From: Syntrophaceae bacterium
GTDB lineage: Bacteria > Desulfobacterota > Desulfomonilia > UBA1062
Length of the DNA: 64,000 nt
Direction of reading: 5' to 3'
Assembly: GCA_039680665.1 (NCBI GenBank)
Contig: JBDKSM010000035.1
Coordinates: 337 to 64,336 of the forward strand
Shown one piece after another: positions 1-64,000 of the stretch. The first letter of the stretch is position 1; each line of letters begins with the position of its first letter. A model generated the notes under the pieces. That model saw nothing but the letters and a program-made list of their open reading frames with translations. It did no database searches and had not been told where the DNA came from. A program made the translations under genes and the position numbers.

Positions 1-3000
1 CCTGGGGCTGTATGGGCCTGTTTCTTCAGGCACACCGTAAACCAGAATGTGGAGCCTTGGTTTTCCACGCTTTCCACCCCGATGGCGCCGCCCATCATCT
101 CGGTGAGCTGTTTGCAGATCGTGAGCCCCAGGCCGGTGCCCCCGTATTTGCGGGTAATGGAGGCATCCGCCTGGGTAAACGGCTGAAACAGGCTGTCGAT
201 CTTATCGGCCGGGATACCGATGCCCGTATCGCGAACCTCGAAACGGATCAGGGCTTTCGTATCGTCCTCGCCCTCCATGGTAACATGGATGATGATTTCA
301 CCCTGGCGGGTGAACTTAATGGCATTGCCTACCAGGTTGGTCAGGATCTGACGGAGCCTTCCTGGATCGCCCTGGAGCAGGGAGGGGACCTCCGGGTCCA
401 CCAAACAGCCGAATTCCAGCCCGCTTTCCTGGGCGCGGAAGGCCAGGAGTTCATTGATGTCCTCCAAGGCCGTGCGCAGATCGAAATCAATAATTTCAAG
501 TTCATATTTACCGGCCTCGATCTTGGAAAGGTCAAGGATATCGTTGATGATGGTCAACAAGCTGTCGGCGCTTTTCATGACCAGATCGGCATATTGGCGC
601 TGCTCCGTGGTCAAATCGGTATCCAGCATCAAGGCGGTCATACCCATGATGCCGTTCATGGGGGTACGGATTTCGTGGCTCATGTTGGCCAGAAAATCAC
701 TCTTGGCTTTATCGGCCGCCTCGGCCACCAGCTTGGCCTTGATCAGTTCGTCCTCGGCCAGTTTTCTTTTAATGGCATTGGCGAAGAGGTTGCCTAAGAC
801 ACGCAACAGGCTGATGGTCTCTTCGTCGCCGCGCAGACGCTTTTCCATTGTTACAAAACCGATATAGCCCAAGGTGGAATTCTCGTAGATCATGGGCACG
901 ACCGCCACCGATTGCCAACCCCAGGATTGGAACAAGGCCTTCTCGCGATACCACATGGCCGGAAGATCCATCACGCTCGGTATAAAGACGTGCTCATAAC
1001 GGTTCAGGAACTCAATGCCCATCGGGAACATGCCGGGAGAAATTACCGGTAGACCCGCCGGGTCCACCTCTTGGCCGTCGACGCTCCAGGCATGCGTGAG
1101 GGTGAGGACGCTGACGGAAGAGTCGAGCTGGAGGACATACGCTTTATCGGCGCCGTAAAAGGCCCCCATGGTGGCCAGTCCCCGCCTGATCCCGGCGTCG
1201 ATATCCTGGGAAGACAGGTTCACGAATTCAGTGGAGAGATCCAAGACCAACTGCTCGATCTTCTCGCGTTCACGCAGTTTTTCCTGGGCCTGCATCAGGG
1301 CCGTGATGTCACGACTGATGCGCAACAGTCCAATCACGTTCCCATCTGGGGTCCTTAGCGGCGCCTTCAAGGTATCGAGCAGAACCGCGCGTCCGTCGGG
1401 ATAGGAGACCCATTCATCGGCATGCACGGTTATCCCTTCTTCCATGGTGGCGCGGTCGCTTTCCCGCAAGGTCTCGGCGATCTCGGGAGCAAACAGATCA
1501 CCATCGGTGGCGCCCACGATGTCATCGCGGGTGTGTCCCACCCGTTCGGCAAAGGCCGGATTGCTTCCCAAATAGGTTCCACGCTTGTCCTTGAAGCAGA
1601 TGCTGTCGGGGATGGAATCCAACAGTCCCGTCAGGAGCGTCGTCTGCCGGGCCAGAGCCTCCTCCGTGCTCTTGCGGGCCGTGATATCGCGCAGTATGCC
1701 GATACTGAACCATTGATCACCCAGTCTGGCCGGCGATACGGAGAGCTCAATGGGAAACTCGGTGCCATCCTTGCGTAGCGCCGTCAACTCGAGCAGTTTG
1801 CCCATGGCCTGGCCTTCCCCGGTTCTCTGGAATTGCATGAATCCCCGGTGCTGTTCTTCATGGTAGCGCGGAGGGGCCAACAATCGATGGAGGTTCTCGC
1901 CCAACGCCTCCTGCCGCGTGTACCCGAACATGTTTTCGGCCGCCGGATTCCAGAAGGTTATGCCGCCGGTATGATCCATCATGATAATGGCGTCCAAGGC
2001 CTGAGTGCTGATCAGACGGAAACGTTCCTTGCTTTCCTGCAAGGCCTTTTGGGCCCGTTTACGATCAGTGATATCGCGCGCCACGGCCTGAAACCCGACG
2101 GGGAGGTTGTTCTCCAACAGGAGCTGAACATTCTGTCCCAGCCAGACCTCGCTCCCGTCCTTGGCGAGCATGGGGATCTCATTGTAGGTCGTACGGATGC
2201 GCTTCACCAATTGCCGGCCGAATATCCGCGCCACCTCATTGCGGTAGGCCTTGGGGATAAATTCCAGATAATGCCGTCCGAGCATCTCCTGTTCGCTGAA
2301 ACCGCAGATCCTTTCCGCGACCTGATTGATAAAGATGATGTTGCCGTTCTGATCCGCCCGGTAGATGATGTCTCCAGCAGCCTGCACCAGCGTCCGAAAC
2401 CGCTCTTCGCTCTCCTCCAAGGCCTTCTTTGAATCCTGCAAAGAGTCGAGCATGCGATTGATCGATGTAGAGAGTCCGGTCAATTCATCATGGCCTTTAA
2501 TGGCGATCCGCGCAGATAAATCACCGGAGGCGCTGATATCTCTCACGGCTGAGCTGATAAGGTTTAGGCGTCCAAGCACCTGGGTATGAAGCAGCCCCAC
2601 TATGGTAAGACCTGAGAGAATACCTGCGAACAATATGAAGAACACGTAGTATTTAACATTCAGACGGTTCTGCTGGTAGATCCCACGATGCATATCCACC
2701 CGCAGAATAAGCGCGGGTCGATTATATATATCCTCGATCAGGGTGTATCCGGCAATGTACTCCGAACTCAGCTCCTTGACCAGAATGGCCCCCGTACGCG
2801 ATAAGATGCCATACGCCGTTCGGAAGTCCTGGGGCAGCTCGGCATCGGCGATCTGGCGCACGGACAGTGACAGATGGGTCGTAGCAGCCAAGCGGGATAT
2901 CAAGGCCTGGTCAAGATAGCGACCCATAATTACTACTCCACGGGTCGGCCCCTTCTGCTCACTGGTCAGAATGGGATAGGAACTGATTAAAAGCGGCCCC

Positions 3001-3483
3001 TCCGGCAGGAGGATAATGCCTTCCCTATGGGTGTCGAGGGATGTATATTGAAACAAGGATGTACCCTCGTCCGCCCCTTGAAGCATGCGCCGCAAACCCT
3101 GCGGGATGGGCATTAACCTCCCTTGTGAATCCAGAGCCTTGGCAAAGACAACCTTTCGAGAGCTATTCAGATAGACAATCAGGTTGATGTTGATGCCCAT
3201 CAGGCTCTCGTCATTAAGGGTGGCCTTAATATAAGCATCATTCTCATCTTTGATGAATGCATAGGTATCGTCCCAGGCGGCCCAGTCGCGGTTGATGGTA
3301 GCCAGGCCGTCAAGCTCCCCCTGCAGCGCGCTTTGAGCCCGCATGACATGTTCGCGGGTATAGCTTTCTTCCAGGCCCATCAGTCCCTTGAAGAGAATAT
3401 ACCGCGAGGTGACATAAAACAGCGCCATCAAACAGAGGAATATGGCGCCTACGATGATGAGAGATTTGTTGCGTAGCGTCATA
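1..3483 (-). CDS. Hybrid-type sensor histidine kinase, 5' (N-terminal) part in window; C-terminus runs past position 1. Domains: TM, ~250-aa extracytoplasmic sensor (CHASE4-like), second TM, HAMP, three PAS, GAF, HisKA, HATPase_c
   Basis: Manual minus-strand translation from ATG (revcomp of cat at 3481-3483) gives [23 protein letters not shown]... with no stop down to position 1. HisKA motif [15 protein letters not shown] and HATPase motif [13 protein letters not shown] are present. Absent from the ORF track because no stop codon lies inside the window. Confidence 0.88.
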
Positions 3484-3678
3484 CGCAGCCGTCCCCGGTA
3501 TGCATGCAGCCTATTGCGCGCACGTGCTTGCACCCCTTTTCCTTGTAGGCTTATCCATCAGTTTCGGTTGAGCGGGACCGAATCTTGAATGGCGGGACGA
3601 TTCGTCCTTTACGTAAATAAATTTTTTACACCATTTGCACCATCGATGATCATTATAGCCCCTGTTCTATAACAAATA

Positions 3679-3708
3679 TTGACATCCGGCATGCATTTGG
3701 CGTATAAG
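3679..3708 (+). promoter_or_regulatory. sigma70-like promoter for the acyl-CoA dehydrogenase gene: -35 TTGACA (3679-3684), 18-nt spacer, -10 TATAAG (3703-3708)
   Basis: Consensus -35 hexamer and 4/6 match to the -10 hexamer, ~45 nt upstream of the RBS AAGGAGGG/ATG at 3751, in an AT-rich intergenic region. Confidence 0.45.
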
Positions 3709-3709
3709 A

Positions 3710-3725
3710 ATGAATGCTCATTCAT
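3710..3725. promoter_or_regulatory. Perfect 7-2-7 palindrome ATGAATGctCATTCAT directly after the -10 element; candidate repressor operator (FadR/TetR-type)
   Basis: revcomp(ATGAATG)=CATTCAT, perfect, spacer 2 nt, overlapping the predicted transcription start. Confidence 0.35.
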
Positions 3726-3750
3726 AAATAACGGAACTAAGGAGGGTTGT

Positions 3751-5589
3751 ATGGCAAGTCAGTGGGTTGACGAGAGGGATCTAAAATTCCAATTGTTTGA
3801 GATGTTTAAGATAGGGGAGACCCTGCTTGGCAAAGGCCGCTATGTGGACCATGATGTCGATATGTGCAACATGGTGCTCGATCAGGCTCAGAAATTCGCC
3901 GAGCTTGAGATAGCACCCACCTATCCGGACGAGGTGCAGCGCAAACCGGTCGAGGCCGAATTCAAAGAAGGCAAGGTCATCGTTCCTGAGGCGTATCACC
4001 GGCTCTGGAAGCTCTATTGCGAAGGCGGCTGGATGAGCACGGCGGATCAGCCCGAGGTCGGCGGACAGTCATTCCCGGCCTGCGTGGCCGCAGCCTGCGC
4101 CAACATGTTCCTGTCCACCAATCAGGCCTTTATCATGTATCCCGGTCTCACCCACGGCGCCGCGCGCCTGATGGAAGATTTCTTCCAGGGCTCTTTGCGG
4201 AACGTCGTCCTGGAAAAGATGTACACCGGCGAATGGGCGGGCACCATGTGCTTGACCGAGCCGGGCGCCGGTTCGGATGTCGGGGCCTTGAAGACCACCG
4301 CCAAGAAGAACGCTGACGGCACCTATTCCATCACCGGCACCAAGTGCTTCATCTCGGCCGGCGACCACAACCTGACCCCGAATATCATCCACCCGGTGCT
4401 GGCCAGGATTGAAGGCGACCCCAAAGGCACCAAAGGCATCTCCATCTTCATGGTGCCCAAAATCAGGTTCAACGAGAAGGGCGAGCTGGGCGAGCCCAAT
4501 GACGTATCCTGCGGCGGCATCGAGAGCAAGATGGGCATCCATGGCAACGCCACCTGTACGCTCAACTTCGGCGAGAACGGCAAGTGTCTCGGCTGGCTCA
4601 TGGGTGAAGAGCGCGAAGGCATGAAGATCATGTTCCACATGATGAACGAAGAGCGTCAGGGAGTGGGCATGATGGGCGCCTCTCTGGCGACCGCGGCCTG
4701 GCTGCATGCATTGGAATATGCCAAGGGCAGATTCCAGGGCCAGAACATCATCGCCATGGCCATGAAAGACGAGAACGCCCCCCAGGTGCAGATCATCCAG
4801 CACCCGGACGTGCGTCGCATGCTTCTCAAAATGAAGTCCACCACCGACGGAATCCGGGCTCTGTGCCTCCTGTGCTACTTCTGCATGGACAATGAGTTCA
4901 ACGCCATGATCGAAGGCAATGAGGAGCAGAAGGAATACTGGCACGGCCTGATCGAGGTGCTCACCCCCCTGGTCAAGTCCTACGGCACCGAGGCCGGCAT
5001 GGATGTCTGCGGCCTGGCCGTCCAGACCTACGGCGGCTACGGCTTCTGCCGCGAGTATCCGGTTGAGCAGATGATGCGCGACCAGAAGATCAATATGATT
5101 TACGAAGGCACCAACGGCATCCAGGCGATGGACCTGTTGGGCCGCAAACTGGGCATGAAGAAGGGCGCCTACTTTATGAACCTGCTGGGCTTCACCAAGC
5201 CCGCCATTGATGAAGCCAAAGCCAACGAGGCCTTCAAGGCCGAAGCCGCGGTGGTCGAGGGCGCCTTGAACGCCTGCGCCGAAACCGCCATGGCATTCGC
5301 CAAGATGATCAAGGTCACCCCGTATGTCCCGCTCATCGGCGCCGCCGACTTCCTCAACTGCATGTCCGAAGCACTGGTCGGCTGGCTGCAGCTCTGGATG
5401 GCCAACGCCGCCACCAAGGGCCTGGCCAGCGCCACGAGCGACAAGGACAAGGCCTTCTACACCGGCAAGCTCCATGCCGCCAAGTTCTACATCAACCGCA
5501 TCACCGGTCTGGTTCCGGCTAAGCTCGAAAACCTGAAGAAGGACGAACAGAGCGCCATGAACATCCCGGAAGAGGCCTTCGCCGTCTAA
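3751..5589 (+). CDS. Long-type acyl-CoA dehydrogenase (FadE/AidB-like, ~612 aa)
   Basis: ORF 3679..5589 trimmed to ATG 3751, preceded by RBS AAGGAGGG. Acyl-CoA dehydrogenase family protein with a long C-terminal extension; sequence starts MASQWVDERDLKFQLFEMFK. Confidence 0.85.
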   Translation: MASQWVDERDLKFQLFEMFKIGETLLGKGRYVDHDVDMCNMVLDQAQKFAELEIAPTYPDEVQRKPVEAEFKEGKVIVPEAYHRLWKLYCEGGWMSTADQPEVGGQSFPACVAAACANMFLSTNQAFIMYPGLTHGAARLMEDFFQGSLRNVVLEKMYTGEWAGTMCLTEPGAGSDVGALKTTAKKNADGTYSITGTKCFISAGDHNLTPNIIHPVLARIEGDPKGTKGISIFMVPKIRFNEKGELGEPNDVSCGGIESKMGIHGNATCTLNFGENGKCLGWLMGEEREGMKIMFHMMNEERQGVGMMGASLATAAWLHALEYAKGRFQGQNIIAMAMKDENAPQVQIIQHPDVRRMLLKMKSTTDGIRALCLLCYFCMDNEFNAMIEGNEEQKEYWHGLIEVLTPLVKSYGTEAGMDVCGLAVQTYGGYGFCREYPVEQMMRDQKINMIYEGTNGIQAMDLLGRKLGMKKGAYFMNLLGFTKPAIDEAKANEAFKAEAAVVEGALNACAETAMAFAKMIKVTPYVPLIGAADFLNCMSEALVGWLQLWMANAATKGLASATSDKDKAFYTGKLHAAKFYINRITGLVPAKLENLKKDEQSAMNIPEEAFAV

Positions 5590-5615
5590 GGCTTTACCAA
5601 AATCCAGCAAGGCAT

Positions 5616-5657
5616 CTGGGGAATCCCTTTATCAGCGGGGTTCCCCAGATCTTTTTC
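5616..5657 (+). terminator. Rho-independent terminator downstream of the acyl-CoA dehydrogenase
   Basis: 12-bp stem CTGGGGAATCCC/GGGGTTCCCCAG (1 mismatch), 9-nt loop, followed by ATCTTTTTC. Confidence 0.6.
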
Positions 5658-5798
5658 AGCTCAAAACCATACTCGCCTCCGCATGAAGGTCCCCCCTCGA
5701 CCATCATCCACATGATATTCTTTCATGTTTTTGATCATGGTTTGCCGAAAGACCCCATTATGGCCGTTGTTCGATGCCAGGGACAGGGGAGGTAACCG

Positions 5799-6116
5799 AT
5801 GACGGAAAAAGAATTAGCGCTGTTTCTGAAACGCTTAAGCTCTGAATTGCGTTCCGTGTATAATACCATCGCCCAGCAGATGCCTGATGACGCCCTGCGT
5901 CACGGGCGCACCAAGGGGCATGATAAGCTCGCTATCCAACGTCAGGAAGATCTCTGGCGCGAATCAAACCCTGACGCCGACATCGCGCATGTCCTGGTCC
6001 CTGAAAATAGCCCGTCAGACAGAGCGTACGGCAAGTTTACCGCGCTTGACGCACTGGACGCCTTTATCGATGATTTGAACGAGGACATCGCCACCCTGCT
6101 GGAGAACACGGCTTAG
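5799..6116 (+). CDS. Hypothetical small acidic protein (105 aa)
   Basis: Intergenic ORF with start MTEKELALFL..., acidic C-terminus (DALDAFIDDLNEDIATLLENTA). No recognisable motif. Confidence 0.35.
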   Translation: MTEKELALFLKRLSSELRSVYNTIAQQMPDDALRHGRTKGHDKLAIQRQEDLWRESNPDADIAHVLVPENSPSDRAYGKFTALDALDAFIDDLNEDIATLLENTA

Positions 6117-6151
6117 TCAAAAGACTCGCCCACGAAAACCTGCAGCAACAT

Positions 6152-7426
6152 TCAATCCCGTTCGTCCACGACGGCGGCATCTCCCTTGAACGCAGCTCCC
6201 GGAACGATACGCACACTCATGCGAACACCCGTGCCGGCATGGATGGCCCTTTCCAATTTCTCGACAAAGGCCTTTTGGGTACGCATCTCGTCAAAGAAGA
6301 GATTGTCTCCCACCTCGAGCAACACATCGGCCTTTTCATAGGATCCCTCGCGGTAGATATGCAGCTGGGTGCGGGTCTCCGCCCCTTCGTGTTTGAGAAT
6401 TTCACGAATGCGTTCAGGCGTCACACCCATGCCTTTGATCTTGATGGCATCATCCGTACGGCCGTAGATTTCGGCCAGACGGATATGCGTGCGCCCGCAC
6501 GGACATGCCCCATCCATCAGCATGGTGATGTCGCCGGTGCGATAACGGATCAGAGGAAAGGCCTCACGCGCCAGCGTCGTGATCACGAGCTCACCCTTAA
6601 CCCCGGACGGCAAAATCTGTCCGCTGGACGGATCGATGACCTCGGGGATAAAGAAGTCCTCGTACAGGTGCAGTCCCTCGTGCGCGCCGCACTCGCCCGC
6701 GATGCCCGGACCGAGCACCACGCTCGATCCGTAGCTGTTGAAAACCTCGACGCCCAGATCAGCGAAACGCTGCCTTACCTTGGGGCTCAGACGCTCGGCG
6801 CCCAGGATGGCGCGCCGCAGCCGCAAACCCTTGGGATTAATTCCCAGTTCGCCCAGCTTATCGAGCAGGATCAGGGCATAGCTCGGCATACAGGCGATCA
6901 CCGAGGTCAGGTAATCGCGCATGATGGTCACCTGCTCGGCCGTATTGCCGATATCGGCCGGTATGACCGAGGCACCGATGAGCTCCGCGGCGGCATGAAA
7001 GCCGAATCCACCGGTCATCAACCCGTAACGGAAGGCAATCTGGATCACGTCATCACGCGTGATGCCGGCGCAGATAAGGAAGCGCGCCACCAGTCTGGCC
7101 CAGGCCTTCAGGTCATTGGCGGTATGCCCCGTCACAATGGGCTTGCGCGCCTGACCCGATGAGGTATGGATGCGCACCACCTCCCTTAAAGGCACGGCGA
7201 ACATGTCATAGGGATAGCACTGCTCGATCTCCTGGCGGGTCGTGAACGGTAGCAAACTGATATCGGAAAGGGTTTTGACGTCCTCGGGCAATATGCCCGC
7301 CGCATCTAGGGCGCGGCGGTAATGGGCCACGTTCAGATAGGCCCGGTTCAACGTGGATTGAAGCCGCTCAAGCTGCAGCACCTTGAGCTCTTCCCTCGGC
7401 ATGGTTTCATAGCGCTCTTCCAGCAT
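6152..7426 (-). CDS. Phenylacetate-CoA ligase family (PaaK / coenzyme F390 synthetase-like adenylating enzyme), 425 aa
   Basis: Start trimmed to MLEERYETMPREELKVLQLERLQ... (ATG at 7424-7426, RBS AGGGAGGGAAGG). PaaK-family signature regions (…HTSSG…; …YGSS…) are present. Last gene of the liv-like operon. Confidence 0.85.
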   Translation of the reverse strand: MLEERYETMPREELKVLQLERLQSTLNRAYLNVAHYRRALDAAGILPEDVKTLSDISLLPFTTRQEIEQCYPYDMFAVPLREVVRIHTSSGQARKPIVTGHTANDLKAWARLVARFLICAGITRDDVIQIAFRYGLMTGGFGFHAAAELIGASVIPADIGNTAEQVTIMRDYLTSVIACMPSYALILLDKLGELGINPKGLRLRRAILGAERLSPKVRQRFADLGVEVFNSYGSSVVLGPGIAGECGAHEGLHLYEDFFIPEVIDPSSGQILPSGVKGELVITTLAREAFPLIRYRTGDITMLMDGACPCGRTHIRLAEIYGRTDDAIKIKGMGVTPERIREILKHEGAETRTQLHIYREGSYEKADVLLEVGDNLFFDEMRTQKAFVEKLERAIHAGTGVRMSVRIVPGAAFKGDAAVVDERD

Positions 7427-7439
7427 CGCCTTCCCTCCC

Positions 7440-8207
7440 TCATTCCTCGCTTCCCAGGTAAGCCTCCAGCACCCGCGGGTCCTTACGGACGATCTGCGGG
7501 GCACCCGCGGTCAGCACGCGGCCTTCGGCCATGACAATAATACGCTGACAAATGTCCATGATCAAATTCATATCGTGTTCAATGATGACTACCGTGAGAT
7601 CGAGCTCAGACTTGAGGCGCACGATAAGCTCGGAAAGTTTCTCGGTCTCCTTGGGATTCATGCCGGCGGCAGGTTCGTCCAGGAATATGACGGTCGGCTT
7701 GGCGGCCAGGGCCCGCGCTATCTCCACACGGCGCTGATTGCCGTAGGATAGATTGACGGCTTGCTCATCGGCCATGTCCTGCAGGCCCAGGCGTGTCAAC
7801 AACCTATGCGCTTCATTTCGGAGATTGCGTTCTTCGACACGCTTGGCCGGGGTATTGAACAGGCTGCGGCCGAAACCGGCCTTGAGTCTGCTATGGCCGC
7901 CCACCATCACATTTTCAAGCACGCTCATATCGCGAAAGATTTCCAGATTCTGGAAGGTGCGCGCCATGCCGAGCCGGACCCGGCGGTGAGGACGCAGCCG
8001 GGTGATGTCGCGGCCATGCAACAGGATACGCCCATCATCCGGCGTAAAAAGTCCTGTCAGGACATTGAAGAGCGTGGTCTTGCCCGCGCCGTTCGGTCCG
8101 ATGACACCCAGGATCTCGCCCTGGATAACCTCGAGCGATACATCGCTCAGGGCCTGGATGCCCATGAAATGCTTGCTTAAGGATGCTGCCTGCAGCACTA
8201 CTCCCAC
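7440..8207 (-). CDS. ABC transporter ATP-binding protein, LivG-like
   Basis: Walker A GPNGAGKTT and a LivG-type N-terminus; 13-nt gap to the downstream paaK-like gene. Confidence 0.85.
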   Translation of the reverse strand: MGVVLQAASLSKHFMGIQALSDVSLEVIQGEILGVIGPNGAGKTTLFNVLTGLFTPDDGRILLHGRDITRLRPHRRVRLGMARTFQNLEIFRDMSVLENVMVGGHSRLKAGFGRSLFNTPAKRVEERNLRNEAHRLLTRLGLQDMADEQAVNLSYGNQRRVEIARALAAKPTVIFLDEPAAGMNPKETEKLSELIVRLKSELDLTVVIIEHDMNLIMDICQRIIVMAEGRVLTAGAPQIVRKDPRVLEAYLGSEE

Positions 8208-8926
8208 ACCTCACGATAGCCCTTGCCCAGATAGGCGCGCTGGATCTCGTTGCTGGCCTTGAGCTCAGATGTCGGGCCTTCCATGACTATGCGCCCGGTC
8301 TCGACCACATAACCCCGCTGCGCCAGGCCCAGCGCCATGCGTGCGTTCTGCTCCACCAGCAGCAGGCTCAAGCCCTCTGTTTGGTTCAACTCTTTGATCT
8401 TTTCATAGATCTGGCTCACCATAATGGGCGCCAGGCCCATGGAAGGTTCATCCAAAAGCAATACCTTGGGCCGGGCCATCAAGGTCCGGGCAATGGCCAG
8501 CATCTGCTGCTCACCGCCCGAAAGTGTGCCCGAGAGTTGCCGTCGGCGCTGTCCCAGTATGGGGAAGAGTGCCTCCATGGCAGCCAAATCCTTCTTGATC
8601 TTGGCTCGATCCTTACGCGAATAGGCCCCCAGCACCAGGTTGTCATGCACGCTCAAGCCCCTAAACAACCGCCGACCTTCGGGCACATGCCCGATGCCGC
8701 GCTTGAGGATGCGCTCCGAGCTCAGATGGGTTATTTCGTTCTCACCCAAGACGATCTCGCCGGAGGCCGCTTTCACGATCCCGGAAATCGCCCGCAGGAT
8801 TGTGCTCTTGCCGGCGCCGTTGCCGCCGATCAGGGCCACGATCTCGCCCGGATTCACATGCAGGCTCACCCCCTTGACGGCATGGATATGCCCGTAATAG
8901 GTGTGCAGGTTCCTGACCTGGAGCAT
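8198..8926 (-). CDS. ABC transporter ATP-binding protein, LivF-like
   Basis: MLQVRNLHTYYGHIHAVKGVSL...GGNGAGKST; overlaps its neighbours by 10 nt and 1 nt (translational coupling). Confidence 0.85.
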   Translation of the reverse strand: MLQVRNLHTYYGHIHAVKGVSLHVNPGEIVALIGGNGAGKSTILRAISGIVKAASGEIVLGENEITHLSSERILKRGIGHVPEGRRLFRGLSVHDNLVLGAYSRKDRAKIKKDLAAMEALFPILGQRRRQLSGTLSGGEQQMLAIARTLMARPKVLLLDEPSMGLAPIMVSQIYEKIKELNQTEGLSLLLVEQNARMALGLAQRGYVVETGRIVMEGPTSELKASNEIQRAYLGKGYREVWE

Positions 8927-9792
8927 CAGCGGGCCCCCCCGAAGATCTCAGTGATCTTGACGCGGCCCATGATGCCCTGGGGCCTGAAAACCATCATGGC
9001 CACCAGCAAACCGCCGTAAAAAATATCCTGGTAATCCGCCAGGGGCCGCAGCACTTCGGGCAGCACGGTCAGCAGGGCCGCGCCCAAAAGCGCGCCCGGG
9101 ATACTGCCGATGCCGCCAAGGACCACCATGGACAGGATCATGATGGAGGTGTGCATGCCAAATGTGTGCGGGTTGATGTAGGCCGTATAATGGGCATAGA
9201 GACTGCCGGCCAATCCGGCCCAGAAGGCGCTGACCACGATCGCCAGGGTCTTGTAGCCGTAGATGTTGATGCCCATGAAGCTGGCCGTGATGTCGTTGTC
9301 CCGAATGGCGGCCCAGGCCCGCCCGATCTTCGAGTTCTTCAAGGTATACATACTGACGATCATGAAGCCCAGGATCACGACGCAGAGGAGAAGGAAGCCG
9401 GGTTTGGAATACAGCGGATTGCCGCAGAGCGTCACGGGCGGGATACCCACCAGCCCGTCGGTCCCGCCCGTGATGTCGAGGTTCATGAATATGATCTCGA
9501 CGATAATCCCGAAGCCCAAGGTGACGATGGCCAGGTAATCATCCTTGACGCGCAGCGCCGGCAGCGCCAGCGCCAGACCTAACAAGGCCGTAATAATCCC
9601 TGCGCTGCCGAAGGCTACCGGAAAACCGAGCCCCTTGATCATGATGATCCCGCTGGCGTAGGCCCCAATACCGAAGAAGGCCGCATGCCCGAGCGACACC
9701 AGTCCGGCGAAACCCACGCTGATGTTCAGGCTCAAGGCCAGCATGGCGAAGATGGCCACCATGATGAGCACATGCAGGATATATACACTCAT
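8926..9792 (-). CDS. Branched-chain-amino-acid-type ABC permease, LivM-like
   Basis: Polytopic membrane protein in operon between LivH-like and LivF-like genes. Confidence 0.8.
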   Translation of the reverse strand: MSVYILHVLIMVAIFAMLALSLNISVGFAGLVSLGHAAFFGIGAYASGIIMIKGLGFPVAFGSAGIITALLGLALALPALRVKDDYLAIVTLGFGIIVEIIFMNLDITGGTDGLVGIPPVTLCGNPLYSKPGFLLLCVVILGFMIVSMYTLKNSKIGRAWAAIRDNDITASFMGINIYGYKTLAIVVSAFWAGLAGSLYAHYTAYINPHTFGMHTSIMILSMVVLGGIGSIPGALLGAALLTVLPEVLRPLADYQDIFYGGLLVAMMVFRPQGIMGRVKITEIFGGAR

Positions 9793-10646
9793 TACTGCCG
9801 CCCCAAGATGCCGCGCGGCCGGATGATGAGCACCAACACCAGCGCGATGAAGGCGAAGGCGTCCTTGAAGTGCGAGGACAGGTAGGCCGCACCCAGGTTT
9901 TCGGCCACGCCCAGCACCAGACCGCCTATGATCGCGCCTGGAATGGAGCCCACTCCGCCCAGGATGGCGGCCGAAAAGGCCTTGAGTCCCGGCAGCAGTC
10001 CCATATTCGGGGCAGTGGCATTATAGTACATCGCCATCAGGATACCGGCCACCCCGCTCATGGCCGAACCCAAAAGGAAGGTGGTTACATAGGCGGCGTT
10101 GACATTGATGCCCGAAAGTTTGGCCGCATCACTGTCCATGGCCACGGCCATGATGGCCTTGCCGTGTTTGGTCAGATTCAGAAAGAGCCAGAGCATCACC
10201 ATGAGCGCGAGCGAGACCAGAATGATAACCAGCTGCAGCTCCGTAATTTCGGCCCCAAAAAATTGATAGCTGTGCGGATGGAATTCCATAGGAAAGGACC
10301 GGTCCTCGGGTCCGAAGATGAGCCGTGCCAGCGAGCTTAAGAAGATAGAAGCGCCAATGGCGCTGATGAGGGGAATGAGTGGATGCATGCCGCGCACAGG
10401 CCTGAAGGCGAAGCGTTCCAGAAGCACCCCCACCAGGCAGGCCGCCGCAATACCTGCGACAATTGCCAGTACCAGGTTGCCCGTGGCGGCCAAGGTTAGT
10501 ACGGCGCCGAAGGCGCCGTACATGTAGATCTCACCCTGGGCAAAGTTGACAATCCCCAAAATGCCGAAAATCATGGTGTAGCCTAGGGCGACCAGCGCAT
10601 ACACGCAGCCCGCCGCCAGGCCGTTTACCAGTTGCTGTAAAAGCAC
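9792..10646 (-). CDS. Branched-chain-amino-acid-type ABC permease, LivH-like
   Basis: MLLQQLVNGLAAGCVYALVALGYTMIFGILGIVNFAQGE... typical LivH N-terminus. Confidence 0.85.
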   Translation of the reverse strand: MLLQQLVNGLAAGCVYALVALGYTMIFGILGIVNFAQGEIYMYGAFGAVLTLAATGNLVLAIVAGIAAACLVGVLLERFAFRPVRGMHPLIPLISAIGASIFLSSLARLIFGPEDRSFPMEFHPHSYQFFGAEITELQLVIILVSLALMVMLWLFLNLTKHGKAIMAVAMDSDAAKLSGINVNAAYVTTFLLGSAMSGVAGILMAMYYNATAPNMGLLPGLKAFSAAILGGVGSIPGAIIGGLVLGVAENLGAAYLSSHFKDAFAFIALVLVLIIRPRGILGRQ

Positions 10647-10647
10647 A

Positions 10648-11775
10648 TTATTTGACCTTTACGTATTTGCCTTTGACCACCTTGAAGATGTACACGCCCT
10701 GCTTGACCACATCGCCGTTGTTATCGAAGCTCAACTTGCCGGTCACGCCGTCGAAATCCTTGACCGTGTCGAGATAGCCTCTCATCTGGTCCGGGGCGCC
10801 GCCCTTGGTGGCAATGGCCGTGGACACCAGGCGCGTCATGTCATAGGTGATAGCCGCGAACATGGCGTTGTTGGGTTCCTTGGTGTCGGCCTTGACGATC
10901 TTGTAATAGGCATCCTTGAACTTTTTGTTGGTGGGGGTGTTGTAATCCTCGTCATACTCGCTGCAGTTGATATGGCCTTCGGAGGCCTTGCCGGCCAGCT
11001 CGATGTACTTGGGCGCCATGTCACCGAAGACGCCCATGGATTGGGCCGTGATGCCCATGCGGCGGGCCTGGGAGATAGCGGGAGCGGTCTCCTGCAGATA
11101 GCCGGGGATAAAGAGCAGGTCAAAGGGCTTCTGCTTGAGCTTGGTCAGCTGGGCCGAGAAGTCGCGGTCGCCGACCATGAAGCTCTCCGTGCTGATTACA
11201 GGAATGCCGAGTTCAGCGAAACACTTGGTGAAGAGATCATTGCAGCCCTTGCCATAAGGCTCGTTGCTGTACAGGATGACCGGTTTGGTCGTCTTCAGGC
11301 TTTCCTTGGCGTATTTGGTGAGGCTTGCGGCCTGCTTGTCAATGCGGGTACAGCCGCGGTACACATATTCGCCCGCATCTGAGATCTTGGGCGAAGTGCC
11401 GTTGGGGGTGACGATGACGATCTTATCTCGCTGGGCCAAAGGCGCCACGGCCAACACGTTGCCGCTCATCATCGGGCCGATGATGACCTTGACCTTGTCC
11501 ATGGAGACCAGTTTCTGATAAGCGGCCACCGAGGCAGGGGCGCTGTCCTTCTCATCCTCGAAGATCACCTTGAGTTGTTTGCCGTTTATGCCGCCCGCGG
11601 CGTTGATTTCCTTGACCGCGATCTCGACACCGCGCTTGGCGGGCAGCCCGTCCGATGCGCCCTGCGAGAGCCTCAAAATGGCCCCGATCTTGATCTCCTC
11701 GGCAGCCCGTGCCTCGCTCAAACCTAAGCCCAATACCACCATTGCGACCATCACCAACAACCATAGTCTCTGCAT
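10648..11775 (-). CDS. Periplasmic substrate-binding protein of the ABC importer (LivK/Leu-Ile-Val-binding family fold), 375 aa
   Basis: Trimmed to MQRLWLLVMVAMVVLGLGLSEARA (signal peptide) with RBS GGAAGGAGGAAGGG. The ORF-track N-terminal extension is rejected. Confidence 0.8.
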   Translation of the reverse strand: MQRLWLLVMVAMVVLGLGLSEARAAEEIKIGAILRLSQGASDGLPAKRGVEIAVKEINAAGGINGKQLKVIFEDEKDSAPASVAAYQKLVSMDKVKVIIGPMMSGNVLAVAPLAQRDKIVIVTPNGTSPKISDAGEYVYRGCTRIDKQAASLTKYAKESLKTTKPVILYSNEPYGKGCNDLFTKCFAELGIPVISTESFMVGDRDFSAQLTKLKQKPFDLLFIPGYLQETAPAISQARRMGITAQSMGVFGDMAPKYIELAGKASEGHINCSEYDEDYNTPTNKKFKDAYYKIVKADTKEPNNAMFAAITYDMTRLVSTAIATKGGAPDQMRGYLDTVKDFDGVTGKLSFDNNGDVVKQGVYIFKVVKGKYVKVK

Positions 11776-11815
11776 CCCTTCCTCCTTCCCAAATTTCAAT
11801 TCGTATCTCGTTGTT

Positions 11816-11849
11816 GATAAAAAAGGCCATGGGGATTGCCCATGGCCTT
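11816..11849 (-). terminator. Intrinsic terminator/attenuator hairpin in the 5' leader of the liv-like/paaK operon
   Basis: Minus strand: AAGGCCATGGG-caatc-CCCATGGCCTT followed by TTTTTTATC, ending ~40 nt upstream of the SBP start codon. A candidate promoter (TTGACA-18-GATAAA) lies ~150 nt further upstream on the minus strand. Confidence 0.55.
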
Positions 11850-12093
11850 GTGTGTCTCTCTCGCGCACCCGGCCTATGGGCACCGTTTTTTCCGATAATA
11901 ATAAACGTAGCGATAGGCCTGAATGCATGCGTAGTTTCTCATAGCAGCGTTTATCCTTCGGGGAGGCCCTGGCTGTCAAGCGAAAAAGCAGGAAGGGATT
12001 AAAGGCGCTTCGTATACCAATCCGTAAAACGGATGTCTCTCAGGACATCAGGGCAACCAAGCCGGATGAGTCCTGGAAAGATACGAAGGCCGG

Positions 12094-13299
12094 CTACCGT
12101 AAAACCTGGCTGATATCATCGAGCAGGCGTTCGAGCCGGTTATCCGTGGCAAGTACGCTGGGCAGGGAAACGGTCACTTCCAGCCGGTCGGCGCAGCCTG
12201 TCAGGACCACGAAAGACGGGATACCGTCCACCCGCGGCGGTATCAAAAAAACCGTATCGGCCTGAAAACCGGCCCCGCGAAAATTGTCCCGATTGAAACG
12301 GCCCAGGTTGGAAAGCAGCGTCGAGGAGCTATACGTGCCCTTATAATGCCAGCTCAGGGTGATCAGTTTCAACCCGATCTGGAGCAAGGCGATCGGGATC
12401 ATGTCCACCACGGTTCCGCCCTCAAAGAGCATGCAATCATATTTCTCGTCCAGCTGCCGTTTGACCTCGCGGGCAATATCTTCGGGGCTGTCCTCAGGGG
12501 TTACCTCGACATAGAGGGCCATGGACATATTGTTGGTGGTCCGCAGACCGGGCTGCCGTTGTCTCAGATCCACGGGGATCGCCAGCATGACCGGACCAGA
12601 ACCATACTGCCGGGCGGAATGCGCCAGGGCCCAGCCGACCTTTCCCAGAACCTTGGAGAAGCTCCCCGTAAAGGTGAGCCTTTTCCAGCGCGTGCCCGCT
12701 TGGAACCCTCGCGCTCGCCCGGTGGGCGCGATGCTGTTGACCGGCGGCATTATGCGGGTGCGGTCGGTGAATTGGCGCAGAAAAGTGACCATACTGGGAG
12801 GATCTTCAAGCGAACCCAACGGCTCTTCATCGCGCAGGACCCGGAAGATATCCTCGGCCCAGTACACCGTGCCCATGCCGTCCATGGCGCCGTGGTTGGA
12901 CCTGAACACCAGGCGTGTCACCGGGCCGCTTTCCAGGTACAAGACCTCACAGGTAGGCCCGCGGTATGGCAGACCCGCCATCAGAAAGGGGGCGTTCTCC
13001 GAGCCGCGACCGTCCCAGGTAACGTCCTTCAGGCAGCGGACAGGCGGTGTCAGGCCTGAATCCAGCCAATAACAACCGCGCAAGGCGCCCCTCAAGATCA
13101 GCCGACTGCCCGGATTGGCCTCTGAGGCCTTGGCGACGGCGTCTTCCAAGCGGCCCTGGTCAATAACGCCCTGCCCCTCAACCACCACCTGGTTGGCATA
13201 CGGGGGGGCGACCGCATCGGCGGCCAGCCACAAACGTTCCACAATCGGCAAAGGTCTTTGGAATCGTGTGCCCATATTGGGTTTCTTATCGGCAGACAA
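12094..13299 (-). CDS. Stand-alone condensation-domain-like acyltransferase (401 aa), paralog of the N-terminal domain of the NRPS at 21231..25175
   Basis: C1-like motif PLPIVERLWL and an active-site variant SNHGAMDG (HxxxDG). Alignable along its full length with NRPS residues 1-400 (e.g. GKVGWALA, PVDLR..QPGLR, NLGR/NLGH blocks). Confidence 0.7.
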   Translation of the reverse strand: MSADKKPNMGTRFQRPLPIVERLWLAADAVAPPYANQVVVEGQGVIDQGRLEDAVAKASEANPGSRLILRGALRGCYWLDSGLTPPVRCLKDVTWDGRGSENAPFLMAGLPYRGPTCEVLYLESGPVTRLVFRSNHGAMDGMGTVYWAEDIFRVLRDEEPLGSLEDPPSMVTFLRQFTDRTRIMPPVNSIAPTGRARGFQAGTRWKRLTFTGSFSKVLGKVGWALAHSARQYGSGPVMLAIPVDLRQRQPGLRTTNNMSMALYVEVTPEDSPEDIAREVKRQLDEKYDCMLFEGGTVVDMIPIALLQIGLKLITLSWHYKGTYSSSTLLSNLGRFNRDNFRGAGFQADTVFLIPPRVDGIPSFVVLTGCADRLEVTVSLPSVLATDNRLERLLDDISQVLR

Positions 13300-13334
13300 G
13301 AAAAATAATGAAAACAGATCTTTCGCCGCTCGAT

Positions 13335-15287
13335 TTAGATGGTCCGCGACGTGCCGGCCGGTGCACCCGCGAGGGAAAAGTCGATGAGGCCGCGTACAGG
13401 ATCGACGCGGATGACGCGGACCCGTATGATCTCACCGATGGAGATGGTCTTTTTGCGCATCCTTACGTAGCGGTCCTGCACGATCTTGGCCTGCGGTCCC
13501 AATTCCGCGGCGCCCACCAGGCCGTCCGTGGGCGGATCGGCGATCTGTACGAAGACACCGAACGGCATGATGCTCGTGACCACGCCGGAGAACTCCTCGC
13601 CTACATGGCGCGCCATATAGGCCGCGGTCTTGAGCTTGATGACCTCCAGCATGGCCTCGTTGGTCACCCGTTCCTTACGGCTCACTTCGGGCCCCACGAA
13701 TTTAAGGTAACGTTGCCACTTGGTATATTCTTTCTTGGAAAGGCGTTCGTCCTTTAGCGCGACCTTGACCAGACGGTGGACGATCAGATCAGGATAGCGC
13801 CGTATGGGCGAGGTGAAGTGCAGGTAGCCCTTGAAGGCCAGGCCGAAATGTCCCACGTCCTCATGCTGGTACTTGGCCTGTCTCAACGAGCGCAGGATCT
13901 GCTGGTGCACGAAGGTCCCGCGGGGATCGTCCTGGAAGGCCTCGGCGATCGTTTGCAATGCCTTATTCAAGCCTTTCCCGAAGGCGATAGCCTGGCGCAG
14001 GCTGGAGAGCAGCTCCTGAGAGACGCCTACATCACTCAAGATCGCAAGGAGATCGAAAAGATCATCCTCGGCCGGCATATCATGGACACGGTAGAGTGCC
14101 GGGAGATCGCGGTCGTGCAGATAGCGGCACACCGCCAGGTTGGCCATGAGCATGGCTTCTTCAATCAGACGTTCACCCGAACCGCGCGGACGCCGGTAGA
14201 TGTTTTCCACCAAGCCTTCGCTGTCCAGATCGATGTCCAGCTCCGGCAGATCGAAATCCAGGCTGCCGCTCTGCCTGCGCCGGGCATGCAGAAAACCGGT
14301 CACGCGCTTCAAGAGTTTGAGGGCCTGTACAACCCGGGCATCCACCTTGGGCGGGTGACCCTTGCCGTCAAGAAAGGCTCCGACCTCCTCATAGGTAAGC
14401 CGGGCCCATGAATTTATCACGGCTTCACAGCAATCATAGCCCACGAGCTTGCCGCGCGGCCCGATCTGCATCTCCACCACCATGGCCAACCGGTCGACAT
14501 GGGGATTCAAACTGCACACCCCGTTGGAGAGCACCTCGGGCAGCATCGGGATGCAGGCCTCCGGGAAATAGACCGAGAACGAGCGCGTGAACGCTTCCTG
14601 GTCGAGCAACGTGCCGGTTTTCACAAAAGCGGCCACATCGGCGATGGCTACGGTCAGGCGATAGGAGCCGTCCGGCAGCGGCTCGATGCCCACGGCATCG
14701 TCGAAATCACGCGCCGAGGCCCCATCCACGGTAAAAAGCACCCTGTCCCGGAGATCACGGCGCTGACCCAATTCGGCCGCCGGATTCGTTTCGGCCACGA
14801 CGCTGGCTTGGGCCTCGACTTCGGCCGGGAACAGCCAGGGCAGGCCATGCTTGGTGGCCACAAAGCGCAGGTCCTCACCGATATCATCCGGGAAGCTCAA
14901 GGCCTGCACGACCTGGGCCGCCACGGCGTCAATGCGCTTTTCATGCTTGGGCGGCTCGATACGGGCCATCACGAGATCCCCGCTGCGAGCCCCGGCCTCG
15001 CTGCCGTGCGGGATAATAATGGTATACGGGAAGGGCTGGTTGGGTTCCAGCGTGCCCCATTTCTTGGACCTGCGATAGCGCCCGCTTAAGGTTATGGTGC
15101 CCCGCGCCAGGATGGAGACGATGCGGCCCCGCAGACCTTTTTTGTCGTGATAGGCCTCGACCTCTACCATATCGCCGTCCATGGCGCTCAGGAGATCGCT
15201 ACCCGGGACAAAGACATCCGGTCCGTTCTGGGTGACCACAAAGGCGAAACCCTTGGGATTCCAACTGAGCTTTCCCTGCACTCTCAT
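13335..15287 (-). CDS. RNase II/R family 3'-5' exoribonuclease (RNB domain with cold-shock and S1 domains), 650 aa
   Basis: N-terminus MRVQGKLSWNPKGFAFV (CSD), central RNB domain, C-terminal S1-like region. Confidence 0.85.
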   Translation of the reverse strand: MRVQGKLSWNPKGFAFVVTQNGPDVFVPGSDLLSAMDGDMVEVEAYHDKKGLRGRIVSILARGTITLSGRYRRSKKWGTLEPNQPFPYTIIIPHGSEAGARSGDLVMARIEPPKHEKRIDAVAAQVVQALSFPDDIGEDLRFVATKHGLPWLFPAEVEAQASVVAETNPAAELGQRRDLRDRVLFTVDGASARDFDDAVGIEPLPDGSYRLTVAIADVAAFVKTGTLLDQEAFTRSFSVYFPEACIPMLPEVLSNGVCSLNPHVDRLAMVVEMQIGPRGKLVGYDCCEAVINSWARLTYEEVGAFLDGKGHPPKVDARVVQALKLLKRVTGFLHARRRQSGSLDFDLPELDIDLDSEGLVENIYRRPRGSGERLIEEAMLMANLAVCRYLHDRDLPALYRVHDMPAEDDLFDLLAILSDVGVSQELLSSLRQAIAFGKGLNKALQTIAEAFQDDPRGTFVHQQILRSLRQAKYQHEDVGHFGLAFKGYLHFTSPIRRYPDLIVHRLVKVALKDERLSKKEYTKWQRYLKFVGPEVSRKERVTNEAMLEVIKLKTAAYMARHVGEEFSGVVTSIMPFGVFVQIADPPTDGLVGAAELGPQAKIVQDRYVRMRKKTISIGEIIRVRVIRVDPVRGLIDFSLAGAPAGTSRTI

Positions 15288-15375
15288 AGACTCTCCCTAT
15301 CATAAATAATGGGTAACGGGTTATCATCTTTTCACGCTTTCTTCCCCGCCACACTGCCTGCGTCGCCCGAGAAGT

Positions 15376-16059
15376 ATGCGCATCAGATGGTTGCCTATCC
15401 CGGACGGGGATGCTACACAAGACAATACTATGGTTGTGCTGAAGAAAAAACAGAGCTATGGCCCGGATGTCGTGCTGATCGACGGACGCCTTGTGGAAAA
15501 GACCTACCGCCACCGGATCTGGCCGGTGCGCCTGATAGGCCGCGTGCTCATAGCCTGGGAGGCGTTCATCTACCACAAGCTCTCCGGCCTGTCCGGCATC
15601 CCGAGGCTTGTTGATCGACCGGATCGCCAAACGATCCTGACCACCTACATGGGAGGGGAGAACCTGCGGGAAACTTTAGCCCGGCCCGACGCCGCGTATT
15701 TCGAGAAGATGGCCGGCATCATCAAGAGCATGCACGCCCGCGGCGTCATCCACCTGGATCTGCGCAACCGCCGCAATTACGGCCGCAATGAAGCCGGGGA
15801 ACCCTACCTGGTCGATTTTGCTTCCGCGCTCTACATACCGTGGGACGGAACCCTGCGCAAACTTATAGCCCGGTTGGACTGGCTCGGTTTCGTCAAGGTC
15901 AAGGCCAAGCTCGCTCCGGAGCTGCTCAGCACCCGCGAGCATCATCGTTATCGCCTCGGGGAAACCTTGAGCGCCGTATGGCTCCCGACCAAGACCTTCA
16001 ACGCGCTCAAGGAGCTTATCAGGTTTGTAAAGAGGTCTTTTCCCGGTCGAGGTCTTTAA
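15376..16059 (+). CDS. RIO/Kdo-kinase-like small protein kinase-fold protein
   Basis: Catalytic-loop-like VIHLDLRNRRN and metal-binding-like LVDFAS. Start may be the downstream ATG (MVVLKKK, 15430). Confidence 0.45.
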   Translation: MRIRWLPIPDGDATQDNTMVVLKKKQSYGPDVVLIDGRLVEKTYRHRIWPVRLIGRVLIAWEAFIYHKLSGLSGIPRLVDRPDRQTILTTYMGGENLRETLARPDAAYFEKMAGIIKSMHARGVIHLDLRNRRNYGRNEAGEPYLVDFASALYIPWDGTLRKLIARLDWLGFVKVKAKLAPELLSTREHHRYRLGETLSAVWLPTKTFNALKELIRFVKRSFPGRGL

Positions 16060-16315
16060 GCTGTTTCTCGAGCTGACGCCGTTTGAGATTCAAGGCGCGC
16101 ATGCGGGTGAAATCGGCTGTCTTTTGCGGCAGGCCCACGATAAAGATCGGAATCATCCCCGCCCCGAAGGCCGCCAGCACCAGCAGCCAGAGCGGCAGCG
16201 CGCGGCTCAACTGCCATTGCAGAAACGAGAGCGTGTAGGCTTGCGTGTTGGCAACCCCGCCCACGACCAGAACCGCCAGGATCGCGATGAGCAGCAATGT
16301 CTTGATATACGGCAT
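16019..16315 (-). CDS. LapA/DUF1049-like small inner-membrane protein
   Basis: Two hydrophobic helices followed by a coiled-coil basic tail (KRRQLEKQLKDLDREK). Confidence 0.45.
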   Translation of the reverse strand: MPYIKTLLLIAILAVLVVGGVANTQAYTLSFLQWQLSRALPLWLLVLAAFGAGMIPIFIVGLPQKTADFTRMRALNLKRRQLEKQLKDLDREKTSLQT

Positions 16316-16451
16316 GACCTACATCTATACCCGAAACGCCCCGCCGACTCAAGGTCAAAGGGGACCCAAAACCGATGGCCTTCCCATGCAGTGATACGTA
16401 TATATGGCGCCGCAGGACCTTGAGTTCATGAAGGCCACGGCGTATTTCAGC

Positions 16452-17273
16452 TCATGCGCCTTGGTCGGGTTTCACGAACAAGCGCCGTGTTTCCCGGGTA
16501 ATCATCCGCACCCGCAGGCGTCTTGAAAGAAGGCGCTCAAGGAGCACGGCCCCGAGTTTATTGAATGTACCGATGACCCTGCGCGGGCCTTTGTCCAGGG
16601 CATCCAAGGCCTCCCGGGCCACATCATCCGGAAGCATGGCCGGTGAACGTTTCAATTCTTCCTGGTTGATGCGGTGCATGACCGTGGGGGTGAGCGTGGC
16701 GCCGGCTACCACGGATAATACATGTACACCGTGATGCCGCCATTCTTCCCAGAGTCCCTCGCCCAGAACAATGTCAAAGGCCTTGGTGGCGGCGTAGTCG
16801 GCGACCAGCCCCGAGCCTTGCAGCCCGGCCATGGAGGACATCAAAATTACGCCGCCCCGACCGCGCCGCACCATGCCCGGACCCAAGGCATGGCATAAGA
16901 GCAGAGGCCCCCGGCAATTGACATTGAAGATGGCCAGGAGGTCTTCCAGCGGCGCCTGCGTGAATTCACGGACCTCGGAATTGCCGGCATTGTAAATCAG
17001 CAGCCCGATCTCAAGGTCATCCACCTGGGGCAGCAGTTCGTCCAACAGGTGCTCTGAGCCCAGATCGATGGCAATGGGCCGTACTTGAGCGGCATAGTGA
17101 TCACGCAACTCCCGGGCCAGGGTTTCCAGTTTTTCACGGCCACGGGCCAGCAGGACCACGTTCATCCCACGCTGAGCCAGTTGACGGGCATAGGCTTCGC
17201 CGATGCCCGTGGATGCCCCGGCAACCAAGGCCCAGGGTCCATACCGGGCGAGAAAAGATGCTTTATCTTTCAT
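16452..17273 (-). CDS. SDR-family oxidoreductase (short-chain dehydrogenase/reductase)
   Basis: Trimmed to MKDKASFLARYGPWALVAGASTGIGEAY (Rossmann TGxxxGxG). Start overlaps the upstream flavoprotein stop by 11 nt. Confidence 0.8.
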   Translation of the reverse strand: MKDKASFLARYGPWALVAGASTGIGEAYARQLAQRGMNVVLLARGREKLETLARELRDHYAAQVRPIAIDLGSEHLLDELLPQVDDLEIGLLIYNAGNSEVREFTQAPLEDLLAIFNVNCRGPLLLCHALGPGMVRRGRGGVILMSSMAGLQGSGLVADYAATKAFDIVLGEGLWEEWRHHGVHVLSVVAGATLTPTVMHRINQEELKRSPAMLPDDVAREALDALDKGPRRVIGTFNKLGAVLLERLLSRRLRVRMITRETRRLFVKPDQGA

Positions 17274-18123
17274 GAGGTTTACCCGCAAGAGGCTTGCCCT
17301 CCTTTGTAATCCATCGGCCGACATCCTTGAAGCGTGAGCGCAGCATGCGATGGTGTTCTCTCTTGGCGGTATATTCGATGACCTTGGGCTTCAGCCAGCC
17401 TTCGAAGTGTTCGACGAAGCCTTTTTCGCTGAACCTGCCCGAATCATGGAACGACTGCCAGGCACCGTCTAAGTATTCACCCGCGCTTTCGCACAAGACG
17501 CAGATCAATTGCCGGTCCCGTACAAAGAAGAGGTCCGAGCCGCAGGAGGGGCAGACGAGCGTCTTGGAAGGGAAATAGCAATGGGTGTCATCGCCTAAGG
17601 CCTTGGCGAGGCCTTGCGCCACCGGCGTATAGACTTCGTCGAGGCTTTCACCCGGCAGAGCGGCCTCGATGAAAGCGCTGCCCTTGAGCCGGAATCCCAT
17701 CATGCGGATGACGGCATTCACCATGGATTGGGTTACCCCGCGCCAGCTTTCAATGCCTCCGAAAACCGCGCTGACGGCATTGATCTTGCCGAAGACCGGA
17801 TGAAAGCCGGACATGCAGGCCAGCCGGTCGGCCAGGAGCTTGAATTGTCCGACCGGTCCCAGGACATAGGTCGGGATGGAAAAAATAACATGCTCGTATT
17901 CCGTCATGGTCTTTAGGATGAAATACAGATCGTCCTCGACCTGGCAGCGGTGCTCCGGATTCAGGCAGCGATAACACCCCATGCAGGGCCTAAGCGTAAA
18001 ATCCGTCAGACGCAGGACAGCGATGTGATCGGCAGGCGTAAAGAGCGCAACCTGTTTGGCAAACATCTCGCAATTTCCCAGGCGCCGGAACGATCCTGTG
18101 ACCAGTAAAACCGAAGTCGCCAC
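17263..18123 (-). CDS. NADPH-dependent FMN reductase/flavodoxin-like (iron-sulfur flavoprotein-like) with Cys-rich C-terminal zinc-ribbon-like extension
   Basis: GTG start VATSVLLVTGSFRRLGNCEMFAK, preceded by a perfect RBS TAAGGAGGA 8 nt upstream. C-terminal CPSCGSD...CVLCES motifs. Confidence 0.65.
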   Translation of the reverse strand: MATSVLLVTGSFRRLGNCEMFAKQVALFTPADHIAVLRLTDFTLRPCMGCYRCLNPEHRCQVEDDLYFILKTMTEYEHVIFSIPTYVLGPVGQFKLLADRLACMSGFHPVFGKINAVSAVFGGIESWRGVTQSMVNAVIRMMGFRLKGSAFIEAALPGESLDEVYTPVAQGLAKALGDDTHCYFPSKTLVCPSCGSDLFFVRDRQLICVLCESAGEYLDGAWQSFHDSGRFSEKGFVEHFEGWLKPKVIEYTAKREHHRMLRSRFKDVGRWITKEGKPLAGKPHER

Positions 18124-18216
18124 TCCGCAATCCTCCTTATGCATTTCATGCCAACCGCGATCCTACAGGATCAGGGGGCGGCCATGATCATAAGAAAATA
18201 ATTCCCCCCTGTCGAG

Positions 18217-20490
18217 CTATTTGAGCACGAAGGTCCGGCTGGCGCCCTCGAAGGCATGCAGCGTGTGGTCTTGGGTTTTGTAATCGCCATGGTAACGGAT
18301 GACATAGCGTCCCGGTTCAGCGTCAGAGGTGTTCCATACGATGGTGGCCGTGGAGCTGCGAGAATCACCCCGCTCCCAGATGAATTTGGTGTCCGGGTCC
18401 CAATCGCGGCGCACGATCTGATAGCCGCCGCCGGTTTCCTGCTCGACGGTCAGGAAGGTGTCCATGGAACGGCGGTTGTTGCGGGGGTTCGCCCCCTGGA
18501 AGGTCGCCTTGACCTTATCGCCGATGCTATAGGAGGCAGCTGGCTGGCTGATCACCTGGCCGTACGTTTTCCCGCTCGGCGCCTCATCGTATGGCATCGC
18601 GGTTGAGAAATCGAATTGATCGTTGCGTAAATCGAGCGGAAAAGGACCGGATGCCACAGGCGTACCGGCGAGGATGGCATCGCAGAGCTTGGCGTATTCC
18701 TGCTGGAAGGCTTCCAGCTCGTGCGGGCCGAACATGGTGCCGGCGCCTTCATAGCCCTGCTTCCCATATTCCTCGCCGGTTGCCAGGTAGGAGGCATAGG
18801 TATTGGACAATCCGGCGATCACGGCATGATCGACCTCACGATCCTGAAAACGCGAGAGCAGCGTGTTCTTAACGCGTCGGCCCGCCATGGTGGTAATCTC
18901 GGTGGGCTGGGCCGCGATGACAAGGTTGCCGATCTTGAGCACCTGCACCGGCAGCACCTGGGGCATCAAGGGGATGAATTTGACCAGGTTGAACGTCATC
19001 AGTCCCGTGGGCAGGATCACCGGTTTGACCCCCTGGCACTCGATATAATCCTTGGAAAGGGTGGTGGGCCAGATAAGGCCGATGGCGCCCGGCAAGAGCG
19101 TGGCCAGCAGCGTTTCCTGGATATCGGTGCCGCTGTTCCAGTCAATGGCGCCCACGTCATCTCTGGTTACGCCTTCGCTGAAGAGTGGGTACGGCGTGGG
19201 GTTGTCACAAGGGCTGCCGTAGGAATAGGAGGCCCCCATGCCGGAGGGACAGGTCGAGCAACCGGCCGCGTCAACCGCAAGAGAGCGCATGTCAACGAAC
19301 TTATGGCGGTAATCAACCGAACCGTGCACGGGTTGCATAACGCCCTGATAGAGCTCAAGGGCCTTGCGGTACTGCAGGGTGGCTTCAAGTTTGAGCACGA
19401 GGTTTTCCTCAATATCGGCCTCGCCCTTGGCCTCATCCCAGGGGAAGCCCTGGCGCGCGATCTCGCCTTCAGGGTCGGTGATTCCGTAGGCCTTCAGGGC
19501 TTTCACGGCGTCGGACTGCGAGAACGCATGCGTGGTGAAAGGCACGTTGGGCGTGACATCCCCGGAGTTGCTCTGCGCGAAGGCGGCCACGAACGTGAGG
19601 GGATCGGTATAATCGCCGCCCATATGCTTCTCGAACAAATAGGCGGCATGTCCCTTGCTGTCGCCGCTGATGAGATGATTGGACGGACCGATGCAATCGG
19701 GATGGACGGCGAACCAGTTGAGCATGCCGAGCCCCACTTCCCGGCCCTCGGCATCGTACCCCACGAATTTGAGCACGGTCATGGTGGTGTCGATGTTGCC
19801 GTCATAGGCGGCGCGCTCGGCCGCCGGATTGTTGTCATAGGCAACGGATGAACGGTTCCAGCCTGCAGCGGCAAGGTTGCCTTGGGCGATATAGATCCTG
19901 CCCGGCCTCAGGTTGGCATGGGCACGTTTGATGGAAGCGAAGATGCCGTCCGTCACGGCATCGAAGCTGTCCTGGATGAAACCCAGATTGGGTACGTTGT
20001 AGAGAAAATAATGCGAGAACCCCGCCACGGAAGAGTGGCTGTGGGTAGCGCTTAAGCAGACATTGTCGTTATTGTAATAGGGGCTGAGCTCGGGGTCGGC
20101 GGCCAGCCGACGGGCGATCTCCTGCTTGACGGATTGGCACATGGCCCATGTATCGGCATTCACAAAAACCACCCGTCTGGCAGGGGTTGCGGGATCGGCG
20201 ATGATAAAGCTTCGCGCCCACAGACGCATGGAAATTCCGGCGGTCTTCTGATCTGAAAAGGCGAAACCGCCCATAGTCACTTCCGAGGCCGGCCCGGTGA
20301 TATCATAGATGCCCACACCGATGAGGTAACGATCTCCATTGGCCGCATTGTCGGAGGTGGACCGTGTATCGCTGCTCCTTATCCCTGAATCTTGAGATGT
20401 ATGAGAATCCCCGGATTGGCATCCATTTAAGCCCAGCACCATGATCGCAATCAGCAGTAGTCCGAATCTTCCCGCAAGACCCCGCTTCAT
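18217..20490 (-). CDS. Neutral/alkaline ceramidase family amidohydrolase, predicted lipoprotein (757 aa)
   Basis: Lipobox LGLNGC followed by a Ser/Thr/Asp-rich linker. Full-length collinearity with neutral ceramidases: YLIGVGIYDITGP, SATHSHS, MLNWFAVHP, AAFAQSNSGDV, TFLTVE, IRYHGDYK. Confidence 0.85.
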   Translation of the reverse strand: MKRGLAGRFGLLLIAIMVLGLNGCQSGDSHTSQDSGIRSSDTRSTSDNAANGDRYLIGVGIYDITGPASEVTMGGFAFSDQKTAGISMRLWARSFIIADPATPARRVVFVNADTWAMCQSVKQEIARRLAADPELSPYYNNDNVCLSATHSHSSVAGFSHYFLYNVPNLGFIQDSFDAVTDGIFASIKRAHANLRPGRIYIAQGNLAAAGWNRSSVAYDNNPAAERAAYDGNIDTTMTVLKFVGYDAEGREVGLGMLNWFAVHPDCIGPSNHLISGDSKGHAAYLFEKHMGGDYTDPLTFVAAFAQSNSGDVTPNVPFTTHAFSQSDAVKALKAYGITDPEGEIARQGFPWDEAKGEADIEENLVLKLEATLQYRKALELYQGVMQPVHGSVDYRHKFVDMRSLAVDAAGCSTCPSGMGASYSYGSPCDNPTPYPLFSEGVTRDDVGAIDWNSGTDIQETLLATLLPGAIGLIWPTTLSKDYIECQGVKPVILPTGLMTFNLVKFIPLMPQVLPVQVLKIGNLVIAAQPTEITTMAGRRVKNTLLSRFQDREVDHAVIAGLSNTYASYLATGEEYGKQGYEGAGTMFGPHELEAFQQEYAKLCDAILAGTPVASGPFPLDLRNDQFDFSTAMPYDEAPSGKTYGQVISQPAASYSIGDKVKATFQGANPRNNRRSMDTFLTVEQETGGGYQIVRRDWDPDTKFIWERGDSRSSTATIVWNTSDAEPGRYVIRYHGDYKTQDHTLHAFEGASRTFVLK

Positions 20491-20521
20491 ACCTCCTCCT
20501 TCCCCCTTGCAACTAATGAAC

Positions 20522-21193
20522 CTATGCCATTTTATACCCTGACGGCAGACTCATAAAGCTGAAAACCAAGGTGTTTATCACGATGCTTCCTACCAGGAAT
20601 TCGAAGTCCGGCGGATACGGCCCGATTGGCCGCATGAGCCTGCCGCGAAAGCCTTGACCGTGCCATGTCAGTCCGGCGTCCATAAAATCAAGGTATACGC
20701 CGATCTGGGGGAAAAAGGCCTTGAATGCGGCCTCCTTGGCTGAAAAAAGCCGTACCAGACGCAGCGCATCCTGACCCACCCAGGCGCGTTCCTCATCCAT
20801 GCCGACCACCTGGCTGAACTCTTGATCGAACCGCTCCGGAATGGATTCAAGATCAATGCCGATCCCGGCGGCATGGTCCCGTGAACAAACGGCACAAACA
20901 GCGATCCCGGCCGTATGGGTGATGGAGCCGACATAGCCTTCCGGCCAGAGCGGTTCATACAAAGGACCCTGAAGGATGGGCGGCGGCGGGCTGAAACCGA
21001 GTTGCTTGAGGGCGGCATGCGCGGCGGCGCGACCGAGCACGAACTCGTCCCGGCGTTTGAGCGCCATGCGTGGACTTAAGAGCCGTGCCTCAGCAGGATC
21101 GAGGGAAAATCCCGCCGCTCCGTGCTTGGTCCTAACGGCAAAACCCACATACCCCTGGAATGGCGATCTGATCATGGCCGTCGGGAGCGACAA
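20522..21193 (-). CDS. Sfp/EntD-type 4'-phosphopantetheinyl transferase
   Basis: Motifs GIGIDLE and FSAKEAAFKA; 37 nt downstream of the NRPS stop, on the same strand. Confidence 0.8.
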   Translation of the reverse strand: MSLPTAMIRSPFQGYVGFAVRTKHGAAGFSLDPAEARLLSPRMALKRRDEFVLGRAAAHAALKQLGFSPPPPILQGPLYEPLWPEGYVGSITHTAGIAVCAVCSRDHAAGIGIDLESIPERFDQEFSQVVGMDEERAWVGQDALRLVRLFSAKEAAFKAFFPQIGVYLDFMDAGLTWHGQGFRGRLMRPIGPYPPDFEFLVGSIVINTLVFSFMSLPSGYKMA

Positions 21194-21230
21194 CTAAACG
21201 GGCAGATCGCCGCGAACTTCACCAGATTTC

Positions 21231-24200
21231 TCATGCCTCCATGGTCATCCGCGGCGTCGCTGACTGTCTCAGGCCGGAAACTTTGCCCGCTTCGGCGGCA
21301 TCAGAGCGCCACGCCTCTTCAAGGGCCTTGTCCGCAACTCCGGTTTCTCCCTCTCCCAGATAGCAGGCAAACGCATCGATCGTCATATATTTGTAGATCA
21401 TCATCAGGGGTATATCGCGCACAAGCTCCTGTTTCAAGCGGTTCTTGAGCATGATGACCTTGAGTGAATCACCACCCAGATCGAAGAAATTATCATGGAT
21501 GCCCACCCGCTCAAGGCCGAGTACTTCCGCCCACAGACGTGCGATTACTGTCTGGAGCTCGTTCTGCGGGGCCGTATACTCACCCGTGGCGGCGTCCGTG
21601 ATCTTGTAGGCATTCAGGACCTGCCGGTCGAGCTTGCCGTTGGTTGTGAGCGGCAACCGCTCCAGAAAGACGAAGTGCTTGGGGATCATATATTCCGGCA
21701 GGTAGCCCTGGAGGAATTCCGTGAGGATGCTTTTCAGGTTTACGTCTGCGGCGCCGCGGCCCTCTACGGTAGTGTCGTTATCTTCCGCGCGGCACACGAC
21801 ACAAGCGAGCAGGTGTTTGCCGGAGCCGCGCTCGTCTGAGGCGGCGATTACCGCCGCCTCGGCCACGGTGGGGTTCTTGAGCAGGGCGGCCTCGATCTCT
21901 CCCAGCTCAATGCGATGCCCATGGATCTTGACCTGGAAGTCCTCGCGGCCTAAAAACTCGATATTCCCATCCGGCAGCCACCGGCCGAGATCTCCGGTTT
22001 TATAGAGGCGTTCCCCGCTCTCGGGGTGGACTATGAAGCGTTGGCCGGTCTTGTCCGGATCATTCCAGTACCCCAGCGCCAGACCGATGCCGCCGATATG
22101 GAGTTCCCCGGCCACCCAGAGCGGACATGGATTGAGGTTCGCGTCCAGAACGTAGAAACGTTGATTCGCCATCGGCTTGCCGTACGGTATGCTGACCCAT
22201 TCTTTCTGCACCTCGGTAACGGGAAACAGGATGGACCAGATCGAGGCTTCGGTGGCGCCCCCTAAGCTGATGATTTCGGCTCCGGCATTCTGCGCGCGGA
22301 TACGCGCCGGCAGGCTTACCGGGATCCAGTCGCCGCTCAGCATGACCAGCCGCAAACAATCCGGTATGGCCTGAGGCGTCTGCTCGGCATAATCGACCAG
22401 CAGTTGCATCAAGGCCGGCACCGTGTTCCAGAGGGTGACCGAGTGGCGTAAGAGCAGGTCCGACCAGTGGGCGGGGTCCTGCCTGTCCTGGGCATCGGGG
22501 ATGACTACGGCCCCGCCGGCGGCCAGCAGGCCGAAGACATCGTAGACCGACAGATCGAAATTCAAGTTGGATAGCGCCAGAGTGCGATCTTCAGGTCCCA
22601 CCCCGAAGCGCTGGTTGATATCCCGGATGGTGTTGACCGCTCCTTGATGATCAATCATGACCCCCTTGGGACTGCCGGTCGAACCGGAGGTGAAAATAAC
22701 GTAGGCCAGATCGGTCGCCTGCTGGACCGAAGCGGGAGACAAATCATCCACGGCGGGCAGATCGTTCCGGTCGACGCACAGACACGTCCATTCGGTCAGC
22801 CAGGTCAGCTGCGCGTGGATACGGGTCTGGGTCAGGACAACCTTGACCCTGGTCTCTTCCAGCAGGTAGCGCAGGCGCTCCCGCGGTAAGCCGGGATCGA
22901 GCGGTACGTAAGCCGCGCCGGAGAAGAGCACCCCCATCACGCCCACGATCTGCTCCCACCCCTTTTCCATGAGCACCGCGACACAGGTGTTGGGCTCGGC
23001 GCCATGTACGCGCAAGTAGTGCCCGAGACGCATGGCCCTGTTCAACAATTCGCCGTAGCTTAAGCTGCGCCCGGGGGTGATCACGGCCGGCGCCTCCGGA
23101 TGCTGCAAAGCCTGCTCCAGGAACAGGGTGTGCAGCAGGTTGCTGGAAAAAGGCGCACGGGTTGCATTGACCTCATCATATAGGGCCTGATGCTCAACGG
23201 GTATGGCCGGGCAGCGGCACTGGTCCCAGCAGACTTCAGGAGAAGCAAGCACTTCCAGGTAGCGGTGATAGGACGCGAACATATCCTGAGCTACGCCCGA
23301 CTCAAAGACCTCATCTATACTGTCCCAGGTGAAGACCAGGTGTCCATCCAGCTCGCATGCCCGGTGATTAAGCCAGATCTGCGGCGCATCCGAGAGCTTG
23401 TCCGGCAACGAACCACCAGACCGCTCAGACACATCCTCCAAATCCGCGTACAGCATAACGGGGATTGGGGGAACGGGGCTTAACCCACTGATACGACCGA
23501 AGCCCGGAAGGGTCTGAAGCTCGTCCAAGAACCGCTCGTCAAGTTTAGTCTTGAGCTCTTCGGAGAGCAGCTGGGTGCACAGCGCAAAATCGTTGGCCGC
23601 CAGAGCATCCACCGGCAGGAGGGTCGTCACGCTGACGGGCTGGCCTGACGGTGCATCAGGGCCTTCGGCCGAAAGGCCTGGTCTCTGGCTCACACTCATG
23701 CCGATGGTGAAGCGCGGGGTCTTGCTCCAACGGGCCAGAACGCCGGAAAAGGCGCTGGCGATAACGGCTGTGGGAGTGACTCCCAGGCTGCATGCCCGGT
23801 CCTTAATCAATTGCCACTTTTCTGCATCCAGGCGCGCACTGCGGCGGGTCACCCGCGGCGGGGTTGCCGCAGAGGGGTTGGCGACCAAGGGCAGATCGGG
23901 GACGGGCGGCATGTTGGGCAGGCGTTCCTGCCAGAATGTCGAGGGCTCCGAAGGCGGCTTCGCTGGGCCGGCCTGGAGAGACTTCGCATCTTCAGGCGCC
24001 AAGGCCCGGCCGATATCCGCCAGCAAACGCTCAAAACGTCCTGTGTTGCCGAGTTGACGAGACACCGCGATGGTTAATTCTTCGCAGCCCTGACAACCGG
24101 CCAGCGCGACAAAAACCGCCGCCCGATCCAGGGGGGGGGGGACGAAGAAACAGGTCTCGGCACGGAAACTGTCGGCGCAAAAGGCTTGTGTATCGATATG

Positions 24201-25175
24201 ACCCAGATTGGAAATCATGGCGGAAGCATTATACCGGCCCCGCCGATAATTCAGTTTCGAAAGCATGGTAAACCCAAGACCGAGGAGCTTGAGCGGCGTC
24301 ACTTCAATGAATTCCGTACCGACATACGGCATGCAATCCGTCTTATTGTCGAGCTGTTTGAGAATATCATGGGTTATGGATTCAGGGCTCGATGCCTGCG
24401 TGATATCTACATACAGGGCGGTCGTCAGATTGCTGGTACACCGCAGGCCCGGTTGGTGAGATCGCAAGTCCACTGGCACGATCAAGCGCACCAGTCCATC
24501 ACCGTTTCTCCATGCGGATTGCGCCAACGCCCATCCTACCTTGCCTAATAAGACGGGCAGCGCACCCTTAAACGTCAGGCGGCGCCACATGATACCGTCC
24601 TGACCATCGGGCCGGGACATACCCGTGGGGGCGATGGCACGGTCGGCGTAGACATCACGGGTCTGCTGCGTGATGCTGTTCATGATCTGTTTGTCGGTGA
24701 TGGCCCATTGCGTGCCCAGGAACGGAGCGCCCTGCATGATCCGGAAAACATCTTCGGCCCAGGTTATCACCCCGCGGCCATCCATCACGCCATGGCTGGC
24801 CCGGAAAATAATGCGCGGCGTAGACCCCTCAACCCACAGCACTTCGCAGGTAGGTCCGCTATGGGGCAATCGGTCATGCAGGAAGGGCGCATTTTCAGGG
24901 CCGTACCCGTCCCATGCCTCTCCGGAGACGACCCTGACGCAAGGCGCCCGACCGGAATCCACCCAGCGCGAACCCCGCAGAGACCCTTTCAATACTAAGC
25001 GCGTCCCCGGATTAAGCTCGGAAGCCTTTCCTACCGCCGCGGCCAGGTGACCCACATCCAGGCTACCGCGGCCTTCCAAGACCATTTGGACGACAAAAGG
25101 CGAGGAGGCGCTGTCGATGCTCAGCCAGGACCGTTCAATATACGAAAGAGGTCGATGCAAATTGTTCCTAGTCAT
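21231..25175 (-). CDS. Single-module NRPS-like protein (~1314 aa): condensation-like domain (aa 1-400, active-site variant SHGVMDG), partial second condensation-like region (aa ~415-660), adenylation domain, peptidyl-carrier domain; no TE/R domain
   Basis: Start trimmed to MTRNNLHRPLSYIERSWL (ATG 25173-25175 with RBS GGAGGA). A-domain cores LSYGELL (A1), GAAYVPLDP (A2), LAYVIFTSGSTGSPKG (A3), NFDLSVYDVF (A4), GELHIGGIGLALGYW (A6), YKTGDL (A7), GREDFQVKIHGHRIELGEIE (A8), NGKLDR (A10). PCP motif FFDLGGDSLKVIML. Confidence 0.9.
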   Translation of the reverse strand: MTRNNLHRPLSYIERSWLSIDSASSPFVVQMVLEGRGSLDVGHLAAAVGKASELNPGTRLVLKGSLRGSRWVDSGRAPCVRVVSGEAWDGYGPENAPFLHDRLPHSGPTCEVLWVEGSTPRIIFRASHGVMDGRGVITWAEDVFRIMQGAPFLGTQWAITDKQIMNSITQQTRDVYADRAIAPTGMSRPDGQDGIMWRRLTFKGALPVLLGKVGWALAQSAWRNGDGLVRLIVPVDLRSHQPGLRCTSNLTTALYVDITQASSPESITHDILKQLDNKTDCMPYVGTEFIEVTPLKLLGLGFTMLSKLNYRRGRYNASAMISNLGHIDTQAFCADSFRAETCFFVPPPLDRAAVFVALAGCQGCEELTIAVSRQLGNTGRFERLLADIGRALAPEDAKSLQAGPAKPPSEPSTFWQERLPNMPPVPDLPLVANPSAATPPRVTRRSARLDAEKWQLIKDRACSLGVTPTAVIASAFSGVLARWSKTPRFTIGMSVSQRPGLSAEGPDAPSGQPVSVTTLLPVDALAANDFALCTQLLSEELKTKLDERFLDELQTLPGFGRISGLSPVPPIPVMLYADLEDVSERSGGSLPDKLSDAPQIWLNHRACELDGHLVFTWDSIDEVFESGVAQDMFASYHRYLEVLASPEVCWDQCRCPAIPVEHQALYDEVNATRAPFSSNLLHTLFLEQALQHPEAPAVITPGRSLSYGELLNRAMRLGHYLRVHGAEPNTCVAVLMEKGWEQIVGVMGVLFSGAAYVPLDPGLPRERLRYLLEETRVKVVLTQTRIHAQLTWLTEWTCLCVDRNDLPAVDDLSPASVQQATDLAYVIFTSGSTGSPKGVMIDHQGAVNTIRDINQRFGVGPEDRTLALSNLNFDLSVYDVFGLLAAGGAVVIPDAQDRQDPAHWSDLLLRHSVTLWNTVPALMQLLVDYAEQTPQAIPDCLRLVMLSGDWIPVSLPARIRAQNAGAEIISLGGATEASIWSILFPVTEVQKEWVSIPYGKPMANQRFYVLDANLNPCPLWVAGELHIGGIGLALGYWNDPDKTGQRFIVHPESGERLYKTGDLGRWLPDGNIEFLGREDFQVKIHGHRIELGEIEAALLKNPTVAEAAVIAASDERGSGKHLLACVVCRAEDNDTTVEGRGAADVNLKSILTEFLQGYLPEYMIPKHFVFLERLPLTTNGKLDRQVLNAYKITDAATGEYTAPQNELQTVIARLWAEVLGLERVGIHDNFFDLGGDSLKVIMLKNRLKQELVRDIPLMMIYKYMTIDAFACYLGEGETGVADKALEEAWRSDAAEAGKVSGLRQSATPRMTMEA
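24131..24141. repeat. G11 (C11 on coding strand) homopolymer inside the NRPS CDS, encoding PPP in ...FFVPPPLDR...
   Basis: Direct count: gcccgatcca + 11 G + acgaag. Confidence 0.9.
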
Positions 25176-25506
25176 ATGTTCCTCCATACTGTCGGATCTC
25201 CTCAGGTGCTGATGGCAAGCATGTCACAAGCTCCTTGCCGATCGCCCGTGGCGGAAATAAATTTCATTTACATGAAAACTATTTCCCATCCACCATTCTA
25301 CGCCACTACGCCAAAACACCTCCAGTCCTCTGTTTGCGCCCGCAATTCGATCGCAACGCGACCGCGATGCTCATTTATGCTTGTTTTTCTGCAACACGCA
25401 TGCCATCTAACGAACCCTACCTACCGGTCATTTATCAGCCGCACTTCTTCCCAAGGCGCCATGATAACCTTGACCGGCGCTCGATTTTCACGTAGTCAAA
25501 GGCCTC

Positions 25507-26508
25507 ATGGACCTGATACCCTTTCCACGGATGGGCTCCATCCACACCCTTACCCTGCCTTTGCCGGGGTTTGCCGATTTGATCTGCTCCAATGTCTTCA
25601 TGCTGGGCAACGGTCCGCTCACCCTCATCGATACCGGACCGAAGTTCCCCGGATCATTTGAAAGCCTTGAGCGGCAGCTTAAGAGCATTGGTTTTGCATG
25701 GCGTGACGTGGAGCGTATCCTGATCACGCATGGCCATATCGATCATTTCGGACTGGTCGCCACAATCAGACAGGCCGCCGGCCATAACATCCCCTGCTAT
25801 ATCCATACGGATGACAGATGGCGGCTTTCGCGCGGCTTTATCGAGCAGGACATGTGGAGCGAGGAAGCGGAAAAATTCAGCGCCTTTGCCGGGATACCGG
25901 CGCCTACGGTCGAGCAGATGAAGCGGCGCTCAGGTTTCTTCAAAGTCCTCTGCGATCCGGTCGATGACGCGCTGCCCATGCAGGATGGCGATGTCTTCCG
26001 GGGCTCGGACTTTGAGCTCAAGCTTATCCATACCCCCGGCCATTCACCGGGCAGCTGCTGCCTGTTCGAGCAAAAGACCAGCGTGCTTTTCAGCGGCGAT
26101 ACCCTCATCAAGCATATCACCCCCAATCCCTTCCATGAGACCAATCGCTCACGCCTGAGTGATCCAACGTATAAGAGCTTGAAGGCTTTCCGACGCTCGC
26201 TCCATATACTCGAACAGCTCCCGGTCAGCGCCACCTTCCCTGCCCATGGCGAGTACGTCCCCGACCTAAAGGCACTCATTGAAGGCTATCGCTCCCACCA
26301 TAACCAACGCAGCGCGCAGATCCGCCAGGATCTCATGGGCTCTCCGCTCACCTTGCATGAGCTCGTGCGAAAGGTATTCCCAAATATCAAGGACGCCGAA
26401 GTTTTTCTGGGCGTTTCCGAGGTCTTCGTTCACCTGGAACTGTTGCTCGAAGGGGGTCAAGCTATCCTGGTTGATGTTGGTCCGCCGGCGGTTTTCCAGG
26501 CCGTCTAA
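25507..26508 (+). CDS. MBL-fold metallo-hydrolase (glyoxalase II-like)
   Basis: HxHxDH motif ITHGHIDHFG; divergently transcribed from the NRPS gene across a 330-nt intergenic region. Confidence 0.8.
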   Translation: MDLIPFPRMGSIHTLTLPLPGFADLICSNVFMLGNGPLTLIDTGPKFPGSFESLERQLKSIGFAWRDVERILITHGHIDHFGLVATIRQAAGHNIPCYIHTDDRWRLSRGFIEQDMWSEEAEKFSAFAGIPAPTVEQMKRRSGFFKVLCDPVDDALPMQDGDVFRGSDFELKLIHTPGHSPGSCCLFEQKTSVLFSGDTLIKHITPNPFHETNRSRLSDPTYKSLKAFRRSLHILEQLPVSATFPAHGEYVPDLKALIEGYRSHHNQRSAQIRQDLMGSPLTLHELVRKVFPNIKDAEVFLGVSEVFVHLELLLEGGQAILVDVGPPAVFQAV

Positions 26509-26519
26509 GGCCATGAACG

Positions 26520-28374
26520 CTAAAGCGCAATGTCCACCTGGTAGGCGTGGCTGTCAACGGTGCGCGACATCGGATAAGCCGCTTTTTCCAGGACCTTGAG
26601 CATGGACTGGTTGTCGCGCCAGACGATCGCCCGCACGATTTCATAGGCAAGCGTGCGGCCGATGGCGACCATGGACTCGAATAGGTAGGTCCCTATACCC
26701 AGACGTTGCCAGGCCGGGTCCACCATGGCAGCGAACTCGCACACCCGCCGACCGCCGCTCTCTTCGTCCGGAGCGATATGCGCCACGGCCACGATGCGTT
26801 CCTGCTTGTCGCCTAAGGCCTGGACAACCAGGGCCATGGATTTCGTGTAATCGACATTCACCAGATACTGCGCCTGTTTATGGTGCAATGAGGCCATATG
26901 ACGCAGAAAGCGATGGAACCGGTCGTCCTTGCTCATGGCATAGAACAGATTCTGTATGGCGCGCTCGTCGGTCACCTTGACCGGCCGTATATGCACCTCC
27001 CTGTCGCCGAAGGCCCGGATCTGTTCGTGAGCGCTCGGGTAACAGGCCTCCGCAGGCGGCAGGGCCTGGTCTTCGTAGAGGTATTTTTTCCCCTTGGCTT
27101 CTTCGAGCAGCCATGGTCTGAATTTGGGGTGGGCAATCGTGATGAGCGCCAGCGCCCGTTCGCGGATGGATTTTCCGAACAGGTTGACGCACCCGTATTC
27201 GGTGACCACATAATTGACATCGCTCTGGGTGGTGACGATCCCGATCCGACTGTCGGTAAATTCCGGGACGATGCGGGAGAAACGGCCGTCACGCGAGGTC
27301 GAGCGCAGCGCGATGATGCCCTTGCCGCCGAGGGTGAACATCGCCGTGCGGTTGAAAACCGCATGTCCCAAGGCCCCGAAGAACGACGTGGGCTCGCCGA
27401 GGCCGACGCATGACTGCCCGGTCAGGTCGATCTCGACCGCTCCGTTGATGGCGATGAAGCGTTCATGGGAAAGAATCCGGGCCGGGTCGCTGATAGAGGA
27501 CAGGGCAAGGATTTCGACATCACGATTTTCGTGTACATACTCGAAGACCTTCTGGCTGCCGATGCACAAGCTTGAGGTGACGGCTGGGGCCTCAACCACA
27601 GCTGCCCCTGTGGCTAGCGCCCCGGCGGCGGCAAGATCGACGATGCGATCGGTGATGATCTCCGAATGGATACGCAAGTTTTGCTTGTCCTTCAAAAATT
27701 GCATGGCGGCGTCGGGAATCCGGCCGAACCCCACCTGAATAGTGGATCCGTCCTCGACCAAACGGGCCACGTTGCGTCCCACCGCAAGGGTCTCGGGATC
27801 AGGCTCCTCCTGACGGAAGGTCACGAGCGGCTCGTCGTGCTCCACGATATAATCGATATCCGTTAGCGGGATCAAACTATCGCCCCGGGTGATGGGCATA
27901 TGCCGGTTGACCTGGGCGATCACTCTTTCGGCCTTCCCAACGATGGCGCGCATGATATCCACCATAATGCCCAGACTGGGCATACCCTCCTCGTTGGGCG
28001 GGCTCAGTTGGATGATGGCGGTGTTGATCCTGATGTAGCCTTCATCAAACAGCTTGAACATGCCCAATGTGGAGAGAGGTAGATGGTCGGCCTGACCTTC
28101 CGCAAAGGCCGATCTCATCGCCGGGGCGACGAAGAAGGTCTGTATCCGGAAACGGGAGCCGAAATCACCGCCATAATCCGCATAGCTCCGTAAGGGCACG
28201 GAGGTATACACGTGGACATCGCTCAGGTGCATGTTATCGAAGATGAGGTGTTTGGCCAGATACTGAGGTTCTCCGCATCCGGACTCGACATACACGCATG
28301 ACCCCGGCTGGATAAGCTCCAGCAGGCGCTCAACGGTAGTTATCTTGCTCGTATACTCCTCTTTCCACATCATA
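26520..28374 (-). CDS. Acetyl-CoA hydrolase/transferase (ACH) family protein fused to a C-terminal GNAT acetyltransferase domain
   Basis: N-terminal two ACH lobes; C-terminal ~170 aa with the GNAT core (…QRLGIGTYLFES…). Start trimmed to ATGATG at 28374. The track start at 28415 is a TTG. Confidence 0.75.
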
Positions 28375-28622
28375 GCGGGCCCATTATCTCTACCACTGCG
28401 TTTTTCGTATTTCAAACCAAGGCCAACACCCTATCGTCATGTCGCGGCTGAGAAATTAACCGATCACCGCGATGATCTTCCAGGGCTATTGATCTCGGAG
28501 GCGCCAATTATCCGTGAAAATGCGGGGCGATTCCATTGGACAAAAGCCTGCAAGCCATGGCACAGTAAGATGCCCCCTAAGGGACAAATCCTTGTCAGGG
28601 CCGGGGAGCACGAACCATTGAG

Positions 28623-30644
28623 GTGCATCGCATGATCCAATCAAGGTTTCCCAACTTGATGTCACCCGGGCGGATAGCCGGGATCACGATCAAAAACCGC
28701 ATCGTGATGCCGGCCATGGGTATGAACATGTCCGACGGCGGGTATGTGAACCAGGCCGTGATCAATCATTATACCGAGCGCGCCAAGGGCGGCGCAGGGT
28801 TGATCGTCGTGGAGGTCACGTGCGTGGACGCGCCCCTGGGTCTAAATACCAAGGACATGCTGGTGATCGATGACGATGCCTATATCCCGGGCTTCGCACG
28901 CCTGACCCGCAGCATCCACGCGCACGGCGCCAAATGCGTGCTGCAGATCAGCCACACCGGACGCGGCGCCAAGCGCAGAAACACGGGCGGCCAGCCGGTC
29001 GGACCGTCGGCGGTCAAGATGCCCTTCAGCATGGTGACCGGCCTGGAGGGGGAAGAACCCCGCGCCCTGACGGATGGCGAAATCAGCGCTATTGAAGATA
29101 AATATGCCGCAGCGGCCTTGCGCGCCAAAGAGGCCGGCTTCGACGGCATCCAGGTCCATGCGACCGGCTACTACCTGGTCTCGCAATTCCTCTCCGCCAC
29201 GGCCAACCGGCGCACCGATGCCTATGGCGGCAACGCCCGCCAGCGCGCGAGCTTTGCGCTCAACATCCTCAAAAAGATCAAAGACCGAGCCGGCGCCGAC
29301 TTCCCGGTCATCTACAAGCTTTCGCTCCTGGAACTGGGCAAGCAGGGCGGGATCGGCCTGTTGGACGGCCTTCTCTACGCCTACCTGCTTCAGGAGGCCG
29401 GCGCCGATGCCATCGAGGTCCTGGCCATGTCGTACAAGGACAAACCGACCCTTCGCGATGTACCCGACAGCGCGCAAGGCACGGGACTCACCTTTCCGTT
29501 GGCCAGACTGTTGAAACTGGCCCGCGTCCTGGGCCGTTCAACCAGACCGAATCTCTTCCTCGGGCGCAAGGCCATGCGGATCCCGCTGATCTCAGGCGGC
29601 CGCGCCTTCGATCCGGTCCTGGCCGAAAAAGCCCTGAGCAAAGGCCTGACCGATTTCGTATTCATGGGTCGGGGTCTGCTCGCCGAACCGAACTTGCCCG
29701 CCATGATCGAGGAGGGCACCCATGACCTGGCACGGCCCTGTATCGGCTGCGGCCGCTGCATCGACAATCAGCTCCAGCACCAGAGCCGGGCCGTGTGTTC
29801 GGGCAATGCCGTGATCGGCAGGGATGACAATGATTATACCATCCCGCCCGCTGAAACCCAACGGAAAGTCCTGGTGATCGGCGGCGGACCGGGGGGCATG
29901 GAAGCCGCCCGGATCGCCGGCTACCGGGGCCATGCGGTGCTCCTGGCGGAAAAAGACATGCGTCTGGGCGGCCAACTGCACTATGCCGTGGCGCCGCCCC
30001 ACAAACACAACCTCAAGCCGCTCATCACCTATTACGAAAAGCAACTAGCTCAGACCGGCGTAACGGTCGAGCTCAACCGGAACATACAGGCCCACGAGGT
30101 CATCGCGGGCGGATACGATGCGGTCGTCTGCGCCACGGGAGTGGCTCCGGCGGCGCTGCCGATCCCGGGCTTCAACCTGGCCCATGTCATCAACGCCAAA
30201 GCGGTGCTGTCCGGTAGAACCACCGGCCGCACGGTCGTGATCATCGGCGGCGGCCTTGTCGGCTGCGAAACGGCTGAGTTCTTGCTCAAACACAAACGGC
30301 GCGTCGCCATCGTGGAGATGCTCCCCGAACTTGCCGCCAAGATGCCGGCCGCCGGCCGCACGATTCTGCTGGGCCATCTCAAGACGCTGGGCGCATATTT
30401 CTATACCGGCTATAGATGCCGTGAGATCACCGCAAAAACCGTTGCCATAGAGGAAGAACGCGGGGTCGGTAGGGTGCTCAAGGCCGATACGGTAGTCATC
30501 GCCGTGGGTGACAAACCGGACACGGCGTTGTATGATGCCTTAAAGGGAAAGGTCGCCGAGCTCTATCTGATCGGCGATGCCGCCCGGCCGGAAGGCATAG
30601 CCGAAAGCGTCGCCGCCGGCTACTATACCGGCTTAAGGATTTGA
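28623..30644 (+). CDS. 2,4-dienoyl-CoA reductase-like enzyme: Old-Yellow-Enzyme TIM barrel + 4Fe-4S + FAD/NAD(P)-binding oxidoreductase domain (673 aa)
   Basis: OYE-like N-terminus (IKNRIVMPAMG...HYTERAKGGAGLIVVE), Cys motif CIGCGRCIDN, C-terminal GGGPGG dinucleotide-binding motif. Confidence 0.8.
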   Translation: MHRMIQSRFPNLMSPGRIAGITIKNRIVMPAMGMNMSDGGYVNQAVINHYTERAKGGAGLIVVEVTCVDAPLGLNTKDMLVIDDDAYIPGFARLTRSIHAHGAKCVLQISHTGRGAKRRNTGGQPVGPSAVKMPFSMVTGLEGEEPRALTDGEISAIEDKYAAAALRAKEAGFDGIQVHATGYYLVSQFLSATANRRTDAYGGNARQRASFALNILKKIKDRAGADFPVIYKLSLLELGKQGGIGLLDGLLYAYLLQEAGADAIEVLAMSYKDKPTLRDVPDSAQGTGLTFPLARLLKLARVLGRSTRPNLFLGRKAMRIPLISGGRAFDPVLAEKALSKGLTDFVFMGRGLLAEPNLPAMIEEGTHDLARPCIGCGRCIDNQLQHQSRAVCSGNAVIGRDDNDYTIPPAETQRKVLVIGGGPGGMEAARIAGYRGHAVLLAEKDMRLGGQLHYAVAPPHKHNLKPLITYYEKQLAQTGVTVELNRNIQAHEVIAGGYDAVVCATGVAPAALPIPGFNLAHVINAKAVLSGRTTGRTVVIIGGGLVGCETAEFLLKHKRRVAIVEMLPELAAKMPAAGRTILLGHLKTLGAYFYTGYRCREITAKTVAIEEERGVGRVLKADTVVIAVGDKPDTALYDALKGKVAELYLIGDAARPEGIAESVAAGYYTGLRI

Positions 30645-30666
30645 ACCGCAAAGGGGGAGGACTCGC

Positions 30667-31998
30667 ATGAAAAATGCAGGGGCGAAATTTCTATGGTTTA
30701 TCGTATTGCTGGGATTGGCCTGCGCCATAGGCGCCGTATTCCTGTTTCTTGAATGGGAGAAACCGCGCATTGTCGCCGATCCTTCTCTATCCGTAATCGG
30801 TCAGCATAAGGTGGCGGACATCGATTTCATGGACCTCCAGTCCGGCCTGCGGCACATCGCCGTGCGTCTGTCCCAGGGCGGCAAAGACATCGTGCTGGCC
30901 AGCGCGGACATGGACGGCAAGGGCGTAACGCAGAAGACTCTGCGCGTGGAAGTATCTCCGCGTGACCTGGGACTGACCGACGGGGAAGCACTCCTCACGA
31001 TCACGGCCACGGACTTCTCGCCCTTGAAGAACACCTCCACCCTGACGATAAAAACCACCATCGACGCCGTAGCGCCGCGCATAGCGCTCTTGAGTACGGC
31101 GCATAACGTCAACCCGGGCGGGACCTGCCTGGCGATCTTCAAGCTTTCCAAGGCGGTCAAGACCTGTGGTGTGCGCGTCGGGACGGATTTCTTCCCGGCT
31201 TACGCGACAAAGATCAAGGACAAGCCCTGTTATGTCTGTTATTTTGCGGTACCCATGGACGTGAAAGCCACGACTCCGATGGCGATCGTGGTTGAGGATA
31301 AGGGCGGCAATACCGCCACGGCCGCGATCCCCTTCCATATCCGCACGGGCCAGACCTTCCGCGCCGACAAGCTTACCTTGAGCGCGCGCTTCCTGCAGAA
31401 CAAGGCCGTGGAGTTCGAACAGCACGACCGCCACCTAGCCGGCAAATCCCCGGAGGAAATTTTTATAGCGGTGAATTCGCAGACACGCCAAGAGAATACC
31501 AAGAAGATCCAGTCATACTGTGCTCGTTCGCAGCCAAAGCAACTATGGCAAGGGACCTTCCTGCGCATGCAGAACTCCGCGCCCATGGCCCGTTTCGGAG
31601 ACAAACGCACCTATCTCTATGAAGGACAGGATCTGGGTGGAAGCGTGCACCTGGGCGTCGATCTCGCCTCCACCGCGCATGCCCCGCTTGAGGCGGCCAA
31701 CAACGGTGTCGTGGTCTTTGCCGAATATCTGGGGATCTACGGCAATACGGTGATCATCGATCATGGTATGGGTGTGGCAAGCTTGTACGGTCATATGAAT
31801 GAGATTGCGGTCAAACCCGGCCAGCAGGTGTCCAAAGGCACGGTAATCGGCACCACCGGAACTACGGGTCTGGCGGGCGGTGACCATCTGCATTTCAGTA
31901 TCCTGGTCGGCGGCCGGTTCGTGAATCCCATTGAATGGTGGGACCCGCACTGGCTAAAGGACAATGTCGAGGATAAACTCAACGATGCCGCAATGTAG
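30667..31998 (+). CDS. M23 family (LytM-like) peptidoglycan endopeptidase with N-terminal membrane anchor
   Basis: HLGVDLA...GDHLHFSILVGGRFVNP metal-binding motifs. Confidence 0.8.
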   Translation: MKNAGAKFLWFIVLLGLACAIGAVFLFLEWEKPRIVADPSLSVIGQHKVADIDFMDLQSGLRHIAVRLSQGGKDIVLASADMDGKGVTQKTLRVEVSPRDLGLTDGEALLTITATDFSPLKNTSTLTIKTTIDAVAPRIALLSTAHNVNPGGTCLAIFKLSKAVKTCGVRVGTDFFPAYATKIKDKPCYVCYFAVPMDVKATTPMAIVVEDKGGNTATAAIPFHIRTGQTFRADKLTLSARFLQNKAVEFEQHDRHLAGKSPEEIFIAVNSQTRQENTKKIQSYCARSQPKQLWQGTFLRMQNSAPMARFGDKRTYLYEGQDLGGSVHLGVDLASTAHAPLEAANNGVVVFAEYLGIYGNTVIIDHGMGVASLYGHMNEIAVKPGQQVSKGTVIGTTGTTGLAGGDHLHFSILVGGRFVNPIEWWDPHWLKDNVEDKLNDAAM

Positions 31999-32028
31999 AT
32001 AAAATCAAGGAGCTGCCTCGCTGATCGA

Positions 32029-32793
32029 TCAGAACTTGATAGCCGCCCCGATATAAGGCCCGGAGGTATCGTACTTGAATTCGACGTCATCTTCGTCGAC
32101 GTCGATCTTGAAGAAGCGGTAACCGCCGGTTATATCAAGGAACGGCAACGGCGTGAAGGACAGTTCGGCCTGCGCGTCCATGACCGTATTGCCGCTATAG
32201 CCCATGCCGGTCGCCAGCACCCGGGCCTCCAGCAGATCGTTGATCAGGCCGACATGCACATTGGCCCCCAACATGGGGAGGGGGGCGGTGAAGTCCTGCT
32301 TGGTCTGCTCGCCGGTCATCTCGGATTCTATCTGCGCCGAACCTTTGAGGACCTTGACCTTGCCCACCAGGCCGATGGAAAAACCGGCCAGAATATTTTC
32401 AAGATCGATCACATCGTACTGGTACATACCCTCCATGGCCGTGAATTCCAGTTCCGTGCGGATGGTATCGCTCGCATGGTAAACCTCGCCGTTGAAAACC
32501 ACCTCATGATCCAGGACCTTGTTACCCTTATAATCCGCCTGATGATAACCCAGCATGACATGATGCCGGCCGGTGCCCAGGAACACCTCGATCACCGCAC
32601 TGGACTCGTCGTCAAGCCCTAAGGTGTCGACGAAGTCAAGCTTGGTGCCGGCCAGGGCGTCGTCATCGACCCGGATATCGCCGCTGAGCTCGGGCGTCCA
32701 CACATACCCCCGCATCCCCAGTTCAAGGCCCCAGGACGGCAGGCTGAGAAACACCACAAACAGAATGACCACCGCGCGCACGATCTGTTTCAT
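32029..32793 (-). CDS. Outer-membrane beta-barrel protein (OmpA/OmpW-like porin fold)
   Basis: Signal peptide MKQIVRAVVILFVVFLSLPSWG, alternating amphipathic strands, C-terminal ...YIGAAIKF (terminal Phe). Confidence 0.65.
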   Translation of the reverse strand: MKQIVRAVVILFVVFLSLPSWGLELGMRGYVWTPELSGDIRVDDDALAGTKLDFVDTLGLDDESSAVIEVFLGTGRHHVMLGYHQADYKGNKVLDHEVVFNGEVYHASDTIRTELEFTAMEGMYQYDVIDLENILAGFSIGLVGKVKVLKGSAQIESEMTGEQTKQDFTAPLPMLGANVHVGLINDLLEARVLATGMGYSGNTVMDAQAELSFTPLPFLDITGGYRFFKIDVDEDDVEFKYDTSGPYIGAAIKF

Positions 32794-33263
32794 ACCCCCC
32801 CCTCCGTGCTTGCCCTTAACGTACCGTGAAAAATGCCTCCTACGATAGCAGGCAAGTCTAAGATCTTATCTTTAATTACATTAATATAGGAAATATAACC
32901 TATGGGCAAGCGTCACGCCCTCCCGTGAGTGCTTTTTTAGCATACCTGCCTGCAAGGGGAGTATCCCTAATGAAAATCAGACGAAACATGAGTCCTCAGA
33001 ACCAGGATCAAGCCTATCTCTCAAGCCGCCGAGCATCTGGACGATATACTATATCGAGGCAAGAACTTTGGGAGAATGACCGATGTTCATACTCATCGCC
33101 GCATGCGGCCTCAGCATCGTCGTGATCGGCCTGCTCTTTTTGATGGCCGCGGAATTGGATGCGCCACTGCCGCGGCAAGGCGATCGTTACGGACAGACAG
33201 AGCTCAAAGTATGTACCGTAATCGATCTTAATGAACGCCGCCCCACAATCTCACGCAAGTCAA

Positions 33264-33956
33264 TTAAGATTCCCGGGCTAGGGTAATCTCCACACGACGG
33301 TTGGCTTGACGGTTTTCGGACGATGTATTCGCGTACAAAGGGCGGTATTCACCATACCCTCGGATAGAGACCTGCCGGGGGTCCACGCCGTTTTCACACA
33401 GGAAACGCACCACGGCCGCGGCACGGGCGGCAGAAAGCTCCCAGTTGGAGGGGAAGGCCGGCGTATTGATGGGCGTATCATCGCTATGGCCTGATACAAG
33501 GATCTGGTAACCTGACTGCGAGGCGATGAAGGCAGCGATCCGCTGGAGGGTCGGTTGAAAGTCCTTCAGCAGTTCGGCTTGGCCTTGCGCGAAGGTGATG
33601 CGTTCGCTCAGAATGAACACGGGACGGGTTTGATCCCAGCGCACGGTAAAACCTTGATCCGTACGCTGGCTCATGAAACGCGTCACCTCGTCCTTGAGAT
33701 GTTCATCGGCGGCCTGTACCGCCGCGGGAGCCGCGGTAACATTCGCGGACTTGGACGCCACGGGACGGTCATGCATGTTCGAATTAGCATACAGCAGGAT
33801 AAAGAAGATCAGTAAAAGGGTGATGACGTCGGCGATGGACCACAGAAAGGGATCATCTTCGCCGCCAGCCAGCGAGGATACCTGCTGCCAGAGGGGACGG
33901 ACGCGGGGATGCGGGGAAGAACCCGGCATGCGCGTTTCACTGCCCGACCGGTACAT
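33264..33956 (-). CDS. motB: MotB-like proton-channel stator subunit with OmpA-like C-terminal domain
   Basis: N-terminal TM helix (DVITLLLIFFILLYA); OmpA-like C-terminus NWELSAARAAAVVRFL...NRRVEI; overlaps motA-like by 20 nt. Confidence 0.7.
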   Translation of the reverse strand: MYRSGSETRMPGSSPHPRVRPLWQQVSSLAGGEDDPFLWSIADVITLLLIFFILLYANSNMHDRPVASKSANVTAAPAAVQAADEHLKDEVTRFMSQRTDQGFTVRWDQTRPVFILSERITFAQGQAELLKDFQPTLQRIAAFIASQSGYQILVSGHSDDTPINTPAFPSNWELSAARAAAVVRFLCENGVDPRQVSIRGYGEYRPLYANTSSENRQANRRVEITLARES

Positions 33957-34788
33957 CCTGAGCCCCTGCGGTCACGACGGCCATGGACATATCCACCACG
34001 GCCGCAGCCCGCTTATCCGGAGCCATAGGCGCACGCCACGAAGAATGGGTATTGGCGTCCAGATAGGATTTGAGCCGGTGCGATATCGCCACCGGATTCT
34101 TCGACTCGGCGATGCCCAAAAGGCCTTCCAGCACGATGTTCAAAAGCGTGGCCTCGGATTTGACATATTCGGAAAGCTTGCGCGCCATGGGCAGGAAAAG
34201 AAAGTTGGTGAACATAAGCCCGTAGAGCGTGGTCAGCAAGGCGAGTGACATGCCCTTTCCGATGGTCGTGGGATCTCCCATGGTATGCAGGATGCTGATG
34301 AGCCCCAGGACCGTTCCCAAAAACCCGAAGGCCGGGGCGATCTTGGCCATGGTATTGAGGATATTGATCTGGGATTCCTTGGAGGAAAAATACAGCTCGT
34401 ATTCCTTTTCCATGATGAACTGGATTTCATGCAGGCTGTAGCCGTCGGCGATCAGATCGATCCCCTTGCGCAAAAAAAGGTTATCGGCCTTCTCGCCGTA
34501 AGCATTCAATTCACGCGGACCGGACGATCGCCTGACGCGGGCCAGGACGGTGATCTGTTGGATGGTATGGCTCATATCCGGGGACGTATGACGATAGACG
34601 TGCCTGAGGCTGTGCACAAGATCGGTGAAGGTCGGCAGGGGAAAGGCCAGCAGCGCGCTCAAAAGCGTGCCTCCCAGGACCATGAGAAAACTTTGCAGGT
34701 TCACCGCCAGGGAGGTTTTGCCCAGGACGCTTCCGGCCATGATCATGAAAATGACGGCCCCTCCCGCCAGGATCAATCGCTGCTTCAT
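33937..34788 (-). CDS. motA: MotA/TolQ/ExbB family proton channel
   Basis: Four-TM MotA-like protein immediately upstream of the motB-like gene. Confidence 0.7.
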   Translation of the reverse strand: MKQRLILAGGAVIFMIMAGSVLGKTSLAVNLQSFLMVLGGTLLSALLAFPLPTFTDLVHSLRHVYRHTSPDMSHTIQQITVLARVRRSSGPRELNAYGEKADNLFLRKGIDLIADGYSLHEIQFIMEKEYELYFSSKESQINILNTMAKIAPAFGFLGTVLGLISILHTMGDPTTIGKGMSLALLTTLYGLMFTNFLFLPMARKLSEYVKSEATLLNIVLEGLLGIAESKNPVAISHRLKSYLDANTHSSWRAPMAPDKRAAAVVDMSMAVVTAGAQDVPVGQ

Positions 34789-34965
34789 ACTGTTGCCTCC
34801 CGTTCATACGGTTTTTCAAAGATGATGCAGAGGGTGTGCCAGTCACCGGCAGGGCCTGTCCGCCCTGTCCTTGGCGCCCGGGCAAGGGAATATTTTGCCT
34901 ACCTGCGCGGCCAAGGCATCCAGGGCTTGACAAAGAAAAAGATGTTGCATATAGGAGTGCATGGT

Positions 34966-35040
34966 GCGGGAATAACTCAGTGGTAGAGTGTAACCTTGCC
35001 AAGGTTAAAGTCGCGGGTTCGAATCCCGTTTCCCGCTCCA
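34966..35040 (+). tRNA. tRNA-Gly (anticodon GCC), CCA encoded
   Basis: Cloverleaf GCGGGAA/TTCCCGC acceptor stem, anticodon loop TTGCCAA, T-loop GGTTCGAATCC. Confidence 0.9.
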
Positions 35041-35174
35041 ACTTCTTTATCAATCCCTGGAAAATCCCCCCGAGTGAATGCAATAACCCCCGGAAGGTTC
35101 TATCAAGCCCAGGGTCTTTGATGAAGTCTTGACCGGGGGGAACCTGCCTTATGAAAACAAGCCCCCCTGGTTGA

Positions 35175-36468
35175 TCACGGATAGGCTCGATACATCATGC
35201 GCGGGAAGGGGATCGTCTCGCGTACGTGCTTCAGCCCGCAGATCCAGGCCAGAGTCCTTTCGATGCCCATGCCGAAGCCGGAGTGCGGCACGCTGCCATA
35301 GCGGCGGACATCCAGATACCAGCCGTAGCGTTCGGGATCGAGGCCCTGGTCCCTGATAGATTTCAAGAGTACGTCGATATCCTCTTCGCGCTGCGAGCCG
35401 CCGATGATCTCTCCGTAGCCTTCGGGCGCCAGAAGGTCGGCGCACATGACGACCTCCGGCCGATCCGGGTGCTGTTTCATGTAGAAGGCCTTGGCCTGCT
35501 TGGGATAGCACTCGATGAAGACCGGCTTGTCATAGAGCTTGGTCAGAATGGTCTCGTCGTCGCCGCCCAAGTCGATGCCCCATTCGATATTCGAACCGTT
35601 CTTTTGCAGGATTTTCACTGCCTCATCGTAGCTCAGCCGATAGAAGGGTGTCGTGATCTTTTTCAGGGGTTCCAAATCGCGCTCGAGGAACGTCAGCTCC
35701 GCGGCCCGCTCCGCGATAGTGTTCTGCACGATGTAGGCCACCAGGTTTTCCTGGACCTCTAAGTTCATCGTATGGTCATGAAAGGCCATCTCGCCCTCAA
35801 CCATCCAAAACTCGGTCAGATGCCGGCGGGTCTTGGATGGTTCGGCCCGGAAGGTGGGCCCGAAGCAATAGACCTTGCCAAGACCTGCCATGGCGGCCTC
35901 CAGATAGAGCTGGCCGGTCTGGGACAGATAGGCTTTGCCCAGGTCGAAATACTCCACGCTGAAGAGATTGGAGGAATCCTCGCCTACCGTGGTGGTGAAG
36001 ATGGGGGTATCCACCAAGGTGAAGCCATTCTTGTAGAAGAAATCGCGCACATGCCGCACCAGGGTATCGCGTATGCGCAGGATCGCTATCTGGCGTGGGG
36101 ACCTAAGCCAGAGGTGCCGGTGGGTTAACAGAAAATCCGGACCATGCTCCTTTTTGCCGATCGGGAATTCCTCGGATTTGTGGACGATGGTGATGGAAGC
36201 GGCATGCAGCTCGAATCCACCCGCGGCGCGTTCCTCTTTGACCACCCGTCCGGTGGCGATAACGGAGGACTCCAGCGGTAATTTGCGGATCTCTTCATAG
36301 AACTCCCCGAAGGTTTCGCGTTCGGCCACGACCTGGCAGGTGCCGGTGCCGTCGCGCAGGATGAGGAAGGAGACCTTGCCGCTCGACCGGCGGTTCGGGA
36401 CCCAGCCCTGGATGGTGACCTCCGCGCCGATATGCGCGGGAAAATCGCGGATCGTGCATATACTCATA
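35175..36468 (-). CDS. asnS: Asparagine--tRNA ligase
   Basis: Trimmed to MSICTIRDFPAHIGAEVTIQGW (ATG 36466-36468, RBS GGAAGGAGAG). Class II motifs FRAE and GxGxER plus a C-terminal IPFPR. Confidence 0.9.
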
Positions 36469-36625
36469 CATTGCTCTCCTTCCAAGTCTGAAAAAAATTC
36501 ATAGCGCAGATGACGCGGCCGATCAAGCGGAAGAAGAACATACGTCTTCGCACCTCCGATCATTCGCACCCAGGGAAATATGCGCTTGACACTCAAAGTC
36601 CAATTCGATAAGGAACCCACATGAT

Positions 36626-36698
36626 GGGCCCTTAGCTCAATTGGTAGAGCCACCGGCTCATAACCGGTAGGTCCCTGGTTCGATTCCAGGAGGGCCCA
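36626..36698 (+). tRNA. tRNA-Met (anticodon CAU; elongator-type, or possibly tRNA-Ile2 if lysidinylated), CCA not encoded
   Basis: Acceptor GGGCCCT/AGGGCCC with G1:C72 paired (not an initiator), anticodon loop CTCATAA. Confidence 0.85.
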
Positions 36699-36795
36699 CT
36701 CAAAAGGTAGGTAGGGTGAAAGACAGATCATACATTAAAGCGAGGTGAAGGATAAAAGGGGTGCAGAGATGCACCCCTTTTCTTTTTGAAAACGT

Positions 36796-37536
36796 ATGCG
36801 CTTGCAGGAGATCATGGACATTTTAAACGGCATCGCCCCCTTTGCTCTGGCCCAGGAGTGGGACAATTGCGGCATCATGGTCGGCGACCCGGACCAGGAG
36901 ATACGCTCCATCCTGATTGCGCTCGATCCTTCACCGAAGGTGATCGACCATGCCCTTAACCAAGGAATCGATCTCATCGTCACCCACCACCCGCTCTTTT
37001 TCGAGCCCATCAAATCCCTGAACCTGGCATCCGGTCCGGCCCGCAAAGCGGCCATGCTCATCCAAAACCACCTGGCGCTCGTGAGCATGCACACCAACCT
37101 CGATACGGCGCCGGACGGGATCGCGGACGTACTGGCCGCCCGTCTTGGCCTGCGCGAGGTACGGGGCTTGGGCATGTTGCGTCTCGGCCATATCGACCCT
37201 CAGCCTTTGGACGTGTGGGTCAAGTCGCTGCCTTTCCCGGGCGCGCGCATCTGCGCGGCCGGCAGGGATGCCGCCGCGGTGGCGGTTTGTCCGGGGAGCG
37301 GCATGGATCTCTGGCCCGAAGCGCTTGAATCCGGATGCGACACCTTGGTTACGGGCGACGTGCGTTACCACCGGGCCATGGACGCCGTGGAAGCCGGCTT
37401 GAACATCGTGGATCTCGGGCATTACGGCAGTGAAGCCGTCATTCTTAAGCCTCTGGCCGAGCGCGTGCGGTCTTTGCTGCCCGCTGTTCAGACCACGGCC
37501 TTTGAAGGCGAGGATATATTCACAAGTATACGGTAA
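36796..37536 (+). CDS. Nif3-like dinuclear metal centre protein (YqfO/GTP cyclohydrolase 1 type 2 family)
   Basis: MRLQEIMDILNGIAPFALAQEWDNCGIMVGD and HH/D/E metal ligands typical of NIF3. Confidence 0.8.
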   Translation: MRLQEIMDILNGIAPFALAQEWDNCGIMVGDPDQEIRSILIALDPSPKVIDHALNQGIDLIVTHHPLFFEPIKSLNLASGPARKAAMLIQNHLALVSMHTNLDTAPDGIADVLAARLGLREVRGLGMLRLGHIDPQPLDVWVKSLPFPGARICAAGRDAAAVAVCPGSGMDLWPEALESGCDTLVTGDVRYHRAMDAVEAGLNIVDLGHYGSEAVILKPLAERVRSLLPAVQTTAFEGEDIFTSIR

Positions 37537-37547
37537 GGAGAAAAGCT

Positions 37548-38279
37548 TTGAAGGATTTTTTAGCCGGAGTGATCGCACTACAGGACGTTGAGGTTCAGGT
37601 ATTCAAGGCCGAGGCCGGGCTCAAGGATCTGCCCAGGGAGCTGGAAGAAATCGAGAGCATCCTTCAGGCGCGCAAACATGCGCTGGACGGTGCGGATGAG
37701 GAGATCGCCGAGCTCAACAAACGCCGCGAGCCCTTGGAAGTGGAGCTCAAGGAGAACCAGACCATCCTTGACGCCGCCGATGCCCGCATCAAGAAGATCA
37801 AGACCAACAAAGAGTTTCTGGCCTTGCAGCGGGAGATCGACATCGCCAAGAAGCGCAAGGCGGATATCGAGGAGCAGCTGCTGGTCCTGATGGAAAAGAT
37901 CGAGGTGCGCGGCAAGGACCGCGAGCGGATCAACAAGACCTTCCTAGACGACCGCACGGTTCTGGATGTCAAGCGCGACAAGATCCTGGCCAACCAGCTG
38001 GAACTGGAAGGCATTATCGCTTCCTTGCGCAGCCAGGTCGAAAAGCTGCGCGACAAGGTCGAAGTCGGGCTCTTATCCAAGTATGACCGTATCAAGGAAA
38101 AGCGCAAGGGCCTGGTGGTCGTGGAATGCATCGACGGGGTCTGCAAAGGCTGCCATATGCATATCCCGCCCCAGCTCTATAACGAGCTCGTGCGGGCCGA
38201 CCGCCTCATCGTATGCCCGGTCTGCCAGCGTATCCTGTACATCGATACCAAGCAGGAGGCCCCGGCCGCGCATGAGTGA
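37548..38279 (+). CDS. COG1579-type coiled-coil protein with C-terminal C4 zinc ribbon (the usual Nif3 operon partner)
   Basis: Long coiled coil; C-terminal CKGCHMHIPP...CPVCQRILY; non-ATG (TTG) start per the ORF track. Confidence 0.7.
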   Translation: MKDFLAGVIALQDVEVQVFKAEAGLKDLPRELEEIESILQARKHALDGADEEIAELNKRREPLEVELKENQTILDAADARIKKIKTNKEFLALQREIDIAKKRKADIEEQLLVLMEKIEVRGKDRERINKTFLDDRTVLDVKRDKILANQLELEGIIASLRSQVEKLRDKVEVGLLSKYDRIKEKRKGLVVVECIDGVCKGCHMHIPPQLYNELVRADRLIVCPVCQRILYIDTKQEAPAAHE

Positions 38280-39336
38280 CGCCCCGCCCCCTATCAGCAG
38301 GCACGGGAAAACCTTTTTCTACTTCTGCCTGTGCCTCTCGCTGGTCATGGTCTTCCTGGTATGGAAGCCCTTCATCAACACCATCCTTTTAAGTCTGATC
38401 TGCACCGTCGTATTCTTCCCGCTCTATACGCGCCTGCTGGCGGTGGTGCGAAACAGAAAATCCCTGGCCAGCCTCTTGACCTGCCTAATCCTGATCCTGC
38501 TGGTCATCCTGCCGCTGGCCGTTTTGACCGTTTTCCTGGCGCAGGAGGCCACCTACGTCTATACCAACATCACCTCGAATCTCCAACAGGGCTCAATCAT
38601 CATACCCCGCAGCGGGGTTCTGGCCAAGGGACTGGAGATCGTGCAGCGCTATCTCCCCGGTTTGGGGTATTCGCCCGGCACCATGGAATCCCAGGCGCTC
38701 GAGCTCGTCAAGCTGTTCGTGAACTTCATTATGAAGCACTCCACGAGCGTGATCAGCAATGTCACGGGTATGATCCTGAGCTTCTTCCTCCTGATCTTCA
38801 CCCTGTTCTACTTCCTGCGCGACGGCTCTGAATGGCTCGATGATTTCCTGGATGTCATCCCCATGCCCGAGGGCCAGAAACGGCTGATCGTCATAAAATT
38901 CAAGGAAGTCAGCATGTCCACCGTGGTGGGCATTTTATTGACCGCCCTGGCCCAGGGGTTCGTGGCCGGGATCGGGTTCGCCATCGCCGGGATCTCGCCG
39001 GTGCTGTGGGGTACCTCCGTGGCCTTCGCCAGCCTGATACCGGTGGTGGGCGCCGCCATCGTGTGGGTGCCGGCCGGTATTGTCCTGATCGCCACGGGCG
39101 CGTTCAAGGGGGGCATCTTTATCCTGGTCTGGGGAGCGCTGGTGATCTCGAGCCTGGATAATTTCCTGAGGCCCTATCTCATGCGCGGCGGCACACAGGT
39201 AAGCCCGGTCTGGATCCTGTTCTCGATCCTGGGGGGTCTGCAGCTCTTCGGGTTCACCGGCATCCTGATCGGGCCTTTGATCCTCAGCATGGCCATCACC
39301 TTGGTGTCCATCTACCGCGAGGAATACGCGCACTGA
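38272..39336 (+). CDS. AI-2E family transporter (PerM/YdiK, UPF0118)
   Basis: Trimmed to ATG 38272 (MSDAPPPISRHGKTFFYF...). 8-nt overlap ATGAGTGA with the upstream stop; eight predicted TM helices. Confidence 0.8.
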   Translation: MSDAPPPISRHGKTFFYFCLCLSLVMVFLVWKPFINTILLSLICTVVFFPLYTRLLAVVRNRKSLASLLTCLILILLVILPLAVLTVFLAQEATYVYTNITSNLQQGSIIIPRSGVLAKGLEIVQRYLPGLGYSPGTMESQALELVKLFVNFIMKHSTSVISNVTGMILSFFLLIFTLFYFLRDGSEWLDDFLDVIPMPEGQKRLIVIKFKEVSMSTVVGILLTALAQGFVAGIGFAIAGISPVLWGTSVAFASLIPVVGAAIVWVPAGIVLIATGAFKGGIFILVWGALVISSLDNFLRPYLMRGGTQVSPVWILFSILGGLQLFGFTGILIGPLILSMAITLVSIYREEYAH

Positions 39337-39517
39337 TCAGGGCGAATTATGACTATACATCCGGCATGAAATTGGATAAGATTTTTCTAAAGTTTTTTAT
39401 CCGGCGGCCGTATAGGTTATAGAATGGGCACATACGGAAAAACGATCTTTTTCATCATGAAAGCAGCAAGACTTCATTGTAAGGTCAAAAAAATAAACAG
39501 AACAAAGGAGGAATCAT

Positions 39518-39991
39518 ATGGTTCGGTCAGATAAGAAAGGTTTTACGTTAATCGAGTTGATGATCGTGGTCGCGATCATCGGTATCCTGGCGGCCATCGC
39601 CATCCCGGCCTACAGCGACTACACCAAGAAGGCCAAAGTCTCGGAAGTCTCGAACGGTCTTGGCGCGGGCGTAAGCGCGGCCCAGCAGTACCATGGGGAA
39701 GAGGGAAAATGGCCCGATACCCTTGCAGCCGACACCATTTACGACGTATGCCGCAATACCTTCGGGGTGACCCTGCCCACCACCTATGTCGCGGCAAATC
39801 AGTATACTGCGGATACTTTCGATGCAACAACCATTGCCATAAGGGCAACGTTCAACGCCGATCCTCCCCCTACGGGGCTGAAGGCGATCGGCTCGAACGT
39901 GAACTCCAAGTATCTGGTCCTTACCTCAGGCTCCGACGGCGGCTCCCGGACATGGTCCGGAGACCTCGATGCCAAGTATAGGCCGAAATAA
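39518..39991 (+). CDS. Type IV pilin (PilA-like), 157 aa
   Basis: Prepilin leader MVRSDKKG followed by the [24 protein letters not shown] class-III N-terminus; RBS AAAGGAGGAA. Confidence 0.85.
39683..39790 (+). repeat. 108-nt block 105/108 identical to 40213..40320 (pilin gene-conversion block, copy 1)
   Basis: Direct comparison: the flanking coding sequence is only ~80% identical. Confidence 0.85.
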
Positions 39992-40008
39992 GACCACTAC
40001 AAACGCTT

Positions 40009-40032
40009 GAGGAGGGGGGCAACCCCCTCCTC
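40009..40032 (+). terminator. Hairpin between the two pilin genes (10-bp GC-rich stem GAGGAGGGGG/CCCCCTCCTC, loop GCAA)
   Basis: Perfect inverted repeat seen directly; no strong U-run, so termination may be partial. Confidence 0.5.
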
Positions 40033-40050
40033 ACCCCATAAAACACAAAT

Positions 40051-40512
40051 ATGATAAAATCAAACCGGGGTTTTACGCTTATCGAACTGATGATCGTGGT
40101 GGCGATCATCGGCATCTTGGCCTCCATTGCCTTGTCGGCCTATGACATCTACACCAAAAAGGCCAAGGTCAGCGAGGTGACAAACGCCTTAGGTTCGTCG
40201 ATGAGTGCGGCGCAGCAGTACCATGGGGAAGAGGGAAAATGGCCCGATACCCTTGCAGCCGACACCATTTACGAAGTATGCCGCAACACCTTCGGGGTCA
40301 CCCTGCCCACCACCTATGTCCAGGCTGACCTGTATACAAGCGCGCAAAATGATACATCCATCGCCATTACGGCTGAGTTCAACGCAACCGGCACGGGTGT
40401 GAAATCGATCGGAACGGGCGTCAACGGCCAGTCGATAACGCTGACCTCGGGCTCCGATGGCGGCAGCCGGACATGGAGCGGAAATCTGGCTTCCAGGTTC
40501 ATGCCCAAGTAA
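40051..40512 (+). CDS. Type IV pilin paralog, 153 aa
   Basis: MIKSNRG followed by [24 protein letters not shown]; shares its N-terminal two thirds and C-terminal tail with the upstream pilin. Confidence 0.85.
40213..40320 (+). repeat. 108-nt block 105/108 identical to 39683..39790 (copy 2)
   Basis: Direct comparison. Confidence 0.85.
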
Positions 40513-40522
40513 ACAAGGATAT

Positions 40523-40551
40523 ATGAGGAGAGGGGAACACCTTCTCCTCAT
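40523..40551 (+). terminator. Terminator hairpin after the second pilin gene
   Basis: ATGAGGAGAGGG-aacac-CCTTCTCCTCAT (12-bp stem incl. one G-U), followed by AT-rich sequence. Confidence 0.5.
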
Positions 40552-40753
40552 GCAACATATTTAACATTCAATATTATCTCGAGAGATCCAGGTTATTTAT
40601 TGTCCGTAATGATTCCTTTGATACGCCGTCTTAACGTTTCGCAAATTTTTTATCCTTAAGGATGCGAAACGGTTCATCGTGGCATCCTGTCATGCAGTCG
40701 AGCTGCTACGGAGCTTTGATCAGATGTTGCCGATTGCGTTAGGAACGACCCAA

Positions 40754-41959
40754 TCACCGTGACAATGGCGCGTCTTCAAGCAGGGACTTAAGCGTGGTCC
40801 ATTGCGGGCCCTCAAGCATGCGGCCTTGTGCGGTGAAGACCGTGGGAACCCGGGTGACGCCGAGCCTTTGGCTGAGATCGTTCGACCGTGCTAAGCGGGA
40901 CTCGCCGTCTCCACAGCTCAGGGGCTCTGATCCGGCGGGTGGCATCCACTGCTTTGAAAGATAGGTCTCCAGATCGACCTTGCGGCACAGCGCCGCGATC
41001 GCCAACGTTTGGGCCGCGCCCCTGGCCCTGAACAGTACCCGTAGCTCGGTCCCGGTCTCGTCCAAAAGGGGCTTGATTCGTCCCAAAAGGTCCTCGCAGT
41101 AAGGGCAGGTTGGGCTTGCAAAGAGATACAGGACCTGCTTGACCTGGCCCGGCGGGGTATACCGGAAGGCCACCGCCTGGTCGATATCGCGCCTGAGGGC
41201 CTGAAATCTCTGCGTGGCCAACAGCTGCAGTCCTTGGCCGGAGATGTACCTTCGGTCTTGAAACATCCCGCCGGCAATGACAAAGCTTTTCCCCAGGTAG
41301 ACCGGCACGATCTGATTCTCGGTCCTGATCAGGACCTCGCAGAGACCGTTGACCGGCCTTTTCCCCAGCAACACCGGCGCGGTGAACTGCTTATGGCGAT
41401 TAATCGATATCAGGCTCACGCCCTCACAGGGGTCCCGGGTCAGACGTTGGAACAAAAATATCCCGGCTACGCCGAGCACCACCAGCAGTACTATCAGCAC
41501 CCTGTCATTGTTTGCGCTCCGCAAGGCGCGAGACCTTCCGCGCGCGGGCAAGGGGGAAAGGAAAATAAAGACCGCCACGAGCAGCAGGGCAATATCCCGC
41601 ACCAGGTAGATCCAGGAGATCCGCTGGGCCTCCGGGGAGGTGGAAAAACACCCGCAGGAGATATCAAAGCCGCGATAGAGGCTCAAGGCCAAGGCAATCA
41701 GAAAGGCCACGAGCATGGCGGATACGGCCAGGGCGCCGCCTTCCCGACCGATGCCCATGGCGACCGCCAGACCTGCCAGGAGCTCCACCCAGGGCAGCAT
41801 GAGCGCAAAGGCATTGACCGACCAAGGCGGCAGGATACGGTAGGCGGCCACGGCTTGGGCAAAACCGGCAGGATCGGCGATATGGATCAGGCCGGTATAG
41901 ATAAACACCACGCCGATGAGTATGCGTGCCAGACCGTGGGCGATACGGTAGGTGTTCAT
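40754..41959 (-). CDS. Fusion protein: N-terminal MauE/DoxX-like membrane domain (CGCF motif) + C-terminal thioredoxin-fold CxxC domain (SPTCPYCEDL)
   Basis: Trimmed to MNTYRIAHGLARILIGVVFIYTGL. The ORF-track N-terminus overlaps tRNA-Leu antisense and is rejected. Confidence 0.65.
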   Translation of the reverse strand: MNTYRIAHGLARILIGVVFIYTGLIHIADPAGFAQAVAAYRILPPWSVNAFALMLPWVELLAGLAVAMGIGREGGALAVSAMLVAFLIALALSLYRGFDISCGCFSTSPEAQRISWIYLVRDIALLLVAVFIFLSPLPARGRSRALRSANNDRVLIVLLVVLGVAGIFLFQRLTRDPCEGVSLISINRHKQFTAPVLLGKRPVNGLCEVLIRTENQIVPVYLGKSFVIAGGMFQDRRYISGQGLQLLATQRFQALRRDIDQAVAFRYTPPGQVKQVLYLFASPTCPYCEDLLGRIKPLLDETGTELRVLFRARGAAQTLAIAALCRKVDLETYLSKQWMPPAGSEPLSCGDGESRLARSNDLSQRLGVTRVPTVFTAQGRMLEGPQWTTLKSLLEDAPLSR

Positions 41960-42063
41960 AGAAAAAGCATGTCTCACCCGACCAAGCCACCTGTCAATCA
42001 AAATGTACACCCGCAATCCCATATTGACAGCCGTGCAATAGGTTGCTATGACGTGACCGAACT

Positions 42064-42150
42064 GCCGAAGTGGTGGAATTTGGTAGACACGCCATCTTGA
42101 GGGGGTGGTGGGCCAAACCCGTCCGGGTTCAAATCCCGGCTTCGGCACCA
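42064..42150 (+). tRNA. tRNA-Leu (anticodon GAG), long variable arm, CCA encoded
   Basis: Acceptor GCCGAAG/CTTCGGC, anticodon loop TTGAGGG, 15-nt variable arm, T-arm CCGGGTTCAAATCCCGG. Confidence 0.85.
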
Positions 42151-42174
42151 TTTTTATTTTAGAACAGGAAAGGA

Positions 42175-42375
42175 ATGGCTATGGGAAGGGTTTGCGAGAT
42201 ATGCGGCAAGGGGGCGACAAGCGGTAACAATGTCAGCCACGCCAATAATAAGACCAAGCGCCTCTGGATGCCCAATCTCCAGAAGGTAAAGGTCGAGACC
42301 GAGCAGGGCGTGAAGAGCATCAAGGTCTGCACGCAGTGTATCAAGTCAGGCAGGATCAAGAAACGGGCCGCTTAG
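42175..42375 (+). CDS. rpmB: 50S ribosomal protein L28
   Basis: [36 protein letters not shown] matches the L28 pattern. Confidence 0.85.
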
Positions 42376-44492
42376 GAGGCCTGCAGCCTTTCGATCTTTT
42401 CCACCCCGGATAACCGCCTGACCTTCGCGAAGAGGGCCTCCAGTTCGGCGAGGCTTTTTACCGACACCCTGAATACACACAGCGAGTTGCCGCTGGTCAG
42501 GGAGTGCGCCTTGAGCTTGGTGATATTGATGTGCTGTTCTCCCAGCACGGCCGTGATCGAACCCAGCATGCCCGGTTTGTCCTGACATAAAACAGAAAAT
42601 TCGATCTCGTGAACCTCCTGCGGTTCCCGTTCCCACTCCACGGGCACCAGCCGGTGCGGGTCCTCTTCTTCCACATACGTACAATTGCGACGGTGCACGG
42701 TGATGCCGCGGCCCCGGGTGATATAACCCACGATCTCATCCCCCGGTATGGGCCGGCAACAGCGGGCGAACCGGACCAGGAGGTTTTCCTCGCCCTTGAC
42801 GATAATGCCCGAGCCTTCGGTTTTCTTCTTTCGGAGGGCTTCCTTCTGCTCCTCCGTCTCCTTGGGCGCCTCGGGGGCGATCTTGTGCACGACCTGATGC
42901 ACCGACAGACGGCCGAAACCAATGGCGCCGAAAAGCTCGCCGGCGTCTCTCAAAGCAAAGTCCTTGGCCAGTTGATCGAAATCGATGTCCTTGCGGATAT
43001 GCAGGCTCTTGAGTTTCTTTTCCAGGATTTCGCGCCCCAAGGCCGTGCTCTGCTGAAGCTCCTGAGTCCTCAGCCAGGCCTTGATCTTGGCCGTAGCCCG
43101 CGAGGTCTTGGCGATCCTGAGCCAGTCCTTGCTGGGGTGCTGCTTGCTGGAGCGCATGATCTCGACCACGTCGCCGGTCTTGAGCTTGTACTTCAAGGGC
43201 ACGATCTGGCCGTTGACCTTGGCGCCCGTGCACTGATGGCCAAGCTCGGTATGGATGTTGTACGCGAAATCCAGGGGCGTGGCGCCGGTGGGGAACCGGA
43301 ACACATCGCCCTTGGGGGTGAAGACATAGACCTCTTCGGGATACAGATCGATCTTGACGCTCTCGAGAAACTCGTGCGGGTCGTGGACCTCTTTCTGCCA
43401 TTCGAGCAGCTGGCGCAGCCAGGAGAACTTCTTGCCGTCGCGCTCGTCGAGCCGCGACCCGTCCTTGTAGCGCCAGTGCGCGGCGATGCCCTCGTTGGCG
43501 ATGCGGTCCATCTCCCTGGTCCTGATCTGAAACTCGATCAGCTCGCCGCCGGGCCCAAATATGGTCGTATGCAGAGACTGGTACATGTTGGCCTTGGGCA
43601 TGGCGATAAAATCCTTGATGCGCGGCTGGATGGGTTTCCAGAGCGAGTGGATAATGCCCAGAACCTCATAACACTCCGCCACGCTTTCGAGGATAACCCG
43701 GATGCCCAGGATATCGTAGACCGCCTCGAAGGGAATGCCCTGGCGCTTGAGCTTCATGTAGACACTGTAGACATGCTTGACCCGGCCGTATACCTCGGCA
43801 TTGAGCTCGTGTTTGGCAAGCTCGGCCTCAATCGCTTTCATGATGTCCTTGAGGTAGCCTTCCTTGAGCTTGGCGGCCGCATCGAGTTTGTCCTTGACCG
43901 TGGCATAACCTTCCGGATCGGTGTACCGCAAGCCCAAATCCTCGAGCTCTATCTGCATCCAGTGCATGCCGAGCCGGTTGGCGATCGGGGCGTAGATATC
44001 CAGGGTCTCCTTGGCGATACGCTGCTGCGCGGCGCGGTTGTGGAACTCGAGCGTGCGCATGTTGTGGATACGGTCCGCCAGCTTGATCAGGAGAATCCGC
44101 AGATCCTTGCTGACCGCCAGGATCATCTTGCGGAAGTTTTCGGCCTGCTGCTGCTCCTTGGACATGAAGGCGATCTTGCTGATCTTGGTCAAACCATCCA
44201 CGATTGCAGCCACCTCGGCGCCGAAGGCGGCCTTGATGTCCGCCACGGTCGTAAGGCTGTCCTCGATGGTGTCATGCAGTAAGGCCGCCGTTACCGCCTC
44301 GACGTCCAGATGCATCTTGGCCGCCATATAGGCGACCTCCAGGGGGTGATTGAGGTATGGTTCGCCGCTCAAGCGCGTCTGCCCCTGGTGCACCCGGGCG
44401 GAAAAGACATAGGCCTTCTCTATGATGCGCTTGTCGGCCTCGGGGATATACGCCGAGACCTCATCAAGAATGTCGTTGATCCTGATTGTCAA
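42372..44492 (-). CDS. rel: Bifunctional (p)ppGpp synthetase/hydrolase (RelA/SpoT homolog): HD, synthetase, TGS, ACT domains
   Basis: HD motif HDTIEDS, synthetase region [21 protein letters not shown]-terminal TGS/ACT. Confidence 0.9.
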
Positions 44493-44518
44493 GGAAAGTG
44501 GTCCTTTGCCTTTTTAGC

Positions 44519-46234
44519 TCAAAACCCCCGACCCGGCCGTATCTTTGTCTGTATGAATGCCATGACGCCTTCAGGCGAGAGCTTATCGACCACGCCCGTG
44601 GCGCGCTCCTTGATCTCGACCACGCCTTCGGCCAGCCCCTTGGCGCCGACCGTGACGCGTAACGGCACGCCCAGCAGATCCGCGTCCTTGAACTTGACGC
44701 CGGGTCTTAAGTCGCGGTCGTCGAGCAGGGCCTCGATGCCTTGGGCGTGCAAGGCCTCGTAGAGGTCGAAAGCCACCCGCATGACCTCGTCCGACTTGAT
44801 GTCGATCGGCAGGACCAGAACCGGATAGGGCGCCAGGGGCAGGGGGAAAATGATGCCGTTGTCGTCATGGTGCTGTTCCAATGCGGCGGCCACCACCCGG
44901 CTGACGCCGATGCCGTAGCACCCCATGATCATGGGCTTGAGCACCCCGGTCTCATCCAGGAACTCGGCGTGCATGGCCTTGGAATACTTGGTACCGAGCT
45001 TGAAGATATGCCCGACCTCGATGCCCCGGATGGCCGTCAAGGTTCCATCGCATTTCGGGCAGGCATCGCCCGGCAGCGCCACGCGGATGTCGGCTATTTT
45101 CGTGACGCGCGCATCGCGGACAAGCCAGACATCGCTAAGGTGATAGTCCGCCTCGTTGGCGCCGGTGACATAGGGCCCGCCGGTCAAGGACATGTCCGCG
45201 ATCATCGGCACCGACAGGCCCACCGGCCCGGCAAAACCGCGCGGGGCGCCCGTACACTTGGCGATTGCCTCTTCATCGGCCAGTTCCAGGGTCTCGACCC
45301 CCAGGCAACGCTTGAGCTTGGCCTCGTTCACCTCGTGATCCCCGCGCACCAGGGCGGCCGCGACCCCCTGCTCCGTGGTGTAGATCATGGTTTTGACCAG
45401 GCCCTGAGGTTCGATTCCCAGCAAAGCGCAGACCTCCTCCACGGTGCGGTGCTCGGGCGTATGCACCTTGCGCGGGCTGCCGGCCGGGGCCGGCGCGAAA
45501 GCCAGCTCCTCAGGAGGCCTGTTTTCGGCCTTCTCGAAGTTGGCGGCATAGCTGCAGGCCGTGCAGCTCAGGATGACATCCTCGCCGGTGGCCGCCAGGA
45601 CCATAAACTCATGCGAGAAGTTGCCGCCGATCGGGCCGGTGTCGGCCTCGACCGCCTTGAAGTGAAGCCCGCAGCGCGTGAATATGCGCTCATAGGCCTT
45701 GTACATGGCGTCATAGCTTTTTTCAGCCGCCTCATCGTCCTGATCAAAGGAGTAGGCGTCTTTCATGATGAATTCGCGGGCGCGCATGACGCCGAAGCGC
45801 GGGCGGATCTCGTCCCGGAACTTGGTCTGGATCTGGTAGAGGGTGATGGGCATGTCCTTATAGGAATTCACCTCGCCGCGCACCAGGTCGGTGATGACCT
45901 CTTCATGCGTGGGGCCCAGGGCGAACTCCGCGCCCTTGCGGTCCTTGAAACGCAGCAGTTCCTTGCCGTAGAGCTCCCAGCGGCCGCTTTCCTTCCAGAC
46001 CTCGGCGGGCTGCACGCCCGGCATCAGGACCTCCTGGGCGCCGGCGGCGTTCATCTCTTCGCGTACGATGGCCTCCACCTTGCGCAATGCCTTGAGACCA
46101 TAGGGCAGGTAGGAATAGATCCCGCTGGCAAGCTTCTTGATCATGGCGGCGCGCAGCATGAGCTTATGGCTGAGCACCTCGGCGTCGCGCGGTTCTTCCT
46201 TGAGAGTATGCAGGAACAGGTGTGAGAGTCTCAT
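44519..46234 (-). CDS. proS: Proline--tRNA ligase (bacterial type with editing domain)
   Basis: [44 protein letters not shown]. Confidence 0.9.
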
Positions 46235-47295
46235 GACGGTGTCTCCTTCTCGATGGCTTGTAGCAGTGCGGGCACGATCTCGGATATCGCAATGCGCCTT
46301 AATGGGTGGCCCTTGACGAAGAGCATGGCGCCTTTTTTATCGCAGGCCACTCCCAGGTCGGCGTCGCGCGCCTCGCCGGGGCCATTGACGATGCAGCCCA
46401 TGACGGCCACGACCAGATGGGTCTTGATGCCTGAGACGGCCTCTTCCACTTGCGCGGCAATGGTGGGGATATCGGCGCAGGCCCTGGCGCAGGTAGGACA
46501 GGCGATGACCCGAATACCCTGGCTGCGCAGCCCCAGGCATTCGAGCAGGATATTGCCGGCCATGACCTCGCGCACCGGGTCGGCCGAAAGGGACACGCGG
46601 ATGGTGTCGCCGATGCCTTCGTACAGCAGGACGCCCATGCCGGCGGAGCTCCGGATGGAGCCGGAAAAGAGGGTGCCGGCCTCGGTCACCCCCAGGTGCA
46701 GGGGCCACTTCGAGAGCGCGGCGTATCTTCGGTAGGCCTCGACGGTCTCGCGCACATCCGAGCTCTTGAGCGAGACCTTGATGGCATGCACGCCCAGGTC
46801 TTCGAGCAGCACCACCTGCTCGCGGGCGCTTTCGACCAGGGCGCCGACCCGGTCTTCGCCGAAGCGGTTGAGCAGGTCGCGTTTGATCGAACCCATATTG
46901 ACGCCCACGCGGATCGGGATCCCACGAGCGATGGCCGCTTTTGCCACGGCCTTGACCTTGTCTTTCGCTCCGATATTGCCGGGGTTGATGCGGATGGCGT
47001 CCGCGCCGGCCTCGATGGCGCCGATAGCCAGTTGGTAGTCAAAGTGGATATCGGCCACCACCGGAATCGTGGCAGCGCGCTTGATGGCGGCAAAGGCCGC
47101 CAGGGACTCGGTATCCGGGATGCTGACGCGCACGATATCGCAGCCGGCCGCCGCCAGGGCCTGAATTTGGGCGATGGTGGCCTCGGCATCGCTGGTGAGC
47201 GTATTGGTCATGGACTGGACCGATACGGCCGCACCGCCGCCGATGGGGACCCGCCCGATAGAGATCGCTGCCGTTTGTTGACGATGCGGGGTCAT
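46231..47295 (-). CDS. ispG: 4-hydroxy-3-methylbut-2-en-1-yl diphosphate synthase (GcpE)
   Basis: [20 protein letters not shown]...RVSIPD; start taken at MTPHRQQ (ATG 47293-47295); 4-nt overlap with proS. Confidence 0.85.
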
Positions 47296-47365
47296 CCTTG
47301 ATGAAGTACCACATCCTCCTAGAAGACTCAAGATTGTTGCGCGGTTTCACGATAAGAATCCTACG

Positions 47366-49279
47366 ATGGAAAGAATCGACCCCTTGAAGCTTGACCGTAT
47401 ATTGAGTGATATCGAGATCCCGACGCTGCCTTCGATCGCCACGGCGATCATGGAACGCACGCTGGATGAAAAGACCAGCGCGAGGCAGCTCGCGGACATG
47501 GTGGAGAAGGATCAGGCCCTGGCCGCCAAGGTCCTCAAGGTGGCCAACTCGCCCTTCTATCGCCGCATCCAGGAGATCTCCACTATCCGTTCCGCCGTGG
47601 TCCTCTTAGGCCTCAACGTACTCAAGAGCATCGTGCTTTCCATATCCGTGATCAACATGTTCAACGACAAGCGCAAAAAGGTGCTCGACCTGTATCTTTT
47701 CTGGCAGCACAGCATCGCCTGCGCCGTCTGTGCCCGGACGATCGCCAACAAGAGCTTCCCGGCCATGGCCGAGGACGCCTTTGCGGCCGGGCTGCTGCAC
47801 GATCTGGGCAAGGTGGTCTTCGATCAGACCATCTGCAACAAGGGCGAGTATCAGGAAGTCCTGGATATCATGGACCGCGGCGGGATGGATATCATCCGGG
47901 CCGAGCAGGATGTGATCGGCATCGACCATGCCGCTCTGGGCAAGCGCCTGATGGAGAAGTGGAACCTGCCGGCCATCTTGAGTCTGGCGGTCGCGCAACA
48001 CCATTACGCCCCGGCGGGACCGCTCAAGGAATCCGAGGGCAAGCGCTTAAGCGCCATCGTTCACGTGGCCGACCTGATCACCAATCATCTGGGCTTAGGG
48101 ATTTACAAGATGGCCACCGGATTCATCGAGCCCTCGATCCTCAAGCAGCTCGATCTGTCCAGCCAGGATATCCAGGAACTCTCCCTGTCCCTCAAGGACA
48201 ACATATCGGCCATCAGCGAGGAACTGGGCATCCCCAAGGCTGAGCCCAAGACCTATTTCGAGGTGTTGCAGTCGGCCAATGCCCAGCTGGGGAAATTGAG
48301 CCTCGATCTGGAGCAGAAGAAGATGGCCCTGGAACGCCGCGCCGTGGAGCTCTCGGGCCTGAATCAGATGAGCACCCAGCTGCAGTCGGCGATCAAGCTG
48401 GCCGAAATCGCCTCGGTCGTGACGACCAACGCCCTGACCATCATGGGATCCAAGAAAGTCCGCTGCATGATCCGGCTCAACAATCTGCGCATCATGGTCA
48501 CGGACTCTTTCCTGATCGGCAATGATATCCAGACCCGCTCAGGCGTGGCCGGCGCCACCAAAGAGCTGCTCGACCGTACCCGCGGCGTTATCCCCAAGGG
48601 CGGCGGCATCATGTATGCGCCCATCAAGGTCGAAGACCAGCCCATCGGCATCATAGAATCGACTCCCTTGGAGGAGCAGCATGAGGACATCACCCAGAAG
48701 ACCATCCTGCTGAGGACCATCGCGGATGTCGGGGCCCAGGCCATTCAACGGGCCACGCTGTATACCAAGAACATCAAGTCGGAACGCCTGGCGGCCATAT
48801 CCAAGACCGCCATCGCCGCCAACCACGAGATCAACAGCCCCTTGACCACCATCCTCGTCAAGCTTGATACGCTGCTGCGCAACACCGCCTTAAAGCCCGA
48901 GATCCAGGGCGCCTTAAAGGAAATCAAAGATGAGACCAACAAGGTGCGCGTCGTGGTGAAGAAGATGCTGGAGATCTCGGATGTGGTGGAGACCGATTAC
49001 GTCAAGACGGAAGCCAAAACCGAAAAAATGCTCGACCTGAACAAGGCGGCTCAGAAACCGATTCAGACCCCCAAGCCCGCCACGCAAGCGCAGCCACAGA
49101 CTGCCGAGACCCCGCCTGCGGAAGATGTTCCGGGCTTTGAAGACTACCTGGACAGCGGCAAGGAAGCCCCTTTGATTAATCCGCAGCAGGCGGGGGCAAA
49201 GCCCGCTGAATCAGCCACGCCGGATTCGCCCACCCCCGTCGACGACAAGCCGGGGTTCGAGGAGTATATCGACGAATAA
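47366..49279 (+). CDS. HDOD-domain signalling protein with coiled coil, GAF-like region, kinase-less HisKA/DHp-like domain (conserved His in AANHEINSPLTT) and an acidic repetitive C-terminal tail
   Basis: HDOD N-terminus (…LPSIATAIMERTLDEK…, …VANSPFYRRIQEISTI…); no HATPase_c; two C-terminal PGFE[DE]Y[LI]D repeats. Confidence 0.7.
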   Translation: MERIDPLKLDRILSDIEIPTLPSIATAIMERTLDEKTSARQLADMVEKDQALAAKVLKVANSPFYRRIQEISTIRSAVVLLGLNVLKSIVLSISVINMFNDKRKKVLDLYLFWQHSIACAVCARTIANKSFPAMAEDAFAAGLLHDLGKVVFDQTICNKGEYQEVLDIMDRGGMDIIRAEQDVIGIDHAALGKRLMEKWNLPAILSLAVAQHHYAPAGPLKESEGKRLSAIVHVADLITNHLGLGIYKMATGFIEPSILKQLDLSSQDIQELSLSLKDNISAISEELGIPKAEPKTYFEVLQSANAQLGKLSLDLEQKKMALERRAVELSGLNQMSTQLQSAIKLAEIASVVTTNALTIMGSKKVRCMIRLNNLRIMVTDSFLIGNDIQTRSGVAGATKELLDRTRGVIPKGGGIMYAPIKVEDQPIGIIESTPLEEQHEDITQKTILLRTIADVGAQAIQRATLYTKNIKSERLAAISKTAIAANHEINSPLTTILVKLDTLLRNTALKPEIQGALKEIKDETNKVRVVVKKMLEISDVVETDYVKTEAKTEKMLDLNKAAQKPIQTPKPATQAQPQTAETPPAEDVPGFEDYLDSGKEAPLINPQQAGAKPAESATPDSPTPVDDKPGFEEYIDE

Positions 49280-49336
49280 TCACCATCCGCGCAGACCAAC
49301 CCCGCTAGGAGCATTCTTTTTGAAGCGTTCGGCTCA

Positions 49337-50137
49337 CTATTGCCTGATCAGGCGCAGGCGCGGAAAATCCTGAGGTCTAAGCGGGTAGGATGCGCGCACC
49401 GGATTGATATCGATCCCCCCCCGGCGGGTGTAGAAACAGCCGACCAGGAGCTCTTGCGGGGAGCAGCGCACGGAGATGTCGGTGAAGATCCGCTCGCAGC
49501 ATTCTTCATGGAAGCCCTGATGTTCACGGAAAGAGCAGATGTAGCTCAGCAGGCCGGCAGCGTTGATGCGCCCTCCCCGGTAGCGGATCACGACGCTGCC
49601 CCAATCGGGCTGGCCGGTAATGGGACACAGTGAACGCAGGAGCCCGGTGTTCAGCGTCTCCTCGATGTTCTCGGTGGTGGTGGTGAGAAAGTCCGGATCC
49701 GGAGCCTCCCGGATGTCCACCTCGTCCAGCGCATCGAGCGATAGCCCGGGCGCCTGGGTCTGCCATGCCAGGGCCGGAAAATCGGCCGCATGGAAGATGG
49801 TTACGGTAAGCCATGGGGTATTAAGGATCGCATTCAGGTCGTGGCGGATGGTCTGTTCGACTTGGGCGGCGGAGGCGAAGCGTACATAGGCCAGACCGTT
49901 CAGGTAGAGCTTGAGGGATTTGGACTCGACCAGGCAGGCGCTCTCGCACGGATAGACCAGCTCGAGGATGGCGGCTTGGGGACACCCTCGAGGACCCAGC
50001 CAGGAGAGCTCATAGCCGCGCCAGAGGTCGAAACCGTGCATGGGCACCCGGCGGACCGGCCGGGGAATGGGCGTCAGGATGGACGGGTCGTGTCCGCGGG
50101 GCGAGGCCACCGTCTTGCCGAGCAGGGTATCGTTCAT
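49337..50137 (-). CDS. queF: NADPH-dependent 7-cyano-7-deazaguanine reductase (bimodular QueF type)
   Basis: QueF motif ESKSLKLYL and catalytic-Cys region CPITGQPDWG. Trimmed to MNDTLLGK (ATG 50135-50137), overlapping the queC stop. Confidence 0.85.
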   Translation of the reverse strand: MNDTLLGKTVASPRGHDPSILTPIPRPVRRVPMHGFDLWRGYELSWLGPRGCPQAAILELVYPCESACLVESKSLKLYLNGLAYVRFASAAQVEQTIRHDLNAILNTPWLTVTIFHAADFPALAWQTQAPGLSLDALDEVDIREAPDPDFLTTTTENIEETLNTGLLRSLCPITGQPDWGSVVIRYRGGRINAAGLLSYICSFREHQGFHEECCERIFTDISVRCSPQELLVGCFYTRRGGIDINPVRASYPLRPQDFPRLRLIRQ

Positions 50138-50796
50138 GCCAGGTACCTCGTGGGGTCGAGTCCCTGCTCGAAACCGAGGGCGGCCTTGCGTTCGATGCAG
50201 GTGGCACAAACCCCGCAGTGCATCTCTCCGCCCTTGTAGCACGACCAGGTCCGCGCGAAATCAAAGCCCAGGGAACGGCCCAGCTTTGCAAGGGCCTCTT
50301 TGGTGAGATCGACAAAGGGCGCCTTGACCCTGACCCCGGCATAGGTTCCCAGCATGGCGGCCTGGTCCATGGCATCCATAAAGCTCCGGCGGCAATCGGG
50401 GTACACCGGATGGTCGCCGGCATGGGCGGCGATAAGCACGGTGCCGATCTTGAGGTCTTCGGCATAGCCGACGGCGATGCTGAGCATGATCCCGTTGCGG
50501 AAGGGGACCACGGTCGAGAGCATATTGGCCTGCGCATACGAACCTTCGGGAACGGCCTCGCCTGATTTGAGCAGACTGGAAGAAAACAGTTCATCCATAA
50601 AGGGCAGGTCCACCTTGATAAAGCGGGCCTGGTAGGCATGGGCAAGATCTTCCGCCATGGCGAGCTCTTTGGCCGCATGCTTGGAGCCGTAATCGAAGCT
50701 CAAGGCATGGACCTTGCGGTAGCGCTGGCTGGCCCATGCCAGGAGCACGCCGGAATCCATGCCGCCCGAAAGCAGAATCACCGCTTCGCCTGACAC
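50134..50796 (-). CDS. queC: 7-cyano-7-deazaguanine synthase
   Basis: PP-loop SGGMDS; C-terminal Zn-binding CGVCATC. Confidence 0.9.
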   Translation of the reverse strand: MSGEAVILLSGGMDSGVLLAWASQRYRKVHALSFDYGSKHAAKELAMAEDLAHAYQARFIKVDLPFMDELFSSSLLKSGEAVPEGSYAQANMLSTVVPFRNGIMLSIAVGYAEDLKIGTVLIAAHAGDHPVYPDCRRSFMDAMDQAAMLGTYAGVRVKAPFVDLTKEALAKLGRSLGFDFARTWSCYKGGEMHCGVCATCIERKAALGFEQGLDPTRYLA

Positions 50797-51132
50797 CTAA
50801 GGTTTGTCCCCCTTCGTCCCTTTCAGGAGCAGCGCCCCCCCGCCCATATGCTTCCAGAAATTGTCCTCCACGTTGAACACGACCTCGCAGTCGCACTTGC
50901 CCTTTAATTCGCTGAAAACCTTGAGCGTGACTTCCACATTGATCTCAGGGAATTGCGCCAGTATTTTTCTGGTCAAGGGCCGCAGGTGATGATGGCTGCA
51001 ATTCCACTTGGCCTTGAAGCCCTCGAAATGCAGATCGATGCCTTGCGGTCCCTTGAGCGCGCGCAAAAACGTATGCCACCGAAGGTTCTCCGGGGTCATG
51101 ATGCGTTCATCGAAGGCGATGTTGGGGTCCAT
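50797..51132 (-). CDS. Unassigned small protein (112 aa) embedded in the que operon at the position normally held by queD
   Basis: Start MDPNIAFDERIM 1 nt after the queE stop, stop abutting the queC start. Lacks the CxxxHGH and N-terminal His pattern of PTPS/QueD. Confidence 0.5.
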   Translation of the reverse strand: MDPNIAFDERIMTPENLRWHTFLRALKGPQGIDLHFEGFKAKWNCSHHHLRPLTRKILAQFPEINVEVTLKVFSELKGKCDCEVVFNVEDNFWKHMGGGALLLKGTKGDKP

Positions 51133-51133
51133 A

Positions 51134-51760
51134 CTAAACACCGCGCCTTGCGTCAAAGGTGAGGATATGGAGCCGCGGGGTCATGGTAAGCCCCTGTTGC
51201 CTGCAGAAGGCAAAGGTCTGCGCCATCATGCCCAGCTGCTCGCGTCTGGTCGAACCCTCAGGCATGATGTAGACCTTTTCGGCCGCTAGGTGATTGTCCC
51301 TGATGAATCGCATGATCACCTGTTCCGAAGTCTGGCCATGATAGATGAACTTGAAATAATCCGCCCGCGAAAGAGAGACGGGCTCGATCCGCCAGGCATG
51401 GTCGATATACTTCGGTGAACAGACGACCGTGGCGCCTTCGATGCGGGGGATGCCCGCCTTACCGCTGGTTTCATACTGGATGGCATAACCGCGCTCGATG
51501 AGCCTTTCATGCAGCGCCGCAAGCTCCTCCCATTGGAGCAGCGGCTCGCCGCCGGTGATCACTATGTTGCGGCAGGCATACCGCTCAAGCACTGTCAGAA
51601 TTGCCTCCTGGTCCATCTCCCGGGCTTCATCCCAGGCATAGCGGGTATCGCACCAGGGACAGTACGGCGCAAGGCATCCGCCCAGCCTCAAGAATACGGC
51701 CGGTTTACCGAGCCAGACCCCTTCCCCCTGGAGCGAATAAAAGATCTCGGTCACCTTCAT
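51134..51760 (-). CDS. queE: 7-carboxy-7-deazaguanine synthase (radical SAM)
   Basis: MKVTEIFYSLQGEGVWLGKPAVFLRLGGCLAPYCPWCDT (QueE-type cluster-binding region). Confidence 0.85.
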   Translation of the reverse strand: MKVTEIFYSLQGEGVWLGKPAVFLRLGGCLAPYCPWCDTRYAWDEAREMDQEAILTVLERYACRNIVITGGEPLLQWEELAALHERLIERGYAIQYETSGKAGIPRIEGATVVCSPKYIDHAWRIEPVSLSRADYFKFIYHGQTSEQVIMRFIRDNHLAAEKVYIMPEGSTRREQLGMMAQTFAFCRQQGLTMTPRLHILTFDARRGV

Positions 51761-51983
51761 AGCCTGTCTTTTGTGTATGCCTGTATCGGCCGAGCTTTAC
51801 AAGGCAAATCTCTGTTTCAGGTCTGCAATTCCATAGCGGCGCAAACTCTGCTTGACATGTGCTGGCATATCTTTCAGAATCAGGGACCTGAACCGGGCAT
51901 GCGGGGCGTGGCACGCGCGATGGCGCAAGGAAAAGCTCAGGCAACCACGGTTCGGATACTAACGTTCTTTCGAGGGGGAGGAT

Positions 51984-52658
51984 ATGCAGATCGTCAAGGA
52001 CGCACTCGCACGAGGCGACAAGACCTTAAGCGAATTCGATTCCAAGCAGGTTTTAGCCGAATATGCCATTCCCGTTACCAAGGAATCTGTAGCTCACGAT
52101 CTCGATGCGGCCAAAAATTTTGCCAGAGACATCGGATACCCCGTGGTCTTGAAGGGGCATTCCAGCACCCTGGCCCATAAGACCGAAAAGAACATGGTGG
52201 AACTGAACATCGAGGACGAGGCCGGCTTGACCAAGGCCTACCAGGCCTTGGTCAAACGCGGCGAAGGGCAGCTGGAAGGCATTCTGGTCCAGGAGATGGT
52301 CAAGGGTGAACGGGAACTGGTGGCCGGACTGGTGCGCGATCCCCAGTTCGGGCCGTGCGTCATGTTCGGTCTGGGCGGCATCTTTACCGAGGTCCTCAAG
52401 GACGTCACCTTCCGGGTGGCGCCCTTGGAAAAACGCGATGCGCTCGAGATGATGGATGAGATCAGGGCCAAGAAACTTCTGAATAGCTTCCGGGGCAAAC
52501 CGGCCGTTGACCGCGATATCCTGGCGGACGTGCTCATCAACCTCGGCCGGATCGGCCTGGAGAACCCGGAGATCGCCGAAATCGACATCAACCCGCTCAT
52601 CATCAAGGGAGCAACGCCGGTGGCGGTGGATGCCCTAGTAGTTCTGAAAAAGGCATAG
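51984..52658 (+). CDS. ATP-grasp domain protein of the ADP-forming acetate/acyl--CoA ligase family (beta-subunit-like, stand-alone)
   Basis: ATP-grasp_5-like LAEYAIPVTKE...GYPVVLKGHSSTLAHKTEKNMVELNIEDE. Confidence 0.6.
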   Translation: MQIVKDALARGDKTLSEFDSKQVLAEYAIPVTKESVAHDLDAAKNFARDIGYPVVLKGHSSTLAHKTEKNMVELNIEDEAGLTKAYQALVKRGEGQLEGILVQEMVKGERELVAGLVRDPQFGPCVMFGLGGIFTEVLKDVTFRVAPLEKRDALEMMDEIRAKKLLNSFRGKPAVDRDILADVLINLGRIGLENPEIAEIDINPLIIKGATPVAVDALVVLKKA

Positions 52659-52694
52659 AAGATCGATCCGCGACTGCCTTCCCAGGCCCTGTTC

Positions 52695-53615
52695 ATGGCC
52701 CCCATGGTGGACCTGAGCCATGAACCGTATCGTGAGCTCGTGCGGGGCATGGGCGGGTGTGATCGGTTCTATTCCGAGATGCTCAACTCTCGCATGGTTC
52801 CGAACGAGAACCGCGAGAAATCCCTGTATCTCAAGTTCGCCAAAACCCACGATCTCATCATGCAGCTGGTGGGCAACGACCCGGAGCGGATGCATGCCGC
52901 AGCACGGAGGCTGGATGGATTTGAGCCCTGCGGCATAGATATCAACATGGGCTGCTACCTCAAGAAAGTGACCTGCCACGGCTGGGGGGTCGCGCTGATG
53001 AAGGATATTACCCTGGCCGGAAAAGTGGCCGGCGCGGTGCGAAGCGCGACAGAGCGTCCCGTATCGGCCAAGCTGCGCATCGGGTTTACCCTTGACAAGG
53101 GCTACCTGCTGGACTTCGCGGATATGCTGGTCGAGGCCGGCATGGACTTTCTCGTCCTGCATGCCCGCACGGCCCAGGACGGATTAAGCCGTACGTCGCG
53201 CTGGGAGTATATCGCCCTGCTCAAAGACCATGTGCCCATTCCGGTGGTAGGCAACGGCGATGTCAAGACCCCGCAGGATGCCGTGAAGATGCTTAAGCGG
53301 ACAGGCTGCGACGGCGTCATGGTCGGCCGGCAGGCCTTGGCGCAGCCGTGGATCTTCCGCGACATCAGGGCTCTTCTTCAGGGAAAGGACACACCTCAAA
53401 CCCCGGACATCCAGTCCGTCATGTTGCATCTTGCCAGGCTCATCGAAACATGGTTCGGCCCCGAGACAGCGCTCAAGCGGTTTAAACTCGCCCTGCCGTG
53501 GCTGGCCTCCAACCTCAAATTCGGCCATCATCTCTGCAAGGAAGTGAACCGGGCGCAGAGTTTGGATCTGGCCCGCGAGGCCCTCAGGGCGGCTTTCGAC
53601 GCCGGCATGAGCTGA
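52695..53615 (+). CDS. tRNA-dihydrouridine synthase (Dus family TIM barrel)
   Basis: APMVDLSHEPYRELVR...; the N-terminus is probably a few residues longer via a non-ATG start (in-frame LPSQALF upstream). Confidence 0.8.
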   Translation: MAPMVDLSHEPYRELVRGMGGCDRFYSEMLNSRMVPNENREKSLYLKFAKTHDLIMQLVGNDPERMHAAARRLDGFEPCGIDINMGCYLKKVTCHGWGVALMKDITLAGKVAGAVRSATERPVSAKLRIGFTLDKGYLLDFADMLVEAGMDFLVLHARTAQDGLSRTSRWEYIALLKDHVPIPVVGNGDVKTPQDAVKMLKRTGCDGVMVGRQALAQPWIFRDIRALLQGKDTPQTPDIQSVMLHLARLIETWFGPETALKRFKLALPWLASNLKFGHHLCKEVNRAQSLDLAREALRAAFDAGMS

Positions 53616-53652
53616 GACCCACACCTGACAACTTGACAAGCTCGATTCTAGA

Positions 53653-53667
53653 TAGTAATGATTACTA
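53653..53667. promoter_or_regulatory. Perfect 7-1-7 Fur-family box TAGTAAT-G-ATTACTA at the start of the Fur/PerR-like gene
   Basis: revcomp(TAGTAAT)=ATTACTA; same architecture as Fur/PerR boxes (TGATAAT-N-ATTATCA / TTATAAT-N-ATTATAA). Confidence 0.5.
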
Positions 53668-54116
53668 GTATGAAAAGCGGTTCTCCATTCATGACACTAC
53701 GAATGACACGGCAAAGACTGCTCATTCTGCATGAACTCATGAAATTGAAAACGCATCCCACGGCCTATGAGCTGCATGCGATCGTCAAGCGGTCCATGCC
53801 GCAGATCAGCCTGGGAACGGTCTATCGTAACCTGGAACAGCTCTCAACCAGCGGCCGCATCCAACGGCTGGCCTTTGGGAGCGGCAAACGTCGCTATGAC
53901 GGCAATACCGATGCCCACCCCCACCTGTGCTGCCTGGAATGCGGCCGCGTGGACGATCTGCCTGACGAGCATGAGATCGAGCACGCGCTGGATGCCATGC
54001 TGGGCGAGGTGTGCGGCTATTGCGTCACGGGTATGAGCATCGAGATATACGGCATATGCCCAACCTGCAAGGCGCATGAAATCCAAAAGACAAAAACCAA
54101 GATGATAAGGAGGTAA
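53658..54116 (+). CDS. Fur-family metalloregulator, PerR-like by context (precedes rubrerythrin)
   Basis: HTH region plus HxH and two CxxC (CLECG…CPTCK) motifs. The true start is probably a downstream ATG (53670, 53691 or 53703) because ATG 53658 lies inside the palindrome. Confidence 0.75.
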   Translation: MITSMKSGSPFMTLRMTRQRLLILHELMKLKTHPTAYELHAIVKRSMPQISLGTVYRNLEQLSTSGRIQRLAFGSGKRRYDGNTDAHPHLCCLECGRVDDLPDEHEIEHALDAMLGEVCGYCVTGMSIEIYGICPTCKAHEIQKTKTKMIRR

Positions 54117-54118
54117 CT

Positions 54119-54694
54119 GTGGGAAAACTCAAAGGCACTCGCACGGAAAAGAACCTTATGGCCTCATTCGCCGGAGAATCTCAGGCCAGAATGCGCTACA
54201 CCTACTTCGCCAGCCAGGCGCGTAAGGACGGCTACGTCCAGATCGCCGACATTTTCGCGGAGACCGCCGACCAGGAGAAGGAACACGCCAAGCGCTTCTT
54301 TAAGTTCCTGGAAGGCGGCGAGGTCGAGATAACGGCCGGCTTCCCGGCCGGCGTGATCGGGACCACCCTGGAGAACCTCAAGGCCGCCGCGGCCGGCGAG
54401 CACCACGAATGGAGCAACATGTATCCGGGCTTTGCCAAGACAGCGCGCGAGGAAGGTTTTGAGGCAATCGCCAAGGTCTGGGAGGCCGTCAGCGTAGCCG
54501 AAAAACAGCACGACAAACGCTATAGCGATCTGGCCGCCAACATCGAGGCAGGCAGGGTCTTCAAGCGGGGCGGCAAGGCAGTCTGGCGCTGCCGCAACTG
54601 CGGCTACCTGTACGAAGGTCCGGAAGCGCCTGCGGCCTGCGCGGCCTGCGCCCATCCCCAGGCCTATTTCGAACTCCTGGGCGAAAACTGGTAG
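54119..54694 (+). CDS. rbr: Rubrerythrin (di-iron ferritin-like domain + C-terminal rubredoxin-like CxxC..CxxC)
   Basis: GTG start after RBS AAGGAGG; EKEH/EHHE di-iron ligands; C-terminal CRNCGY...CAACAHP. Confidence 0.9.
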   Translation: MGKLKGTRTEKNLMASFAGESQARMRYTYFASQARKDGYVQIADIFAETADQEKEHAKRFFKFLEGGEVEITAGFPAGVIGTTLENLKAAAAGEHHEWSNMYPGFAKTAREEGFEAIAKVWEAVSVAEKQHDKRYSDLAANIEAGRVFKRGGKAVWRCRNCGYLYEGPEAPAACAACAHPQAYFELLGENW

Positions 54695-54732
54695 GACGGT
54701 TTAGCCTTGGTCACGGCCGCACGGCCGTGCCC

Positions 54733-54779
54733 ATTACCACGCGGCCGGAGCCCTTTTAGATTACCGGGCAAAAGGGGCT
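54733..54779 (+). terminator. Rho-independent terminator after rubrerythrin
   Basis: GCCGGAGCCCTTTT...AAAAGGGGCTCCGGC stem followed by CTTTTCATC. Confidence 0.65.
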
Positions 54780-54936
54780 CCGGCCTTTTCATCACCATCC
54801 GACACGCTGGAATGCTCCTTGCAAAATACATGGGCACGATGAACGCTACCCTGCCCGCAAAAATAGTATCGGCCATGTTTTCTTTATGCCCGTGAAAGAT
54901 CGCGGATAGGGCGTTCAAGGGAAAAGAATTGCCTTT

Positions 54937-55182
54937 ATGGGCAAAACAATTCCTCGTTATGGGGAGGCATCCATGAATATCCGGCTGATGTGTTTGAAAA
55001 ATCCCAGAGCCCTGGGGATCGTTGATGGAACAGGCCATGTCCATATCGAAAGGCTGGAGGAGCATGTGCGAGGCTGCGCGGACTGTAAACCTTTTTTCAA
55101 GCCCGCCATCCTGGATCTCCTGCGCAAGCTGATACGACAGCCGCGACTGGTGCGCCCATCAGCCGGAGCCCGGGCAATCTAA
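54937..55182 (+). CDS. Hypothetical small protein (81 aa)
   Basis: ORF only; weak support. Confidence 0.2.
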   Translation: MGKTIPRYGEASMNIRLMCLKNPRALGIVDGTGHVHIERLEEHVRGCADCKPFFKPAILDLLRKLIRQPRLVRPSAGARAI

Positions 55183-55205
55183 GGTAATAAAATTGTTTCG
55201 CGGTC

Positions 55206-55733
55206 CTATTTCTGTGCGGCGATGAGCCTGTCCAGGTCCTTATCCAGAGATCGGCACATCCAGCAGAGCATGGTACCGTCCCTGCCGACAAGCACCCTGG
55301 TCGGCACGCCGATGATCCCATAGGTCCTGGCAACAGCGCCCTCGGGGTCCACCAGCACGGTATAGGGAATCTTGTATTCCCTTACAAAACCAAATACCTT
55401 GCGGGTGCTCTCATTGACATAGACGGCCACGATATCGAGTTTCCCCTTATAGGTCTTATGGAACTGCTTGAGCTCGGCGATCTCCTTCTTGCAGTACGGA
55501 CACCAGGTCGTGGTGAAGACCAGCAGCACATTGCGGCCCTGATAGGCCTTGAAGTTCACCGTCCGGCCGTAGAGGTCTTTCAACGTGAAGTCCGGAGCCT
55601 GCTCTTTTGCCGCTGCCTTGTATATTCCCGGCATCGTTTCGGCACCGTATCCGCACGGCGACAAATACAGCAACAATCCGAAGAATACCCCCGTGATAAT
55701 TCCCATTCTACGCATGCGCGTGCTCCTTTTCAT
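55206..55733 (-). CDS. TlpA/ResA-like thiol-disulfide oxidoreductase (thioredoxin fold, WCPYC), probably membrane-anchored or lipoprotein
   Basis: LLVFTTTWCPYCKKEIAEL; N-terminal hydrophobic segment with an LSPC lipobox-like sequence. Confidence 0.8.
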   Translation of the reverse strand: MKRSTRMRRMGIITGVFFGLLLYLSPCGYGAETMPGIYKAAAKEQAPDFTLKDLYGRTVNFKAYQGRNVLLVFTTTWCPYCKKEIAELKQFHKTYKGKLDIVAVYVNESTRKVFGFVREYKIPYTVLVDPEGAVARTYGIIGVPTRVLVGRDGTMLCWMCRSLDKDLDRLIAAQK

Positions 55734-56437
55734 ACCGAGAATCGGCCCGCGGTGAAGAGAAAATATTCACCCATCGCGATAAAGACGGCGCCGAAGGCCT
55801 TCTGGACCCAGACCATCCAAGGCCCGGCCTTGGGCAGATTTTTCAATAATCCGGTAAAGGCGCCCAGCACAATCAGCATGGTGCCCATCCCTAAGGCGAA
55901 GACAAAGAGCAGGCTCACGCCTAAGGCAATGTTCTGCTTGGTGGCCACATAACCCAAGATAACGCCCAAGACGGGAGCCGTACAAGGCCCCAGGATCAGC
56001 CCCGACACCATGCCCATCAGAAAGCCGCCCACATACCCGCCCCCTTTGGCGGAAGGCTGGAGCCGGTTCAGGTATGGCAGGGTCGGGATATCGAACACGC
56101 CCAGCATGGAAAGCCCGAGCACGATGCAGATATTGGCGATAACGAACGCGGTCCAAGGACTCGACTGGATCGCGCCGAAGAAACTGCCGGTCAAGGCGGC
56201 CAGCCCCCCCAGCACGGTATAGGTGGCGGCCGTACCGAGCACATAGACCAGCGACAAGGTAAAACCATGCCCACGCGAGCTACCCTTCCCGCCGATATAG
56301 GCCACGGTGATGGGGATGACGGGGTAGATGCAGGGGGTGAAGCTCACCATGAGCCCGCCGACATATACCGCCACGTAGGCCAGCAGGGGCGCATGGTACA
56401 CATAGGTTTCGATATTGCCCAGTAGGGTTTCCAGCAT
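55730..56437 (-). CDS. ccdA: Cytochrome c-type biogenesis thiol-disulfide transporter CcdA (DsbD beta-domain-like)
   Basis: MVSFTPCIYPVIPI... plus the second conserved Cys in GPCTAPVLG; 4-nt overlap with the tlpA-like gene. Confidence 0.8.
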   Translation of the reverse strand: MLETLLGNIETYVYHAPLLAYVAVYVGGLMVSFTPCIYPVIPITVAYIGGKGSSRGHGFTLSLVYVLGTAATYTVLGGLAALTGSFFGAIQSSPWTAFVIANICIVLGLSMLGVFDIPTLPYLNRLQPSAKGGGYVGGFLMGMVSGLILGPCTAPVLGVILGYVATKQNIALGVSLLFVFALGMGTMLIVLGAFTGLLKNLPKAGPWMVWVQKAFGAVFIAMGEYFLFTAGRFSV

Positions 56438-56708
56438 GCCAGTTTCTTACGTTTCCTCTCCAGGATCTTATGAAGCCACCTTGTCCGTTAGCCGGACCGC
56501 TTCCCTTAAAGCCTCCGCCATGAACTTCGTATCGGAGATCTCAACCTTTCCGATAGAATCCTATGTACCACAGCCCTCATTCCTTCTCAACTCTGAGGCG
56601 CGCCCTTGTTACTTTCACTTGAATTTTTTTAACCTTTATGATTTTATACCTGATTCCCGGGCTTGCATAAGGCCAGAAATCATGGGATGAAAGGGGAAGA
56701 GACGCGAT

Positions 56709-57581
56709 ATGCACTACGATATGCCGCTGTATCGACCGCCCTCGGAGGCGGATGCGCTTATCTTCCAGGTTACGCTCGGGTGCTCCTGGAACCGGTGTTT
56801 GTTCTGCGGGATGTACAAGGGCAAACGTTACCAGGTCAGACCTTGGGACGCGATCGAAAAAGACATCCTCGAGATGTCCAGCGCCCAGCCGTTCACCAAG
56901 CGCATATTCCTGGCCGACGGGGACGCCCTGGGGGTCGATAGCGATCACCTGATCAAGGTCATGACCCTCATCAATGAGCGCTTCAGGCACCTGGAGCGCA
57001 TCAGCATCTATGCCGGACCGACCAACCTGAGGGACAAGACCCTGGAGCAGCTTAAGGCCTTGAAGGACCTCAAGCTCGATATCCTCTACCTGGGCATTGA
57101 GTCCGGCAACGACGAGATCCTAAAACGCATTCACAAGGGCGCCACCAGCCAGGAGATCATTGACGGCGGCCGCAAGGCCATTGCAGCGGGCTTACGGCTT
57201 TCCACCATCATCCTCTTGGGCTTAGGCGGGGTGGATGGAAGCCTCACGCATGCCAAGGATTCGGCCAAGGTAGTGAGTGCCATTGATCCTCACTTTCTGG
57301 CCTGCCTGACGCTCATGCTCGGGCCCTATGCCGAGGTCTATGAGCAGAAGATCATGGGCGGCGGCTTCAAGCTGCCGGACAAACGTCAGACCCTGCAGGA
57401 GCTGCGCTGGTTCGTCGAGGACCTCACGCTGACCGATTGCCGTTTCGGCACGGAACACGCCTCCAATTATCTGCCTATCGGCGGGCAGCTGGGGGCCGAC
57501 AAGGAGCGCATCTTAGGCCTGATCGATCGGGCGCTCAAGGATGACCGGCTCTTACGGCCCGAATGGGCGCGCGGCCTCTGA
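56709..57581 (+). CDS. Radical SAM protein with non-canonical CX4CX2C cluster motif (CSWNRCLFC)
   Basis: GCSWNRCLFCGM near the N-terminus; TIM-barrel-like remainder; specific family not assignable. Confidence 0.6.
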   Translation: MHYDMPLYRPPSEADALIFQVTLGCSWNRCLFCGMYKGKRYQVRPWDAIEKDILEMSSAQPFTKRIFLADGDALGVDSDHLIKVMTLINERFRHLERISIYAGPTNLRDKTLEQLKALKDLKLDILYLGIESGNDEILKRIHKGATSQEIIDGGRKAIAAGLRLSTIILLGLGGVDGSLTHAKDSAKVVSAIDPHFLACLTLMLGPYAEVYEQKIMGGGFKLPDKRQTLQELRWFVEDLTLTDCRFGTEHASNYLPIGGQLGADKERILGLIDRALKDDRLLRPEWARGL

Positions 57582-57629
57582 TTGACAATGACCATCTGCG
57601 TGTTATAACGCTTCCAAGGAGGGTTCCGT

Positions 57630-58874
57630 TTGATTACAGGCATACGCGGCATGAACGATATCCTACCGCCGGATATCCCCCAATGGCGTTTTGTCGAAGA
57701 GACGGCGCGGCGTATCTTCGGTCTATACGGTTATTCCGAGCTGCGTTCACCCGTGCTCGAAAAGACCGAGCTCTTCCTGCGCGGCATGGGTGAGGACACC
57801 GACGTGGTGGAGAAGCAGATGTATACCTTCGCCGATAAATCCGGCGACTCGGTGAGCTTGAGACCCGAGGCCACGGCCTCGGTCTTAAGGGCCGTGATCG
57901 AGCACGGACTCTTGGGCCAGGAACCAATCCAAAAGCTCTTTTCCATCGGGCCCATGTTCCGCTATGAACGGCCGCAGAAAGGACGTTACCGCCAGTTTCA
58001 CCAGATCAACTGCGAGCGTCTGGGCGAATCCGGGCCGCTCATCGACGCCGAGACCCTCTGCCTGGCCTACGATATCGCCGGCGCCTTAGGGCTATCCGGG
58101 ATTGAGCTCGAGGTCAACTCCCTGGGCTGCCCGGTCTGTCGCCCGGCCTATCAGCAGGCCTTGCGCGCCTTCATGCTCTCCCGCAGAGCAGATCTGTGCG
58201 ATAACTGCCGGCGCCGCATGGAGACGAACCCCTTGCGGGTCCTGGATTGTAAGGCCGAAAGCTGCAAGGTCGCCGTAATCGATGCCCCCGCGATCGAAGA
58301 CTATCTGTGCCCGGATTGCCGCTCCCACTATCAAGCCGTACTGACGGCCCTTGCCTCGCTCGAAGTGCCGTTTACCAAGAACACCCGGCTGGTGCGGGGG
58401 CTCGACTATTATACCAGGACCACCTTCGAGATCTCGGCCGCTGGTCTGGGTTCACAGAATGCCATCGCCGGCGGCGGCCGCTACGACGGGCTCATCGCCG
58501 ACCTGGGCGGTCCTGCTGCGCCCGGCATCGGATTCGCCTTCGGCCTGGAGCGCTTGATCATGCTCCTTGAGCCCATCCCGACCCAAACCCAGGGCTGTTT
58601 CGTGGTGGCTTTGGGCGAGGACGCCAAGGAACAGGCCTTGTGTCTCCTCACCGCCTTGCGCCGCGCCGGGATCCGGTCCGAGGCCGCCTTGGACAAATCA
58701 TTCAAGGTGCAAATGCGTCATGCCGGAAAATCAGGGTACCCCTTGTGCGCCATCTTGGGGGGGGATGAAATCGCCTCCCGGACGGTCACCCTCAAGGATC
58801 TTGGAAGTGGCGAACAGTCAAGTGTGGCCAGGGACGTCTTCGTGAACGCGGTCAAGCAAGCTCTCGACCTATGA
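57630..58874 (+). CDS. hisS: Histidine--tRNA ligase
   Basis: IRGMNDILPPDIPQWRFVEETARRIFGLYGYSELRSPVLE. Confidence 0.9.
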   Translation: MITGIRGMNDILPPDIPQWRFVEETARRIFGLYGYSELRSPVLEKTELFLRGMGEDTDVVEKQMYTFADKSGDSVSLRPEATASVLRAVIEHGLLGQEPIQKLFSIGPMFRYERPQKGRYRQFHQINCERLGESGPLIDAETLCLAYDIAGALGLSGIELEVNSLGCPVCRPAYQQALRAFMLSRRADLCDNCRRRMETNPLRVLDCKAESCKVAVIDAPAIEDYLCPDCRSHYQAVLTALASLEVPFTKNTRLVRGLDYYTRTTFEISAAGLGSQNAIAGGGRYDGLIADLGGPAAPGIGFAFGLERLIMLLEPIPTQTQGCFVVALGEDAKEQALCLLTALRRAGIRSEAALDKSFKVQMRHAGKSGYPLCAILGGDEIASRTVTLKDLGSGEQSSVARDVFVNAVKQALDL

Positions 58875-60664
58875 AGGAGAAGCACGTGAATACGGGAATG
58901 GAAGGTTTTGTCAGGACACATTATTGCGGCGAGGTCAAAAAGGATGATTGCGGAAAGAAGATCACCCTCTTGGGCTGGGTGCAGAGGCGGCGCGACCTGG
59001 GCGGACTCATCTTCGTGGATCTCAGGGATCGCAGCGGCATCTGTCAGGTGGTCTTCAATCCCGAAACCTACCCAAAAGCACATGCCGTGGGGCATAACCT
59101 GAAAAGCGAATACTGCGTGGCCGTTGAAGGCGAGCTTTCCGAACGGCCGAAAGAGATGCAGAACAGCGCCATGCCGACGGGCGAGGTCGAGCTGATCGCC
59201 GAGCGGATCACGATCCTCAATGAGGCCAAGACGCCGCCCTTTGTGGTGGAGGACGGCCAGGAGGTAAGTGAGGCCTTGCGCCTCAAATACCGCTACCTCG
59301 ACCTCAGGCGACCGAGCCTTCAGGCCAATCTGATGCTGCGCCACAAGGCCGCTATGGCGGCGCGGACCTATCTGGATACCGCCGGATTCATCGAGGTTGA
59401 AACCCCGGTCTTGACCAAGAGCACGCCGGAAGGCGCGCGGGACTACCTGGTGCCGAGCCGGGTGTATCCGGGACGCTTTTATGCCCTGCCTCAATCGCCG
59501 CAGCTCTTTAAACAGCTCCTCATGATCTCCGGTTATGACCGTTACTACCAGATCGTGAAGTGCTTCCGGGACGAAGACCTGCGCGCCGACCGCCAGCCGG
59601 AGTTTACCCAGATCGACATGGAAACGTCCTTCATGAGCATGGATGCGATCCTTACGACCATGGAAGGACTCATCGCGGCCATCTTCGAGAAGACCATCGG
59701 CGTGGTGTTGCCCATACCGCTGGCACGCATGCGTTATGACGAGGCCATGGCCTCCTACGGCGTGGACCGTCCCGATACGCGTTTCGACCTCAAGCTCCAC
59801 GATGTCTCGCCGCACTTTCAGGGCACGGACTTCAAGGTCATCGCCTCGATCCTGGAAGCGGGCGGCATCGTCAAGGCGTTGGCCATTGAGGACGCCGCCG
59901 ATCTTTCGCGCAAGGACATCGATGCCCTGGGCGCCTATGCCGCCGATTTCGGGGCCAAGGGCATCCTGTGGGCGCGCCTGAACGAGGATGGCTGGCAATC
60001 GAGCCTGGCCAAGCATTTGAGCCCGGAGCAGCGCGCGGCCATCGAACAGAGTCTGGGTATGTCCAAGGGCGACGTGGCCATCTTCATCGCGGACAAGCCC
60101 GCGGTGGTCAATGCCAGCTTAGGCGCGCTCAGACTGCATATCGCCCAGCGGCGCGGTCTCATCCCCGAGCATGCCTTCAGCGCCCTGTGGGTCACGGACT
60201 TCCCCTTGCTGGAATGGAGCGCCGAGGATGGGCGCCTGGTCTCGGTGCATCACCCCTTTACCGCGCCTTTTGAAGAGGATCTCGCCCTGCTGGCCAGCGC
60301 GCCGCAGAAGGTCCGGGCTCAGGCCTACGACATGGTGATCAACGGCAGCGAAGTGGGCGGCGGCAGCGTGCGCATTCACCGCCGCGAGGTCCAGCAGCAG
60401 GTCTTCAAGAGCATCGGCTTGAGCGATGAGGAGGCGCGCGTCAAGTTCGGATTCCTGCTGGACGCCCTCGAATACGGCGCACCGCCGCACGGCGGCATCG
60501 CCTTCGGTTTAGATCGGCTGGTGATGCTCCTGACCGGGGCGTCATCGCTCAGGGACGTCATCGCCTTCCCCAAGACCGCCAAGGCCTATTGCACCATGAC
60601 CGACGCGCCCTCTGATGTCGACGAAAGACAGCTTGAAGCCCTTGGATTAAAGGTGTTAAAGTAA
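58871..60664 (+). CDS. aspS: Aspartate--tRNA ligase
   Basis: OB-fold N-terminus, class II motifs (FRDEDLRADRQPEFTQIDME; GGSVRIHRRE), 4-nt overlap with hisS. Confidence 0.9.
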   Translation: MKEKHVNTGMEGFVRTHYCGEVKKDDCGKKITLLGWVQRRRDLGGLIFVDLRDRSGICQVVFNPETYPKAHAVGHNLKSEYCVAVEGELSERPKEMQNSAMPTGEVELIAERITILNEAKTPPFVVEDGQEVSEALRLKYRYLDLRRPSLQANLMLRHKAAMAARTYLDTAGFIEVETPVLTKSTPEGARDYLVPSRVYPGRFYALPQSPQLFKQLLMISGYDRYYQIVKCFRDEDLRADRQPEFTQIDMETSFMSMDAILTTMEGLIAAIFEKTIGVVLPIPLARMRYDEAMASYGVDRPDTRFDLKLHDVSPHFQGTDFKVIASILEAGGIVKALAIEDAADLSRKDIDALGAYAADFGAKGILWARLNEDGWQSSLAKHLSPEQRAAIEQSLGMSKGDVAIFIADKPAVVNASLGALRLHIAQRRGLIPEHAFSALWVTDFPLLEWSAEDGRLVSVHHPFTAPFEEDLALLASAPQKVRAQAYDMVINGSEVGGGSVRIHRREVQQQVFKSIGLSDEEARVKFGFLLDALEYGAPPHGGIAFGLDRLVMLLTGASSLRDVIAFPKTAKAYCTMTDAPSDVDERQLEALGLKVLK

Positions 60665-60669
60665 GGTTT

Positions 60670-61488
60670 ATGAAACAACTGTGCGCCATAATCGCCGTTT
60701 TGATTGTGCTCGCGGGGTGCGCCTCGAGCAAGTCCGCCACGAAGGCGGAGACGCCCGCGTCGCCGAAGGCGCCCCAAAGCCTTGAGGACCTCAAGCTCAA
60801 AGCCGGCCTGGAAAGCCTTAAGGCCGGCATCGAGGCGCGCGACCTGGGAAAAGAAGAGGAGGCCCTGGCGGCCTTCCGCCTGGCCCGCAAATATCTGGAT
60901 GATATCGACGCGCCGTCCCGGGACATCCTGAGCGATGGAGCCGAGGACCTCAGGCGCATCATCTCCATAGCAGGTTTTGTATACGCGCCCAAAGAGTCCA
61001 TGGAACTGCTGGTCGTTTACCTTGAAATGCAGAACGCCTATGCCATCCACGATACCGAGACTCTGAAAAAATTGAAAACGCTCTTTGACGAGCGCTCCGA
61101 CCGCGCCAAGGACGCCACCGCCATGGCCAAGCAGAAAAGGCTCGAGATGCTGGGCCAGGAAGTGGCGGCCAAGAAGGAGGAGATTAAGCGCCAGGTCGAG
61201 CCCGAACCGACCCCGACCTACCCGAGCGTTTATATCGTCAAGCGCGGGGATACCCTGCCGGGTATTGCGGCCAAACACGATATCTACAACGACTCGTTCC
61301 TGTGGCCGCTGATCTACAAGGCCAACCGGGATCAGATCAAGGATCCCAAGAGCCTCTACACCGGACAGGACTTGAAGATCCCGCGCGACGTATCCATGGA
61401 AGACATCATACAGGCCAGGCGCGAAGCCGGAGCCCCCGAACCGGACAAGATACCCAAGGACGCGCTGCTGCCAAGGAGGACCAAATAA
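60670..61488 (+). CDS. Lipoprotein with C-terminal LysM peptidoglycan-binding domain
   Basis: Lipobox LAGCASS; LysM YIVKRGDTLPGIAAKH...GQDLKIP. Confidence 0.75.
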   Translation: MKQLCAIIAVLIVLAGCASSKSATKAETPASPKAPQSLEDLKLKAGLESLKAGIEARDLGKEEEALAAFRLARKYLDDIDAPSRDILSDGAEDLRRIISIAGFVYAPKESMELLVVYLEMQNAYAIHDTETLKKLKTLFDERSDRAKDATAMAKQKRLEMLGQEVAAKKEEIKRQVEPEPTPTYPSVYIVKRGDTLPGIAAKHDIYNDSFLWPLIYKANRDQIKDPKSLYTGQDLKIPRDVSMEDIIQARREAGAPEPDKIPKDALLPRRTK

Positions 61489-61490
61489 TC

Positions 61491-63401
61491 ATGGCACGAT
61501 GGGACGATAAGAAAAAGATCTTCTACTACACCGGCGCCAAAAACTATGAAACCGGGATCCATGACCGCGATGAGGGCAACTACTACCGCGCTATCTTCAA
61601 TTACGACGAGGTCCCCAAGATCGATTTCGATATGCGCATCATCCCGATTGCGCCGTCCGAAAACATCTGGATAACGGACACCACCTTCCGGGACGGCCAG
61701 CAGTCCATGACGCCGTTTTCGGTCAAACAGATCGAGACCATTTACGACTACCTGCACCGCATCGGTGGGAAGCGCGGCCTGATCAGGGCCAGCGAATTTT
61801 TCCTCTATACCAAGAAGGACAAGGCCGCGGTCGAGGCCTGTTTGGGCAAGGGCTACGAATTCCCGCGCGTTACGTCATGGATACGGGCGCACAAGGACGA
61901 CCTGAAGCTCGTCAAGGAGATGGGCTTAAACGAAACCGGGATCCTGACCTCGGTCTCGGATTACCATATCTTCCTCAAGATGAACCTGAACCGGCGCAAG
62001 GCCCTGGACGAATACCTCGGCATCGTCAAGGATGCCCTGGCGGCCGGCATCGTCCCGCGTTGCCATTTCGAGGACGTGACCCGCGCCGACATCTACGGCT
62101 TCTGCGTGCCGTTCGCCCGCGAACTGATGCGCCTGCGGGAGGAATCCGGCATCGACGTCAAAATACGTTTGTGCGACACCCTGGGCTATGCCGTCAACTT
62201 CCCGGGCGCGGCCCTGCCGAGAGCTGTGGACAAGCTCGTGCGGGCCTTCATCGATGACGCCGGCGTGCCGGGCGAGCTCCTGGAATGGCACGGCCACAAC
62301 GATTTTCACAAGGGACTGGTCAACGCCACCTCGGCCTGGATGTACGGCTGCTGCGGCGTCAACTGCGCCATCCTGGGCTTTGGCGAGCGCACCGGCAACA
62401 CCCCTTTGGAGGCCATGGTCTTTGAATATCTCCAGTTGCGCGGCCACGATGACACCCTGGACACGCGCGCCATCACCGAGCTGGCCAACTACGTCAATTC
62501 CGAGATGAACTACACCATCCCGCCCAATTACCCCTTTGTGGGCGATAATTTCAACGTGACCCGCGCCGGGATCCATGCCGACGGCCTGGTCAAGAACGAG
62601 GAAATTTACAATGTCTTCGACACCACCAAGATCCTGAACCGGCCCATCGCCATCGCCATCACCGACAAATCGGGCAAGGCCGGTGTGTCGCACTGGATCA
62701 ACAACCACTACAAACTCACCGGCAGCGACACCATCGACAAGAAACACCCCGGCATCACGCGCATGTACCAGCACATGGTCAAGGAGTACGAGGACGGCCG
62801 CATGACCACCATGAGCGACGAGGAGCTCGAAAAGCTGGCCAAACGCTTCATCCCGCAGATCTTCCTGTCCGGCTTCGACCTCATCAAGGTCGAGGCGCGC
62901 GAATATGCCGGCCAGCTGATCGAAAAGCTTCTCTCGCACCCCGACATGCAATCCATGGATCCGGCCAAACAGGAGAGTGTACTGACCGAGTTCATCGAGG
63001 AGTACTCCTTCATCCAGTTCGCCTATGTCACGGACATGAACGGTATCAAGGTCACCAAAAACATCACCCAGCCTGAATATCGCGGCCATTTTCAGCACAA
63101 GATGAAGGAGAATGAGGACTGCTCCGACCGCGATTGGTTCCGCAGGACCATGGAGGACGGCAAGCTGCATGTCAGCGGCATCATCGCCTCGCGCATCACC
63201 GGCGCCTTGATCATCACGGTCTCGGCCCCTATCGTGGACGCCGACGATGATATGATCGGCGTGCTGGGCCTGGATATCCGCTTCGAGGATGTGGTCAAGG
63301 TCATCCAGGATGTGTACGAATCGCGGGGCATGAGCATGAGCGCCAAGGACCTGCACAAATACCAGTCCCTCTTGTGGGAAGAGCTGCATAAACAAGTCTG
63401 A
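61491..63401 (+). CDS. DRE-TIM metallolyase of the 2-isopropylmalate/homocitrate/Re-citrate synthase family (catalytic ~aa 40-400) fused to a ~230-aa C-terminal extension ending in a Cache/PAS-like ligand-binding fold
   Basis: Trimmed to ATG 61491 (RBS AAGGAGG). DTTFRDGQQ and [10 protein letters not shown] metal-site motifs; C-terminal [31 protein letters not shown]ache signature; immediately upstream of icd. Confidence 0.75.
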
Positions 63402-63411
63402 AAGGAAAGCA

Positions 63412-64000
63412 ATGGGAACCAAGATTCGCTTTGAAAACGGCAAGCTGATTGTACCCGACGATCCGATCATCCCCTATATCGAAGGCGACGGCGTGGGGCC
63501 GGATATCTGGAAGAGCGCTGCGGCGGTCATGGATGCCGCCGTGGCCAAGGCCTATGGCGGCAGGCGCGCCATCGCCTGGCTGGAGGTCTATGCCGGTGAA
63601 AAGGCCCACCAGAAGTGCGGCTCGTATCTGCCCGAGGAGACCCTGGCGGCCCTGCGCGAGTACATCGTGGGCATCAAGGGCCCGCTGACCACGCCCGTGG
63701 GCGGCGGCATCCGCAGCTTAAACGTCACCTTGCGCCAGGTGCTGGACCTCTTTGCCTGCATCCGGCCGGTCAAGTACTACGCGGGCACCCCGGCTCCGGT
63801 CAAGCGCCCCGAGTTGGTGGACATCACCGTGTTCCGCGAGAACACCGAGGATGTCTACGCCGGCATCGAATGGCCGCAAGGATCGGCTCAGGCCGACAAG
63901 CTCATCGGCTTCCTGACCAAGGAACTGGGCGCGGACATCCGTCCGGACTCCGGCATCGGCATCAAGCCCATCAGCATCACCGGCACCAAGCGCCTGGTGC
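63412..64000 (+). CDS. icd: Isocitrate dehydrogenase (NADP-dependent, prokaryotic Icd type), N-terminal part; continues past the window end
   Basis: [33 protein letters not shown]... Confidence 0.85.

Follow-up and report, generated by a model that had tools for sequence, protein, structure and literature searches.

Which reaction is catalyzed by a LeuA-like enzyme encoded next to an isocitrate dehydrogenase gene in a Syntrophaceae bacterium, and what does the sensor-type domain at its C-terminus do there? We addressed these questions for a stretch of 64,000 nt from contig JBDKSM010000035.1 (assembly GCA_039680665.1; hereafter the window), near the end of which the gene is located. The enzyme is a candidate Re-citrate synthase (Re-CS). 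Re-CS provides the entry into the oxidative branch of the TCA cycle, and hence into glutamate synthesis, in many strict anaerobes without the usual Si-citrate synthase, among them sulfate reducers, syntrophs and the gut bacteria Desulfovibrio and Bilophila. In the open-access literature that we searched we found nothing on the regulation of the Re-CS step, and no paper linking a Cache domain with (Re-)citrate synthase.

Gene structure and domain architecture

The reading frame and the domains assigned to its product are as follows:

61491..63401, + strand: predicted long-form Re-citrate synthase gene, an intact ORF of 636 codons (636 aa, 72.7 kDa)
61473..61479, + strand: Shine-Dalgarno sequence AAGGAGG, read from the sequence, ending 11 nt 5' of the ATG
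61491..61664, + strand: N-terminal extension (residues 1–58), mostly alignable with C. kluyveri-type Re-CS
61665..62495, + strand: DRE-TIM / HMGL-like catalytic barrel (residues 59–335; Pfam PF00682, E 5.6e-29; matches to IPMS, HCS and CimA in the PDB)
61677..61703, + strand: DTTFRDGQQ motif (residues 63–71; R67 and D68 present in 196/197 long forms, with a gap in the remaining row)
62289..62303, + strand: HGHND motif (residues 267–271; H267, H269 and D271 present in 197/197 long forms)
62496..62870, + strand: post-barrel linker (residues 336–460), HCS_D2-like plus helices, common to short-form Re-CS and aligning with the linker subdomains of LeuA and HCS
62871..63320, + strand: single Cache/PDC-fold module (residues 461–610), a long N-terminal helix and a second helix followed by an antiparallel sheet
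63321..63398, + strand: C-terminal helical tail (residues 611–636), weakly conserved and of low pLDDT

An alternative GTG start at 61302 would run into the upstream LysM gene (60670-61488), and the homologues shown start with MARW or MAKW. In BLAST comparisons, CKL_0973, Clo1313 and SYN_02536 start to align between query residues 1 and 27. The protein is soluble and acidic, its N-terminus is highly charged, and neither a TM segment nor a signal peptide is predicted. Within the linker there is a weak match to HCS_D2 (PF22617, residues 351–404); alignments to LeuA and NifV profiles extend to residues ~405–452, and the alignment to CKL_0973 extends to residue 457. The initial annotation had described the ORF as a DRE-TIM enzyme of the LeuA/Re-citrate synthase family carrying a C-terminal Cache/PAS-like domain. 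We confirmed this description by the matches to PF00682 and PF22673, and the three peptide motifs quoted in it are all present.

The barrel belongs to the Re-citrate synthase lineage

Reference sequences for the comparison were taken from Table S1 of PMC12016533, according to which SYN_02536 is the known Re-CS of S. aciditrophicus. They were machine-read from a PDF table, and small reading errors lead to slightly underestimated identities. Residues 1–629 of the query align with residues 1–621 of SYN_02536 in one BLAST segment, colinear throughout and including the Cache module, with 54.9% identity (65% in the barrel, 58% in the linker and 44% in the Cache module, residues 461–610). At its C-terminus SYN_02536 also has the same Cache-type module, including the SDR(D/E)WF and G-x-DIR motifs; the protein differs in its lineage and in having Tyr instead of the query's Ile at position 565, where Tyr is found in 67% of the long forms. 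Among the clostridial homologues, identity is 55.6% to the C. thermocellum protein Clo1313 (query residues 18–458), 50.3% to CAC0970 of C. acetobutylicum (20–457) and 48.8% to CKL_0973 of C. kluyveri (27–457). These belong to the same barrel clade and largely have in common with the query the N-terminal extension and the linker following the barrel. Unlike the query, CKL_0973 and its clostridial homologues are short (~445–455 aa), end near query residue ~466 and do not have the Cache module. In contrast, LeuA, NifV, HM1_2993 and the Dehalococcoides-type Re-CS (CAI83711) are 26–29% identical to the query, in the barrel only.

In a neighbor-joining tree based on 351 columns of the barrel, the query branches within the clade of the CKL and SYN Re-citrate synthases (bootstrap 89), apart from LeuA, NifV and CimA as well as from the second lineage of Re-citrate synthases. 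The initial annotation had assumed an affiliation of the barrel with Re-citrate synthases rather than with LeuA or CimA, and both the identities (55% to SYN_02536 and 49% to CKL_0973 versus 26–29% to LeuA and NifV) and the tree bear this out. No structure has been solved within the Re-CS clade; among PDB entries, the IPMS 3eeg matches the family profile best (E 1e-27). Judged by sequence relationship, the gene product is a close homologue, and probably an orthologue, of a Re-citrate synthase whose characterization has been reported, and we consider it very likely that it has Re-CS activity. Since the combination of barrel and Cache module is the same as in the S. aciditrophicus enzyme, the enzyme itself is an ordinary one. 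The Syntrophus Re-CS has reportedly been purified as a homotetramer of ~73-kDa subunits that depends on Mn/Co, and C. kluyveri is likewise said to possess a Re-citrate synthase.

Gene neighborhood

The gene is surrounded by the following neighbors:

57630-58874, + strand: hisS, a conserved upstream neighbor of long-form Re-CS
58871-60664, + strand: aspS, overlapping hisS by 4 nt, likewise a conserved upstream neighbor of long-form Re-CS
60670..61488, + strand: gene of a LysM-domain protein with a hydrophobic, Cys-containing N-terminus (lipoprotein-like by eye), ending 2 nt 5' of the Re-CS start
63412..64000, + strand: 5' part of icd, NADP-dependent isocitrate dehydrogenase, starting with the ATG at 63412 and continuing past the end of the window

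The order is rSAM-hisS-aspS-LysM-ReCS-icd, with tight spacing from hisS on (a 4-nt overlap and gaps of 2–10 nt), and between positions 56400 and 64000 we found no terminator-like site on the + strand. The identity of icd is supported by a TIGR00183 match of 312 bits across the 196 residues inside the window. As indicated in the initial annotation, the Re-CS gene lies directly upstream of icd, whose start codon follows 10 nt after the stop codon; the gap contains the ribosome-binding-like sequence AAGGAAAG. A relative with 96% identity shows an identical gene order.

We also inspected 80 related loci. An icd gene is located downstream in 16 of them, mainly in Desulfovibrio-type records, while aspS is found upstream in 45 and hisS together with aspS in 31. 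A Syntrophales orthologue (P0098) has the same hisS-aspS synteny upstream; unlike at the query locus, there is no icd immediately downstream in the Syntrophales loci examined. The closest species-representative genome (85% identity in the barrel, 78% in the module) has neither icd downstream nor aspS upstream. With icd downstream in 16 of the 80 loci, we rejected a tight universal Re-CS-icd operon. The adjacency to icd, which the initial annotation had taken to suggest a Re-CS role, is real at this locus and supports a pathway role here; it is not a family trait, and to this extent the linkage had been overstated.

The C-terminal module adopts a Cache fold and is cytoplasmic

The profile PF22673 (MCP-like_PDC_1) matches residues 496–600 with 45.8–47.1 bits, above its gathering score of 27. 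dCache_1 (PF02743) matches residues 492–605 with 39.9–43 bits, below its gathering score of 45, and PF02743 is on record for all of the best 120 homologues. In an AF2 model of residues 441–636 the mean pLDDT is 83.6 (mostly 88–96 in the core), and the modelled order of long helix, second helix and antiparallel sheet is similar to solved Cache sensors by structure comparison. For the full-length protein, AF2 yielded a model of poor quality (pLDDT 68.8, pTM 0.54, active-site loops <50). There is one module only, the counterpart of the membrane-distal (first) PDC module in sensors of the dCache_1 type.

LeuA and CimA have in common with the query the DRE-TIM barrel, the RD...HxH metal/substrate motifs, the linker subdomains and an additional domain at the corresponding C-terminal place, at an identity of 26%. 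In these enzymes the C-terminal domain mediates feedback inhibition. However, the additional domain has the LeuA regulatory fold there and a Cache/PDC fold in the query. A LeuA-type regulatory domain was considered for the query and rejected: a PF08502 (LeuA_dimer) profile search of the protein gave no match at E<=1, the C-terminal part shows no alignment with the LeuA dimerisation/regulatory domain, and both profile and structure comparison assign it to Cache/PDC. LeuA profiles stop at query residue ~452, equal to profile position ~378–386 of ~494–504, which we take to be roughly the beginning of the LeuA regulatory domain.

An exhaustive search using just the module returned 382 clusters at 50% identity. 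Among the sequences sampled outside the Re-CS long forms and their fragments, those nearest to the module are chemoreceptors that carry the Cache domain C-terminal to the MCP signaling domain. Several of these chemoreceptors also match YkuI_C (PF10388), a profile for which the query gave no match at E<=0.01. Since the nearest relatives follow an MCP signaling domain, the module represents a cytoplasmic sub-lineage and not a relocated periplasmic sensor. Fused to a cytoplasmic enzyme and without TM segment or signal peptide, it is itself cytoplasmic. Of the view that a normally extracytoplasmic domain had been built into an enzyme, as the initial annotation put it, the Cache fold can be retained and the displacement from the periplasm cannot. 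The sensors KinD (B. subtilis; PDB 4jgo/4jgp, pyruvate-bound), Tlp3 and PctA are extracytoplasmic, TM-flanked kinase or chemoreceptor sensors with a double module, whereas the query has a single cytoplasmic module joined to a metabolic enzyme. Likewise, the partner of the Cache domains following MCPsignal and of YkuI_C (B. subtilis YkuI, PDB 2bas) is an MCP or EAL signaling module, compared to a metabolic enzyme in the query.

Distribution of the barrel-Cache fusion

HMGL and Cache/PDC domains occur together in all of the best 120 database homologues (55–96% identity), which are 606–644 aa long except for one 528-aa fragment. A confirmed fusion locus is present in at least 89 species-representative genomes. 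In 79 of the 80 loci examined the Re-CS barrel is directly upstream of and contiguous with the Cache module; the one remaining locus is truncated. The labels of the 80 loci comprise Desulfomonilales, Syntrophales, Syntrophorhabdales, Syntrophobacterales, Desulfobacterales, Desulfovibrio, Bilophila and Mailhella on the side of the Thermodesulfobacteriota, and in addition Nitrospirota, Spirochaetota, Elusimicrobia, Omnitrophota, Lentisphaerae, Armatimonadota and Ca. Termititenax. The fusion is thus not new: an enzyme built from both domains is already known from SYN_02536 and from hundreds of genomes. A replacement of the LeuA regulatory domain, as initially suggested, is in agreement with the equivalent position and the different fold, but the fusion is a widespread arrangement and not a peculiarity of this locus. 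Monophyly of the long forms is weakly supported in the neighbor-joining tree (bootstrap 28), and we therefore do not claim a single gain of the module. As the clostridial short forms function without it, the module is dispensable for catalysis.

Conserved pocket residues and a possible function of the module

Two elements of the module correspond to ligand-contacting positions of Cache sensors:

63129..63140, + strand: R547-D-W549-F550, putative carboxylate-anchoring motif of the Cache pocket, from family conservation and sensor alignments
63273..63275, + strand: D595 in the 'GLDI' strand, conserved in 197/197 long forms and aligned with the Asp of 'GxD' in PctA and Tlp3

W549, F550 and S567 are likewise present in all 197 long forms, R547 in 196, and T570, T576 and S578 in 194–196. 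In their invariance, these residues of the pocket match the catalytic residues of the same 197 sequences. SD-R547-D-W549-F550 aligns with 'AD-R-S-F-F' of KinD, 'S-R-P-W-Y' of PctA and 'T-K-D-W-Y' of Tlp3. The KinD partner of R547 is R131, and the R131A mutant entry reads LADASFF at this place; according to the PDB entry titles KinD was crystallized with pyruvate, and the R131A entries belong to the KinD sensor. The amino-acid-sensor motif of dCache_1 domains reportedly consists of Y121, R126, W128, Y129, Y144 and D173 in PctA (Gumerov et al. 2022). Based on a ~17-bit sequence alignment to PctA and the residue frequencies in the family, the query probably has 3–4 of these 6 positions, with R547, W549 and D595 present. 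In the same ~17-bit alignment Y129 corresponds to the invariant Phe F550, Y144 to position 565 and Y121 to position 542, which is Glu or Thr. When compared with the 96% relative, dN/dS is 0.02 in the Cache module and 0.08 in the barrel; the module is under strong purifying selection.

Taken as a whole, we consider it moderately probable that the protein is a cytoplasmic long-form Re-CS with a carboxylate-binding, allosteric Cache module. As a citrate synthase with Re-face specificity (EC 2.3.3.3), belonging to the lineage of the C. kluyveri and S. aciditrophicus enzymes, it would bind a divalent metal in the barrel, held by the RD Asp and both His residues of HxH, and condense acetyl-CoA with oxaloacetate. 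Citrate would then pass to the presumably co-transcribed NADP-isocitrate dehydrogenase to yield 2-oxoglutarate and glutamate in an anaerobe. The Cache module (~150 aa) occupies the site of the amino-acid-binding regulatory domain of LeuA and CimA. It may hold a small carboxylate, be it a 2-oxo acid, an intermediate of the TCA cycle or an amino acid, for example glutamate, by Arg547, Trp549, Phe550 and Asp595, and may tune catalysis via the helical linker, analogous to feedback by leucine or isoleucine and with a different fold. We regard the chances of ligand binding and of allosteric control by the module, as envisaged in the initial annotation, as evenly balanced. The more specific proposal of a working cytoplasmic sensor, which recognizes a pathway metabolite by Arg547, Trp549 and Asp595 and allosterically controls citrate synthesis, is tentative and falls slightly short of that. 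As to the ligand, 2-oxoglutarate, glutamate, pyruvate and oxaloacetate are candidates of low confidence, none of them favored.

The main alternative is a Re-CS with a Cache-fold module that is purely structural or oligomerizing, for instance in building a homotetramer, and does not sense a small molecule. The general consensus of dCache_1 includes R-x-W-[YF] and GxD; for this reason these residues alone prove neither a functional pocket nor a ligand, and their conservation could be structural. The homotetramer reported for the Syntrophus enzyme would fit such a role, the C-terminal domain of LeuA is a dimerisation element as well, and PMC8694187 states that PAS and Cache domains often act as dimerisation modules. 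On the other hand, the invariance is centered on polar residues at the ligand-contact positions of KinD, PctA and Tlp3 (R547, W549, D595, S567, T570, T576 and S578), dN/dS is lower in the module than in the barrel, and the module's closest relatives act in chemoreceptors as sensory modules. This makes a purely structural module rather unlikely compared to one that binds a carboxylate.

It is far less probable that the barrel carries out another Claisen condensation yielding homocitrate, citramalate, 2-isopropylmalate or a different 2-oxo-acid adduct. Public names such as isopropylmalate, homocitrate or citramalate synthase point in this direction, as does the top NCBIfam score, which was obtained for the homocitrate synthase model nifV. 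However, this score of 145.7 bits compares with a curated cutoff of 462.9, and LeuA (122.5 versus 517) and CimA (73.8 versus 950) perform no better: the query reaches no NCBIfam equivalog cutoff, and the three models remain 3–10 fold below theirs. In addition, the 49–56% identity to the Re-citrate synthases against 26–29% to LeuA and NifV, together with the tree, speaks for citrate formation, and the gene adjoins icd and not leu, nif or lys genes. The S. aciditrophicus enzyme reportedly accepted acetyl-CoA and oxaloacetate only. An extracytoplasmic or membrane-anchored sensor with the Cache domain facing the periplasm is effectively refuted: although PMC8694187 describes Cache domains as mostly extracellular and the highest hydropathy window of the protein (1.85, the sole hydrophobic one) falls into the Cache core, this stretch is a confidently modelled beta-hairpin (pLDDT 88–96), a signal peptide is missing, the N-terminus is highly charged, the enzyme requires cytoplasmic acetyl-CoA and the nearest relatives are located C-terminal to a cytoplasmic MCP signaling domain.

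Implications and database annotation

If the Cache module of this long-form Re-CS senses a metabolite, this would explain control of flux at the citrate node. It would represent a regulatory domain swapped inside the LeuA/CimA/HCS/Re-CS superfamily, and would widen the known outputs of Cache domains from signaling proteins to a metabolic enzyme. As far as our literature search showed, it would be the first Cache domain described to directly regulate a central metabolic enzyme.

The exact protein is deposited at NCBI as MEN6472993.1 from a MAG labelled Syntrophaceae, where it is annotated as 'histone-lysine N-methyltransferase [Syntrophaceae bacterium]'. This public name is wrong. Relatives in its cluster are named 'triose-phosphate isomerase', '2-isopropylmalate synthase' or 'cache domain-containing protein', and metabolic reconstructions using the wrong public names would miss the Re-citrate synthase. 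The closest relatives of MEN6472993.1 carry the labels Desulfomonilia or Deltaproteobacteria.

Gene neighborhood of the long-form Re-citrate synthases

Directly 5' of the long-form Re-citrate synthase (Re-CS) gene we noticed a hisS-aspS pair, both in the window (57630-61488) and at the related loci L009-L064. Sometimes a gene for a LysM protein comes after hisS-aspS on this 5' side. Across the 80 related long-form loci an upstream aspS was found at 45 and hisS together with aspS at 31, while icd was found at 16. The upstream linkage to hisS-aspS is thus far more widespread than the pairing of Re-CS with icd. The association with aspS may mean that aspartyl-tRNA synthetase and an enzyme that consumes oxaloacetate are regulated together, or it may simply be inherited synteny.

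In the locus of the 96%-identical relative (L001, 6001-9222) icd is called 100 nt past the Re-CS stop codon and encodes 403 aa. In the window, by contrast, an ATG with a ribosome-binding-like sequence is located only 10 nt past the Re-CS stop (63401-63412). Since the reading frame opened by this ATG matches the isocitrate dehydrogenase profile from position 11, the start in L001 may have been set too late by the gene caller.

Relatives and variability of the Cache module

Among the relatives sampled, the closest ones of the Re-CS module outside the Re-CS family are chemoreceptors in which a Cache domain lies C-terminal to the MCP signalling domain (P0149, P0158, P0159, P0164, P0168, P0171, P0205, P0269). 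Some of these also match YkuI_C. A position after the MCP signalling domain implies a cytoplasmic location of the Cache domain. Their closeness to the Re-CS module suggests a distinct cytoplasmic Cache sub-lineage.

Residue 565 of the window Re-CS (63183-63185) is Ile, a position occupied by Tyr in 67% of the 197 aligned long forms and by Cys in 33 of them. It aligns with chain residue 136 of the dCache_1 chemoreceptor PctA, which we take to be Tyr144. The composition of the Cache pocket may vary within the long-form family.

Database names for MEN6472993.1 (window 61491-63401) and for the clusters of the family members P0015 and P0002 disagree. The family appears as 'histone-lysine N-methyltransferase', 'triose-phosphate isomerase', '2-isopropylmalate synthase' and 'cache domain-containing protein'; 'citrate (Re)-synthase' is used in some JGI records only. 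Public naming is inconsistent and mostly wrong.

Other features of the window

Further proteins and tRNA genes are:

18217-20490, -, full-length neutral/alkaline ceramidase homologue, 757 aa (Ceramidase_alk at E 5.7e-145 and the C-terminal ceramidase domain)
21231-25187, -, AMP-binding and PP-binding (carrier) domain protein, 1318 aa (domains at residues ~690-1275)
26520-28415, -, 631-aa fusion of an acetyl-CoA hydrolase/transferase, with both its N- and C-terminal domains, and a GNAT acetyltransferase domain at the C-terminus
36626-36699, +, Met tRNA
42064-42150, +, tRNA-Leu(gag), ARAGORN
47366-49279, +, HDOD, HD and HisKA phospho-acceptor domain protein, 637 aa

The ceramidase homologue shares the contig with a Re-CS protein labelled Syntrophaceae. 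For the N-terminal ~690 aa of the 1318-aa protein there was no Pfam match at E<=1e-5.

The Leu tRNA was not among the window's Rfam gathering-pass tRNAs, where Gly and Met tRNAs alone are listed. It overlaps the 5' end of the long mechanical ORF 40754-42151 (-), and the Met tRNA likewise that of ORF 35175-36731 (-). Because of these overlaps the starts of both ORFs are probably set too far upstream.
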